Both the position numbers and the translations under genes were made by a program. From Amphiscolops sp. MND2022 (taxonomy: Eukaryota), in assembly GCA_964187785.1 (NCBI GenBank), contig OZ076413.1:36146001-36210000 (forward strand): a stretch of 64,000 nt of DNA, read 5' to 3'. How positions within the stretch are numbered: the first letter of the stretch is position 1; the number at the start of each line of letters is the position of its first letter. The notes under the pieces are model-generated. The model had not been told where the DNA came from. It did no database searches and saw nothing but the letters and a program-made list of their open reading frames with translations. This document shows positions 1-64,000 of the stretch, in pieces.

Positions 1-19
1 CAGAATTGTCTTTATACGA

Positions 20-3000
20 TGGAAAAACACTTCCACAACTCAAGCGATCTCGTTCTGCAATCACAGGATTAATAACTAAGACGCTAACCATAACACAACC
101 AATCATGAACAAAGATAAAAACGAAGTGACAAACCAAGAAATAGCGGATTTGGAAGTCAGACAATCCTTGTTTGAGAAAAACTAAGCGGAGCTAAACTTC
201 TGAATGCAGCAATTCTGGAGCAGACCCCTGATACAGACGAAGAGGTACAAGACGAGCTCATCACTGCCAGTGAGTTTCATTGTAAAATATCACTTGAGCT
301 TAGAAAATGGTCAAATTTCTGGAACAATTCAACAATTCTAGCCCGAGTCTTGAAAATGCTAATTTTGCAATGGTAAGCAATTCAAGTAACCTCAAGATGC
401 CAAAATCCAATCTGCCAAGTTTTGATGGACAATATCAGAATTGGACGTCATTTTTTGAACAATTACTCATGGCACGACAACCAAAGACTCATGGCATCTG
501 TGGATGGTTCCACGACATTACTTGATATACGGAAATTCAACTATCTCAAGTCCTCTCTCGTGGGCGAATCTTCAACTCATTTCGTATTTACCTTTGTCAA
601 ATTCACACTACAAAATAGCCTTGAAAATTTTGATCGATCATTATGACAACCAAAGACTCATCGTGAGTACTCACTCATTTGTCAGCATTTTTCAATTTGA
701 AACCACTCCAAGGTGAATCAGCGTCAGAATTGCGGAAACTCATTGTCGTCTTCGAAGAGCATTTGATGGCAATTCGAGCTCTGAAGGTAGACATATCTTC
801 AAGTGACTTTGTTTGGGTTCATGTTTTGACCAAGAAGCTGGAATCAGAATCCAGACGACAGTTCATCGACGAAAGCTAGATCATCCCGGAAAAGATCTAC
901 AGACATTGCAGCAACTAACAGATTTGGGAAATACTTCCATCGAATTCTTTGGCGCGACTCCACTTCAAAGCCTATACAGCAGTATCGCATGCTGCGATGT
1001 TTATATGGAATAGCATCTTCACCGTTTCATTGTACACGGGCTGTTAAAGAAGTTGCAGACTTGTGTGCTAATAAAGACCTCGGGCATTCAATCAAGGTTG
1101 ACTTCTACGTGGACGACTATCTTCCCGGTGCCAATTCCATAACCGAACCTAAACTCAAGGTTGCAAAAGTTTGCGAAGAGCTGGAGAAATTTGGAATGCA
1201 GCTTCGTAAGTGGGCCTCAAGTCACCACGAAATAACAACAGAATTGCCTGAAAAACTTCGACAAAACATCGAAACTTCGAAAATAATGCATGAAGACTAC
1301 AGAATCAAAACCTTAGGAATTTCATGGAAATCCAACACGGACAATTTTTTTCTGCACGGACTTTACAGAACAGCACAATTTAACGAAGCGAGAGCTGCTT
1401 TCAGCAACAGCGAAGCTCTGACCCTATTGGTTGGTTTGGACCAATCATAGTACAATTCAAAAGTTTGCTACAAAAGCTTTGGTTTCTTGGAATCAAATGG
1501 GATGAAATTTTGCCACCGGAGATTCAAGAGCAATGGAATCAGATGCGAGCACACCTAAGATCTCTGAAGGACTTCACATTGCAGCGTTGCATCGTTCCTC
1601 CAGGTAAAATTCAAACGGTCCAACTGCATTTATTCACAGATGCAACCGAAATAGCTTATGTCGCTGTAATCTATGCACGAATGACCGACACTAATGGTTT
1701 CGCGTGTGTCAACCTCATAGCTGGAAAATATCGAGTGGGGCCGATAAAAACAGTATCGTTGCCGCGTTTGGAACTGTGTGGTGCTCATCTCGGTGTGAAA
1801 CTAATGGTAAAAATTCAAGAAGTTCTCGCAATAACGAATTTACCGCAACAAAAAATTTTCGGATGGACCGACTCTACTATTGTCCTTCACTGGCTAGCCC
1901 AACTTCCACGAACTTGGACAACCTTCGTAGCAAATCGAGTGGCTGAAATTCAAGAGAATATGCCACGATCCAATTGGAATCACGTCTCTTCAACAAACAA
2001 CCTTTCTGATTGCTCTTCACGAGGAGCAACACTGGAATTGCTTCAATCTTCAAGTCTTTGGTGGAATGGACCCCAATGGCTACAACAATCACAAGATTTG
2101 TGGCCAAAAACTAAGTTGCAGCAAGTTGAATCAATTGAAGTCAGGGGTCAAAATTCAAAAGAAACACCACAACCTCTTTTTATCGCAGTCACGCAATCAA
2201 CTCTGCTTTTTTCGGCATGATCAATATTCAAGCTTTTCCAAATTCATTCGTGTAGCTGCAACAGTACTACTCGCTATAGACAAGTTCAGAGGAATCAACC
2301 GTTCTTCAGTCATAACTTCAAATGAACCTAGCATCCGCAAAATTGAGAATACTTCAGGAACACCAAATTGAATACTATGCAGTTGACTATCAGACATTGA
2401 AATTCGCCAAAGAACTGTCGAAACAGAGCAGAATTCTCAACCTGGCTCCATTCTTCGATGACGAAAGCGAGACCATTCGCGTGGGTGGACGATTATCTCA
2501 GGGACAATTCAGAGAATTGAAAAAGTTTCCAATGCTTTGCAGTCTAGATTCGTTACCGGCAGTTCTCATACTTCATCACTTTCATGAAGCTACGCTTCAT
2601 GGCGGGGCGGAGCTGACTGTGAACTCCAGTCGCGAAGAATTTCGGATACCAAATGCCAATGTTTTGGTGAGAAAAGTGATCAAACAATGCATCAAATGTA
2701 GTCGTTTCGAGAATAAAATACCATATCAATTAATGGCTGATTTACCAGCTGATCGGATAACGCCTGTAAAAACATTCGAGACATGTAGCATGGATTTGGC
2801 AGGACCAATATATACTAAACCAGGAGTAAAAACGTACATCGCCATTTTCGTTTGCTTCGTGATTGAAGCTGTCCACCATGAATTGGAAACAGATCTAACG
2901 AAGGAGTCATGCATTTTCGCCGTCAAACGATTCCTTTCCAGACGCGGTCTACCCAGAAAAATTATCAGCGACAACGGAAAGATTTTCATTGGGGCTAGGA

Positions 3001-3660
3001 ATGACATCATCAAAGTGCAAGAGATTCTCGCCCTGGAAAACAGCAATTCAATCGGGAGTTTCATATCCCAAGAAATGATTGAATGGGAAATGATTCCTCC
3101 AAGGTCAGCGCGTTTTGGAGGATTATGGGAAGCGGCAGTGAAAAGCATTAAGCGTCATTTGCACAGAACCGTTGGTGTTCGAATCCTTTCATTCGAAGAA
3201 CTCAACACACTAGTAATTCGAATAGAAGCAATTCGAATTCTCGACCACTGTCAGCAATGTCCAGCGACACGAATGACCTTCAGTCGATTACTCCAGCTCA
3301 GTTTCCTTCTGGGAAAATCTGCGAAAGATCTGCCTACAGCCCGTCAATCTGAGTTGATTTCGGACAAAGATTCAAACTACTTGAAAGATCGAAGAGGTCA
3401 TTTTGGAAGGCATGGCATCGTGATTATCTAGTGACCCTATAAATACGCAAACGATGACTTCAATCTGGTCCTAATTTCCAATTGGGTGACCTGGTTTTGG
3501 TAGCAGAGGACAACATGCCGCCTTTGCGTTGGAAAATGGCTACAATCGTGCAGTTGTACTCTGGAAACGACGATATAAATAGAGTTGCGAAACTAAGAAC
3601 ATCATCTGGTCATATTGTACGTTCCATAGTAAAGCTCAGAAAGCTTCCTGTGGATGCATT
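20..3660 (+). mobile_element. Decayed Bel/Pao LTR retrotransposon, internal region only (gag remnant, RT C-terminal part, Pao RNaseH, integrase, C-terminal DUF5641-like)
   Basis: Gag motifs KMPKSNLPSFDG and KFNYLKSSL; RT YRMLRCLYG and DFYVDDYL; RNaseH LHLFTDA, LPRLELCGA, WTDSTIVLHW, FVANRVAEIQ; integrase HGG...CIKC, MDLAGP, ISDNGK, GLWEAAVKS; tail GDLVLVAEDN...KLRKLP. Many stops and frameshifts. No LTR recognised. Confidence 0.93.
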
Positions 3661-4889
3661 GCAGCCGATTCAATCGCCGAATAACCAACCACACCCCCTT
3701 CCAGCAGCAAGTTCCAATTCATTATGAATTTCCCAGATCGATGTCTCCAAGGAGTCGGTTTTTTACTTCTCGATTTCACGCTAGTTACTCGAAAGCTATG
3801 AAATTGCGCGTGCATATACCTGTTATGATCTTACATCAATCGGTTGAAGCCAATTTTTGAATTTCTAACGCTTTTCAAGAAAAATCAAAACTTAACAATT
3901 CCCTCAGCGTATCGGAAGAGCAAGAATTGACGGAACAAAACTTCTCGATTTACATACAATTCAACTAGAGGGTTATGTTTACGTGCATTGGATTTACGTG
4001 CGAATTTAGCAGTATTCATCATTCCCAAGGAAAGGTTTTGCATGGCGAAAAAATTCTAGATTCGAACGACTGAAATCTTGAGTTTTATCAACAAACTTCC
4101 AATTTTATTGATTCTAATTCTCAAGCTGAGGGCAGGGAAAAGTGATAATTACGAGTGCCATTCAGCTAACGATTTGCGACGAGTGCATGAGCTACAGTGA
4201 ACATTTTCTTTTTGTGTAGCACTGCTTTTGCTTCAGTTTCATAATTTTTTGAATAGCATTTTTTTGAAATTTTTCTCGAAATCAAAACTGCGTTGCGATT
4301 GGCTGAAAGACGTATCATTAAAAAAGCAATCCCTTATAAGAATTTGAAGTAGTATACACTGCTGTTGAGTACCTCATTCAGTTAAGTAGTTAAAATGGAA
4401 CATCAGATGGTAAAATGCTTCAGAAATCTCGAATGAAAAGATTGTTTTCTGAGAAAAAAAACATGTCAATTACAATAATCACACGCAAAATTCTAACAGG
4501 AGTAAAAAGTATAATGAATGTTTCAGTTGCTTTTTTCATTCTGGATGAATAAATATTTTGAAACGAGAACATATTAACAAGGACAAGTTGCAGTGAATCA
4601 CCCTCAAGAGGAAAAGTCAATGATGACTTTTTCTGCTTTATCAACAGGAAGATTCGGATAAAAATGGCCATCTGGGCACAGAGGAACTCAAACAATCACG
4701 TCCTCTGTATATAAGCACATACAATTAATGAAGTAAGACACACCATTCCCAAGCCACCATAATAATGAAAGCTTTGAATACACAGATTTACAGAATAACA
4801 GAATAAATAAGATTAGGCTCTCACACTTTCCTGCAAAGGTGAGAAAACTTTCAAGTACGATTATCACAAAAAAGTATCCAGTATCATCT

Positions 4890-5579
4890 GAATTATGGCA
4901 ACAATGTTTTGCTACACAAACATCATTTCGGTATCTTTAAACTCTTCTTTGAACAAACCATTCCCGTTTATCAAGCTGCGCGTGAGTAAAACTGCAATTT
5001 CGAGGGAAAAAGTTTCCCAAGTTGTCAGCCTCAAATTCATCGGTGCAGTCTCCTCTTCTGATAAATGCCCGCTTCTCGACCATATCTTGTTTAATGCAAT
5101 CACGAATGTTGTTTTCTGCTAGTGCTTAGTAGAGCGAGTCGGTGTTCTTTTCTAATTCTTCGTACTTGTTGTGGTCGCAGTACTTCTGGAAGAAATTGTA
5201 GTAAAGCTCCAGCATTCTTAGCTTAGCGTGTTAAAGAATGAAGTAACCAACAAATGTTGGTTCCCGATGTTCTATATGTGCTTTATTAAGCTCGACTTCA
5301 TAGACAGAATCATAGATGTAGCGAAGTTGTTTGAAAAAAGCGCTATTGATTGCACGGTCTTTTTTATGCAAGTATTTTGTCACTGTAAGCTTGCTGTGGT
5401 CCATTATTTAGTAACCATAAGATTTTTTACTCAAGAACTTTCATAGTCTCTGCAATCACTGTGGACTTCTTGTTTCGATCACCCAGTTCTCGGGCCTCGA
5501 CAACTGATTTTACAAATCCTTCGAACCCTTTCTGTGGAAAGTATTCAACAAATTTTTGAATTTTTGTAGACTCAAGACC
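4890..5579 (-). pseudogene. Polinton/Maverick-type family-B DNA polymerase fragment (motif B to motif C region); repeated in U2 8280-8960, U3 11630-12290 and U4 14275-14963
   Basis: Across frameshifts and pooled over the copies: TVIAETMKVLE (motif B region), YEVELNKAHIEHREP, KLRMLELYYNFFQKYCD, EMDTDSLYLAL (DTDS motif C, intact in U3-U5), GLFKEEF. Confidence 0.88.
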
Positions 5580-5860
5580 TCCAGGCCTTTTCAACTCTCG
5601 GCGAAAAAGAACAGAGATTTTTCGCCAAAGAACCACGAACAACAAGTGGCATCATCGGAAAAGATACCAACCAGATCAGCATTTGGATTACCAAAACTAG
5701 CAGTATTCCCCTCCTCCGCCACTTGAGACCGCCTTTCTTTTCTGCTTCAAGGAAAATTTCTTCGACTCTCTTCGATTGCTACTTTCCTCGGCAACTTCTC
5801 TACTCATTTCTTTCTGAAAGTATTGAAGAATATTCGGTGTATCCTTCAAGGCGGGCGGAA

Positions 5861-6105
5861 TGTTGAAGCATCACATACAAAATCATTTGTGAATTCAAAT
5901 TTTCTAATATTCATTCCATTGAGTTTTATATCGCACTAGTTAAAGACTCGTGCTATTCATTGACATTATAATCTTGTTCACGTATTTATTATATTCTTTT
6001 TTTCTTTCTTCTCCACACTGTATAGTTGCTGCCAATCTACAAAACATTAAAAGTCAATTGGCAAAAGTCGTTTTTGCTCTCCCGAAAATCATCATAGTTG
6101 AAACA
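5861..6105 (+). mobile_element. Putative 245-bp LTR of a second Bel/Pao family, preceded by its PPT; copies at 9241-9485, 12572-12816 and 15245-15489
   Basis: TCAAGGCGGGCGGAA-TG nearly matches the PPT/LTR junction TCAAGGTGGGCGGAA-TG of the full provirus (22677-22693). Termini TGTT...AACA. Internal ATTAAA in U1-U3. Confidence 0.6.
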
Positions 6106-6488
6106 AGGTATAAAGATTAGGTATAGATCAATCATTCAATCAAGGTCCCCAAGTAGTGAGTTGATATACAGGAGGGTCCCCAAGTCAGGGGGGTCTCCAA
6201 AAACTTTTTTCGACTGAACGCTTGTTCCGCGGAAAAAATGAGTCACAGACTTATTTCCAAACATTTTTGAAAATCCGGGAATAATCACGAAAGTGCACGC
6301 CCCCTCCCCTGAAGGCAAGAAAAAAACTTCAGAGGTAAAATTTACCGGTTAACATTAAGTCGGGTCTTTCCTACAAGTTAGGGAAATATCATTCTTTTAA
6401 GTAATTCATGATTATTCAAACGCTCTCTCAACCTCCAACGTTGAAACGATGAACGAAGTTTTTTGGTAGCAGCGCGGGGTCAGTTATG

Positions 6489-7134
6489 AAGTGAAACGCG
6501 ACTATTATAGTGATTTTTTTTCTATCCACACGAACTGACCAAAGTAGTTCTTAAAAGTTCTACAAAATATTATGGTGTCAAATTGCACCATTTGGCCTAG
6601 CGAACTGGACCAAAATGGTTTTACCTGTTTTTCCGCGTAACATACCATACCGGGCGAGACCAAAGAGTCCCCCCTTTCAATTTTTCTCGGCACTGACAGA
6701 CATTTTTTTCGGATTTTTTTTCGGAATTTTTTTTTCCTCAAACGGTCCCCCTGCATTTTTTTGATGTTTTGCGACAGAATGGATGTTGGAAAATCCCAAA
6801 GGGTTCCTCCTTTCAGTTTTTTTCGGCATTGTGAGATTTTTTCTCGAAAAAAAATCAATTTTTTCATGTTTTGCGACAGAATGGATGTTGAAAAACCTCA
6901 AAGGGTCCCCCTTTCAGTATTTCGGCATTGTGAGACGTTAGCGCGCCAGGCGCTCGCGCTAGCGGGCCCCGGCGCGCCACTCGGTCCATTTTTTTAGTAT
7001 GTAATTTTTTCAAAAAAAATTTCGAAAAATTTTTCGATTTTCGAGTACTGTAAAAGAATACTTGACACTTGGAAGTCTTTTTGCTATTTTTGAGCCTTGG
7101 ATATGGCGCCGACTTGGGCCGGTCCCGGCTTGTT
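6489..7134 (-). mobile_element. Non-autonomous interspersed repeat, possibly Helentron/DINE-like; also 9869-10511; related sequence near 39050-39910 and 61800-62210
   Basis: Present only in U1 and U2, where it replaces a short AT-rich stretch seen in U3/U4. One end reads AACAAGCCGGGACCGGCCC with a GC hairpin, at a T-rich site. Internal subrepeats GGGGGACCCTTTG. The superfamily call is inference. Confidence 0.55.
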
Positions 7135-10100
7135 AGTCTAACTGGAACAGTGGCGCTCGATGCCAAGTCAAGATTGCAGCAAAACTAGATTTGTTGAAAG
7201 GTTATCAAACAATGCGTAACAGCTGCTCCGATGTTCGCTTTTTTTATTGTGCCAGCAACAGCGAGAGAGTACTACGTTTTCCCTCTTATCGATGCTTTTC
7301 AATCTCAGTATTGTCTGAGACAAAAGATCATTTTTGTTTTGGTTTCACTGTAGTTGAGACTCAGATTCAAAAAGTGATTGCGCTTAACGAATTTAGCAGT
7401 ATTCATCGTTCCCAAGGAAAGGTTTTGCCTGGCGAAAAATTCTAGATTCGAAAGACTGAAATCTTGAGTTTTATCAACAAACTTCCAATTTTATTGATTC
7501 TAATTCTCAAGCTGAGGGCAGGGAAAAGTGATAATTACGAGTGCCATTCAGCTAACGATTTGCGACGAGTGCATGAGCTACAGTGAACATTTTCTTTTTG
7601 TGTAGCACTGCTTTTGCTTCAGTTTCATTATTTTTTGAATAGCATCTTTTTGAAATTTTTCTCGAAATCAAAACTGCGTTGCGATTGGCTGAAAGACGTA
7701 TCATTAAAAAAGCAATCCCTTATAAGAATTTGAAGTAGTATACACTGCTGTTGAGTACCTCATTCAGTTAAGTAGTTAAAATGGAACATCAGATGGTAAA
7801 ATGCTTCAGAAATCTCGAATGAAAAGATTGTTTTCTGAGAAAAAAAACATGTCAATTACAATAATCACACGCAAAATTCTAACAGGAGTAAAAAGTATAA
7901 TGAATGTTTCAGTTGCTTTTTTCATTCTGGATGAATAAATATTTTGAAACGAGAACATATTAACAAGGACAAGTTGCAGTGAATCACCCTCAAGAGGAAA
8001 AGTCAATGATGACTTTTTCTGCTTTATCAACAGGAAGATTCGGATAAAAATGGCCATCTGGGCACAGAGGAACTCAAACAATCACGTCCTCTGTATATAA
8101 GCACATACAATTAATGAAGTAAGACACACCATTCCCAAGCCACCATAATAATGAAAGCTTTGAATACACAGATTTACAGAATAACAGAATAAATAAGATT
8201 AGGCTCTCACACTTTCCTGCAAAGGTGAGAAAACTTTCAAGTACGATAATCACAAAAAAGTATCCAGTATCATCTGAATTATAGCAACAATGTTTTGCTA
8301 CACAAACATCATTTCGGTATCTTTAAACTCCTCTTTGAACAAACCATTCCCGTTTATCAAGCTGCGCGTGAGTAAAACTGCAATTTCGAGGGAAAAAGTT
8401 TCCCAAGTTGTCAGCCTCAAATTCATCGGTGCAGTCTCCTCTTCTGATAAATGCCCGCTTCTCGACCATATCTTGTTTAATGCAATCACGAATGTTGTTT
8501 TCTGCTAGTGCTTAGTAGAGCGAGTCGTTGTTCTTTTCTAATTCTTCGAACTTGTTGTGGTCGCAGTACTTCTGGAAGAAATTGTAGTAAAGCTCCAGCA
8601 TTCTTAGCGTGTTAAAGAATGAAGTAACCAACAAATGTTGGTTCCCGATGTTCTATATGTGCTTTATTAAGCTCGACTTCATAGACAGAATCATAGATGT
8701 AGCGAAGTTGTTTGAAAAAAGCGCTATTGATTGCACGGTCTTTTTTATGCAAGTATTTTGTCACTGTAAGCTTGCTGTGGTCCATTATTTAGTAACCATA
8801 AGATTTTTTACTCAAGAACTTTCATAGTCTCTGCAATCACTGTGGACTTCTTGTTTCGATCACCCAGTTCTCGGGCCTCGACAACTGATTTTACAAATCC
8901 TTCGAACCCTTTCTGTGGAAAGTATTCAACAAATTTTTGAATTTTTGTAGACTCAAGACCTCCAGGCCTTTTCAACTCTCGGCGAAAAAGAACAGAGATT
9001 TTTCGCCAAAGAACCACGAACAACAAGTGGCATCATCGGAAAAGATACCAACCAGATCAGCATTTGGATTACCAAAACTAGCAGTATTCCCCTCCTCCGC
9101 CACTTGAGACCGCCATTCTTTTCTGCTTCAAGGAAAATTTCTTCGACTCTCTTCGATTGCTACTTTCCTCGGCAACTTCTCTACTCATTTCTTTCTGAAA
9201 GTATTGAAGATTATTCGGTGTATCCTTCAAGGCGGGGGAATGTTGAAGCATCACATACAAAATCATTTGTGAATTCAAATTTTCTAATATTCATTCCATT
9301 GAGTTTTATATCGCACTAGTTAAAGACTCGTGCTATTCATTGACATTATAATCTTGTTCACGTATTTATTATATTCTTTTTTTCTTTCTTCTCCACACTG
9401 TATAGTTGCTGCCAATCTACAAAACATTAAAAGTCAATTGGCAAAAGTCGTTTTTGCTCTCCCGAAAATCATCATAGTTGAAACAAGGTATAAAGATTAG
9501 GTATAGATCAATCATTCAATCAAGGTCCCCAAGTAGTGAGTTGATATACAGGAGGGTCCCCAAGTCAGGGGGGTCTCCAAAAACTTTTTTCAACTGAACG
9601 CTTGTTCCGCGGAAAAAATGAGTCACATACTTATTTCCAAACATTTTTGAAAATCCGGGAATAATCACGAAAGTGCACGCCCCCTCCCCTGAAGGCAAGA
9701 AAAAAACTTCAGAGGTAAAATTTACCGGTTAACATTAAGTCGGGTCTTTCCTACAAGTTTGGGAAATATCATTCTTTTATTTTATTCATGATTATTCAAA
9801 CACTCTCTCAACCTTCAACGTTGAAACGATGAACGAAGTTTTTTGGTAGCAGCGCGGGGTCAGTTATGAAGTGAAACGCGACTATTATAGTGATTTTTTT
9901 TCTATCCACACGAACTGACCAAAGTAGTTCTTAAAAGTTCTACAAAATATTATGGTGTCAAATTGCACCATTTGGCCTAGCGAACTGGACCAAAATGGTT
10001 TTACCTGTTTTTCCGCGTAACATACCATACCGGGCGAGACCAAAGAGTCCCCCCTTTCAATTTTTTTCGGCACTGAGACTTTTTCGGATTTTTTTTCGGA

Positions 10101-13100
10101 ATTTTTTTTCCTCAAAGGGTCCCCCCTGCATTTTTTTGATGTTTTGCGACAGAATGGATGTTGGAAAATCCCAAAGGGTTCCTCCTTTCAGTTTTTTTCG
10201 GCATTGTGAGATTTTTTCCCGAAAAAAAAATCAATTTTTTCATGTTTTGCGACAGAATGGATGTTGAAAAACCTCAAAGGGTCCCCCCTTTCAGTATTTC
10301 GGCATTGTGAGACGTTAGCGCGCCAGGGGCTCGCGCTAGCGGGCCCCGGCGCGCCACTCGGTCCATTTTTTTAGTATGTAATTTTTTCAAAAGAAAATTC
10401 GAAAAAATTTTCGATTTTCGAGTACTGTAAAAGAATACTTGACACTTGGAAGTCTTTTTGCTATTTTTGAGCCTTGGATATGGCGCCGACTTGGGCCGGT
10501 CCCGGCTTGTTAGTCTAACTGGAACAGTGGCGCTCGATGCCAAGTCAAGGTTGCAGCAAAACTAGATTTGTTGAAAGGTTATCAAACAATGCGTAACAGC
10601 TGCTCCGATGTTCGCTTTTTTTAATTGTGCCAGCAACAGCGAGAGAGTACTACGTTTTCCCTCTTATCGATGCTTTTCAATCTCAGTATTGTCTGAGACA
10701 AAAGATCATTTTTGTTTTGGTTTCACTGTAGTTGAGACTCAGATTCAAAAAGTGATTGCGCTTAACGAATTTAGCAGTATTCATCGTTCCCAAGGAAAGG
10801 TTTTGCCTGGCGAAAAATTCTAGATTCGAAAGACTGAAATCTTGAGTTTTATCAACAAACTTCCAATTTTATTGATTCTAATTCTCAAGCTGAGGGCAGG
10901 GAAAAGTGATAATTACCAGTGCCATTCAGCTAACGACTTGCGACGAGTGCATGAGCTACAGTGAACATTTCTTTTAGTGTAGCACTGCTTTTGCTTCAGT
11001 TTCATAATTTTTTGAATAGCATCTTTTTGAAATTTTTCTCGAAATCAAAACTGCGTTGCGATTGGCTGAAAGACGTATCATTAAAAATGCAATCCCTTAT
11101 AAGAATTTGAAGTAGTATACACTGCTGTTGAGTACCTCATTCAGTTAAGTAGTTAAAATGGAACATCAGATGTTAAAATGCTTCAGAAATCTCGAATGAA
11201 AAGATTTTCTGAGAAAAAACATGTCAATTACAATAATCACACGCAAAATTCTAACAGGAGTAAAAAGTATAATGAATGTTTCAGTTGCTTTTTTCATTCT
11301 GGATGAATAAATCTTTTGAAACGAGAACATATTAACAAGGACAAGTTGCAGTGAATCACCCTCAAGAGGAAAAGTCAATGATGACTTTTTCTGCTTTATC
11401 AACAGGGAGATTCGGATAAAAATGGCCATCTGGGCACAGAGGAACTCGAACAATCACGTCCTCTGTATATAAGCACATACAATTAATGATGTAAGACACA
11501 CCACTCCCAAACCACCATAATAATGAAAGCTTTGAATACACAGATTTACAGAATAAATAACATTAGGCTCTCACACTATCCTGCAAAGGTGAGAAAACTT
11601 TCAAGTACGATAATCTCAAAAAAGTATCCAGTATCATCTGAATTATAGCAACAAAACCATTTGAACAAACCATTCCCGTTTATCAAGCTGCGCGTGAGTA
11701 AAACTGCAATTTCGAGGAAAAAGTTTCCCAAGCTGTCAGCCTCAAATTCATCGGTGCAGTCTCCTCTTCTGATAAATGCCCGCTTCTCGACCATATCTTG
11801 TTTAATGCAATCACGAATGTTGTTTTCTGCTAATGCTAAGTAGAGCGAGTCGGTGTCCATTTCTACTTCTCCGAACTTGTTGTGGTCGCAGTACTTTTGG
11901 AAGAAATTGTAGTAAAGCTCCAGCATTCTTAGCTTAGCGTGTTAAAGAATGAAGTAACCAACAAATGTTGGTTCCCGATGTTCTATATGTGCTTTATTAA
12001 GCTCGACTTCATAGACAGAATCATAGATGTAGCGAAGTTGTTTGAAAAAAGCGCTATTGATTGCACGGTCTTTTTTATGCAAGTATTTTGTCACTGTAAG
12101 CTTGCTGTGGTCCATTATTTAGTAACCATAAGATTTTTTACTCAAGAACTTTCATAGTCTCTGCAATCACTGTGGACTTCTTGTTTCGATCACCCAGTTC
12201 TCGGGCCTCGGCAACTGATTTTACAAATCCTTCGAACCCTTTCTGTGGAAAGTATTCAACAAATTTTTGAATTTTTGTAGACTCAAGACCTCCAGGCCTT
12301 TTCAACTCTCGGCGAAAAAGAACAGAGATTTTTCGCCAAAGAACCACGAACAACAAGTGGCATCATCGGAAAAGATACCAACCAGATCAGCATTTGGATT
12401 ACCAAAACTAGCAGTATTCCCCTCCTCCGCCACTTGAGACCGCCTTTCTTTTCTGCTTCAAGGAAAATTTCTTCGACTCTCTTCGATTGCTACTTTCCTC
12501 GGCAACTTCTCTACTCATTTCTTTCTGAAAGTATTGAAGAATATTCGGTGTATCCTTCAAGGCGGGCGGAATGTTGAAGCATCACATACAAAATCATTTG
12601 TGAATTCAAATTTTCTAATATTCATTCCATTGAGTTTTATATCGCACTAGTTAAAGACTCGTGCTATTCATTGACATTATAATCTTGTTCACGTATTTAT
12701 TATATTCTTTTTTTCTTTCTTCTCCACACTGTATAGTTGCTGCCAATCTACAAAACATTAAAAGTCAATTGGCAAAAGTCGTTTTTGCTCTCCCGAAAAT
12801 CATCATAGTTGAAACAAGGTATAAAGATTAGGTATAGATCAATCATTCAACCAAGGTCCCCAAGTAGTGAGTTGATATACAGGAGGGTCTCCAAAAACTT
12901 TTCAACCGAACGCTTGTTCCGCGGAAAAAATGAGTCACAGACTTATTTCCAAACATTTTTGAAAATCCGGGAAAAATCACGAAAGTGCACGCCCCCTCCC
13001 CTGATCTGCACGTGCAAAATTTATGGATTTTTTGGGGGGCCCTCAGAGTGTGCTGGGAAGATTTAAGGATTCGTAACATACAGTGAGTCATTGAAGGCAA

Positions 13101-15509
13101 GAAAAAAACTTCAGAGGTAATTTTTACCGGTTACCTTAACTCGGGTCTTTCCTACAAATTTGGGAAATATCATTCTTTTAAGTAATTCATGATTATTCAA
13201 ACACTCTCTCAACCTTCAACGTTGAAAAGGTGAACGAAGTTTTTTGGTAGCAGCGCGGGGTCAGTTATGGGAATAGAATAATGTTCTATTTTTAGTCTAA
13301 CTGGAACAGTGGCGCTCGATGCCAAGTCAAGATTGCAGCAAAACTAGATTTGTTGAAAGGTTATCAAACAATGCGTAACAGCTGCTCCGATGTTCGCTTT
13401 TTTTATTGTGCCAGCAACAGCGAGAGAGTACTACGCTTTCCCTCTTATCGATGCTTTTCAATCTCAGTTTTGTCTGAGACAAAAGATCATTTTTGTTTTG
13501 GTTTCACTGTAGTTGAGACTCAGATTCAAAAAGTGATTGCGCTTAACGAATTTAGCAGTATTCATCGTTCCCAAGGAAAGGTTTTGCCTGGCGAAAAAAT
13601 TCTAGATTCGAAAGACTGAAATCTTGAGTTTTATCAACAAACTTCCAATTTTATTGATTCTAATTCTCAAGCTGAGGGCAGGGAAAAGTGATAATTACCA
13701 GTGCCATTCAGCTAACGATTTGCGACGAGTGCATGAGCTACAGTGAACATTTTCTTTTAGTGTAGCACTGCTTTTGCTTCAGTTTCATAATTTTTTGAAT
13801 AGCATCTTTTTGAAATTTTTCTCGAAATCAAAACTGCGTTGCGATTGGCTGAAAGACGTATCATTAAAAATGCAATCCCTTATAAGAATTTGAAGTAGTA
13901 TACACTGCTGTTGAGTACCTCATTCAGTTAAGTAGTTAAAATGGAACATCAGATGTTAAAATGCTTCAGAAATTTCGAATGAAAAGATTGTTTCCTGAGA
14001 AAAAAACATGTCAATTACAATAATCACACGCAAAATTCTAACAGGAGTAAAAAGTATAATGAATGTTTCAGTTGCTTTTTTCATTCTGGATGAATAAATA
14101 TTTTGAAACGAGAACATATTAACAAGGACAAGTTGCAGTGAATCACCCTCAAGAGGAAAAGTCAATGATGACTTTTTCTGCTTTATCAACAGGAAGATTC
14201 GGATAAAAACACTTTCCTGCAAAGGTGAGAAAACTTTCAAGTACGATAATCACAAAAAAGTATCCAGTATCATCTGAATTATAGCAACAATGTTTTGCTA
14301 CACAAACATCATTTCGGTATCTTTAAACTCTTCTTTGAACAAACCATTCCCGTTTATCAAGCTGCGCGTGAGTAAAACTGCAATTTCGAGGGAAAAAGTT
14401 TCCCAAGCTGTGAGCCTCAAATTCATCGTTGCAGTCTCCTCTTCTGATAAATGCCCGCTTCTCGACCATATCTTGTTTAATGCAATCACGAATGTTGTTT
14501 TCTGCTAGTGCTAAGTAGAGCGAGTCGGTGTCCATTTCTAATTCTTCGAACTTGTTGTGGTCGCAGTACTTCTGGAAGAAATTGTAGTAAAGCTCCAGCA
14601 TTCTTAGCTTAGCGTATTAAAGAATGAAGTAACCAACAAATGTTGGTTCCTGATGTTCTATATGTGCTTTATTAAGCTCGACTTCATAGACAGAATCATA
14701 GATGTAGCGAAGTTGTTTGAAAAAAGCGCTATTGATTGCACGGTTTTTTTTATGCAAGTATTTTGTCACTGTAAGCTTGCTGTGGTCCATTATTTAGTAA
14801 CCATAAGATTTGTTACTCAAGAACTTTCATAGTCTCTGCAATCACTGTGGACTTCTTGTTTCGATCACCCAGTTCTCGGGCCTCGACAACTGATTTTACA
14901 AATCCTTTGAACCCTTTGTGGAAAGTATTCAACAACTTTTTGAAATTTTGTACACTCAAGACCTCCAGGCCTTTTCAACTCTCGGCGAAAAAGAACAGAG
15001 ATTTTTCGCCAAAGAACCACGAACAACAAGTGGCATCTTCGGAAAAGATACCAACCAGTTCAGCATTTGGGTTACCAAAACTAGCAGTATTCCCCTCCTC
15101 CGCCACTTGAGACCGCCATTCTTTTCTGCTTCAAGGAAAATTTCTTCGACTCTCTTCGATTGCTACTTTCCTTGGCAACTTCTCTACTCATTTCTTTCTG
15201 AAAGTATTGAAGAATATTCGGTGTATCCTTCAAGGCGGGCGGAATGTTGAAGCATCACATACAAAAGCATTTGTGAATTCAAATTTTCTAATATTCATTC
15301 CATTGAGTTTTATATCGCGCTAATTGAAGACACGTGCTATTCATTGACATTATAATCTTATTCACGTATTTATTATATTCACTTTTTCTTTTTTCTCCAC
15401 ACTGTATAGTTGCTGCCAATCTACAAAACAATAGAAGTCAATTGACAAAAATCACTTTTGCTCTCCCGAAAATCATCATAGTTGAAACAAGGTATAAAGA
15501 TTAGGTATA

Positions 15510-15871
15510 GTGCAGATCAGGGGAGGGGGCGTGCACTTTCGTGATTTTTCCCGGATTTTCAAAATTGTTTGGAAAAGTCTGTGACTCATTTTTTCCGCAG
15601 AACAAGCGTTCGGTTGAAAAAAGTTTTTGGAGACCCCCCTGACTTGGGGATCCTCCTGTATATCAACTCACTACTTGGGGACCTATCATTCAATCAAGGT
15701 CCCCAATTAGTGAGTTGATATACAGGAGGATCCCCAAGTCAGGGGGGTCTCCAAAAACTTTTTTCAACCGAACGCTTGTTCTGCGGAAAAAATGAGTCAC
15801 AGACTTTTCCAAACATTTTTGAAAATCCGGGAAAAATCACGAAAGTGCACGCCCCCTCCCCTGATCTGCAC
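15510..15871. repeat. Near-perfect inverted repeat (175-bp arms, 12-bp spacer), only in unit U4
   Basis: 15510-15684 (GTGCAGATCAGGGGAGGGGGC...GGGGACCT) is the reverse complement of 15697-15871. Other units have only the right arm. Confidence 0.95.
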
Positions 15872-16008
15872 GTGCAAACTTTATGGATTTTTTTGGGGGG
15901 CCGTCAGAGTGTACTGGGAAGATTTAAGGATTCTTAACATACAGTGAGTCATTGAAGGCAAGAAAAAAACTTCAGAGGTAAATTTTACCGGTTAACATTA
16001 ACTCGGGT

Positions 16009-17348
16009 TGAACTTACCGAAAGACAAGAAGAACTTTAACAGAAGAAGAGGGTAACCACAAGACAAAAAAAGGCACTAGTACGAGGTACTAGCACCCTGA
16101 GTCGCTTCTGCTTGCAGCTCCTCTTCAACCAGCCTTTCTAATTCAATACTCTTCTTGATCTCTGATAACGGCTCATCATCAGAGTCAACCACTCGCCACA
16201 AAGGCTTTAAGTCTGGACGTGCCTCCAGAAGCAGTCTTCGATATTGCAAGGACGTATCCCGCCTCCAAGCCTCCTCACAAACCTTCTTCCCAAACGGCCG
16301 ATATTGTCGATTCATTTCCCTGGCTTGAGGTTTGCGCCGGGCCGTCAAACGTTTACGGCGAGGATGAGCATGCCAACCATGTGGGCCTTTGTTCCGACGA
16401 CCGAAAAACTTGTTACCACGCGCCCAACCCAACTTTCTCGGCGGAATCCTCAACTTAGCATACTCTCTACCATCTTCCTCTTCCTCTTGAGTCACCCAAT
16501 CCCCAAACCAATGGTCTTCCCACTTTTCCTGCTCCCTATAGTCTGCATCAACTAGTATTCTTCTGGGAAAGGTAGTATCAGACATGTCTTACATAAAATC
16601 ATCCGAAATTTAGTGACCATATTGCAACGCAGATAGAGGATCGAAAAGAACAGGAAAGAACGCAACAACAACAGACCGAAAGTACAAAGTGCACTGTTCT
16701 ATTGATTTTGGTATACAGTGACTTCTGAGAAAAAGAACCCCCTCGACGTCCCCCATAGTCTATGGAACTGGGATCCACTATTGAAGCCTAAATCTCATCG
16801 CACGCAACTGCAATTATAAAAACTATAACAGTGCGCTTAAATTAGTTGTAAACTATCCAGCTAATAAGCATTTTCCTCCATATCATGTGTTCCGCCATTT
16901 TATTTTGGTCACAAAAAGCCCTATTTTTCACCTATTCGCTTATCTCTGCTGATTCTCTCAATTGCGTGACTTGATACTTCTTCCGTATGTTTTATATGTT
17001 TTTGCTGCTATAATATACTGATTTTTATGTGTATTCATTGATTTTAATCTTTGGTATTGAAAAGTAACTATACAAAATTTCGTTGTACAATGCATACGTG
17101 TACACGTTCATGTTTATGAATGAAAAGGTAATTCCCGCCTTGTAGCATGTTTGATATTGTTGATTTTCCTTCACTAATTTATTTAACCTCAGTATTGTGT
17201 TTATATCTTTGAAATTCAGTCATTCTCTTGTTCAACTAACTACTTTTGAAACCACCTCACAAAGAACTAAGACCTAAATTCCTAAACGTTGTCAACCCAA
17301 TCCAAGTGTTGAAACGAAGTTTTGATTTTCGAGCTTCACGAAGAATCA
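16009..17348 (+). repeat. 5' LTR (1340 bp)
   Basis: Direct repeat of 22692-24033 with about 14 differences counted by eye. Candidate TATAAAA at 16815-16821. Confidence 0.97.
16076..16585 (-). CDS. 169-aa antisense ORF inside the 5' LTR, function unknown (Arg/Lys-rich core, acidic ends)
   Basis: ATG-initiated open frame with purine-rich, coding-like composition, unlike the AT-rich remainder of the LTR. The 3' LTR copy has TAT>TAA at codon 16. Confidence 0.6.
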   Translation of the reverse strand: MSDTTFPRRILVDADYREQEKWEDHWFGDWVTQEEEEDGREYAKLRIPPRKLGWARGNKFFGRRNKGPHGWHAHPRRKRLTARRKPQAREMNRQYRPFGKKVCEEAWRRDTSLQYRRLLLEARPDLKPLWRVVDSDDEPLSEIKKSIELERLVEEELQAEATQGASTSY

Positions 17349-17351
17349 TTT

Positions 17352-17370
17352 TGGTGCCGCGACCCGGGAT
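17352..17370 (+). promoter_or_regulatory. Primer-binding site, tRNA-His-like
   Basis: TGGTGCCGCGACCCGGGAT 3 nt after the LTR end. Resembles the complement of the tRNA-His 3' end (TGGTGCCGTGACTCGGAT). Confidence 0.75.
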
Positions 17371-17387
17371 CAGACAACGTGATAGAA

Positions 17388-20300
17388 TGGACGGTCACGA
17401 AGAACGAAATGCTTCGCAATCAGAAGCAGTGAGCAACCTGACGACAGACAAGCTCCGACGGCTCAAAAGGTCCCGAGGTGGACATAAAAGTTTTGTTAGT
17501 AAGACAAGAGAAACACTCGAATCCCTTTTCGACAGAGAATTAACTCTTTCAATCCCTGATTTGGAAAAACTGAAGAAAAATGTACATGCACTTCGACAAT
17601 CCCAAGACAAAATAAGAGAGAAAGATAACCAAATTGAAGACGAAGTACCCGAAGACTATTTAGAATCTGAAATTGAAGAAACAAGTGAATTTCATTCAGA
17701 GCTTTCGTCTTTCATTCAAAAATGCCAAAATTTACTTGAAAAACAAGAAAATGCCTCAGATAGAAATGGAGCAGAAACAACTACAATACAAGCAAGGAAT
17801 TCTGGAAGAAATGCTGGCTCTATAAAACTGCCAAAAATTGAGCTACCTAGTTTCTCCGGAAAATATACTGAATGGACCAGTTTCTACGATCTTTTTAACG
17901 CTACTGTACATTCAAATAGCTCACTCAAACCGGCAGAAAAACTGAACTACTTGAAATCAGCACTGAAAGGCGAAGCATTCACACTGGTCAAAAATCTGAC
18001 GATCACTGATGCTAACTACGAGAATGCCAGGGACATCCTAGAGCAGCGGTACTCAAATAAGCGTTTCATTGTAAGAATCCACCTCGATGAAATCCTCAAC
18101 CAAGGTTCAATCAAGTCTGAAAATGGAATTAGTCTCAGGAAACTACTGGAAGCATTCCAGGAGAATATAGCTGCTCTAGAAGCCCAACGATGCAATTGTA
18201 GTGACTGGGGTTCAATTCTCTTGCATGTTCTTGCTGGTAAGCTTGACGTTGAAACTCGAAAACAATGAGAATTACAACAGTCAGAAACTGAGTTACAGGA
18301 ACTAACCGATTTACTTAGGTTCATTGACACGAGAGCGCGTGCACTAGAAACTATTGAGAAAAATCCAACAAAAAGTCAAGAAAAACCAAAATTTTGTGAC
18401 CAAATTTCTCCTACTGGACCCGTTTCTGACAGGAAATTTCAATCCTATGCCACCCAATTGGACAACAAGAAGTGCACTGTTCCATCGACGGATCAGTCAG
18501 TTTCCAGGACTGACGAGTTCAAGGCAATGACACCATCGCAAAGGAAAAAGTTCGTTCAGTCAAAGAATCTTTGCTTCAATTGCTTAAAAACAGGACATAT
18601 TGTCGCCAATTGCCCCAGTAAGTTTTCCTGTCGTCAATGTAACAAAAAACATGACTCTTTGTTGCATATTGACGTTGCCAATCAACAAAGACGCTCCGAA
18701 AAGGCAAATGTTTCAACTACGGACAACGCCGACACACAAACTACTTTAACAAGTACTTCTGGCAAAGCCAGTTCCAAGTCAGATCATGGAGAAACTGTCG
18801 CTCTTCTTGGCACCTGTCGACTAGCTGTAGAAGGCAAGGATGGACGAATTTTTTGGGCCCGAGCCCTCCTTGATAGTGGATCGGAAACTAATTTCGTAAC
18901 TGAACGACTTGCACAACAATTGCAGCTGACAAGACGAGGAACGAAGACAGCGATCTACAACCTGGGATCATCAGCACCCAAACCCACAAATGGAATCGTC
19001 ACTGTAACCCTCAGACCACAAAATCAACCTCTTGTGATATCGGAAATGCATGTGATTCCGAAAATAACGAACACTCTTCCCAGTCAGCCAGTAGATGTGA
19101 AGACCATGGACATCATCAAAGATCTCCATCTAGCCGATAAGTTTCTCACATCCAGGATCAATTGACATGTTGCTTGGAGTGGAATTGATGAACGAAATCA
19201 CAACAAACGATCGTTTTCAAGAGAAATCTCTAACCTTCACTCGTACAGTCTTCGGTTGGGTCATAACAGGTAGAGCGAAAGTTGACAAATTTAGAGACCA
19301 AAATTCTCATCTTGAAGTTGTTTGCAACTTTCTGCAAACAAACAGTGCACAAGATATCAGCAAGTTCTGGTGCACTGAAGAAGTGCCATCAACCAAACCA
19401 TCCCTCACCGAAGCAGAGATGGTCACAAAAAACCACTATGACGCAACAACTAAGCTGGTGAACGGACGATTTCAAGTCAAATTGCCCTTCAAACCGAATG
19501 CAACCCCACTTGGAGAAAGCAAGGCTAGTGCGTTGAGACGGTTTCTCATGCTTGAGAAACGATTGGAAGCAAACCCCAACCTTCATCAGCAATATCGAGA
19601 TTTCATTCACGAGTTCATCGATCTAGAACATCTGGAGGAGGTCCCAAAGTATGAACTCGACTTGCCCCCGCACAAATGCTTCTATTTGCCACATCATTGT
19701 GTACAGAAAGAAAGTACAACAACCAAGCTTCGAGTTGTTTTTGATGCCAGCGCGAAAACTTCCGCAAAAGTCTCCCTCAATGATGTTCTACTGGTGGGAC
19801 CAAAGATACAAGATGACCTGTTTGACCACCTCATCAGATTTCGATGCTATGCTATTGGAATCACTGGTGATTTTGCGAAGATGTATAGACAAATCGCCTT
19901 AGACAAAGAAGACAAGGATTTTCATCGACTGTTCTGGAGAGACACGCCTATTGATCCTATCAAGGTCTACCGGATGACACGGGTGACTTATGGCATCGGC
20001 TCATCAGGATATCACTCCATACGTTCACTCCAAGAAGCCGGAAAGGAATCGCCAGTGGAGGAAGTCATCAAACGAGACTTCTACGTAGATGATATGCTCT
20101 CTGGTGCTCACACCAAGGACGAAGCTACTCAACTCATCCAAGCAGTAACGAAGCAATTAGAGAAGTACGGAATGATTTTGCGGAAATTCGCCAGCAATAA
20201 TGCGCAAATCATTGAGGATCTCCAACCAAATCTTCGCGAGAATGAGAAAAATTTCACTGAAAATGACTACAGTGTCAAAACTCTTGGAATAAAGTGGCTG

Positions 20301-22662
20301 CCAAATGAAGATATCTTTGCGTTCACAATTAAGGAATCGGACAAGCTGAAGTTCACCAAACGATCGATGTTGTCGGATATCTCAACAATCTTCGATCCAC
20401 TCGGTCTACTGACACCTGTCACATTGAAGTTAAAATTGATAATTCAGTCCTGCTGGGTTCGTGGAGTTGATTGGGATGAAGAATTGCCATCAGATATTCA
20501 ATCGGAGTTCACAAAATGGCGAACAACTTTCCCTGTAATCGCAAAACTGAAGATTCCGAGGCACATCCTGAAGAGGCGTTTCGAATTGCACCTGTTCTGC
20601 GATGCTTCAGAGTTAGCATATGCTGCGTGCATCTACTTTCGTTGCCTTGACACACAAGAAATCAATCTTTTAGTTTCCAAGTCAAAAGTTGCTCCTCTGA
20701 AGCCTCTAACTGTTCCAAAATTGGAACTTTGTGCAGCATTTCTCGGATGCAACTTGTTGAAAGCTGTCCTACCAATCTTGGAGAAGATTAAATTCATACC
20801 GGAGCAAATTCATGGATGGACGGATTCTACTTTAGTCCTGAGTTGGTTCCAAGAGTTCCCTCGAAGCTGGAACACCTTCATTGCCAACCGTGTGCAAGCA
20901 ATTCAGGACATTTTGAAGCTGAAACATTGGAAACACGTCCCAAGTGAAGATAACCCAGCTGATCTGGCAACTCGAGGAGTATCAGCAGATCAATTAGACT
21001 CAGCAGCACTCTGGTGGAACGGTCCAAGATGGCTAGGATGTCTGAGCATTCCTAAACAACCGCAAACTAGCAAAACGGACACCGAGAGGAAGAAAAGCCA
21101 CATTTTGTTTTTTGAGACCATTTTCAGACACGCAGGATCATGATCGCTTCAATCTAAACGAACAGTGCACTCTGTCCAAAGCTATTCAAGTGCACTGTTA
21201 TGTTCGTTTCTTCATCGACAAGCTGAGAATGAAAAATTCTGGTCTCAAAAAATTGCTATTTTTGAAGAAGAATGGTCCAAGGTCACTCAAATTCCGGCAA
21301 AAGGTCCTTGAAGACATTGTTCGATGGGAGTAAGGACTCCATTTCGAAGAAGAGGTTGCTTGCCTACAAAATGAACGTCCACTACCCCGGAAAAGTACAT
21401 TGTTGCAGCTTCATCCTTTTATTGAGGATGGGATCCTCATGGTGGGCGGAAGAATTAGAAATAGTTGGACATCTGCCGAAACGAAGCGCTTCCCCATCCT
21501 GATTCCAAAAGAAAGCCCACTTTCAAGATTGATCATCGTAGATGTGCACCTGAAGATGCTACACGCTGGAGCAAACGCTACCCTGGCAGAAATTCGACGG
21601 AATTTTTGGATCATTCAAGCCAAAACTCTCATTCGAAAACACATCCACAGCTGCATCAAATGTTTTCGCTACAATTCCAGGATGCAAGCATCTCTCATGG
21701 GTGAACTACCAGAAGAAAGGATTACACCATCGCCACCATTCACGCACACGGGCGTCGACTTCACTGGTGCCTTCACTGTCAAAGACTTCCAAACAAAGGA
21801 AACATTCAAATGCTACATGGCACTATTCGTCTGTTTCTCAACAAAGGCCATTCATCTGGAACTTGTATCGTCACTCAGTACACCTGCTTGTACAGCTGCT
21901 CTGCGTCGTTTTGTTGCTCGTAGAGGTGCACCGGTTCGAATGTATTCCGATAATGGAACTAACTTTGTGGGAACCGCAAACGAGTTGAAGCTTCTTGAAG
22001 TTTTGTCTCAGGACCACACAAAGGAATCTTTACCAAATCTTGCAATTGATTTGGGTTCTCAATGGTTCATGATTCCGCCAGGATCACCGCACTGGGGAGG
22101 CCTCTGGGAATCAGGAATCAAGTCGGCCAAGCGTCATCTCAAGAAGACAATGGGAAACAATGTCCTGAACTATGAAGAACTTGCCACACTAATCTGCGAT
22201 ATCGAATCAATCCTCAACTCTAAGCCACTCATCGAAGCATCTGATGATCCAACGGATGACATGGTGCTCATGCCATCCATGCTTGTCAATGGCAAGGAAA
22301 TTCGATACCTTTCAGTTGCAGAGAAAACTAGTCCTTTCCAAATTCGTGAAGATGTCAACCCGCAAAAAAGATGGAGTTTTTTGAAACGATTGATATCTCT
22401 TTTCTGGAAGCGCTGGAGCTCGGAGTATCTAACCACACTTCACATAAGACGAAAGTGGAATCGCGATGGAACATCAAACCTTGAAGAAGGAGACATTGTT
22501 TTTGTAACAGACGAGACTACACCGCCACTTCAATGGCCTCTGGGACGAATTGTTGAGGCTTATCGTGGACAAGACAATATTTGTCGAGTTGTTAAAGTGA
22601 AAACGGCACGTGGAGAGTATGTAAAACCTGTGATCAAGTTGAGAAAACTTCCTTTAAGTTGA
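17388..22662 (+). pseudogene. Bel/Pao gag-pol polyprotein, disrupted by 2 stops (18266-18268, 21331-21333) and 2 frameshifts (~19145, ~21110)
   Basis: Gag LPKIELPSFSG and KLNYLKSAL; zinc knuckles CFNCLKTGH..C and CRQCNKKH; protease ALLDSGSE; RT YLPHH, KLRVVFDAS, YVDD (20082-20093); RNaseH LHLFCDAS; integrase HAG..CIKC, GVDFTG, YSDNGTNF, GLWESGIK; DUF5641-like tail. Confidence 0.97.
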
Positions 22663-22678
22663 GCAACTGGGATTGCTC

Positions 22679-22691
22679 AAGGTGGGCGGAA
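22679..22691 (+). promoter_or_regulatory. Polypurine tract
   Basis: AAGGTGGGCGGAA immediately before the TG of the 3' LTR. Confidence 0.8.
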
Positions 22692-24033
22692 TGAACTTAC
22701 CGAAAGACAAGAAGAACTTTAACAGAAGAAGAGGGTGACCACAAGACAAAAGAAGGCACTAGTACGAGGTTTTAGCACCCTGAGCCGCTTCTGCTTGCAG
22801 CTCCTCTTCAACCAGCCTTTCTAATTCAATACTCTTCTTGATCTCTGATAACGGCTCATCATCAGAGTCAACCACTCTCCACAAAGGCTTTAAGTCTGGA
22901 CGTGCCTCCAGAAGCAGTCTTCGATATTGCAAGGACGCATCCCGCCTCCAAGCCTCCTCACAAACCTTCTTCCCAAACGGCCGATATTGTCGATTCATTT
23001 CCCTGGCTTCAGGTTTGCGCCGGGCCGTCAAACGTTTACGGCGAGGATGAGCATGCCAACCATGTGGGCCTTTGTTCCGACGACCGAAAAACTTGTTACC
23101 ACGCGCCCAACCCAACTTTCTCGGCGGAATCCTCAACTTAGCATACTCTCTACCATCTTCCTCTTCCTCTTGAGTCACCCAATCCCCAAACCAATGGTCT
23201 TCCCACTTTTCCTGCTCCCTTTAGTCTGCATCAACTAGTATTCTTCTGGGAAAGGTAGTATCAGACATGTCTTACATAAAATCATCCGAAATTTAGTGAC
23301 CATATTGCAACGCAGATAGAGGATCGAAAAGAACAGGAAAGAACGCAACAACAACAGACCGAAAGTACAAAGTGCACTGTTCTATTGATTTTGGTATACA
23401 GTGACTTCTGAGAAAAAGAACCCCCTCGACGTCCCCCATAGTCTATGGAACTGGGATCCACTATTGAAGCCTAAATCTCATCGCACGCAACTGCAATTAT
23501 AAAAACTATAACAGTGCACTTAAATTAGTTGTAAACTATCCAGCTAATAAGCATTTTCCTCCATATCATGTGTTCCGCCATTTTATTTTGGTCACAAAAA
23601 AGCCCTATTTTTCACCTATTCGCTTATCTCTGCTGATTCTCTCAATTGCGTGACTTGATACATCTTCCGTATGTTTTATATGTTTTTGCTGCTATAATAT
23701 ACTGATTTTTATGTGTATTCATTGATTTTAATCTTTGGTATTGAAAAGTAACTATACAAAATTTCGTTGTACAATGCATACGTGTACACGTTCATGTTTT
23801 ATGAATGAAAAGGTAATTCTCGCCTTGTAGCATGTTTGATATTGTTGATTTTCCTTCACTAATTTATTTAACCTCAGTATTGTGTTTATATCTTTGAAAT
23901 TCAGTCATTCTCTTGTTCAACTAACTACTTTTGAAACCACCTCACAAAGAACTAAGACCTAAATTCCTAAACGTTGTCAACCCAATCCAAGTGTTGAAAC
24001 GAAGTTTTGATTTTCGAGCTTCACGAAGAATCA
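22692..24033 (+). repeat. 3' LTR (1342 bp)
   Basis: Copy of 16009-17348. The antisense ORF here (22759-23268) has a premature stop. Confidence 0.97.
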
Positions 24034-25344
24034 CGGGTCTTTCCTACAAATTTGGGAAATATCATTCTTTTAAGTAATTCATGATTATTCAAACACTCTC
24101 TCAACCTTCAACGTTGAAACGATGAACCGAAGTTTTTTGGTAGCAGCGCGGGGTCAGTTATGGGAATATTGCATGGGAATAGAATAATGTTGTTCTATTT
24201 TTAGTCTAACTGGAACAGTGGCGCTCGATGCCAAGTCAAGATTGCAGCAAAACGAGATTTGTTGAAAGGTTATCAAACAATGCGTAACAGCTGCTCCGAT
24301 GTTCGCTTTTTTTTATTTTGCCAGCAACAACGAGAGAGTACTACGTTTTCCCTCTCATCGATGCTTTTCAATCTGAGTATTGTCTGAGACAAAAGATCAT
24401 TTTTGTTTTGGTTTCACTGTAGTTGAGACTCAGATTCAAAAAGTGATTGCGCTTAACGAAGTTAGCAGTATTCATCGTTCCCAAGGAAAGGTTTTGCCTG
24501 GCGAAAAAATTCTAGATTCGAAAGACTGAAATCTTGAGTTTTGTCAACAAACTTCCAATTTTATTGATTCTAATTCTCAAGCTGAGGGCAGGGAAAAGTG
24601 ATAATTACAGGTGCCATTCAGCTAACGATTTGCGACGAGTGCATGAGCTACAGTGAACATTTTCTTTTAGTGTAGCACTGCTTTTGTTTCAGTTTCCAAA
24701 TTTTTTGAATAGCACCTTTTTGAAATTTTTCTCGAAATCAAAACTGCGTTGCGAATGGCTGAAAGACGTATCATTAAAAAAGCAATCCCTTATAAGAATT
24801 TGAAGTAGTATACACTGCTGTTGAGTACCTCATTCAGTTAAGTAGTTAAAATGGAACATCAGATGGTAAAATGCTTCAGAAATCTCGAATGAAAAGATTG
24901 TTTTCTGAGAAAAAAAACATGTCAATTACAATAATCACACGCAAAATTCTAACAGGAGTAAAAAGTATAATGAATGTTTCAGTTGCTTTTTTCATTCTGG
25001 ATGAATAAATATTTTGAAACGAGAACATATTAACAAGGACAAGTTGCAGTGAATCACCCTCAAGAGGAAAAGTCAATGATGACTTTTTCTGCTTTATCAA
25101 CAGCAAGATTCGGATAAAAATGGCCATCTGGGCAGAGGAACTCAAACAATCACGTCCTCTGTATATAAGCACATACAATTAATGAAGTAAGACACACCAT
25201 TCCCAAACCACCATAATAATGAAAGCTTTGAATACACAGATTTACAGAATAACAGAATAAATAAGATTAGGCTCTCACACTTTCCTGCAAAGGTGAGAAA
25301 ACTTTCAAGTACGATTATCACAAAAAAGTATCCAGTATCATCTG

Positions 25345-27260
25345 AATTATAGCAACAATATGTTTTGCTACACAAACATTTCGGTATCTTTAACCTCTTC
25401 TTTGAACAAACCATTCCCGTTTATCAAGCTGCGCGTGAGTAAAACTGCAATTTCGAGGGAAAAAGTTTCCCAAGCTGTGAGCCTCAAATTCATCGGTGCA
25501 GTCTCCTCTTCTGATAAATGCCCGCTTCTCGACCATATCTTGTTTAATGCAATCACGAATGTTGTTTTCTGCTAGTGCTAAATAGAGCGAGTCGGTGTCC
25601 ATTTCTAATTCTTCGAACTTGTTGTGGTCGCAGTACTTCTGGAAGAAATTGTAGTAAAGCTCCAGCATTCTTAGCTTAGCGTATTAAAGAATGAAGTGCC
25701 AAATGTTGGTTCCCGATGTTCTATATGTGCTTTATTAAGCTCGACTTCATAGACAGAATCATTGATGTAGCGAATATGTTTGAAAAAAGCCCTATTGATT
25801 GCACGGTCTTTTTTATGCAAGTATTTTGTCACTGTAAGCTTGCTGCGGTCCATTTTTTAGTAATCATGAGATTTGTTACTCAAGAACTTTCATAGTCTCT
25901 GCAATCACTGTGGACTTCTTGTTTCGATCACCCAGTTCTCGGGCCTCGACAATTGATTTTACAAATCCTTTGAACCACTTCTGTGGAAAGTATTCAAATT
26001 TTTGAATTTTTGTACACTCAAGACCCAGGTTCAGATAGAAGTTGAAAAGCGGTGTAATTAAGCTTCCGTTTTCCAAGTGAAAGCTGGAAATCAACATTTT
26101 GCTAGGATGTTGTAGCGAGCCATGATTCTCAGCATACATGTTCATGTACTCACTGATATCATCTCTACTGACGAAACATTTCTTGAAAATTGGGGGTAAC
26201 TGTTTGCAGTCATTTTGAAGACGCTTGGGTACTGATAAATCCCATTGAACATACCCAAAGATATATTATTTTTGATCTGTTACATGATTTGCTGTTCCGA
26301 TAATGGTTTGCGAAATGGGAAGTTTGTCCTCGATCTCTCTCTGATGTCCTTGTCTTCTTTAACTTGCTTCCACCAGCAGCATTCCCAAATTTCGATCACT
26401 TTGAATCCTTTCCCAATGATAGCTATATTTTTTGCTCCGAGTCATAGTTTTTACGCTTTTCCCAACATTTTCGAATTTCAGAAGTTACTCTCTTTCTGCT
26501 GACAACCACAACCATGATGAAAACGACAAATAGCTTCGAACACAGTGTCACAATATCCACAGATTTCGCCGACGCTGAAGTTTTTGATTCTGTATTGTTT
26601 TCCGGCAGTGTAGATACTTTCAATTGTACATTCAGGTCTTGTGTTCTGGAAATGATCCATCACGATATTCTAAAATCGTTGTCGTCGATTTTGAACGGGG
26701 TTTAAATTTTTTCAATTCAGCATCCATAACCCATCTAGTGTACAAACCAGTGGGCATTTCCTGACACATGGAAAACAGATAGAGCTGACTGGCGTCTACT
26801 ATTATGGTTCTAAACAAATTATCTGTAAACCGAATTTTAGTTTCACCTACAACTGCTTCACGTGTAAAAAGAATGGAAGGACCTCCCACCGTATCAGACT
26901 TGATTTTCTCCAAAAGATCTCTATCGTTTTTAGTGAAAAGGTAAAACTTTGCGGTTGTTGAACAATGTAGATGAATGTTTGCTAATTTTGGCAGAGTGTA
27001 CCCAAGTTTCAGCATGTCTATTTCGCGCTCATGATAAAACGCAAGGCTTAAAATGTCGGAACAACATCCTGGTTGTTGTACCGCTCGACGTTCTCTTCGA
27101 ATGTACTCATATTTTCTGTACTCCAGATCTTTTTCAAATAACTATAGTTTTCTGTTCCTGTTGGAGGAGCAGTGAAAATTTTCGTTTCTTTCAAGGCATC
27201 TTGTTTGGTGTAGCCACTGCATTACGATACATATGCCGCAAAAGTGGAATTTATCATCAA
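25345..27260 (-). pseudogene. Polinton/Maverick-type family-B DNA polymerase, C-terminal ~640 codons, degenerate
   Basis: YNNQDVVPT, DMLKLGYTLPKLAN, VGGPSILF, DASQLY..SMCQEMPTG (motif A), a Cys/His-containing insert (TVFEA..FHHGCGCQ), MLISSFHLENG, ETMKVLE, EMDTDSLYLAL, LCSKTYCCY. Confidence 0.92.
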
Positions 27261-27516
27261 GTGTAAACTGTATTTTCCGTAAACCGAGAGCGGACCATAT
27301 TCTAGTCAAACAGTGCACCGTGTCATGGATTGTGATGCACAGTGTAATCAGGAATTGCGGACTGTGATCATTGAGCGTACGTAATTAGACAAAAGTTGAA
27401 ACCAGTCACATTTCGGTACACACCGTGAGTAGAAATAACTCCAAACGATGCTTCCATTCATGTGTGAAGTGGAAACCAGTCAAAGTACGTAAATGTAGAG
27501 AGTGTAAAGTAGTCAT

Positions 27517-29154
27517 TTACTGTATTTTGATCACTACGCGTAACGCCAAATCACAGTGTAACGAGCAAAACGTGGGTTTGTTTTTATTCAAGGTTTTTAG
27601 ATGTCTCTTGCATTCATATAGACTAATAGGATGAAACGTGAAAGGTGCGCTAGTTTTCGAATCGTGTGAGTTTTCAGTGTAGGGTTTCTGTTTTCCTAAA
27701 TAGTCGCCTAGTTTTGAAAACCTATAATTGAGTAAATTAGCTATTTTTGTTTGGTCAGTTACGAGATCGCCGAATGAGTTCCGTAAACTGTTTATTTCGG
27801 TCTTTGTCTTCTTACAATTACGGGCTTCATTTATAAAATTCCATTTGTCTTTGTCACTTTCAAGATTGTTAAAAACTTTGAGCTGGTCCTGAAATCGATT
27901 TTCTTCAAAATTGTCAAGAAATTGATTATGTACTTTTTGGTAGTTCACGTCATTGGGATCCATATTTAGTCTCATTTTATCATAGAGTTACATAGTTTCA
28001 GCAGTTATCCATTTTTTGTGGAGCCATAGTTCATTTTTATCGTTACGAATGAAAACTTTTCTTTTTTGTACGCATTTTCTTAAAGCATTTTCAAAAATGT
28101 CAGTGAACGCTGAAATCATTCCTTCAGCGCAATTTTGATTATAGAAGTTACTCCAATCCGAATCTGAGAGATGGTTTCTCAAAACTTCAGGACGGTAATT
28201 CCGTTTATCGAAGATTTCTTTTATTGTTACTCGTGCTTGAGGTTTCATTTTTATGTTTGTAATTGCCGATGTAGCACGATGGTCCACTTCCGTTTTTTTC
28301 AAGGTTCTTAGTGGGGTGTCAGATACGTATGTGACTGCACCTTCTATCATTGGCAGATCTGAAATTATGTAGTCTACGAGTGATTTTGAAGTAGGTCCTA
28401 TTCGCGTTGGTTCTGTTGTGTTAAGAATATGAAAGCCGTAAGGAATTGTTATTGTTTCTAGGCATTGACGTTCTTTATGGTTAAAAAAATTAATGTTGAA
28501 GTCGTCCATGACAGTGATTGGTTTATTTTCAACGATAGCTATATCGATGCTAGTTGATAATTCTTCCAGAAAAGGATCTATCAAAGATTTCGAAGGATTG
28601 TAGCTAATATTGATGAGCTGTCTGTTTTTATTTGTAGGATCAATATTGAAATTACATTCAACCCAAAGACTTTCAAACTGGTTTTTATTCATGCAATTTA
28701 GGTCATTTCGTGACTTTGAGTTCAATGTTTTTGGTATTATAAGCATAACTCCGCCTCCTTTTGTTTTGTTACCGAGTTTTCTATCGGACCTAAATGTTTT
28801 GAAGCGGTCTTTGTTCAATTCCCAAAGTTTTTGATCATTAGATTCTTTCAACCAAGTTTCGGATAATCCGTATACTGTGTTGTCTCCTAGGCCATTCAAG
28901 ATGATCTGTATTTGTTCTTTTTTCTGTACGATACTTTGGCAATTGGCATGGAAAAATTTGGTATTCTTCGGTGCTTTTAGGAATTCTTGCGAAAGTTTTT
29001 TGAAGTTTACGGTCGGTCCAGGGTTCATTTCGATATCTCCCGAACCTAATAAGCGTTTGATTATGATTGAGTAAAGACCAGTCACTTTCACGGGCCACTT
29101 GAACAAACGTTTTTTCACAGTAAAATTTAGAAAGAGTGTGGAAAGTTGGAGCAT
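27517..29154 (-). pseudogene. LINE ORF2: apurinic-like endonuclease plus linker, RT missing
   Basis: HANCQSI, GLSETWL, RSDR..KGGGVMLI, ESLWVE, DDFNIN, PTRI, SLVDYI; then WNFINE and KIANLLNYRFSKLG after a 1-nt frameshift near 27988. Confidence 0.9.
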
Positions 29155-29348
29155 CTAAGTAGTTATATAAAACATCAGTTTCATGGCTGGCTGGAACATT
29201 AATAGCACTAGAAAAAAACTTAATCGAAACACAGAAAAGTATTAGAACTGAAATGAGAAATTTCCGCCATACAATTCGCATTTCGATTTTTATTGAAATT
29301 ATAGATCAGAGAAGATGATCTGAGCCATTTTGTTACCCTATTGAATCC

Positions 29349-30350
29349 TCAGAAACTTCTCATGTAATTATAGCTCTGTTGGTTGTTGGTAAATCTAAAT
29401 GGCTGCTGGTTAAAATTTTGATTGCTTCTATTTGTATATCTTCTGTCATTGTAGTACTGATTTCGTCTCCAGTGGCTTTGTTGACCAGTTACTTTCAAAT
29501 TCCCATCACTAGTGAGTAGTAGGAAGGATAATAGAGTGTTCTTCAGGAGAGGTAGGCCGAGGTGGTCGTTGAAATGGATATCATCATATAGTAGTGCATT
29601 GTAGTTATCCATAGTTCTCATTGTTGCAGCTAGGGGTACTAGGACTGTTTTCAATTCTTGTACATTTTCACTACTAAAGTGTTTCATTTTCTCATTGTAT
29701 TGTTCGTATCCGTTGGTTTGCTGCTTCATTTGCCCGTGATGCTCGTATTGGAGGTACCTCACGTAATAGAATTTTGTCAGGACTGAATTTCGAGTGTACT
29801 TCGCGTACAAGAGTGTGATAACCTTCAAAGAGTGCATCTATTGATTCCTTTTCATTTTTCAAAATACTGTTCGTACCATCTTGTATTGCCACTGTTTTTA
29901 GTTGTTTTTCAGGTACTTCGTTAGAACGCTATGTTTTTCTTCAGTAGTTGATCCAGGATATGCGTGGATACCAATGTCAGTAGGTATGCTATTATCGTCA
30001 ACAATTCGTTTTACCAAACTGCTCCCAATTACCAACTTTTTTACTTCAGGTTTGAGGAAAATTGGTTGAAACTCTCTAACCTTTCGTTCTGGTATGTTAC
30101 CTGTACTTTTGTCGTTTCTCCCTGTTGAAGAACCCAAGTTTTCCAGCTTGCTTTCCAGGTTTGTAATAAAAGTAGAAATTATTCGATCTTTTTCTTCATA
30201 TTTTTCGTAAATTGACGTGTATAGTTTGTACGCTTCTGCTTTAGAAAGGCTTTGAAAAGCTGCTGAAGATAACATAGTGTTGTCTGTAAGGCTTGCTGAA
30301 TGTCGAAGTAAATATTCCGAAAATCCAATGTAACAAAAATTGAGGCTCAT
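29349..30350 (-). pseudogene. LINE ORF1 with SGNH/GDSL esterase-like domain, frameshifted
   Basis: SGNH-like blocks VIGSSLV, YPGSTT, QDGTNSI, EVPPI and YDDIHF. Possible coiled-coil N-terminus. Frameshifts near 29895 and 29700. Confidence 0.75.
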
Positions 30351-30405
30351 GAAATTTTAGCTACGGTAATAATATTGCATAATCTGTTTTAAGGTCAACT
30401 GTATT

Positions 30406-30650
30406 GTAATGGTTTCGGTCGTTGTGTGATAATGGTTTCGGTCGTTGTGTGTAATGGTTTCGATCGTTGTGTGTAATGGTTTCGGTCGTTGTGTGTAATG
30501 GTTTCGGTCGTTGTGTGTAATGGTTTCGGTCGTTGTGTGTAATGGTTTCGGTCGTTGTGTGTAATGGTTTCGGTCGTTGTGTGTAATGGTTTCGGTCGTT
30601 GTGTGTAATGGTTTCGGTCGTTGTGTGTAATGGTTTCGGTCGTTGTGTGT
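30406..30650. repeat. 22-bp minisatellite, 11 copies (GTAATGGTTTCGGTCGTTGTGT)
   Basis: AATGGTTTC recurs at 30408, 30431, 30453 ... 30629. Lies just upstream of LINE ORF1. Confidence 0.97.
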
Positions 30651-33153
30651 ATACCAGAGTTGTTGTTCCCAAAATGTGTCGCGGTGTAAGTTGGCAGTTC
30701 AATAAGCCTCTGCTTGACGTAGTCCTCCCCAAAATAATGTTTTTAATATATTTTTCATTTCCTAAAACCTATTACGGAGTAAAAGGACAAGAGTTTCCAA
30801 TGTCTTCAAAATATTCTCATTGAAACATTTCTACGTTGTCGTTAGTTTTTCTCAAACACCTTTCACAATTTTAATCGTTTTAGCACGATTTTAAGAGCTT
30901 TTCAATAGAATGGAGAAATATCAAAAACAGAGATGTACTGATAAGCGTGGCAGATTAATCACCAATGGAATTAGCAATATTTGTCATCGACACAAGTGAA
31001 ACCAATGACTAAGTGACTGTCATAATTCACAGTTATAAACGATTTGAGTACAGTTCTTGTAAAAAATTATGTAACAAAAGTATACAAAGACTAACAACGT
31101 CTAGCTTTGAATGCTTGTTGTCTCGCATGGAACTACACCCTGGAACTACTCTGAGGCAGTTTTTTTGGAAAGAACGTGCAACCAAATCGAAGGAAAAAAT
31201 TTTAAAAAGTAATTAAAACGGGAGCACCAACGGGCTTTGTTGTTTGTTTTCAGAAATGATAGCCTTCAAGATTGACGCAAGGTCTACTTGGAAGGCTATC
31301 GTGGGTGTTAAAGATGATCAATGGCCGAAAATATGAAATCCAGCAAGTAAGCCGTCAATCAGTACCCCCAGCTATCGAAAATATTAAAGTCCTTGAAATC
31401 AATGTTGTCCTTTTTTTGGAACATTTTCCGGTCAAAATGGACAACTTCCGGTCAAGGGGGTAACTTCCGGCAGGAGAGTGGTGTTAATTACGGTCTCTGT
31501 GAATGTCTCTTACGGGTCACCAGTTCACTAGCACTTCATTCTGATAATGAATCATAGTACTTAGGCGACCGAAATGTGATCTCATTAAGGATCACAATGT
31601 GAAAAAACGTCAAAAAGGAGGGCTTTGACGCTGTTTCCGGTCATTGCGGTACCCACTAATGGCTAACATATGTTCACCAAGTTGCGCCCAGGTAATACTT
31701 CAACTTTGATTCCCTGATAGCGCCCTTAAAACGACTACTTTCCGATGAAAATAACACTTTTTGTATAAAAACAAAAATTGTCATTTCGGGTCTCAGCGGG
31801 TGATGGGTGTGAAAACATCTTTTCATCTGTTACACCTCATTGTGCTCGACAAAAATCCACGGCTTCATGCGCAAAATTGGCATTCAGCAGCTGCTGCGGA
31901 TCACAATTTCAAAGCATGCTCAAAATCAATAAGCTAGACTGTTTCGACTAGCTATAATGTGGTTACTCTCATATACCAGAAACACTGTCATGTTTGTACA
32001 GCGCAACGTTATTTCTAGGTGCGGGTTGCGACAGATTTTTAAATGAGTAAACACGCCCGTGCACTTTTATTGCAAAGTATGCTGTAGTGTAATAAACTCG
32101 TACTATTAAATTGACGGTCCGACTTTCATGTTTATTCAGCTTGATAGTTTGTTGATCTGTCCGACCTACAAAGTGTCTTATTAAATGGTGACTCAACATG
32201 AAATAGTATCAATTTTTTATTGAGCACACCTTTGCATATTCATCTGGGTAACATGTTACAACCGACTGACTTCGAACTCAGATACAAAACTTCGGGGTCT
32301 TTTTTTGTCTAATCAGAGTGTCGTTCTTGTTTAGGTTGAGTGAATTACAATGCCGCATTAAATTCAAACCGCAACTTCAAAGGGTTATAAGGACAATTAA
32401 CTACGCCCATGCATAGCAATTGAACAGATTCAAGAACGCAACTGATAACAATCCGTCGGCGACACTTTCAAGCCTTCCACGCTGACACACTTTCATCCGG
32501 AGCAGCTTCGATCTTGTTTCATAAAGTTGACTCATATTGAAAACAAAGAAAAGTTCACGCTCCACGAAAGAAAGACTGCGAGAAAACTGCTGTGCAACAA
32601 GCGATCAAAAATCTTTCCTGTCTGCGTCTTTCAAGCCTTCAAACCTAGACGTTGTTAGTCTCTGTATACTATTGTTACGTAATTTTTTACAAGAACTGTA
32701 CTGAAATCGTTCATAACTGTGAATAATGACAGTCACTTAGTCATTGGTTTCACTTGTGTCGATGACAAATATTGCTAATTCCATTTCGTAAGTTTAGTTG
32801 TCACTTCTAATAAATGATACGATTCATTCGGTTTGTTATTGGTGATTATTCTGCCACGATTATCAGTACCTCTCTGTTTTTGATATTTCTCCATTCTACT
32901 GAAAAGCTCTGAAAATTGTGCTGAAACGATGAAAATTGTGAAAGGTGTTTGAGAAAAACTAACGACAATGTACAAATGTTTCAACGAGAATATTTTGAAG
33001 ACATTGGAAACTCTTGTCATTTTACTCCGTAATATGTTTTAGGAAATGAAAAATATCAAAAACATTATTTTGGGGAGGACTACGTCAAGCAGAGGCTTTT
33101 TTAACTGTCAACTTATACCTCGACACATTTTGGGAACAACAACTCTGGGATAC
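30651..33153. mobile_element. ~2.5 kb element with ~480-bp terminal inverted repeats (30651-31120 vs ~32630-33153), non-coding core
   Basis: CCAGAGTTGTTGTTCCCAAAATGTGTC at left and its reverse complement at right, with similarity throughout both arms. TSD unclear (possibly TA). Confidence 0.65.
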
Positions 33154-33231
33154 TTTCATCAAATCATTGACTAAAACTATATTTACCGCCTGCTTCTAAA
33201 TTACTGAAGAGGGCGTTTATTTTTGTCTCAG

Positions 33232-33810
33232 ATGCCGTCTCTAAATAGAAACAAAGCAATTGAATGTGATATTGTGGGAAAAAGTTGTTAAAAAACTCAT
33301 TTCACGTCACAAAAAGTGTAAGAATGGTACACTGTTTCGTCCAGAAAGTCCTACTTTTGCTGCGAAAACGGCAAAAATACTGGATTATCACAGAGTGACA
33401 AAACATGGGAGAAAACCTAAAGTTTCTTGACATGCAGTGAGTGTAAGCTCAACTTCCACATTTTCTACGCCCTTCGCAAGCATAAACAGATTTTTCACAA
33501 AATTAGGAAACAGCCCCCTGAGCCTGTTTCGGTTGAGATTGATTTGGACACAATCATGGGTGATCACGCAAGTCGAGAGCTTCGGGACGAACTTAACAGT
33601 GCGAAGCACTTTCTTGTTGACTCAGAAACGATTCGAGGAGAAAGTTTTCAACTTTGCTGTAGCCGAATTGAATCCGCAACTGATAGCCGATAAACTCAGA
33701 ACAGTCTTTTCAAAACTTGACAGTGCAGCCATTATAAATGTTAGCTTGGTTTTGTCCTCCGCAATTTAGAGACGGGTAAATACCGCTACTATTATGCTCA
33801 TAAAAATTCG
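33232..33810 (+). pseudogene. N-terminal zinc-finger region of a Polinton-type PolB ORF, degenerate
   Basis: MPSLNRNK, CSECKLNFHIFYALRKHKQIFH (C2H2-like), LRDELNSAKHFLVDSE, KVFNFAVAELN, YRYYYAHKN. Confidence 0.65.
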
Positions 33811-34032
33811 CCATTTGGTAACTAAAATTGGTTTTGTAGATTTGGTAACTAAATTTGGTCAAGGAACTATAAAATAGTCAAGTAACTATACAAAATAGTC
33901 TAGTAGTTAAAATAGTCAAGTGATGGAGATCGTATAGATTTGGCAGAATTTAGAAAAAAAACGCAACACAGATCATGATATTCCTCCCACTATATATGTG
34001 GGCGGAAAATATTAAAGCACCAGGTTTTGATG

Positions 34033-35460
34033 TCAATACTGCAGAGGTGTTTTTACCGAAATTCTCAGTTCAGTATTATCTGAATTGATCAACCGATCAT
34101 TTGAGCACGGGCTCTTCCCGGATTGTCTAAAACTCGCTAAGGTCACACCAATCCCGAAAAGTGGCAACAACAGAGAAGTTAGCAACTTTCGACCTATTTC
34201 CATGTTGTTTTCAAAAAGTTGTTTCAAAAGTTGTTGTTTGAAATGAGAGCAAGGTGCACTCGAGTGTACTCTTTGAGCGTTTCAATCGCTTCAAAAGTTC
34301 TCAGTTTGGCTAGCGCTGAAAAAGATCTACCGTCGATGCAATCATTCTAATAATTGACAAAATTTGTGATGACAAGTTTTTCTGTAATTGTTTACTCCTC
34401 GACCTCAGCAAAGCGTTTGACCCCATCAATCATGAACTTTTGATCATGTAAATAGAGCGGCATGGAATAAGAGGTCCTGCCCTAAAATCGTTTTAATCAT
34501 ACCTCGAAGGACGGAAGCAGTTTGCTCAGATCAATGAAACGATGTCTCAACCAAAGCTTTTGAGCACCAGCGTCCCGCAGGGCTCGATTGTGGGACCTTT
34601 GTTGTATCTAATTTAATTGAACGATCCGGAAGACATATGTACGTTTTTCCCCGACATTTTTTGCAGATGATACAAATCTTCGAATTTCTGCATCAATTGC
34701 TGATTATAATGAAGATCAAATTAACTATGAGCTTGCCGTTATCGAAGAATGGTTCAAAATGTATAAATCGATAATGAATGTATCGAAAACGAAAAAAAGT
34801 TTCCGTATTCGATTATGTATCGGCTTATTTCTTCAGAATTTGCTTCTTGAAGAAACTGAATCTTTGAAATACCTAGGTGTTACATTAGACAAAAGCTTCA
34901 GTTTTAACAAACACATCAAAGGTATGTCGAGGAAACTAGGAAAGCATATTGCCACTGTTTTGATATTGCGGCATTTTGTTGCCCGAGAAATTTTGCTTAG
35001 CTATTATATGATTTATATGAAACTTGTGATACAATACGGAATACCTGTTTTTGAGGGAACATCTTTTGGTAAACTTCAAAACTTAAGCTGTTTTTCAAAC
35101 GTTATACCGATAATATCGATGCGGAATTATATATGAACAACGTTCTTGCAGTGAAACAATTATATTTCTTTGAGATCGTCAAGTTTGCAGTAAAAAGTAT
35201 AAGAGAAGAACTAGCCATTGAAGATACTAACAATATGTTCGTAACCATCGATCATACACGAAACACAAGATGTACGGTACATAGTAATTCCGTTTTATCG
35301 CTTACGAAAAACAACTGAAAAGTTTTCATTGAAATATCGTGGATCAAAAGTCCTAAGTCTCTTGACTGACATGCTGTTAATCCCTTCCGACATTTTGGGA
35401 AAAGTTTCCACATCAGGTCCATGATGTAATTCACAACCTCAAGGAGTTCCTCAAAAACTT
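34033..35460 (+). pseudogene. LINE reverse transcriptase remnant
   Basis: LSELINRSFEHGLFPDCLKLAKVTPIPK, NFRPISML, LDLSKAFD, VPQGSIVGP, FADDT, KYLGVTLDKSFSF; many stops and frameshifts. Confidence 0.92.
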
Positions 35461-36985
35461 ACTCGATCACGCCGTTGAAGATATTTTGCGATAAGCCAAG
35501 ATATGAAAGCCCAACTAGAGACATTGGTAAACCACCAATTGGTATGGTTGATGATTGAGCAACATCGCTCGTAAGAAGTTTCCAAGAATGAGTTGCCAGA
35601 TTTCTCTTATCGGGAAAATTTTTTTTGGTGGAAGTAATCGAATTCTCAGCCTAAGTGATACCCTATGCTCAAATTTTTAGTGGCTGAAAAGTGTTATTTC
35701 CAGGGCTACCCCAATTAAGAGGGAACCCTTTATTCCCTTCCAAAATTACTGCTGATTGTTTTTGATTTTTTCTTTTTTTTTTACAATGAAAACTGCCATA
35801 CATGCCTTCAGTTTTACGACCTTGGACACAGGTCCCGATATCGAGGTACATCGCCGTCGCTTTCCAACCTGAAAACAATATTTTCTCATTGAAAAATACC
35901 ACCTCAAATAATGAATTATACTACTGAATTATCAAGAAACCTGAAATAGTTTAATTTTTTTTCTCATTTAGAGTCCGACTGGATTGGCATTGTTATGCTG
36001 TTCGGGCCCCCTTCAAACGTGATTGCTACTGATTCGACGTATCAGATTTATGTTTTCCTATGTTTTGAAGAAACTATAATAATTATTTTATGCTGAAACT
36101 TGTGAAAAGTACTTTCACTGCTCTCTTTCCCATAAAAAGTTCGATAAAACATTTTACCTTCCATGTTTTTGTGTTAATGTGTTTTAGAAGCTGTGAAACA
36201 AATGAACCCATTTTGATTTTCCATTGGTTTTTAATGATTAATCTGTTTTTTTGTTAGTATAACAGCACACAGACTAAACCCCCCATTTTGGGTTTTCCCG
36301 TGTCTTCCTTTCGGTTTGATCGAAAAGAAGGGTTGATTGCAACGCAGAATCTCTGAACGAGGAAAGTTGAATATAAATTCATTTTAGCTTGCGGTCTAGT
36401 TTTCAATTTCGATTATCCCCCAGTTTAGTTTGTGTCTTTCAATGTTCTCTTAGTTCTTTCATTGCTTCTACTTACAGGAGTTCGCAGTTTTCTGATGACG
36501 TAAATGCTTTTCACTTTTCTGTACAGGAAATACTGAAGATGCAACTCTATGCTCTCAATTACCATGGGAACTCTTTTTCTCTTGCCTAGACAATGTTGAA
36601 AGCATTTTTTGACACAGCATTCATCTAATCCCAGCCTTTGTGTTGTTTTACTCAATTGCTTTACGTTTCCTGCCATTAGGCTGTGAGATGTTCCAGTTCA
36701 AGCGGCTACCTCCTGTTTGTCATATGCGAATTAAACTGAATGTTGGTAACGGATGTCCCATGCTGACAAATAACCACATAACAGCTCAGTTTACAGGATG
36801 CGTCATTTTAGTAGAAGCTCGACTTGAAAGCAGGCTGAATTTCATGCTGATCATGTTGATCGATTTTTTGCATGTCAATCCAGGAAACAATTTACAAAGC
36901 TCCAAGAGACTCTGCTATAGTTTTGGTTAAGTGACAATTGGGCCCGATCCTGTTGATTCAGATGAATTTCGTCTCCTGTCTATTA

Positions 36986-37132
36986 TTTTCGACTGTACAC
37001 GAAATTACCTAAATATTGTCACAAAATACAAAACTAAGCATTTTTCGAGGGAATTTAATTAAATTCCCTCAAAAAATGCTTAGTTTTGTATTTTGTGACA
37101 ATATTTAGGTAATTTCGTGTACAGTCGAAAAC
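36986..37132. repeat. 147-bp near-perfect palindrome
   Basis: TTTTCGACTGTACACGAAATTACC...GAGGGAATTTAATTAAATTCCCTC...GTGTACAGTCGAAAA. Confidence 0.93.
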
Positions 37133-37937
37133 GCCGCGGTAATCTTGTAGCTAATTTCCTCGCCCCTAATTAAGCCTAATTGAAGAAGCATAGACTAATT
37201 TTTTTGTTGGTTCATTGGGCGGACTTATTATCTAAGGATTCTAGCAAGTATTCCTGTAATTTTTCTTCAGTCTTACAATTCCGTCGAGAAAAACGACAAT
37301 ACAATAAACAAAATATCGTTGCGGTTTCTACTGATTCTATATCCTCGACAGTGATTTCGTCCTCAAATGACTGCAATTTTTTGGCAATCAATGAAATAAT
37401 TAGGAAACGCAAAAAGAATGTAGGAAAACGAAAATTTGTCCTTCTTATCGACAATCTAGTGAATTATCTGGGGTGAGTTGTTATTTGTGTCAATATAACT
37501 GTTTTTGAGCCACCGGCAAAAAGTAACTGGAAAAAAGTGATAATTTTCTAGAAAACTGAGCAACTGTTTGTCAAGTCTGTCCCACTCTAATAACACAGCA
37601 GGCCACCGTTGAAAACGCAAATAGAAGTTTTTTCAATGAAGCTTCAGTTGAGTTTGACGGGCATTTGAAAGGCTCGATGGATACCGGCCCGCGCCACCGG
37701 GGTGGAGCTCTCACCCGAACAAGTGGCGTCAACTCCCAGCCTAACTAGTGTGCATTTGAAAGCTTATGTAAAGGGCGTTCAGGAGCGGAAATACTGAGCT
37801 GCTGCTTTTTTTCGTGGAGAAATGAAGCTTTGAAAAAAAATTGCCTAATTTTTGTCAATTTTTTGACTCCTCGGTGAACTGTGGAGGTTATGAAGCCGGT
37901 GCGTTTTAACGACTTATCTTGACATAATTTTTTTTAG

Positions 37938-38787
37938 GTTGAACGGATTTGGAAACTTGGGCGAATGGAGCAAAAAGGCTGGTCACGATATTAACTTCCT
38001 ATCGCTATCCGGGGTTCTTTCAAGACTAGGTAGACCAGGTGAAGCTCCACAACCCCCGATAAACTTATTAGCTGACTTTGCTGGGGGAAGTATGTTATGT
38101 GCCCTTGGCATCATGCTCGCTCTATTCGAACGCTCCAAATCTGGAAAAGGTCAAGTCGTGGACTGTAATATGTTATCTGGATCCTCATATCTGGCTTCTT
38201 TTCTATGGAACTCCGTGAGGACCATGCCAGAAATCGTTGATCACCCTAGAGGTCAAAACCTATTGGACGGGGGTGCCCCTTTTTACGGCACTTACAAAAC
38301 CAGCGACCAAATGTTTATGGCTGTTGGAGCTCTGGAACCAAAGTTTTTTCATAACTTGATGACTGTTCTGAATCTGTCAGAAGCACATCCGGTTACAGAA
38401 CAATTTGATAAATCAAAATGGTCTCAAATGAGACAAGATATAGCCCAATGTTTCCTATCAAAAACGCAGAAAGAGTGGGTCAGTCTATTTCAAACAGTTG
38501 ACGCATGCGTTTCTCCCGTGCTTGAGATGAAGGAAGCGCCGGAATTGGAGCAGAATGTAGAAAATGTCAACTTTGTAAGAAAGGATGACGGCAGGATTTA
38601 TCCCAACGTGGCCCCCAAACTATCAAGGTCACCTGGTCGAATTGATCTGCAATCTGTGGGTCAGTTGTTGCCAGTCGGCAGAGACACTCGAGACGTTTTG
38701 CTTCAAAATGGATTTTCACATGGCGAAATAGACCAACTAGTTTCAGATGGAGTTGTGTTCTGCCTTGACGAGAAATCAAAATTATGA
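37938..38787 (+). CDS. AMACR: Alpha-methylacyl-CoA racemase (CaiB/BaiF CoA-transferase family III), terminal exon of ~282 aa; 5' exons not found
   Basis: GHDINFLSLSGVLS, PINLLADFAGGSM, GKGQVVDCNM, RGQNLLDGGAPFYGTYKTSD, FMAVGALEPKF, DACVSPVL, C-terminal SKL (PTS1). Acceptor TTTTTTTTAG at 37928-37937. Confidence 0.95.
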
Positions 38788-39999
38788 CACCTTTATTTTT
38801 CAAACTTTTTTGTGTAGCTAAAGCTTTATGCCACTCATCAATAATCATCATCATGTATCTGATTTATTTTTTTTACAAATCTCAAATTTCAAAAATATGG
38901 CAACTGACAAAGTATGACTTAAAATACTCCAAACACCAATCTTTCATTCAGCTTCTAAACTTTAGCTTATACATCATTTTTAGTCGGCCCTTTTTTAAAA
39001 CTCTTACAGTAATTTTTTTCTCCAGACCACAGACATCACACTGAATGGTCTACTTTTTACAGAATTTCTCTAGGCCTTCCTATCTTACTAGAAAGCAATC
39101 TCGGGTGCTTCTTCCAAAACGATGCCATAGTTTTTGAGGCTTTTTTCGTTACTGAACAAATCAAAGTTTTTTTGACATTGAGAGACTTTTCCCGAGATTC
39201 TTTGCTCTTTTGCGTTTTTCGGCACTGTGAGACTTTTTTCCAAAATGGTTTATGCTTGCAAAGGTATATGAAAGACCGAAGGGTTCCCGTTTTGTGTTTT
39301 TTCGGTACTATGCGACTTTTTGACATTTTTTGGAACAACCGAGTTGCCTTCATTTTTCAGCAGAAACAACGTTTTCCGAGCATTGATGATGGCTCCTTAA
39401 GACTTAGTTTCTTTCAAAAAATGTCTTCGATAAGTCTCATTTTTCGAAAGAAACTTTTCCCACTCAATTTTCGGTTTTTGAGGTTGTCTTTAGAAAATTG
39501 TGGGGCTGATGAGAGTTTTCTCAACATCTATGGAAAAGACCTACGGCAAAAAGACACGCAATTTGAGACTTTTATCCGAAGAAAATTGGGTATTCCGATT
39601 TTTCCAGTTAGAAAAAAAACGGTTTTTGAGTCTTGAAGGCATCCCTTCGGGCGTTTTTGGCTCAGTAAGTGTAATATAATTTTGTCAATAGTGTCCCCTT
39701 CCGGATTTAAAAAAGTGTCTCCTGGGTTTTTTGGCACTATGAGACATCGTTTGAAAAAAATTTTCAACATGTACGTTTTCCTGATGTTTTCGGTTCAAAA
39801 AAATATATTTTCGAGTCTCAAGGGTAGCAAATTCGAGTAATTTTTGGCCCCGATTATTTCGAACACTCTTTTAGAACCTTGAGCGGGGCACCGACTTGAG
39901 CCGAATGAATTTTTTTCTGAATTCGTTTGCTCAAAAGATGAAATGGAAAAAAATGAACGCATTGAAAACATAGGCGCGACTGCATGTCGCGCTTTGCCT

Positions 40000-40690
40000 C
40001 GAGCAGAAACGTTCAACGGTCTGAAAAAGTGCTACAAATTGGGCATATCCCAGGACCCAAGACCTAGTGAACTTATCTAGTCTGAGATCAGGATATTTTG
40101 ATGGAAGATCTGAAAAGATGAATGAAAAAAATTTTTTGAGAAAAATGAAAAATGTGTTTTTGGCCGAAACCCGAAGGCGTCATACTTCGTGGCGGAAACT
40201 TTGATAGTCCAAAAACTAGCGTATATCCTCCCTCACTTTCTGAGGGAGAATGGTTTTCGTATCTATTTTCAGTTCTGCGAAAAATCAGCTACAAATTGGA
40301 AAAAAATTGAAAAATTCAGATAACTTTTCATTACTTTATTTGCCCAAAAACACCAGAGCGAAAAAATTTCGACGTCATTTTAGCCCAAAACGCATCCTAG
40401 AAAATCCTCGTACACTTTTCGAAATCATGAACCCCTATTTGTTCTCAGTCATGAGATATAGCAGCTCAGGTATAAAAGAACCGAGAAAAGCCTTTAAAAA
40501 ATTCAAGTATTTTTGCCAGAAAAACGAAGGCGTCATACTTGATGAGGGCACTTTTGTTGATCCAAAAAGTAGCCTATATCCTTGCAGTTTTTCAGGAGGG
40601 GGAATGGTTTCTATATCTTTTATCAGTATTGAGAAATATGAGGTACAAATTAGAAAAAAATCGATTTTCATCTTTTTTGAGCACAAAAAC
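40000..40690. repeat. AT-rich interspersed repeat with an internal duplicated motif
   Basis: GAAGGCGTCATACTT...CCAAAAA(C/G)TAGC...ATATCC...GGAATGG occurs twice (~40173 and ~40527). Confidence 0.5.
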
Positions 40691-40703
40691 AGTATGAAAA
40701 AAA

Positions 40704-40776
40704 TGGCAAGTCCCGGATTCGAACCGGGGACCTCAGGGATGAAATTCAGGCTATCTATCCACTGTGTCACGAGACC
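40704..40776 (-). ncRNA. tRNA-like Pol III head (SINE-like), copy A
   Basis: A box TGACACAGTGG, B box GGTTCGAATCC, perfect T-stem, followed by a T run. Other stems do not pair. Confidence 0.6.
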
Positions 40777-41403
40777 TTTTCAACCAGTACATACAGGTTC
40801 TTTATGTAACGAGCATTCTTTCACTGTACATTCGCTAATCATTTTGTGAATCCTCATTAAAATTTTGCCTGAAAGGTGTACGTATGAATTTTTAAGAAAT
40901 TGACAAAGTTAAAAGCACAACTTCATTTAAAATTTCGCAACGTCCCGGAAAAGTTTAGCTCTAGAATAATCTAGAGAATTATCCAGGTAGTTCTACAGCT
41001 CGTCGATATTGCTTGTCATTGTTTTCAATGTCAATTCAAAGGAGTTATTTACTTTATCTGGGGGTTGTTGTCGACCAGTTTACATATCAAATCTCAGGTG
41101 GCGAAAAGTTACAAAATGGCTACCTTAAGGGTCTTTTGTCATTTATCCAATCGATTCCAAGATCACAAAGTAATTTTTTATGAATAATGTGGCTTTCAAA
41201 TACTTGACAATTGGGAGAGCAAATTGCAAGGTTGTCTTCACCCAGATAATTAGTCACACTCAGCAGCTTGGTTAATTTGTCTTTCTATTGGACTTTGCTG
41301 GCTGTTTCTCCTCTTTTATTTTGAAAGAAAATGAATCTGTTTTGCTAAACGTTCATCAACCTCAGTGCACAGTATACTTATCCATTTGTCCTTTTGAAAA
41401 GTT

Positions 41404-41745
41404 ATGGATTATCTGAGATCACATTGGGGTTTGGACCAAACTCGTGTCCGTTTTCACGAATATGGCGAACCAGCCGCACCAATACCACCACCTACGAGGA
41501 AACTTCTGACAGAAAATCATCAAGGCGGAAGTTTCGAAAACAATGTCAGTGGGCGATGAAACTAGAAGATCCGGCAAAAATCGAATTTGTAACAGGGCTT
41601 TCGTTATACCTGAAGATGGGGAGGGAAAAGCGGGACTAGACCGTGCTCAAAGTTGACAAATAACCGTGAATTTCATTCTTTTTGCTTATTCGGCCTGAGT
41701 GTTTTTTAAATGTCAGCCCCACTCTTCTTGTCATCAACTTCGTGA
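41404..41745 (+). pseudogene. uS5/RPS2-like copy A, internally deleted
   Basis: AEVSKTMSVGDETRRSGKNRICNRAFVI. A 2-nt frameshift, plus a ~450-bp deletion between AAAGTT microhomologies that removes the middle and the intron. Confidence 0.7.
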
Positions 41746-42249
41746 ACCCGAGACATTTTTGCTGTCAACGTTTAAAACTCTCGGTCTTTGGCGTTGTCGA
41801 TGACATCCCATCCCATTTTGGAACGAAATAAAATTTTAAAAATTTCAAATTGTGCTCCCTGGAAATTTGGAAGCTATTACCGGCTTCATCTTAGCATTTC
41901 CGGAATCGCTGGATCAAGGATTGTATTCTGAAGCATCATATACGATCTAAATGCTAAAACCCATCTAGGGAAGAGATCGATCGAGTGTTCGTCGTTTAAT
42001 GATCAAAATCTATTCTATACTTTTTTTGTGAAACGTCTATGCTATAAGACATCGCGCCGACCAACAAAATGAGAGCAAAACAAGTCTGAATTCACAAAGT
42101 TATTAACGCTCTTTCAACTTGTTGAAAGTTTACTCGCTAGGTACTTGAGAACAATACAAAAAACGTCTTTTCGCTCTTTCGATACGGTTTACAAATTCAT
42201 TGTCACTGAACCATTTGTCAAAATCTATCAAATACTCCAAGTCTTCTAT

Positions 42250-44263
42250 GGCGTTTGCCTCGTCTTCCGTTAGTGTTTGGGCAGTCACTTGGGTCTACTT
42301 ATCTTCTTCGAGTTGACCATATGATACCTCTGTCGCCACGTCATCGACGATTGGGTTTCTTGGAGGGCTCTGTTCATCCAGAATTTCGTTCAAGTTTGTT
42401 TCGCCTTCTTCCAGCTCGGAGTCGCTGTACTCTCTTTGAAGCATTCCCGAGTCAGGGGGCGACCATGCTTCCATTAATTCTTGAGTGAGATTGACTCGTC
42501 CTCACTTAGTTGCAATGGTGATGAGAGACGGCGTTCACCGGTATCGTAGCCTCATCTGGAAAAACTTTTTTGGGGATCGATACCGTTTAGTTCATCCCAA
42601 GTGGGACTTGTTGGCATTTCTTCGTTTTCAAATCCCCATTCTGGTTCATCCAAAATGTCTTGCTCAACACGAACATCCCTGCAGTGATCATGGGGTAAAG
42701 TTGAGATGCCGTCTTCTAATACATAGCGCTTATCATCAAGAGAGCTGAGAGACATCTTGTTTGTCTTGATAGTTTTCAACTGATGTCGGGTTGATCCGAT
42801 ACGCGTGTTTAAGGTCTTGAAAGATTCACCCGTCTGCAGAATTGTTTTGAAAAGTTCATGTGTTAGGTTCTGTTGTGGTAGGGTTTCCATGTTCAATACC
42901 AACAAAGTAGAAGCCGTTTGGTTGGGGTAGTTCAGTGACGCGTGTTGATTCGTTTTCCTGCAGGCAGCCGGCAAGTGGTTGAAGGATTGATGAGATCAAA
43001 ATAGATAACCACGGGGCAAACCATCTAGCACCCAAGTTTTTGAATTTCAGCCTGTTGTTTTCTGGTTGAGGCATTTTCACAACGGCGGGCTCGTGATGCA
43101 GGCATTTAGCAGGCGTTTCTGCAGAGTACTCGTTGAAGCAACGTTGTTGTTCCTTCAATCAAGTTAACGAGTCTTGAAACGCCTAGTATCAAAAAGTAGT
43201 GATACTCCTTTTCATCGTCCACTAACAATGAATCAACATTGAAGGTGTTGTCCTCACTGGAAACTCTCTGTGGAACTAGTTCGTTTTCAGTACAGCTGGA
43301 AACGTTAACGTTGCACTTGTTCAATTTCTCAAATCGTAACATCTGTCCAAAGCCCATGGGCATTTCATAATCACCCAGTGCTTGATGAGCTAATTGATTT
43401 CGTGGGAAATAAGTTTCACTGTTCGTTCGTCTGCAAATGAAATCCCGGTTAGCCACATAGAGTAGAGGTCTATGTTTCAGCCTGGAGGTGCCACGCGCCT
43501 GTAAAGCAGTACAAAAAGCAATTTTGATCTTGTCGGTTGCGAATGTTAAGCAGTAAATGCGGTGCCTCCAGTTCTGGTGGAGTAGGAAGTAGGAGCATTC
43601 CCGAATTGGATTGAAGGTGGCAAATTTAATGTCTAGCTCAATTATTTTGTCCAGTATCCCCCTACTTTCAGAAGCAGTGAACGTAAACGAAGCGTTGATC
43701 ATTTTGTCCACTGTTGTCAGGAAATGATTTTGCGGCAATGTATTGCCGTAGACAGGTACCAAGTGTGATCGAAGAAAAAGTTCAGTTCCTTTTTTTGTCG
43801 GCTTTGTAAGCTATGTTCTCGAAACGAGATGTAATTATTGACTCGTGCGGTTTACATTTTCGCTAACCAATTGATCAATTTGTGGTTTGGCAGTCATGAA
43901 CTGCATCAAGTCATTTTCTCCTGATCCAGTAATTTTGAATACTTTACGAGCCCCATTGGATGCGGATGAGATTGGCTTCGTTTTCTCGAACGAATCGATA
44001 GGTGGTGGTAGTTCACGTTTCTGTAATAAGTGTTTGAAGAATTTTTGGGCGTCATCGAATCCTACTCCACAATAGACGCACATGTTTTCCAGCTGGGTTC
44101 CGTGTTTCTCGCGAAAGTGTTGATCAGATAGGGCAAATAGCTCCATCTTCTGGCAAACATGGCCTTCCATGGGGAGATTAGCAGTTATTTTGTAAACATT
44201 TCGTCGATGTTGGCGAAGATTGTTTTTGTTTGGAAATGTTTTCTTATACTCAAAAATCTCCAA
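42250..44263 (-). pseudogene. Second Polinton-like PolB family, left arm: N-terminal zinc-finger/pre-exonuclease part joined to the extreme C-terminus and acidic tail
   Basis: CVYCGVGF, RFEKLNKCNVNV, HYFLILGVSRL, HHEPAVVKMP..LKFKN, GIEHGNP; then KTNKMSLSSLDDKRYVLEDGISTLPH. Confidence 0.8.
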
Positions 44264-44539
44264 CTTTGTTGAGAAGCAGTTACCCTTACAGACAGAATTT
44301 CTTGAAAATCACTAGTTCCCACATGCAATATTTGATTGAAATTACTATATCAGATGAATTTGTTGCCGAAACAATATCTTGCTGTAATAAAAGTGAAAAT
44401 TTTCACAAAAAGTACAGTCAAATTCACTCTGAAAAAGTATTTTCAATCGAATATTGCATGTGGGAATTATTGATTTTCAAGAAGTTTTGTCTGTAAGGGT
44501 AACTGCTTCTCAACAAAGTTGGAGATTTTTAATTTTTAG

Positions 44540-46600
44540 CTTTGAGAATTCCCGTTTTCTCGATTGAGCTATCGGGGTTATTCGGGTTCGATGACAAATG
44601 CAAGCTGACCCACCCCTGTCAGACAATCGGTGGTCAATCTCGTTTCAACTGGTCCAAAAATACAAGCTGACGCGCCCCTCTCGAGCCATTTCATAAAAGC
44701 ACTTGAGAAAATTGTTCACGAAATGTATAAAAGAAAGCAAAATCATCGTTACTTTCGTGATGCACTACCAGAAAGACTTCAGGAAGCACAATTTGTTGGA
44801 TCTGCGAAGGTCAGTTTGGGCTGACTAGTGACATAGAAGACGACAAAGTTATTGGCCATTGTCACTATTCGGGAAAGTTTCTCGGTTTCGCACACCCAGA
44901 ATTTGATATCAACAGGAAAACTACGAACTTCATTCCAGTCATAGCTCACAATTCGTCAAACTATGACTTGCACCATGTTTGCATGTACATCCACAAGTTC
45001 AAACCAGGTTGCAAACTTGATGTGATGCCGTCAACAGATGAAAAATACATAACATTGTTAGTCGGAATGCCTGTTAGAGCATACCAAGATAAAAATGGAA
45101 TGACAAAAACAGTATTCGAGCAACTGTGATTTTTAGACTCGATGGGTGCTTCGCTAGAAAAATTAGTTTCATACTTGCCCGAAGACAAGTTTGAAATTCT
45201 TGACAAAGTCATCCTGATCATTCTACAGAAGAGCGAAACCTCTTACACCGAAAGGGGCATTATCCGTATTCCGACTTTGATAACTTTGAAAAGCTCCAAG
45301 AAGAGGAGCTACCACCGAGAGAAAAATGGAGATTTGCTGCGCAATGGAGAAGTTATGATTACTGATGATCAATGGCAACATGCGGAGAACGTATACCAGC
45401 AGATCCAATGCGCAAACGTGGGTGATAAACACTATTTGTACCTTTTAACTGACACTACTCTTGGCATGCGTGGCTGAAGATTTTCGTAGCCTCTGTTATA
45501 AGACCTTTGGCTTGGATAGTGCGCCGTATTTTACTTGCTCCCACTTATCTGGCGATGGTTTCTTGAAAATATGCCGGGCAGACATTGAACTTTTAACTGA
45601 TCGCTCCCACCTGGAAATGGTTGAAATATGATTAGAGATGGGGTATCTCCAGTGTTTGGCAAGATACTTTTCAAAACAAAGAACAGATACCTAGATGACC
45701 ACAACAAAAGAGAATGACACTTATGGGGTTTTACTAGACGCAAACCACTTGTGTGGCGGTGTCATGGAAAACCTACCATTGCCGTTAAATAGTTTCGAAA
45801 CAATTCAAACATTACTCCAACTGACGACTCTGTAGAATGATATATTCTAGATGTTAACCTTCGCTACCACGATAAGCTTCGAATTGGACATGAAGATTTT
45901 CCACTAGCTCCAACAAAAGAGAATATACTACAAAAGTCTGGGAGAAAGTCAACAAGAGTTGTTGAAGATGGGCGAAACTCGATTTTTTAGTGAAGGTAAA
46001 TAGTTTGATTCAGTCATCGTCTGTCAAGGAAAAGATCCATCACGTGGAACAAACCTACAATAGTTGGGGTTGCTGTACTAGACTTGGCAAAATTCGTCAT
46101 GTTTGATTTCCATTACAATATGATGAAGCTTCTCAATTGCGTTGTGTTGTACTCGGACACAGACTCTTTGCTAAACGAAGTGAAACACATAGAATTCGAT
46201 CGGAAGCTTGCCAAAAACGCCTAGTTGCGTCATTATTTTAACTTGTCAAATTATCCCACAAACATAAACTCTACAACGCAGAATTAATGGAGGCATTGTC
46301 GCCCCCTGACCCGAGCATGCTTCAAAGAGAGTACAGCGATTCCGAGCTGGAAGAAGGCGGAATAAACTTGAACGAAATTGTGGATGGTCAGAGCCCTCCA
46401 AGAAACCCATTCGAGAGTCCATGACGAGGCGACAGAAGTATTAGATGGTCAACTCGATGGAAAAGATAAATCAGACCCAAATGACTGCTCAAACACTAAC
46501 GGACCACAAGGCAAACGCCATAGAAGCGTCATAGAATTTGACAGTTGGTTCAGTGACGATGAATTTGTAAACCGAATCAAAAGAGCCAAAAGAAGACGGA
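44540..46600 (+). pseudogene. Second Polinton-like PolB family, right arm: exonuclease and polymerase core plus acidic tail
   Basis: HCHYSGKFLGFAH, IPVIAHNSSNYDLH, FLDS..SLEKLV, LDANHLCGGVM..LP (motif A), YSDTDSL (motif C, ~46148-46170). Confidence 0.85.
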
Positions 46601-47447
46601 TGGAAATTGTCAGCGATAGCGAAAAAAACGCATGTTCTTCCATATGCTAATAGTAGACTGTGTGCTATGATTGTTTTTAGTATTGTTCTCAAGTACCTGG
46701 CGAGTAAACTTTCAAGTAGTTAAAAAGCGTTAGTAATTTTGTGAATTCAGAGTTGTTTTGCTCTCCATTTATTGGTCGGCTCGTGGTCTTAAAGCATAGA
46801 TGTTTCACAAAGATAGTATAGTATTAGTTTTCAGTTTTTGAACGACGATCTATCTTTTCCCCCAGATGGGTTTTAGCATTTGGATCGTATATGTTGCTTC
46901 AAAAGACTCTCCTTGATCCATCGTTTGCAGAAGGGCTGGGTAAAAGCCTGTACTCGCTTCCAAATTTTCAGGGAGCACTCTTTGAAATTTTGAGAGTGAT
47001 TTCAAAAAATGTTTGAATCTATGAAAATTTTTGTTTTACGAGTTGGGTTTTAGCATTAGAATTTTCATGTGACTTCAAAAGACATTCCGCAATGCATCGT
47101 TTGCGGAAATGCTGGGTAAAAGCTCGTACAAGCTACCAAATTTTCATGGAGCACACTTCAAGATTTTGAGAAGTATTTCAAAAAGTTTTTTGAACCTTGC
47201 AAGTTTTGTTATTTTCCGACACGGGTTTTAGCATTTGAGTCGTTCATGTTCCTTCAAAAGGCACTCCTTGATCCGTCGTTTGCGGGAATGCTAGATTGAA
47301 GCCCGAACTAGTTTCCAAATTTTCAGAGAGCACACTTTGAAATTTTTGGAAATTTAATTTCGTTCCATCATGGGATGGGGTATCATCAACAACGTAAAAG
47401 ACCGAGTGTTTCGAACGTTGACAGCACCGCAAAAAAACGTCTCGGAT

Positions 47448-48249
47448 TTACGCCGTTGTTGACGAGAAGAGTGGGCTGATATTTAAAAGAACATTCAGGC
47501 CGAATGAGCAAAAAGAATCAAACTCACGGTTGTTTGTCAACTTTTTTCCTAGGGCGTTGAACGCAGCCAAAGCAAAGGTTGTCGTGTTGTTCGAATGAGC
47601 TGAAATGGTTTTTTTTCAAAGTAGGTTGAAACCGTTCTGAATAAGATTTCTATTTTCAGAAATACAACTTTTGCACAATCAACTGTGATCATTACAATCA
47701 ACCATTACTGAAAACATTCATCAGTTATCGAAAAAGCTTGACTTACTAGACTCGAGCATAACAATGCAGTCTTTTATTCCAATGAAACGAAGAATAAGTG
47801 TCACTATCGGAGAACACCCCATCGTACAGTTCCCTTTAGAGCAGGACTCTAGTTTAACTTCTTTCCCATCATAATTCCCAATAACTGGATTCGCTAATGT
47901 GTGTTTCTCGTTTTCCTCCGGACCGAACTTTCCTAGATTAAAATCAAACATCTGACTTTGCTTGTGCTGTAGCTTTCTCAATTGAAACTTTCTGAGCCCG
48001 GTCTATTTTAATGCCGAGTTCCGCTTTTCTCTTCCTATCTGCAGCTATCACGAAAGTGTTACGAACTCGATTTTCGCCGGATCTTCTAGTTTAATCGCCC
48101 AGTGACATTGTTTTCGAAACTTCCGCCTTGATCGTGTTTTCTGTCTGAAGTTTTCTCGTAGGTGGTGGTATTATTGTGGCTGGTTCACCATATTCGTGAA
48201 AACTGACCCTAGTTTGGTCCAAACCCCAATGTGATCTCAGATAATCCAT
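47448..48249 (-). pseudogene. uS5/RPS2-like copy B (intron 47600-47746)
   Basis: Same sequence as copy C with a GAA>TAA stop near 48092 and a +1 T frameshift near 47950. GTAAGT donor and TTTCAG acceptor retained. Confidence 0.75.
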
Positions 48250-49135
48250 AACTTTTGAAAAGGACAAATGGATAAGTATACTGTGCACTGAGCTTGATGA
48301 ACGTTGAGCAATACAGATCTATTTTCTTTCAAACTAAAAGAAAAGGAGAAACGGCCAGCGAATTCCAATAGAAAGACAAATTAACCAAGCTGCTGAGTGT
48401 GACTAATTATCTGGGTAAAGACAATCTTGCAGTTTGCCCTTCCAATTTATTCTGAAGTATTTGAAAGCCACATTATCCAAAGAAAAATATTTTTCTGAGC
48501 TTGGAATCGATTTGATAAATGACAAAAGACCCTCAAGGTAGCAATCTTGGAATTTTTCGCAATACAGATTTATTTTCTTTCAAACTCAAAGAAAAGGAGA
48601 AACAGCCAGCGAAGTCCAATAGAAAGACAAATTAACCAAGCTGCAGAGTGTGACTAATTATCTGGGTGAAGACAATCTTGCAATTTGCTCTTCCACTTTA
48701 TTCTCAAGTATTTGAAAGCCACTTTATCCAAAGAAAAATATTTTTCTGAGCTTGGAATCGATTGGATAAATGACAAAAGACCCTCAAGGTAGCCATTTTT
48801 GAACTTTTCGCTACCTGAGAAATCTTATGATATTATGTAAACTGGTCGACAAAATAAATAACTCCTTTGTATTGACAGTGAAAATAATGACAAGCAATAT
48901 TTACGAGCTGTAAAAATACCTGGATAATTCTTTAGAACATTCTAGAACTATACTATTCCGGAACGTTGCGAAATTTTACATGAAGTTGCTCTTTTACCTT
49001 TGTCAATTTCTTAAAAATTCATACGTACACCTTCCAGGCAAAATTTTAATGACGATGAGGATTCACAAAATTTTTAGCGAATATACAGTGCATGAATGAT
49101 CGTTATAAAAAGAACCTGCATGTACTGGGTGAAAT

Positions 49136-49208
49136 GGTCTCGTGGCACAGTGGATAGATAGCCTGATTTTCATCTCTAAGGTCCCCGGTTCGAATCCGGG
49201 ACATGCCA
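49136..49208 (+). ncRNA. tRNA-like Pol III head, copy B
   Basis: TGGCACAGTGG, GGTTCGAATCC, then a T run. Confidence 0.6.
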
Positions 49209-50464
49209 ATTTTTTTTAAAGATTCAACCCCGTATAACATCCAACTACTTGTATCGTTGGTGTTCTACTTTTTGATCGTTGTTTTGACCAAAACTTCTTG
49301 AATTTCGACTATACGCTATTGATTTAAAGATGTCTGGTTCGAAGGATAATTTGTGGCTCACTGGCGAGTAAACTTTCAAGTAGTTAAAAAGCGTTAGTAA
49401 TTTTGTGAATTCAGAGTTGTTTTGCTCTCCATTTATTGGTCGGCTCGTGGTCTTAAAGCATAGATGTTTCACAAAGATAGTATAGTATTAGATTTCAGTT
49501 TTTGAACGACGATCTATCTTTTCCCCCAGATGGGTTTCAGCATTTGGATCGTATATGATGCTTCAAAAGACACTCCTTGATCCATCGTTTGCAGAAGGGC
49601 TGGGTAAAAGCCTGTACTCGCTTCCAAATTTTCAGGGAGCACTCTTTGAAATTTTGAGAGTGATTTCAAAAAATGTTTGAATCTATGAAAATTTTTGTTT
49701 TACGAGTTGTGTTTTAGCATTAGAATATTTATGTGACTTCAAAAGACATTCCGCAATACATCGTTTGCGGAAATGCTGGGTAAAAGCTCGTACAAGCTAC
49801 CAAATTTTCACGGAGCTCATTTTGGAATTCTGAAAATCATTCCAAAAAGTTTTTTGAACCTGGCATTTGCCGAGACGGGTTTTAGCATTTGGATCATTTA
49901 TGGTGCTTCAAAGGACACTCCTTGATCCAGCGATTCCATAAATGCTAGGGTGAAGCCCGTACTAGCTTCCAAATTTCCAGGGAGCACACTCTGAGTTTTT
50001 GAGAATAATTTCGAAAAGATTTGGATCCTGAAAAATTGTTTTTTTTTACGAGTTGGGTTTAAGCATTTGGATTGTATTTTACTTCAAATAACATTCCGCA
50101 ATCCATTGTTTGCAGAAATACTGGGGTAAAAGCCCGTACAAGGTCCCCAGTTTTCATGGAGCACACTTCGAGATTTTGAGAAGTATTTCAAAAAGTTTTC
50201 TGAACCTTGCAAGTTTTGTCATTTTCCGACACGGGTTTTAGCATTTGAGTCGTTTATGTTCCTTCAAAAGGCACTCCTTGATCCGTCGTTTGCGGGAATG
50301 CTAGATTGAAGTCCGAACTAGTTTCCAAATTTTCAGAGAGCACACTTTGAAATTTTTGGAAATTTAATTTCGTTCCATCATGGGATGGGGTATCATCAAC
50401 ACCGTAAAAGACCGAGTGTTTCGAACGTTGACAGCACCGCAAAAAACCGTCAAACGTCTCGGAT

Positions 50465-51264
50465 TTACGCCGTTGATGACGAGAAGAGTGGGCTGATATT
50501 TAAAAGAACATTCAGGCCGAATAAGCAAAAAGAATCAAACTCACGGTTATTTGTCAACTTTTTTCCTAGGGCGTTGAACGCAGCCAAAGCAAAGGTTGTC
50601 GTGTTGTTCGAATGAGCTGAAATTGTTTTTTGTCAAAGTAGGTTGAAACCGTTCTGAATAAGATTTCTGTTTTCAGAAATACAACTTTTGCACAATCAAC
50701 TGTGATCATTACAATCAACCATTACTGAAAACATTCATCAGTTATCGAAAAAGCTTGACTTACTAGACTCGAGCATAACAATGCAGTCTTTTATTCCAAT
50801 GAAACGAATAATAAGTGTCACTATCGGAGAACATCCCAGTCCAGTTCCCTTTAGAGCATGACTCAGTTTAACGTCTTTCCCATCATACTTCCCAATAACT
50901 GGATTCGCTAATGTGTGTTTCTCGTTTGCCTCCGGACCGAAATTTCCTAGATTAAAATCAACATCCGACTTTGCTTGTGCTGTAGCTTTCTCAATTGAAA
51001 CTTTCTGAGCACGATCCATTTTAATGCCGAGTCCCGCTTTTCTCTTCCTATCTGCAGCTATCACGAAAGTCTGTTACGAACTCGATTTTCGCCGGATCTT
51101 CTAGTTTCATCGCCCAGTGACATTGTTTTCGAAACTTCCGCCTTGATCGTGTTTTCTGTCTGAAGTTTTCTCGTAGGTGGTGGTATTATTGTGACTGGTT
51201 CACCATATTCGTGAAAACTGACCCTAGTTTGGTCCAAACCCCAATGTGATCTCAGATAATCCAT
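50465..51264 (-). pseudogene. RPS2: Highly divergent ribosomal protein uS5 (RPS2-like) gene, copy C; 2 recognisable exons, intron 50617-50763, single 1-nt frameshift at ~51070
   Basis: Spliced and frame-corrected: AEVSKTMSLGDETRRSG..RAFVIAAD..GLGIK..SIEKATAQAK..G.FG..HTLANPVIGK..LSHALKGTG..P..GIKDC..THSNNTTTFALAAFNAL. This is collinear with RPS2 EVLKIM..TRAG..KAFV..D..GLGVK..AK..HTV..V.G..GTG..P..GIDDC..FAKATFDAI. Not the canonical housekeeping copy. Confidence 0.78.
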
Positions 51265-52150
51265 AACTTTTGAAAAGGACAAATGGATAAGTATACTGTG
51301 CACTGAGCTTGATGAACGTTGAGCAATACAGATCTATTTTCTTTCAAACTAAAAGAAAAGGAGAAACGGCCAGCGAAGTCCAATAGAAAGACAAATTAAC
51401 CAAGCTGCAGAGTGTGACTAATTATCTGGGTGAAGACAATCTTGCAATTTGCTCTTCCACTTTATTCTCAAGTATTTGAAAGCCACATTATCCAAAGAAA
51501 AATATTTTTCTGAGCTTGGAATCGATTGGATAAATGACAAAAGACCCTCAAGGTAGCAATCTTGGAATTTTTCGCAATACAGATTTATTTTCTTTCAAAC
51601 TCAAAGAAAAGGAGAAACAGCCAGCGAAGTCCAATAGAAAGACAAATTAACCAAGCTGCAGAGTGTGACTAATTATCTGGGTGAAGACAATCTTGCAATT
51701 TGCTCTTCCACTTTATTCTCAAGTATTTGAAAGCCACATTATCCAAAGAAAAATATTTTTCTGAGCTTGGAATCGATTGGATAAATGACAAAAGACCCTC
51801 AAGGTAGCCATTTTTGAACTTTTCGCTACCTGAGAAATCTTATGATATTATGTAAACTGGTCGACAAAATAAATAACTCCTTTGTATTGACAGTGAAAAT
51901 AAAGACAAGCAATATTGACGAGCTGTAAAAATACCTGGATAATTCTTTAGAACATTCTAGAACTATACTATTCCGGGACGTTGCGAAATTTTACATGAAG
52001 TTGCTCTTTTACCTTTGTCAATTTCTTAAAAATTCATACGTACACCTTCCAGGCAAAATTTTAATGACGATGAGGATTCACAAAATGATTAGCGAATATA
52101 CAGTGCATGAATGATCGTTATAAAAAGAACCTGCATGTACTGGGTGAAAT

Positions 52151-52223
52151 GGTCTCGTGGCACAGTGGATAGATAGCCTGATTTTCATCCCTGAGGTCCC
52201 CGGTTCGAATCCGGGACTTGCCA
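52151..52223 (+). ncRNA. tRNA-like Pol III head, copy C (73 nt, then a T9 run as terminator)
   Basis: GGTCTCGTGGCACAGTGG...CCCGGTTCGAATCCGGGACTTGCCA. Canonical tRNA length and A/B boxes, but only the T-stem pairs. Confidence 0.6.
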
Positions 52224-52444
52224 ATTTTTTTTTGTAAAGTTTCAACCCCGTTTAACATCCAACTTCTTGTATCGTTGGTGTTCTACTTTTTGATCGTTGT
52301 TTTGACCAAAACTTCTTGAATTTCGACTATACGCTATTGATTCAAAGATGCCTGGTTCGAAGGATAATTTGTGGCTCACTTATTTAGCGCACTCCAAGGT
52401 TTCAAGCTTTCATAGTAGCGTGAATTCATTTTTAGTTTTATGAG

Positions 52445-53293
52445 ATGAGTAGCTTCCAAGAAGACGAAGTAGTTAAGCACATAGTAGCCATTCTGTTGAT
52501 TAATTCTCAGATGGGACTGACAGACAATGATCTTCTACACGAATACGAAGTTCTAGTTGGTCACAAATTGTTATTTCCAGTCTTCAACTACTCGAACCTC
52601 AAGGATTTTTTGAGCAGGCACCCGGAACGAGTAGAAATTTACAATTCAAAGTTCGGCAACCGATACAAAGCTGTTGAATATGATGATGAATCAGTTCAAA
52701 GAAACTTCCATCGACACGATGAACTCGCCAGTGCTTTCAAAGGCATGAAAGTTTGTTCTGAGAAACACTGCAAATCAGACCATATTGTGCCTTACGATGT
52801 CAGAAAGAATCTGTTGGACATTATCGAGAAGTATCCAACTGGTATCGACCTCGAAATTTTTCTTCTTGAGTTTTGCGAACTTTGTGGGTACGAGTTACAA
52901 CCTCATAATTTCAATTTCACGTCATATCAACAAATGTTCTTACATCTGTCTGACATTTTTTCTCTCCATCCAACAGAAAAGTCAATCCTTTTGTACCCGA
53001 CGTCACAAGTTGTGAAACCAGGTGTTGGATCTGGACAAACTTTGTCTTGCACTGATCAAATGGATTTGGCGAAGCAAAGAGTCGTTGAACTTATGAGAGT
53101 TCATGGTTCATGTATGAAGCTAGGTGATCTACAAACAGAATATTTTAGCTACTTTGGTACTTATTTGAATGTGGAAAATGTAGGGTTTGCTTCCGTTTTA
53201 GACTTCCTTTTTCATTGTCAAGATTGTTTCGACATGAAAGACTCTGGTGATTCTAGAGACGAGATTGTTATGCAGCTGAAACCAATGTATTGA
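52445..53293 (+). CDS. Single-exon 282-aa protein with three LOTUS/OST-HTH domains and no Tudor domain seen
   Basis: Three repeats of helix-G-LxxL..EY...G..L....F..L..FL..: GLTDNDLLHEYEVLVGHKL..FNYSNLKDFLSRHP; GIDLEIFLLEFCELCGYEL..FNFTSYQQMFLHLSD; MKLGDLQTEYFSYFGTYL..GFASVLDFLFHCQD. Confidence 0.8.
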   Translation: MSSFQEDEVVKHIVAILLINSQMGLTDNDLLHEYEVLVGHKLLFPVFNYSNLKDFLSRHPERVEIYNSKFGNRYKAVEYDDESVQRNFHRHDELASAFKGMKVCSEKHCKSDHIVPYDVRKNLLDIIEKYPTGIDLEIFLLEFCELCGYELQPHNFNFTSYQQMFLHLSDIFSLHPTEKSILLYPTSQVVKPGVGSGQTLSCTDQMDLAKQRVVELMRVHGSCMKLGDLQTEYFSYFGTYLNVENVGFASVLDFLFHCQDCFDMKDSGDSRDEIVMQLKPMY

Positions 53294-54072
53294 ATGCGTT
53301 GAAACCTCAGTTTCGGCGGAACGCAACCGCTCTTTATTTCCAAAACTGGAGTTGCTTAATTAAGGGCTATTTTCGACTGAAGGTACATTCTGGGAACGGA
53401 AATATCTTGAGCAAGCATAAATTAGTTGCTTCTAAGTGCTTCAGAACACAGACCAGTGGTGGTAGTTTCCGTTGCTGAAGTTAATTGACATTCACCAAAT
53501 TGAATCTCTTTTGGAATCGACTAGCAAATCCCAACCAAAATTGATTTTTATAAATAACTTACCACAGTCAGACTCCACGGTGGAAAATTGCTGATATTCG
53601 CTGCGACTTGTAGCAAGCAAATGATCTCAGACTCTTCGAAAGCTGTGAACGTGCCGAAAAAGATGAAATAGTGGACAGGAGAATTTTTTTCCTGTTGTTT
53701 AATGAACGGAAACATGCTAAGTGCCTAAAATATTTTTTAAAAATCTTTTTAATTTAATTGCCATGAGTGCATAAAACGTTTTTTTTTAGTCTTCCGACTT
53801 TAGCTTTATTTTAGCATATATTTCCCCTATGGTGCCTCTGAAAAATACTATTTTAAAGTGGTAGTAAAAATCGAAGTATTCATTTTCCCTGAATTTTTGA
53901 AAAAAATTTTCAGGTGAAGCAATGCTGGGATAGTAGCATCTCACATATGTCTCATTGCGGCTGAGAAAGCCCGTCTAATCGCTAGCGAAATACCACAAAA
54001 ATCAAAAGAGAACTAAGTTTGCAATTGTTTGTAAAGCAGCCGTCAATGCCTATTTCCATCTTGTCTCGAGCC

Positions 54073-57000
54073 ATGATGATTTTTGGACGAATTGAGATGA
54101 CTACTTCCGATAGGGAAGAACGATGTTGTGGCTGTCTGCACGTGCGCTTTGCCACCATTATGCTGGGTTGCTACTTGGTGATATCCAACACGGCTTTCAT
54201 CCTCTTCGCACCCCCTCTGCAGCCCACTGCCATGTCAAATGGCACCTTCTACTACATACCCACCTCTTCTGACCTGAACTCCCAGGCTGTCAAGGTACTT
54301 GTATCTCTCGATCCCCCATCTCCCCATCCCCTTTCTGCCAAAGTTGATCGGAAATATTTTCAGTTTGAAGCACCCTTTTCACTCACTTAGTCGCTATAGC
54401 ATGAAAGGAGTCTGTTTTCTATCATGTTTGAATTGACGTGAACTTGATTGGTTTCAAGCTAATTTGTGCAAATCTTTGTCGACTCCGACCTGAAACTGTT
54501 TTTTTTCTGTGACAAATTGTGTAGTTAACGTGTGTTTTCAACGTTTTTGAAATCAGTTACTTCGACTGTGTATTTGTAACCACTGGTTGCTTAGTTGTTG
54601 AAGCATAACATTTTAAAGCCAACCTTCTGATTTTTTGAATGATTGATGCCGTTGAAAATTGTTTCGATTTACATACAAGCATTGCCGTGAACGATGGGGC
54701 AGATTATATCGTGTGTACAGGAAGCTATGGCTAAGAACTCAGAATACATGGGCAAGGACGAATCGAACAAACGGCACAAGATAGTCTTTTCTGGAGACAA
54801 CGACTTGGAAGAGTTTGAGGCTGCTGGAAAGAGACCTAAACCAGAAAACAGGTTTGTTATTCGTGGTTATTTCATCATTAGTTTTCTGTCCATTGTTTTC
54901 CCTCGGTAAAGTTTGATCCATAGGGGCCTTGTCAGGGTTCGCATGTTTAAAACAGAGTTTGTTTTAAACACGTTTTAAAAATTTTTTGAACACGTTTTAA
55001 ACAGCTGAAATTTAACGTTTGTCTTTTTCACATACGAATGGCATCTCCAATTGTTATTACTGGAAGAAAACGAGATCCAATGTGGCTCGAATTTGAACGA
55101 TCAGAAGATGATAAAAGAGCCAAATGCAAACACTGTCCCTGGTAAAAAGCGATAGTTGGGGAGAGAATCAAAGATCATTGGCATTTTGTGTCAGACTTTT
55201 GCAGTGGTTTTCAGTTTAGAGTTTTAGATTTTAGATGTTTCAGATTTTTGTGTTTATGAATTCAAATCGAGATTTCGAGTTTTTGGCATGTTTTTGACAA
55301 GCAATTTTTATGTTTAGAACGATTTAAACAATTTTCACAGAATGTTGTTATTTTCCGAACCCTGGGCCTTGTCCACTTGCATACATGGAGTCACAAATTG
55401 CAAAGTGGAGAAAAACTTGAGTGTTGTTCCGATCTTAAGAGAGAGAGAGAGAAGTTAATTTCCCCATTACCGCGGGGTGGACGCCGAATAAGCAGTTCTG
55501 CTTTTCTAAGTCGGCGCCCTTTCGGATACTATCTCCCCATAGCAAGCTATGGTACCATATTTGCAGCCAAGTGGTCAAGTAATGGTGGACTTGAAGCTGT
55601 GGTTTCAAAGTGACTTGCTCAAGGTCACAAAGGTCTGACTGCTCACCGTTGCTCTTTTTGTTTTGCTTTTCTCCGCCAAATGCGTTATTTTTTGTCATTG
55701 ACCATACCACTAAGCTAGGGATGAAGGACTTGCTTAAGGACCAACAATGGTGAGTTGAGAGAGATTCGAACCTGATACCGCCCCAGTACAGGCCGAATGC
55801 TCTAACCACTACGCCATGCTCCCCTGTTGTGTCGTCCCAGACTAAAGAATCTTGTAGGTGATCGAGATCGATGTAGGTGACTTCCGAATGATTTATTCCG
55901 AATTTTTTTGTTTCATTGATTTTTCAAACTTTTCTTTCATTCTGTTGATGCATCTTTTCGATCCAACTGAAAGGTCCAAGTCGAACTATATAAGTTCTGG
56001 AGCACAATCTGTTAGTAAAAATCATCACAAAAACTAAACAAGGTACAATTTTTCAAAAAGTGGGTTATAGTTATAACTTTGACAGTGATTACTGATTGAG
56101 TGGTTCAGGGAAGCGTTTCGATCGGTGGAGCCTCTGAAGCATTTCGTGCAGTGTGCGATTGCGATGATGATGGTGTACGGAGCGTACAGCTTTAAGTCCA
56201 TGTACCTCATGCCGTTCATCTGTGTGCGCTTCTTCCAGCTGCTCAGACTCATCCTCGGCATCGCAGGCTGGCTCACACACGCCACTCGTGCCGCCACTCC
56301 TGTGGATCCACCCATGGACACGCCCTCCGCTACTGCAAGTTAGTCCTACTGAACTCCATACTGAACAATCCACACTGAGATGTAAAACCGTTTTCGGGTA
56401 AAACGGAATCTTCAAAAATGAAATGTATAGTATTTACTTGATATGTTCATGTTTTCAATTCAAACTTAATCATTCCGCTTACTGAAGCCAATGCTTTTAG
56501 TTTTGGTTCTAATATGCGGTAAATTATTGAAAGCGTTGTTGATTCGTTCTGCACTTCTGCAAGTGCAAGCACAACTTGTTCAACAATTTAAACCAGGGTT
56601 TTGACATCGCTAATCGCTGAACTGCTAATTTAAAAATCTCTGAAAAAGTTTCCTTGCATTTTTAAATGTTTGACTACAAATATGTTTCAAAACTAAAAGA
56701 TAACTCTAATTTCCGACAGAAAACACTATAATTTTTCATATTGTATGGGTTTTCCGCGGGTTAACAGTTTTTATAAAAATCGTTTGGAAACTCCGTATAT
56801 ACTGAGGAAAATTTGAATTTCGACATTCTATTAGTTGGCGCGAATTTGAATTTCTAATGAAATCGCTGAAAAACTAATGCACTACCGCTAAATCGCTAAT
56901 TAGTGGAGTCAAAACTGTTTTTAACATTTCATTTTTAGTCGGCGCTTTCGTTAGAAACGGTAACAATAGTAGTGACTTTTTAAAGACCAGTGATCTGACA

Positions 57001-58747
57001 GATTTGTTTAAGATGTTCCAGTAGGACTTCAGAATGACCACTTGACGCACTGGATGAGTCCGTCGCTGTAAAGCAATGTTTGTTCGGATCCCAGGATGGA
57101 CAATTTTTCTGATTCTCGTAAACGAGACCAAAGGCCCTCTTTGGTTTTTTCCGGCGCTGTGCGTTTTTTTTTCGAAACTTTTAAAATTTCATCAAATGGT
57201 ACTTTAGCGAAAAAGTGTTTAAAGGATCTCCTTTTGGGTTTTATGTGACTTTTTTTTAATTTGGGTTTTTTGACGTTTCCCGTCCAGAAAGCTTTTGAAA
57301 TGTTTTCAAATGGACTACCGTCGTTATTATTATTCTAAAAACAAAAAAGTATTTACAAGAGCTCGAATTTCCGAGTCTGATGACAAATTTCATCGCGTGA
57401 AAAAATGGTCAAAGTTGACTGCACGTTTTTCTGTATTGTTCAGTTTCATGGGGCTTTTTCCTTAGTCGTTAGGATGTCTGTCTCCCAATCAACTATCAAG
57501 ATCTGACTAATTGAGGGTTTTTTATTTTACCTTTCAGATGACGAACAAGAAACGGAACAGTCAATGAACGAGGCTCCCCCCTCTGACTTCATCTCGTCGA
57601 GCTACGGCTTCTCCATCGGCGTGATCATATGCTTGGTCTATATCAGTGTGCTGATCTACACACTCAACATCGGATTCAAATGCTACAAGTACATACTGCG
57701 ACACAACCGAACTATCGCACGACAAGGTTCGCATTCTTTTATATTCAGATACACCACCACCTCGCGAACTTGTAAGTGCTTTCAGTGAGACTTGTAAAAT
57801 TCAAAAGTAAGACTTTGAGAATTATCTGGAATTTGAAGATTTTTTTGGAAAGATATGTATAAGACTTGATTTCAAAAATTCAATAATGAAAATGTTCAAA
57901 CACGTTATTAAATTTATTAGTATTTTTTTCAATTTGCCAAAATATTGCTGAGCTCCACAGGGTTCGAATTGAAATAGAGAAAAAGATTTTGCAGCAATCA
58001 TTTTTGCAGCTGCGGTAAACAACGGTCAACACGGAGGAGACGGTAGTGGAGTGATTTCGTTCTGGGGACCAGATGGGTCAGTGAACCCCATACACCCCCA
58101 CGTCGATCCCTCCGCCGGAGAAGCTCAGGCGGAGGAATACTTGGTGGAAGGCATGCCAGCGTTCAAACTGCCCAAGGTGAGCTTTTCTAAGCAAACAGTT
58201 ACTGTTCCTTTTTATTTCATATTTAATAGATGCACCTTCAAGTTCGGAAAGCTGGTATCATGATTTGTTCCTAGCTGATTATTTGAAAGTAAAATACTTG
58301 TGAGAGACCAATATGTATTGGCATATACGACAGTTTTGATAGTATTACAGCTACCTGTACTACTTTGCAATAAGCCCATACGTTATCTGGAGAAGGCTCC
58401 GGATTCTCACTGCTTTTTTGATTTGAAATTTTTGTTTGAAGTATTCGGAAGTTGCGCAAGATCCCGAGGGTAAGAAGTATCTTATTGTAACAATGCCTCC
58501 CTCTGAGAATGCCTCTTCTCAAACGGGTCCATCGGCAGTGCAGGAATTGGGACCGCCACCCTCGTTCAGCGAGGTTACTGGCTCGACTGATGTGCCCATC
58601 GACGAACCCCCTCCCTGCTATGATGAAGTGTCGATTGGCATCACCGCTGCTGAGCAATCGGACCCAACGGAGGAGCAACGTGATCCATCCAATGTTCGCC
58701 CGGACGGACAAGGGCTGGAATCCAACGAAGAGAGCAGCCGTGTTTGA
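54073..58747 (+). CDS. LAPTM4: LAPTM4-like lysosomal tetraspanning membrane protein, 429 aa; exons 54073-54294, 54721-54851, 56109-56338, 57538-57771, 58010-58176, 58442-58747
   Basis: RCCGCLHVRFATIMLG (LAPTM N-terminal motif), MMVYGAY..YLMPFICVRFF, CYKYI, four hydrophobic segments, and C-terminal LPKY and PPCY motifs. All introns are GT-AG with compatible phases; 1290 nt in total. Confidence 0.85.
54933..55364 (+). mobile_element. Non-autonomous hAT element (432 bp) in LAPTM intron 2
   Basis: TIR CAGGGTTCG/CGAACCCTG. 8-bp TSD GGCCTTGT at 54925-54932 and 55365-55372. BED-finger remnant GRKRDPMWLEF...KRAKCKHC. Confidence 0.93.
55749..55824 (-). mobile_element. tRNA-derived SINE-like head
   Basis: Reverse strand TGGCGTAGTGGTTAGAGC (A box) and GGTTCGAATC (B box); stems do not close. 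Confidence 0.6.
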
Positions 58748-58938
58748 TTGCTGTGTAGACGTTTTATTAAAATATAGTTTATAAATCACCGTTTAGTTGT
58801 CCATTATCGTGGGAGGGTTGATGTTTGCTGACTTTCGGTTTATTAAGGGCTTCAAAGCTTGCGTCCCATTATTAACTGAGTAATAGACCTTCTACAGTGC
58901 TGTGATTATGTTCATCGTAGTATTTATGCACTTGTCAG

Positions 58939-60143
58939 GGTTTAGTATCATTTCACCCCATGTTCATTTCACCCCAAATTCATTTCACCCCACATTTTAT
59001 TTAGCCAAAAGCGTCTTAGACTAATTGCAACATCCGCATTAACGCTATTCTGCGTTTAAACAATTAAGCGTAATAATAGTGTGAAAGTATTCGACCGAAT
59101 TCTGGTTTTTGGAGACAAAGATCTCGTGAATTTGTTACATGGATCCAAACAATGGCTCGCAGATGGGACATTCAAACTGTCACCAACCCTTTTCTATCAA
59201 CTTTACACCATCCACGCCCAAGTTGGTCATTCAGCACCAGCATGCGTTAACGCCATGCTACCGAAAAAGTCAGAGAAAACGTAAAGCAGAATGATAGAAC
59301 TCGTTTCACCGAGCATACCAGACGCCTCCCCAAACCGAAGTTTGTTAGACTTTGAACAGGCACCAGTGAATGCCTGTTGTTTTAGTTTAATTTAGTTTCT
59401 AGTTATACTGTGATTTTCAATAAAAATTGATTTTCCCAGAATCTATTGCGATTTTAGAGCTCAAAATTTGACAGTAGAATCAGGTGAATATCAAGGTTAT
59501 TCTTCACCCCTTTCCACCCTTTCGCAGCCTCCCCCAACCCCAGGCAGTGGGATTGAGCGGAAGCCGGGGAAAAATGCGGATATAATTTAATGAAACATTG
59601 GCAAGGATTAGGTTTGAACTCGAGTCATTACTCTTAGGCACTGTCGTTACCACTACACCATGGTATCGATGTTGACCAATTTCATTTCTTTTTCATTTGA
59701 ATTTAGCATTGAAGTCGTTCAAGGAAGTGAAATTGTTTTGATTGACAAGGTCAATTGACATTGCTTGCGCCTTGCCGTAGTGTTCGTTTTCTGTGAACGT
59801 TGATTTTGTTAACGCGTTTTGTCAGTTTTGAGTGACAAGGTCAATTGGAATTACTTGTGCTTTGCCTTAGTGTTCGTTTTCTGTGAACGTTGATTTTGTT
59901 TACGCATTTGTTCAATGATGACCTCAATAAACGCAAAAATGGAAAGTTGTTTATTGTCATTGACTGGTGTTTACTTTTAACTTTCGTCCGAAAATGAGAG
60001 CCACCTGTCAATCAAAGCGAAGAGGTTGAACAACAAGACGGTAGAGTTCAAAGTATTGTTGTCAAGAGTGTAATTAGTCTGAGACGCATTTGACTAATTA
60101 AAATGTGGGGTGAAATGAACGTGGGGTGACATAAGCGCACACC
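58939..60143 (+). mobile_element. MULE/Mutator-derived deletion derivative with ~110-bp TIRs
   Basis: Transposase remnant WLADGTFKLSPTLFYQLYTIH...LP.K...LDFEQA..NA (59081-59375). TIRs rich in TTTCACCCCA. Flanking direct repeat CTTGTCAG at 58931-58938 and 60144-60151. Confidence 0.88.
59600..59667 (-). mobile_element. tRNA-derived SINE-like head nested in the MULE
   Basis: Reverse strand TGGTGTAGTGGTAA and GAGTTCAAACC boxes. Confidence 0.5.
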
Positions 60144-61149
60144 CTTGTCAGTGCCCAACCCCTCAATACTTTGGGTTTTGATCATCTTTTTGTGTTAGTG
60201 TTACCCCATCGCAGCGTTACTTGAAAAAGTTGGTATCTTCATGTGCTAATTGAGAAATAACATTTTCAATTTAAACGCTTTGCAGTCTTTCAACCGACGC
60301 AATTATCCACTATCAATGTTTCTCCCTCGTACTTACAATTTAATAGGGAAATATCTTGAAAACTTCGATAGGAACCCCAATGTTGTTTGTTCCTTGTTTG
60401 GTCAATGACAAAATCAAAATTTCTGGTCAAATTTTCCGATGAGATTTGAATTCCTAAATTGGTAGCTACATAGTTCGGGTATCTGATGTAAACAATTTTT
60501 TCGTACCAACGTAGTTTCTGTGAACGCATACATCTAACTGTTGAACTTTCATAACGTAATTAATACTTACTATCATTACCGCGTTGATGTGAAAATGAAA
60601 CAATTTTGTTGCAAAAGCTTTTTCAGCTAATTTGTGACAAAACCGATGACCTTTTTCTAGAAAGTTGAAGTTTTGTTTCATTCTCAAATACCTAGAATAG
60701 TACTTTGAAAGTGACTATACCCTTCCCCTTCCATTAAACCCCTAAAATCCGTCAGCTCATATTTTTTCGATATAAATGCCGATACGATATATAAAGGTTC
60801 ATGCATGACGTAACGTGTCGTGCGCAGAGGTCCAGTTATGAAGTGTGCTACTTGCTAAAGTGCTCGACAAATTGTAAAGAAGGTGTTCAATTATGAATTC
60901 AAATTAGATTGAAACATTACGTAGCTACATATTCAGATATCTATATAATTGATGTTTTTTTCCAGATACTTTCATCTCAACTTTAGCTTGACGCCAATGC
61001 CCCGCTCAAGGTTCCAAAGAGCAAACTTTCGAATATGCAAAGGAACACTGTTGTGACAAAGTTTAGTAAATTTACAGCGTTAAAATACTCAAATTATCAA
61101 ATAACTCCTAAATTTTTAGAAGTCGGAAAAAATTTTCGACTACTTATGC

Positions 61150-61545
61150 ATTCGTGGCGTTTTTTTCCTCCTGACCTCTTCATGAAATTTTCAAATTTCT
61201 CAAAAACTGTCCATACGATTGTCATAAAATTTTGCACAGTGATTCTACGCCCAAAGGGGCCCCTGCATGCGCAACGGCATCGAAATCGTACGACTGGGAT
61301 GCGAGAAACCTAGCCAAAATTAGCCCAAAAATGGCCAAAAAACAATCATTTTTCGGCTTCTTTTCGATTTTCTCAAAAACTGTCCATACGATTCGAACGA
61401 AATTTTTTAGTCATTCTACACCATATTATGGTCCTATGTGTGCAAGGGCATCAAAATCGTATGACTGGGATTCGAGCGAGTCAGAAGGAAAACGACCTAA
61501 GCCGACCCCTTTACCGCAATGCGGCTCTGGTTTTAAATTCCGAAA
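61150..61545 (+). repeat. Interspersed repeat with two internal CAAAAACTGTCCATACGATT...AAAATCGTA(C/T)GACTGGGAT subunits and a GC hairpin near the end
   Basis: Subunits at ~61200 and ~61374; terminal GCCG...CGGC. Confidence 0.55.
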
Positions 61546-62693
61546 AAGCTGAAGAACCTGAAAAGAGACCCTCTAAGTTAGCAAAACTTCTTTTTCAATC
61601 CGTAAACCCAAAAAGTGAAGGTAGTACCATTTGATCGAAATATTTTATTGAAAAAAATCGAAGTTTCAAAGGAATAGGACCTGGAAATAACCCAATCTAT
61701 CACCCTTAAAACTCGGAAAACGGTTGATCTCAACGGTAAACCCCCAAAATTGAAAAATTCAAAATTTGAAGTTACAAAACTTTCGAATACTTTTTCAAAA
61801 AAAATTGTTTTCGAAAAATCACAGTGCCGATAAAAAGGTGACCAGAAAGTGACTACAGTCGCTCTTTTCTAAAGAACAGCGCCGACTAAGAAGGCATCCT
61901 CTGAACCAGAAAACAAGACTGAAAAGCTCAGATAACAGTTTCGAGACACCCCAAGGGTGCCTTTCATGCTCGATAAGACTCGGAAACCACTTTTTTCTCA
62001 ACTGGAAACAAAAAAAACAGTTAAAAAAATCGGATATTCGGAAAATGTTGCATAGTGCCGAAAACGGTAAAGGGGGACCCTTTGGGATTTATTAACATAC
62101 ATTCTGCTGCAAAGTATCAAAAAATTGAAGAGGACCCTTTGATGCAATCAAAAGATTTTCGAAACCAAGTCTCATAGTGCCGAAAAAAATCTAGTTAAAA
62201 ACACCAAAATATCCAAAGGGGGACCTTAGTACGTTCTCGAGGTTCTGGACGTCGGTGTTGTTTTGGACGAGGTTCTGATGTGTCCAGTGTGTTTTGGACA
62301 TTTGCAGTTCAAGTTTAACAAGAATTCTTACTAAAATCTTATGAAAAATATGAATTTTCTGAGATCGAATCATTACAAGATGGACAAAATTCTGAGATTT
62401 TTTGAAAGTCTTCTCCAGGATAATTGTAAAGCCGGGTTTCATGGTTTTTACAGCAGATATTGGTTTAAGGTAAAAATACAAATTTTAGGAACATGGATTT
62501 TAGGGTTTTCAGACAGGATTTGGAAAAATATTAGGCAATCTAATCTAGAGACCTTAAATTTGAAACTCTTCAAGAACAAGACGCCCGCTAAGCACTGGGA
62601 TATTTTCCGCCGTGTTCGCCGCCTTCACCAACTGAGCCATAGCTGTTTTGGGAGGGGGGAATAGAATTTAAAGAATAAGATCTAAACGTTAGT

Positions 62694-62797
62694 GATTTTA
62701 GATCTTATTCATTTTAGATCTTACTCCCGCCCTGAAATTTTAGATCTTATTCCCTTTAGATCTTCTTCCTTTTTTGACTTTAGATATTATTCCCGCT
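62694..62797. repeat. Degenerate short tandem repeat (TTTAGATCTTATTC core, ~5 copies)
   Basis: Seen directly in the sequence. Confidence 0.7.
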
Positions 62798-64000
62798 ATT
62801 TTAGTTACTTGACTATTTTAGTTACTAGTAGCTATATAAAATAGTCAAGTAATCAAAATGTGGAGATTTGGCAAAATTTGGAAAAAAAACGCATCACAGG
62901 TCAAGATTTTCCTCCCCCAATTATAAAATAACAAATGAACAAAAAAGTGGACCTTTCAGTGTGAGGTATGTGGTCTGGAGAAAAAAAGAGTCGAGAATTC
63001 TTTGCTTAACAAAAAGCGCCGACTAAAAACGCGCATTTCTTCAATTGAAAAGTCATAAACCCGAAATTCAGGAAATAACTTTAAATCTTCCTCGATAAAA
63101 TGTTAAAAACATCAAAAGTCAAAAAACCCACACGGTCGTCTACCTTTGAAAACATGAAGAAAATTGTCCCACAGGGCGGATTCGAACCCATGCGAACTTG
63201 CTTCTCAGACGCACCCAGTCAGCTCGTCATCAGCATCGAGTTGTTTCTAGCAGAAATTGTTAGGAAAATTTTTCGTTAAAAACTCCCGCATTAAAACTAA
63301 AACTTCTCACTTAAGTAAATGAAAACAATTTTTTTCTACAACTGAAAACTGAATTCGAACTCGAACCAGTTTAATTTCTGCCTTCAATTGCTCTGAGACA
63401 CTTTCCATTTCAATGTAGTCTCCAATGTGTCAAAAACATGTCCATATTGTCTTGATACATTTAGAAATTTTACTAAAAAGCAACTAGAAAAACTGTTACT
63501 GTAATTTGCCATCAGGGAATAACGAAGAACAGTGATAGCTTGATTGGTGGACAGATTCCGCTGACTAAAGACTTTCAGAACAGCAGAAATATGCCAAAAA
63601 TTATAATTTAGAAAAAGAAAGTTTGGTATTTTTAATTTTTTAAATTTTATATGTAATAGTATATTTTTCGATGCACATCTGACTTTTGTTTCGCTCCGAG
63701 TTACAGCTGAATAGCAAAATTGAGAAGTTTTTCACTGATATCCATCAAATCATGCTCAATCAGGACGGCTAATTGCACAGTCGGCCAACTGCACGGTCGC
63801 CGTACGAAACATGTGAATGTAAAAGGAGATTACGTATTGTAGCGACAAGTTCGAAGTTGAACAGACTCATCTTGTTTTTAACCAACAACATACCATAAAA
63901 TTTAGCATAATGTTTCGTGAGTTGTTAAACTATGTGGATATCATTTTCTAACCTACCTAATTTTGCCTAACAAGTCATCAAAAATGTCAGAATTTGGATT

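Follow-up and report, generated by a model that had tools for sequence, protein, structure and literature searches.

An antisense gene inside the LTRs of a Bel/Pao retrotransposon and a repeated two-part DNA module as its candidate target

An antisense gene within the LTR and its conservation

The long terminal repeats of a Bel/Pao retrotransposon contain an antisense open reading frame of 169 codons (aORF; 16076..16585, minus strand, ATG at 16585, stop at 16076-16078) that, by the way its copies have diverged, is shown to be a true protein gene under purifying selection, carried as an accessory ORF. Along its length the same element repeats a two-part DNA module, and the combination suggests that the element makes its own regulator and keeps itself switched on. 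As far as literature searches reach, an LTR-internal antisense gene is new for Bel/Pao; these searches, with partial coverage of subscription papers and of Repbase, found no account of an LTR-internal antisense gene or of a JmjC gene in this group. In the accessible portions of three related studies, a metazoan survey does not use the word "antisense" (PMC3118150), rotifer elements are given extra enzyme ORFs with no mention of JmjC (PMC5408684), and Retrosat2 has an ORF0 in the sense orientation (PMC3485330).

The host element of aORF (16009-24033) lies inside a window of 64,000 nt, G000:C5:36146001-36210000, the whole stretch of DNA that was analyzed, from a genome of 1.07 Gb. Its 5' LTR (16009..17348, plus strand) is 1340 bp long with TG...CA ends and its 3' LTR (22692..24033, plus strand) is 1342 bp long; the two are 98.96% identical, and 7 of the 12 base differences between them fall in the aORF frame. 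A 5-bp target-site duplication (16004-16008 and 24034-24038) flanks both LTRs, a PBS-like sequence, a conserved tract starting with TGG, directly follows the 5' LTR (17352..17369, plus strand), and a polypurine tract is found at 22679..22691 (plus strand). The gag-pol region (17387..22662, plus strand) is broken into five open stretches and has the domain order DUF1759, zinc knuckle, protease, RT (RVT_1), Peptidase_A17, integrase (rve) and DUF5641. With gag followed by the PR-RT-RH-IN order and Pao-type domains, and with paired LTRs, a PPT and a target-site duplication, the element is by its sequence features a member of the Belpaoviridae. It resembles that family in gag-pol order, LTRs and PPT (PMC8742986), and its PBS-like tract is a putative counterpart of the PBS that in Belpaoviridae is complementary to tRNA-Arg or tRNA-Gly. 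The ICTV profile gives gag, pol and env, an LTR length of 0.2-1.2 kb that the present 1.34 kb slightly exceeds, and no accessory or LTR-encoded gene (PMC8742986).

The surroundings of the element are repetitive. It is embedded among tandem units of ~3.3 kb that are 96-98% alike (window 4001-16008 and 24034-26025), and a near-perfect palindrome with 175-nt arms is found at 15510-15871. A second, decayed Bel/Pao element with RT, Peptidase_A17 and integrase lies at 989-3700 (plus strand), its LTR not being seen within the window, and LINE-like pieces at 27517-30350 (minus strand) include a frame (27988-29154) with GDIEMNPGP near its start, a sequence resembling 2A peptides known from certain non-LTR elements. 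The region 30405-33153, a 22-bp minisatellite beside ~318-bp inverted repeats (30649-30966 and 32838-33153), is possibly a DNA transposon. A CoA-transferase family III frame (E 1e-27) at 38092-38787 (plus strand) ends in SKL and probably represents the final exon of a racemase-like peroxisomal gene. An intron-free frame of 282 aa at 52445-53293 (plus strand), with a match to OST-HTH/LOTUS (PF12872, E 7e-13, two stretches), adjoins a tandem duplication and is a candidate host piRNA-type gene or retrocopy.

The frame lies wholly within the LTR, at LTR nt 68-577, and hence is carried in both LTRs; the copy of the 3' LTR (22759..23268, minus strand) is stopped at codon 16. The initial annotation had described a 169-aa ATG-initiated antisense ORF with a basic core (HPRRKRLTARRKP) and acidic ends, open in the 5' LTR and stopped at codon 16 in the 3' LTR, and all of these features are present. 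It had also proposed that the stop arose after insertion, and in a comparison of 16 copies the codon-16 stop is indeed private to the 3' LTR of the window element, marking it as a later lesion. A candidate TATA box (TATAAA, 16815..16820, plus strand, LTR nt 807) does lie 230 nt from the aORF ATG, as annotated, but in the LTR alignment it is not retained as such in the other subfamilies, so the TATA assignment is weak. The placement of aORF in U3 is putative. The 67 nt beyond the aORF stop (16009-16075) are 69% invariant, more conserved than the aORF frame itself; they have no antisense AATAAA, and a splice-donor-like GTAAGT stands at the extreme end.

A protein search of the genome with aORF yielded 149 matches, many of them fragments, and 16 gap-free full-length copies, chosen from 30 loci, were compared. 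These form three subfamilies that are about 69-79% alike. The ATG is kept in 16/16 copies and a stop at the same codon in 15/16; nine of the 16 have no internal stop, with each other frame containing 2-21 stops in every copy, and the internal stops that do occur are scattered (codons 11, 16, 17, 30, 33, 59, 71 and, twice, 130). Between subfamilies, the dN/dS of aORF is 0.05-0.16 where dS is unsaturated, with an excess of third-position changes (e.g. 31/20/84), and for differences fixed between subfamilies it is 0.107, 0.063 and 0.044 (Fisher p 1e-13 to 3e-19). The RT and integrase of the same elements gave 0.09-0.38 in 12 diverged pairs, so that aORF is as low as pol. The initial annotation had named ORF retention and dN/dS as a check, and stops or frameshifts across the family as a refutation; the frame is retained with a fixed-difference dN/dS of 0.04-0.11, and such family-wide disruption was not seen. 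Changes private to single copies have a pN/pS of 0.5-0.66, plus stops, as expected for decay post insertion mixed with some selected history.

From the best matches we took 42 distinct LTR copies and scored them for an open aORF, which 13 have: 7 of 15 5' LTRs, 5 of 15 3' LTRs, 1 of 7 unclear copies and 0 of 5 solo LTRs. The initial annotation's idea that solo LTRs would also spread the gene is weakened by this, the five examined giving it no support. The dS of aORF is higher than that of pol, and one element (L070, G000:C12:51050300-51059000) is a mosaic in which gag is near-identical to the window element, RT is intermediate, and the LTR with its aORF comes from another subfamily, the aORF being saturated relative to the window element. 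Both observations indicate that LTR modules are exchanged between subfamilies.

The predicted protein (20.4 kDa) is hydrophilic (GRAVY -1.29). Residues 1-45 are acidic-aromatic (14 D/E, 7 aromatics), residues 46-111 are strongly basic (22 K/R) and residues 112-169 are acidic. The most invariant part is residues 67-105 (27/39 positions), and two GW dipeptides are conserved (53-54 and 70-71). An AlphaFold model has long helices at 77-122, 124-134 and 142-165, with low confidence (pLDDT 51.6). No Pfam family matched at E 0.1, bZIP and PF04195 included; a word-indexed protein search returned 30 near copies and nothing else, and a profile search of 1.84 billion representatives returned 21 matches, 20 of them family copies or fragments. 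The remaining match, a 3510-aa protein, is unrelated and was judged spurious. No homologue was found in IMG/VR or among longer proteins, the latter being weak evidence by the tool's own note, and Foldseek with the model gave 0 matches in PDB and none below E 1.6 in BFVD. Sequence matches in PDB to annexin and ribosomal proteins were rejected as weak (E 0.004 or worse), and the ESM Atlas leads DUF8263, DUF4616, DUF6532 and DUF6698 had low recognition (952) and were unconfirmed. By these searches the protein is an orphan, with an acidic-aromatic head, a basic core and a predicted helical tail. The initial annotation had allowed for a captured fragment of the host or of another TE; by the Pfam, word-indexed, profile and longer-protein searches, aORF is not recognisable as one.

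A two-part module repeated along the element

Alignment of eight LTRs identified a module made up of motif A, AACAGTGCAC, and then motif B, TGGTCWCWAAA, with starts 79 bp apart. Each element has nine modules, on both strands, five of them within gag-pol. Module 1 (16609..16698, minus strand, A at 16698) faces the aORF start, its B beginning 34 nt upstream of the ATG, and module 2 (16827..16916, plus strand) is its mirror, with an A-to-A offset of 129, and faces the sense transcript. Within module 2 a conserved CCGCCATTTT (16892-16901) is, we assume, YY1-like. Modules 8 (23292..23381, minus strand) and 9 (23510..23599, plus strand) are the copies of modules 1 and 2 in the 3' LTR. Module 3 (18392..18481, minus strand) lies within gag and has no partner. 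The remaining four form two arrays: modules 4 (plus, A at 19341) and 5 (minus, A at 19379) between protease and RT (19290..19430, axis 19360), and modules 6 (plus, A at 21161) and 7 (minus, A at 21199) between RNase H and integrase (21110..21250, axis 21180).

The spacing of the two parts is nearly constant, with a pitch of 79 in 95/110 A-B pairs from 14 elements in a search over 70-92 nt; the other 15 pairs are mostly LTR copies with small indels. Altered LTR spacing is common to both LTRs in L062, L065, L069, L070 and L074, which therefore inserted with it. In the window element, all eight A sites with at most one mismatch have a B at 79, and 2000 shuffles produced 0 module matches. An exact search of the 1.07-Gb genome finds the pattern 78 times and its reversed control 0 times. 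In 77 cases an aORF match is no more than 7 kb away and the remaining case is in an LTR fragment, so that all 78 belong to the aORF family. No match was found in 80 loci of other families, and the motifs are identical across subfamilies. Degenerate third positions were changed in 15/242 cases (6.2%) in motif letters, as opposed to 532/1997 (26.6%) nearby, about 4-fold less, and counted by site the figures are 9/30 and 146/250 (p=0.0035). By this comparison of degenerate positions, the module letters are shown to be kept by selection even within coding DNA.

Both internal arrays have an identical two-fold symmetry, in different protein linkers, the centres lying -/+14.5 bp from the axis for A and +/-65 bp for B. 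A and B are thus 79.5 bp apart, one superhelical turn, and the array fits in a nucleosome. Applied to the LTR, the same register implies two dyads 167 bp apart, which would fall at 16679 and 16846; the LTR A-to-A offset is 129 in 13/14 elements with a spacer that is merely 26% invariant, in a set where the 14 elements are related and the 129 offset is represented by two spacer types. The module geometry would fit one nucleosome gyre, the register having been read after the fact; the spacers revealed no 10-bp WW periodicity. The use of both strands by the modules points to double-stranded DNA as the substrate.

Antisense genes in the LTRs of other Bel/Pao families

We sampled 20 other Bel/Pao elements of the genome for genes in their LTRs. 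Twelve whose paired LTRs are short (247-571 bp) lack an antisense gene there, and four (L078, L082, L084 and L096) have an antisense JmjC-type frame. A JmjC frame is also present in both LTRs of L174 (G000:C8:53257500-53267400, LTR of 1612 bp) and of L175 (G000:C11:43644500-43654400, LTR of 1879 bp). The ORF of L096 matches PF02373 at E 3e-5 (24.8 bits, cutoff 24), and L082 and L078 have no Pfam JmjC match, with L082 aligning to L096 at E 1e-15. The HxD of the JmjC fold is found in 14/15 further copies, and the second His of the HxD...H triad is seen in the alignment. From these features the LTR genes of the other families are predicted to be of the JmjC dioxygenase type. They gave 144 and 149 genome matches, partly overlapping, with further LTR JmjC families at 24-49% identity, and pN/pS is near 0.2 between the L082 subfamilies. 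Antisense JmjC genes inside or at long LTRs (1.6-2.2 kb) were observed in L174, L175, L078, L084, L096 and L157-L173, with many intact young copies.

A quick RT tree of 31/56 rows (25 were dropped for short single matches) places the aORF family in one clade (100), inside a set of 14 rows that also includes L094 and six JmjC rows; the JmjC rows need three changes. L094, a young high-copy sister family, has a basic antisense frame of its own (125 aa, 7513-7890, minus strand) that starts in the LTR and runs into the 3' UTR, and its third-position excess over 10 copies (118/80/224) marks it as selected. We set aside a 94-aa sense, signal-peptide-like frame in L094 as the probable shadow of its antisense frame. 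At nt 3160-3900, the L094 element has an in-frame RT insertion with TGGTCA every 158-168 bp and TTGCCC ~80 bp away. Profile comparison detected no relation of aORF to the LTR JmjC proteins or to the L094 frame, which was rejected as a relative at 0.2%.

An unbiased gapped-word search for comparable modules covered eight JmjC-family and five short-LTR elements and found none in 6/8 and 4/5, respectively (0-8 words, shuffle level). L162 (72 words, short pitches), L158 (16) and L094 (18) were above shuffles, in a search whose sensitivity on one decayed copy is limited, the aORF-family member L062 scoring just 11 words.

Tentatively, the LTR of this animal's Bel/Pao elements may serve as a slot in which antisense genes for chromatin counter-defence are exchanged, JmjC enzymes in some families and the basic orphan in another. 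The aORF family would, in addition, have a nucleosome-shaped two-part address along its entire genome, which the aORF protein would read across two gyres.

A proposed regulator, its alternatives and its relation to known systems

We give about even credence to the proposal that the aORF protein is the family's own trans-acting nuclear or chromatin regulator, acting via the modules in the manner of VANC anti-silencing. Modules 1 and 2 would form a divergent promoter pair, driving aORF leftwards and genomic RNA rightwards. The basic helical core (about residues 67-141) would recognise the module in its nucleosomal form, in which sites separated by 79-80 bp would come side by side on two gyres, and the acidic-aromatic head may recruit activators or remodellers. 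Elements of the family would in this way be specifically activated, or relieved from silencing, over their full length, and the protein would feed back positively on its own gene. Indirect backing for a regulator or anti-silencing factor comes from the family-specific repeated module and from the JmjC genes in the same slot elsewhere. The pairing of protein and module is a candidate one, drawn from their co-occurrence within one family, and Pfam, profile, PDB and Foldseek searches gave no homologue, domain or fold in support of DNA binding; the modules could instead be read by Gag, by integrase or by a factor of the host.

A rather unlikely alternative is that aORF acts at the RNA level, as a silencing suppressor or in Rev-like export or packaging, with the modules independently read by the host or serving as internal promoters. 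Arg-rich cores such as that of aORF are typical of RNA binders, and the conserved GW dipeptides, which we take to resemble Argonaute hooks, would also suit this role. Modules 4 and 6 stand just ahead of RT and integrase, and 79 bp would approximate a core-promoter footprint; however, in 1.07 Gb the composite module is confined to the family, unlike a general host promoter element, and the internal plus and minus modules interleave instead of diverging, both of which speak against this alternative. It is distinctly unlikely that the same protein-module pair keeps copy number low as an HBZ-like brake, by locking nucleosomes or damping sense transcription. Such a brake would agree with the antisense orientation of the gene, which negative regulators of retroviruses share (PMC10186651, in the text available), and with gyre-spanning binding, which stabilised nucleosomes in the accessible part of 10.1101/240598 and could mean repression. 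It would also suit the location of sites inside the gene body, suppressing cryptic starts there. The head of the protein, however, has what we regard as an activation-region-like pattern, the same slot elsewhere holds demethylase-like enzymes, and a strongly selected self-repressor would be harder to explain in a selfish element.

We consider it highly improbable that the symmetric arrays are RNA hairpins or signals for recombination or integration, with the protein acting in reverse transcription or integration. Compared with plain shuffles the arrays do fold well, at z -3.8 and -4.9, and with the motifs fixed the protease-RT array retains z -1.1 to -3.9 in 8/8 copies, but the RNase H-integrase array then has no extra pairing in 7/8 copies, at z +0.9 to -1.0, the eighth being at -2.1. 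Folding lends a hairpin reading modest backing in one array and weak backing in the other. Beyond the array motifs, mirror matches are close to chance (20-38/109), module 3 has no partner, and what is invariant is the same-strand pitch of 79, not the hairpin arm (41 inside, 69 in the LTR). Extremely improbable, in our judgment, is an aORF that is no real accessory gene at all but a fragment captured from the host, a JmjC gene that has decayed or the shadow of a gene on the sense strand. An antiparallel sense frame sharing third positions also has a low dN/dS, about 0.2, but it has 2-6 stops in every copy. The GWH triplet common to aORF and the JmjC proteins is set against an hhalign profile-profile match of 0.8% and a helical model as opposed to the JmjC beta-helix, on which grounds we rejected aORF as a JmjC relative; capture is opposed by the lack of an outside homologue in the 1.84 billion representatives or, as weak evidence, among longer proteins.

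Returning to a family-specific regulator, the closest parallel is VANC, which binds repeated family motifs in the anti-silencing of VANDAL in Arabidopsis, according to the accessible text of PMC5735166. Common to both are an element-encoded accessory protein and a short repeated family motif, the link between them being shown for VANC and putative for aORF; a family-specific motif repeated along the element, the mark of a VANC-like working mode, is found here. VANDAL differs in being a DNA transposon with 8-9 bp motifs in non-coding tandem repeats (PMC5735166, same portion), whereas the aORF family consists of LTR retrotransposons with a two-part, non-tandem motif at a fixed 79-bp pitch, within coding linkers. 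There is no similarity of aORF to VANC, and word-indexed and profile searches found no homologue outside its own family; by analogy, aORF would work most like VANC without being a member.

The order of acidic, basic and helical segments in aORF is, we presume, that of HBZ, and the HBZ and ASP frames lie mainly in the internal region. HTLV-1 HBZ and HIV-1 ASP are LTR-driven antisense genes (PMC10186651 and PMC11963269, as far as their available text goes), which aORF, if expressed in the same way, would resemble. In contrast to these, aORF is wholly in the LTR, is duplicated and has no bZIP or other Pfam match; with no bZIP, and in a Bel/Pao element as opposed to a deltaretrovirus, it falls outside the HBZ/APH-2 group. 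MMTV sag is likewise a protein gene mostly within U3 and under purifying selection, and is preserved in solo LTRs, but sag is a sense-strand gene for a membrane superantigen (PMC4667437, in the part accessible), whereas aORF is antisense, soluble-type and unrelated. The antisense ORFs of Retand and Grande, such as TRP28, are also accessory and proposed to be DNA-binding regulators; these elements differ in being Ty3/gypsy, with the ORF between pol and the 3' LTR in one copy per element, and the available text reports no repeated module (PMC11963269). Unlike Retand TRP28, aORF does not match PF04195, and its gene is inside the LTR. T-box factors provide the likeness for the geometry, binding across gyres at half-sites ~80 bp apart that meet on the nucleosome; this was a host factor with homotypic sites in vitro (10.1101/240598, in the portion available), whereas here the halves are unlike and natural, in a mobile element, and nucleosome binding is a prediction.

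Little is known of how LTR retrotransposons in animals evade chromatin silencing, and sequence-specific anti-silencing has been shown for plant DNA transposons. In the present case one element supplies both a 169-aa protein and a 90-bp candidate target. A gene in U3 would be copied with its promoter in each cycle and be swappable between families, which fits the different cargo in related families. A natural gyre-spanning site, if true, would extend the T-box binding mode seen in vitro, and the exchangeable slot with its two-part address, if true, would amount to a pioneer or anti-silencing factor that is sequence-specific, is encoded by a retrotransposon and has a natural target spanning two gyres.

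Follow-up and report, generated by a model that had tools for sequence, protein, structure and literature searches.

We found that the uS5-like gene present in this window (the whole 64,000-nt stretch of DNA that was analyzed) is resident cargo of Polinton/Maverick elements, and most of the elements checked carry it at one end. The window itself holds dead copies only, which are decayed Polinton/Maverick gene remnants and do not represent a host paralog. The original prediction had recognized a relative of uS5/RPS2 and proposed a specialized, possibly germline, ribosomal paralog of the host. The homology stood, whereas the paralog had to be given up, because the gene is Polinton cargo and two ordinary RPS2 genes of the host were found at other loci. 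Taken together, the Polinton context, the diversity of the family, the purifying selection and the unlike alleles on near-identical backbones are, in our judgment, close to certain. An assembly artefact was ruled out by distinct TSDs at different sites.

The homology of the gene was evaluated using the window ORF at 50741–51073 (minus strand). A Pfam scan of this ORF returned Ribosomal_S5_C above the cut-off (E 1.1e-6) and Ribosomal_S5 below it (E 0.0018), and its best PDB sequence matches were eukaryotic RPS2 proteins (E 9e-8). Both the S5 and the S5_C domains are on record for seven of ten close database relatives. The search of the genome for canonical RPS2 returned two ordinary host genes, L032 (C5:874 kb) and L034 (C5:66.37 Mb), which are 89% identical in DNA, have one coding intron apiece and are about 80% identical to RPS2 of other animals. 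The window ORF showed 30% identity to these two loci, in agreement with the roughly 30% identity to animal RPS2 that had been predicted.

Three copies of the gene were delimited in the window. Copy C, on the minus strand, starts with an ATG at 51264. Its first exon (50764–51264) contains a frameshift near 51072, where two minus-strand ORFs had been predicted to join, as well as further small indels; it is followed by a phase-1 GT-AG intron of 147 nt (50617–50763; GTAAGT...TTTCAG) and by a last exon (50465–50616) that corresponds to the uS5 C-terminal helix and whose frame continues beyond the stop of the sister copies. The coordinates predicted for this phase-1 intron were exactly right, and the intron is in phase 1 in eight of eight sister copies elsewhere, in which the first exon is 3n+1 long, the intron begins with GT and ends with AG, and the last exon is conserved. 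Copy B (47600–48249, minus strand) consists of a first exon (47747–48249), which carries several frameshifts and one premature stop, and an intron (47600–47746). Copy A (41404–41650, plus strand) retains the 5' part, having lost the intron and most of the C-domain to an internal deletion of about 460 bp. The copies are broken at different sites, as had been anticipated. The last exon of copies B and C has no stop in 29 codons, compared with 20–25 codons in the sister copies.

The count of three holds for the window, whereas the family comprises at least 150 matches and copies B and C belong to one tandem duplication: the stretch at 49870–52380, the duplicate that created copy C, is 95% identical to 46861–49362, host flank included. 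Upstream of copy B, an AGTAGT element terminus (49244–49249, minus strand) is followed by sequence resembling the TIR tip of complete elements, and the mutated duplicate of this terminus lies upstream of copy C (52262–52267, minus strand), with flanking host DNA common to B. Arrays of a 176-bp satellite are located between copy B and the polB remnant (46868–47346) and downstream of copy C (49528–50358). One decayed pPolB gene is convergent with copy A (42167–44682, minus strand), has an internal deletion and is 82–87% identical to stretches of element L074/L091; another is convergent with copy B (44699–46836, plus strand). Together they form a head-to-head mirror remnant facing copies A and B. 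These window polB fragments, which gave no Pfam match, were assigned by DNA similarity. The remnant retains one intact AGTAGT tip.

Among the window copies themselves, dN/dS was near 1 (1.03 for C versus B and 1.34 for A versus C, based on few changes), yet open-frame copies exist elsewhere under selection, and against such open-frame sisters the window copies gave values of 0.41–0.57. The window copies therefore had a selected history first and decayed neutrally later.

Several further features of the window and of related loci were recorded. A donor-like GTGAG motif stands right behind the stop codon, at about 50540 in the window and in sister loci L002–L028, and a conserved motif of about 70 nt lies further down; both are common to all three intron-bearing subfamilies and are possibly a 3' UTR intron or an RNA element. 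Mirror-type elements, with uS5 in each inverted arm and polB between, were seen at 40700–49250 of the window and at L062/L099 (C1:26.075–26.090 Mb). L062 is 14.3 kb long and has an exact TSD and an arm 99.6% identical over at least 1.5 kb; further pairs of uS5 in opposite orientation lie at C6:69.35 Mb. About 170 bp past the element end, an ORF at 52436–53293 (plus strand) contains an OST-HTH/LOTUS domain (Pfam E 7.7e-13); LOTUS proteins are often germline small-RNA factors. A stretch near the element tip looked tRNA-like by eye (52107–52249, 49092–49231 and 40704–40822); ARAGORN found no tRNA in it, and in many other Polintons 87% matches to it lie close to the far end. The window also contains an LTR retrotransposon at 16009–24033, with 1.34-kb direct repeats that are 99% identical and gag/pol ORFs, which is presumably of the BEL/Pao type judging from its motifs. 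There are 3.4-kb tandem duplications at 4001–15510 and 25876–27141, with other decayed ORF fragments that appear polB-like by eye, and a host ORF at 37894–38787 (plus strand) carries a motif that we take to be like that of alpha-methylacyl-CoA racemase.

To describe the carriers, we read out elements at sister loci, which have in common a sharp upstream boundary beginning with AGTAGT. AGTAGT TIRs and an exact 6-bp TSD were found in 9 of 11 elements, 14.3–19.4 kb in length; for the remaining two, one end lay outside the DNA read. Pfam scans of the carrier elements detected DNA_pol_B_2 in one of the polB ORFs scanned (E 3e-10), rve in two of two ORFs (E 3e-10 and 6e-11), the packaging ATPase Pox_A32 (E 6e-5) and, about at the cut-off, Peptidase_C5 (E 5e-4 and 1e-4). 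A 440-aa ORF (L093:5263–6582) had no match in Pfam and no sequence match in PDB; its model was poor (pLDDT 42.9), and major capsid proteins predominated among its best Foldseek matches (E to 1e-10, TM about 0.3). Based on this model, the ORF is a candidate, likely though not firm, for the double jelly-roll major capsid protein. Its only close homologs that bear a name came from the acoel Convolutriloba macropyga (56–57%), which hints at the lineage of the host, and IMG/VR, searched in a way that detects close relatives only, contained none. A syntenic ORF of about 290 aa, considered with regard to the minor capsid protein, had no Pfam match.

Within these elements, the uS5-like gene has the left terminal repeat on one side and the gene for the DNA polymerase on the other. 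Of 80 ten-kb loci chosen by a uS5 or S5_C match, 79 have a uS5 match, and 71 of these 79 have a convergent pPolB downstream of it; the other eight showed no polB inside the stretch read. In the reverse test, 40 loci were taken from the best 150 polB matches (2177 candidates), none of them near a then-known uS5 match. The results showed a convergent uS5 beside polB in 32 of the 40, a sample that covers polB types close to the query only. In at least five of the eight polB loci without uS5, unrelated ORFs occupy its slot: L194 and L205 (421 and 323 aa) and L195, L196 and L200 (115–122 aa). Pfam returned nothing for four such ORFs. Replacement of uS5 by other ORFs is what is expected of an accessory-gene slot.

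The family is large. With the window ORF as query, 92 matches were obtained among 150 genome candidates scored, and with Pfam S5_C all 150 scored candidates, of 318 in total, matched; both are minimum counts, and the two ordinary RPS2 genes of the host are among them. Many of the uS5-like matches lie on different chromosomes and score identically. At L134 (C12:37.27 Mb), uS5 C-domain fragments form a tandem array with a 748-bp period. When 119 loci were read, 111 had a uS5 match and 88 had a long open frame, defined as at least 115 of 154 profile positions covered in one frame. Open-frame relatives in 88 of the 111 loci fit the suggestion that an intact parent may exist. The 88 open frames fell into 53 subfamilies at 90% identity. 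The alleles are about 27–29% identical to one another, and their median identity to host RPS2 is 33% (range 24–43%).

Selection was assessed in 58 subfamily pairs with at least 55% identity. In 25 pairs dS was finite, with a median dN/dS of 0.15 and a maximum of 0.45; in the other 33 dS was saturated and pN was 0.15–0.32. Within subfamilies, pN/pS was 0.46. The uS5-like subfamilies are thus under purifying selection, and the long coding evolution that had been proposed is supported both by the median between subfamilies and by the comparison of the window copies with their open-frame sisters. The diversity of the alleles may stem from age.

An AF2 model of one natural intronless allele reached a pLDDT of 86.6, and its top Foldseek matches in PDB were eukaryotic uS5 proteins (E 1e-15, rmsd about 1.5 Å). 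The protein is predicted from this model to keep the whole two-domain uS5 fold. In BFVD, no match to the uS5 fold reached E 0.001, and a search of IMG/VR that detects close relatives only returned none for one uS5 allele. The pI exceeds 9 in 50 of 53 subfamilies, and the subfamily of the window is nearly neutral, with a net charge of +1 for L070. Two basic residues are kept within the dsRBD-like N-domain, the K of EVLKI in about 90% and the R of TRF in about 80%, and core glycines and alanines are also kept across the alleles. Conservation of the C-domain equals that of the N-domain, and the beta-hairpin loop varies among alleles. The RG tail and FxxxFG motif of uS5 have been tied to PRMT3 and PDCD2 (PMC10216425). 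In a scan of the open frames only, with a possible upstream exon in subfamilies that have no Met before the domain, the FxxxFG chaperone motif was found in 0 of 53 subfamilies and there was no RG-rich tail, at most one RG being present. For host PDCD2 itself, the genome gave one weak match below the cut-off (E 0.002).

The relationship between the uS5-like genes and their backbones was examined in 64 loci at which both genes were readable. Here polB formed 15 clusters (95%) and uS5 formed 26 (60%), and the identities of the two genes showed scant correlation (Spearman 0.11). Where polB was at least 97% identical, which was the case in 126 pairs, uS5 had a median identity of 29%; the 81% discordance among these pairs is inflated, unlike uS5 loci having been picked. 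In the polB-picked subset at the same polB threshold, uS5 identity was below 40% in 10 of 19 pairs and above 90% in 3. Elements of one backbone group share a terminal tip of about 74 bp, which is followed by a unique uS5 segment of 2–2.5 kb; sharing resumes at an 83-bp satellite and continues from there at 94–99% identity. These patterns suggest that uS5 is a cassette exchangeable between elements.

Re-copying of a tip during strand-displacement replication is drawn from adenovirus biology. In our elements, a crossover inside the satellite array would swap the uS5 segment, and the terminal tip would be re-copied from the other element end during such replication. The two steps together would explain the shared tip, the unique uS5 and the shared backbone, and we regard this route as rather likely. 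Mosaicism in these viruses is known (10.64898/2026.10.13.758929), and Maverick cargo is modular (10.1101/2022.07.12.499685).

The origin of the gene was addressed with a tree of 85 rows, some of them unnamed rows whose domain labels were inferred. The 53 element subfamilies and 12 database relatives formed one clade (97/91), support that may come partly from long-branch attraction; the sister-group support for its position among eukaryotic uS5 was 66/64. Bacterial-type uS5 rows formed a separate clade (100/98) in this tree, which contained no MRPS5 row. Several subfamilies retain the archaeo-eukaryotic segment W-x-P...GRLVK...EPEI before the S5 domain. The uS5-like gene is thus supported as a derivative of the eukaryotic cytosolic type, and a single capture from cytosolic eukaryotic RPS2 appears quite probable from these sequences. 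MRPS5 orthology was ruled out by the best matches and the tree. Among the database relatives, P0143 is at best 78% identical to a broken copy in this genome and 58–61% at full length, and P0146 reaches 49% at best. These two relatives without a close match here indicate that the family likely extends to other genomes. A scan of prokaryote genomes returned eukaryote-like and archaeal uS5 loci.

The intron gives a mixed signal on this origin. Counting from the last helix, the window intron coincides by codon and phase with the only coding intron of host RPS2; counting from the upstream D-C motif, it is one codon off. Between subfamilies the intron is less conserved than the exons. An intron at the host position occurs in 3 of 53 subfamilies, which are nested, and 50 are without it, so inheritance needs several losses, and otherwise the intron was gained in parallel. 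The original prediction had taken the intron as an argument against a retrocopy. A recent retrocopy of host RPS2 is indeed ruled out, the gene being too diverged, intron-bearing and under selection, whereas the argument from the intron itself is weakened by its restriction to three subfamilies.

We lean slightly towards a reading in which a Polinton lineage fixed a captured uS5 as a near-universal accessory with dozens of swappable alleles, which acts on host translation either as a decoy for defense factors that recognize uS5 or as an alternative 40S component. As for the function itself, the likeliest reading of the sequences, which we put forward tentatively, is a putative decoy mimic of host uS5 rather than a ribosomal subunit. 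The protein would keep the uS5 shape and a basic surface and, while viral genes are being expressed, would occupy host factors that recognize uS5 or uS5-RNA sites; its variable surface would reflect an arms race with the host. A kept shape, a changing surface and a swappable accessory slot best fit a decoy in a host conflict, and the 33% identity to the host protein, the missing FxxxFG motif and RG tail and the variable beta-hairpin loop argue against incorporation into the ribosome. Previous studies identified uS5 as a target of other viruses (PMC8887129) and linked its chaperone Zfrp8/PDCD2 to transposon RNA (PMC4726551). The basic charge and the two kept basic residues fit plain RNA binding equally well. 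A viral uS5 that replaces host uS5 in the 40S subunit, giving specialized ribosomes that favor element mRNAs or relax start-codon choice, seems unlikely to us. It would suit the predicted retention of the two-domain fold and the basic pI of 50 of the 53 subfamilies; moreover, uS5 forms part of the lining of the mRNA entry channel and influences the fidelity of initiation (PMC10216425), and phage-encoded ribosomal proteins are known (PMC6375957). However, alleles that diverge this far from one another and from the host are ill-suited to one fixed site, that of uS5 being bounded by uS2, uS3, uS4, uS8, eS21 and rRNA, and the chaperone-binding motif is missing within the frames read.

Elements integrated in the germline are threatened mainly by silencing, which counts in favor of a role apart from ribosome biology, in which the dsRBD-like N-domain would have been adapted to suppress RNAi/piRNA silencing through RNA binding. 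The dsRNA-binding-like domain of uS5 (PMC10216425) and the position of the conserved basic residues within it are consistent with such a suppressor, but the equal conservation of the C-domain and the nearly neutral charge of the window's subfamily speak against it, and we consider it as doubtful as ribosome substitution. A role inside the element, in which the protein would either bind nucleic acid as a basic core component of the particle or exclude competing Polintons in an allele-specific way, appears a little less probable again: many alleles that co-exist on the same backbone would fit frequency-dependent selection among elements, and a candidate capsid-like gene is present, but unrelated ORFs take the slot in some elements, so the gene is not an essential structural one, and uS5 lies apart from the morphogenesis genes and in the opposite orientation. 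A fast-evolving, possibly germline, RPS2 paralog of the host is highly improbable. The spliceosomal intron at the position of the host RPS2 intron, and the 8 of 79 loci without polB in the stretch read, which make a domesticated copy conceivable, would be in its favor; it is largely refuted by the location of the gene inside TIR/TSD-bounded Polintons, by identical copies on many chromosomes and by the neutral evolution of the window copies.

To our knowledge, viruses are usually described as being without ribosomal proteins. The exceptions known to us are mostly phage genes, namely bS21, bL9, bL12 and HPF, plus one antisense retroviral capture, the eukaryotic-virus entry eS30/fau in FBR murine sarcoma virus, which acts as antisense RNA; as in the elements described here, a virus-like genome carries a ribosomal protein gene (Mizuno et al., PMC6375957). 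Unlike eS30/fau, the element uS5 is sense-oriented, has been under long protein-level purifying selection and is far from the host copy. K3L diverges rapidly. This poxvirus pseudosubstrate of eIF2-alpha, which mimics part of the host translation machinery (PMC8887129), offers an analogy only: there is no homology, and the target is known for K3L and only proposed for the element uS5. The carriers resemble animal Polintons/adintoviruses in their pPolB, integrase, protease, packaging ATPase, capsid-like gene, TIRs and 6-bp TSD (PMC8502044, PMC4028283), and uS5 differs from the accessory genes described in PMC8502044, which are membrane-active or oncogene-like. Nematode Maverick cargo (WASP proteases and KRMA kinases) is likewise host-type, adjoins the left TIR, sometimes has introns, shows low conservation and recombines modularly between elements (10.1101/2022.07.12.499685); here, in contrast, the cargo derives from a core ribosomal protein and comprises 53 subfamilies within a single genome. 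The main text of that paper does not contain the word 'ribosomal', the stem 'ribosom' has 0 occurrences in the Polinton overviews PMC8502044 and PMC11071308, and in the open full-text literature, excluding subscription journals and supplements, we found no earlier report of Polintons with uS5 or any other ribosomal protein. Ribosomal proteins encoded by viruses and cargo genes of Mavericks were known already, and a Polinton cassette of uS5 that is both conserved and highly diverse is apparently new.

Our analysis shows that an animal virus-like element kept a uS5 derivative under purifying selection until synonymous sites were saturated, in at least 53 subfamilies. For genome analysis, this means that ribosomal-protein marker genes in such genomes may come alongside hundreds of element-borne homologs. 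The cassette boundaries provide a direct view of accessory-gene exchange among Polintons, and the series of alleles amounts to a natural experiment that can tell which surfaces of uS5 are important outside the ribosome. If the reading of a fixed uS5 accessory that acts on host translation is true, a eukaryotic DNA virus would possess a functional ribosomal-protein homolog of its own, and an antiviral pathway centered on uS5, so far unknown, would be indicated.
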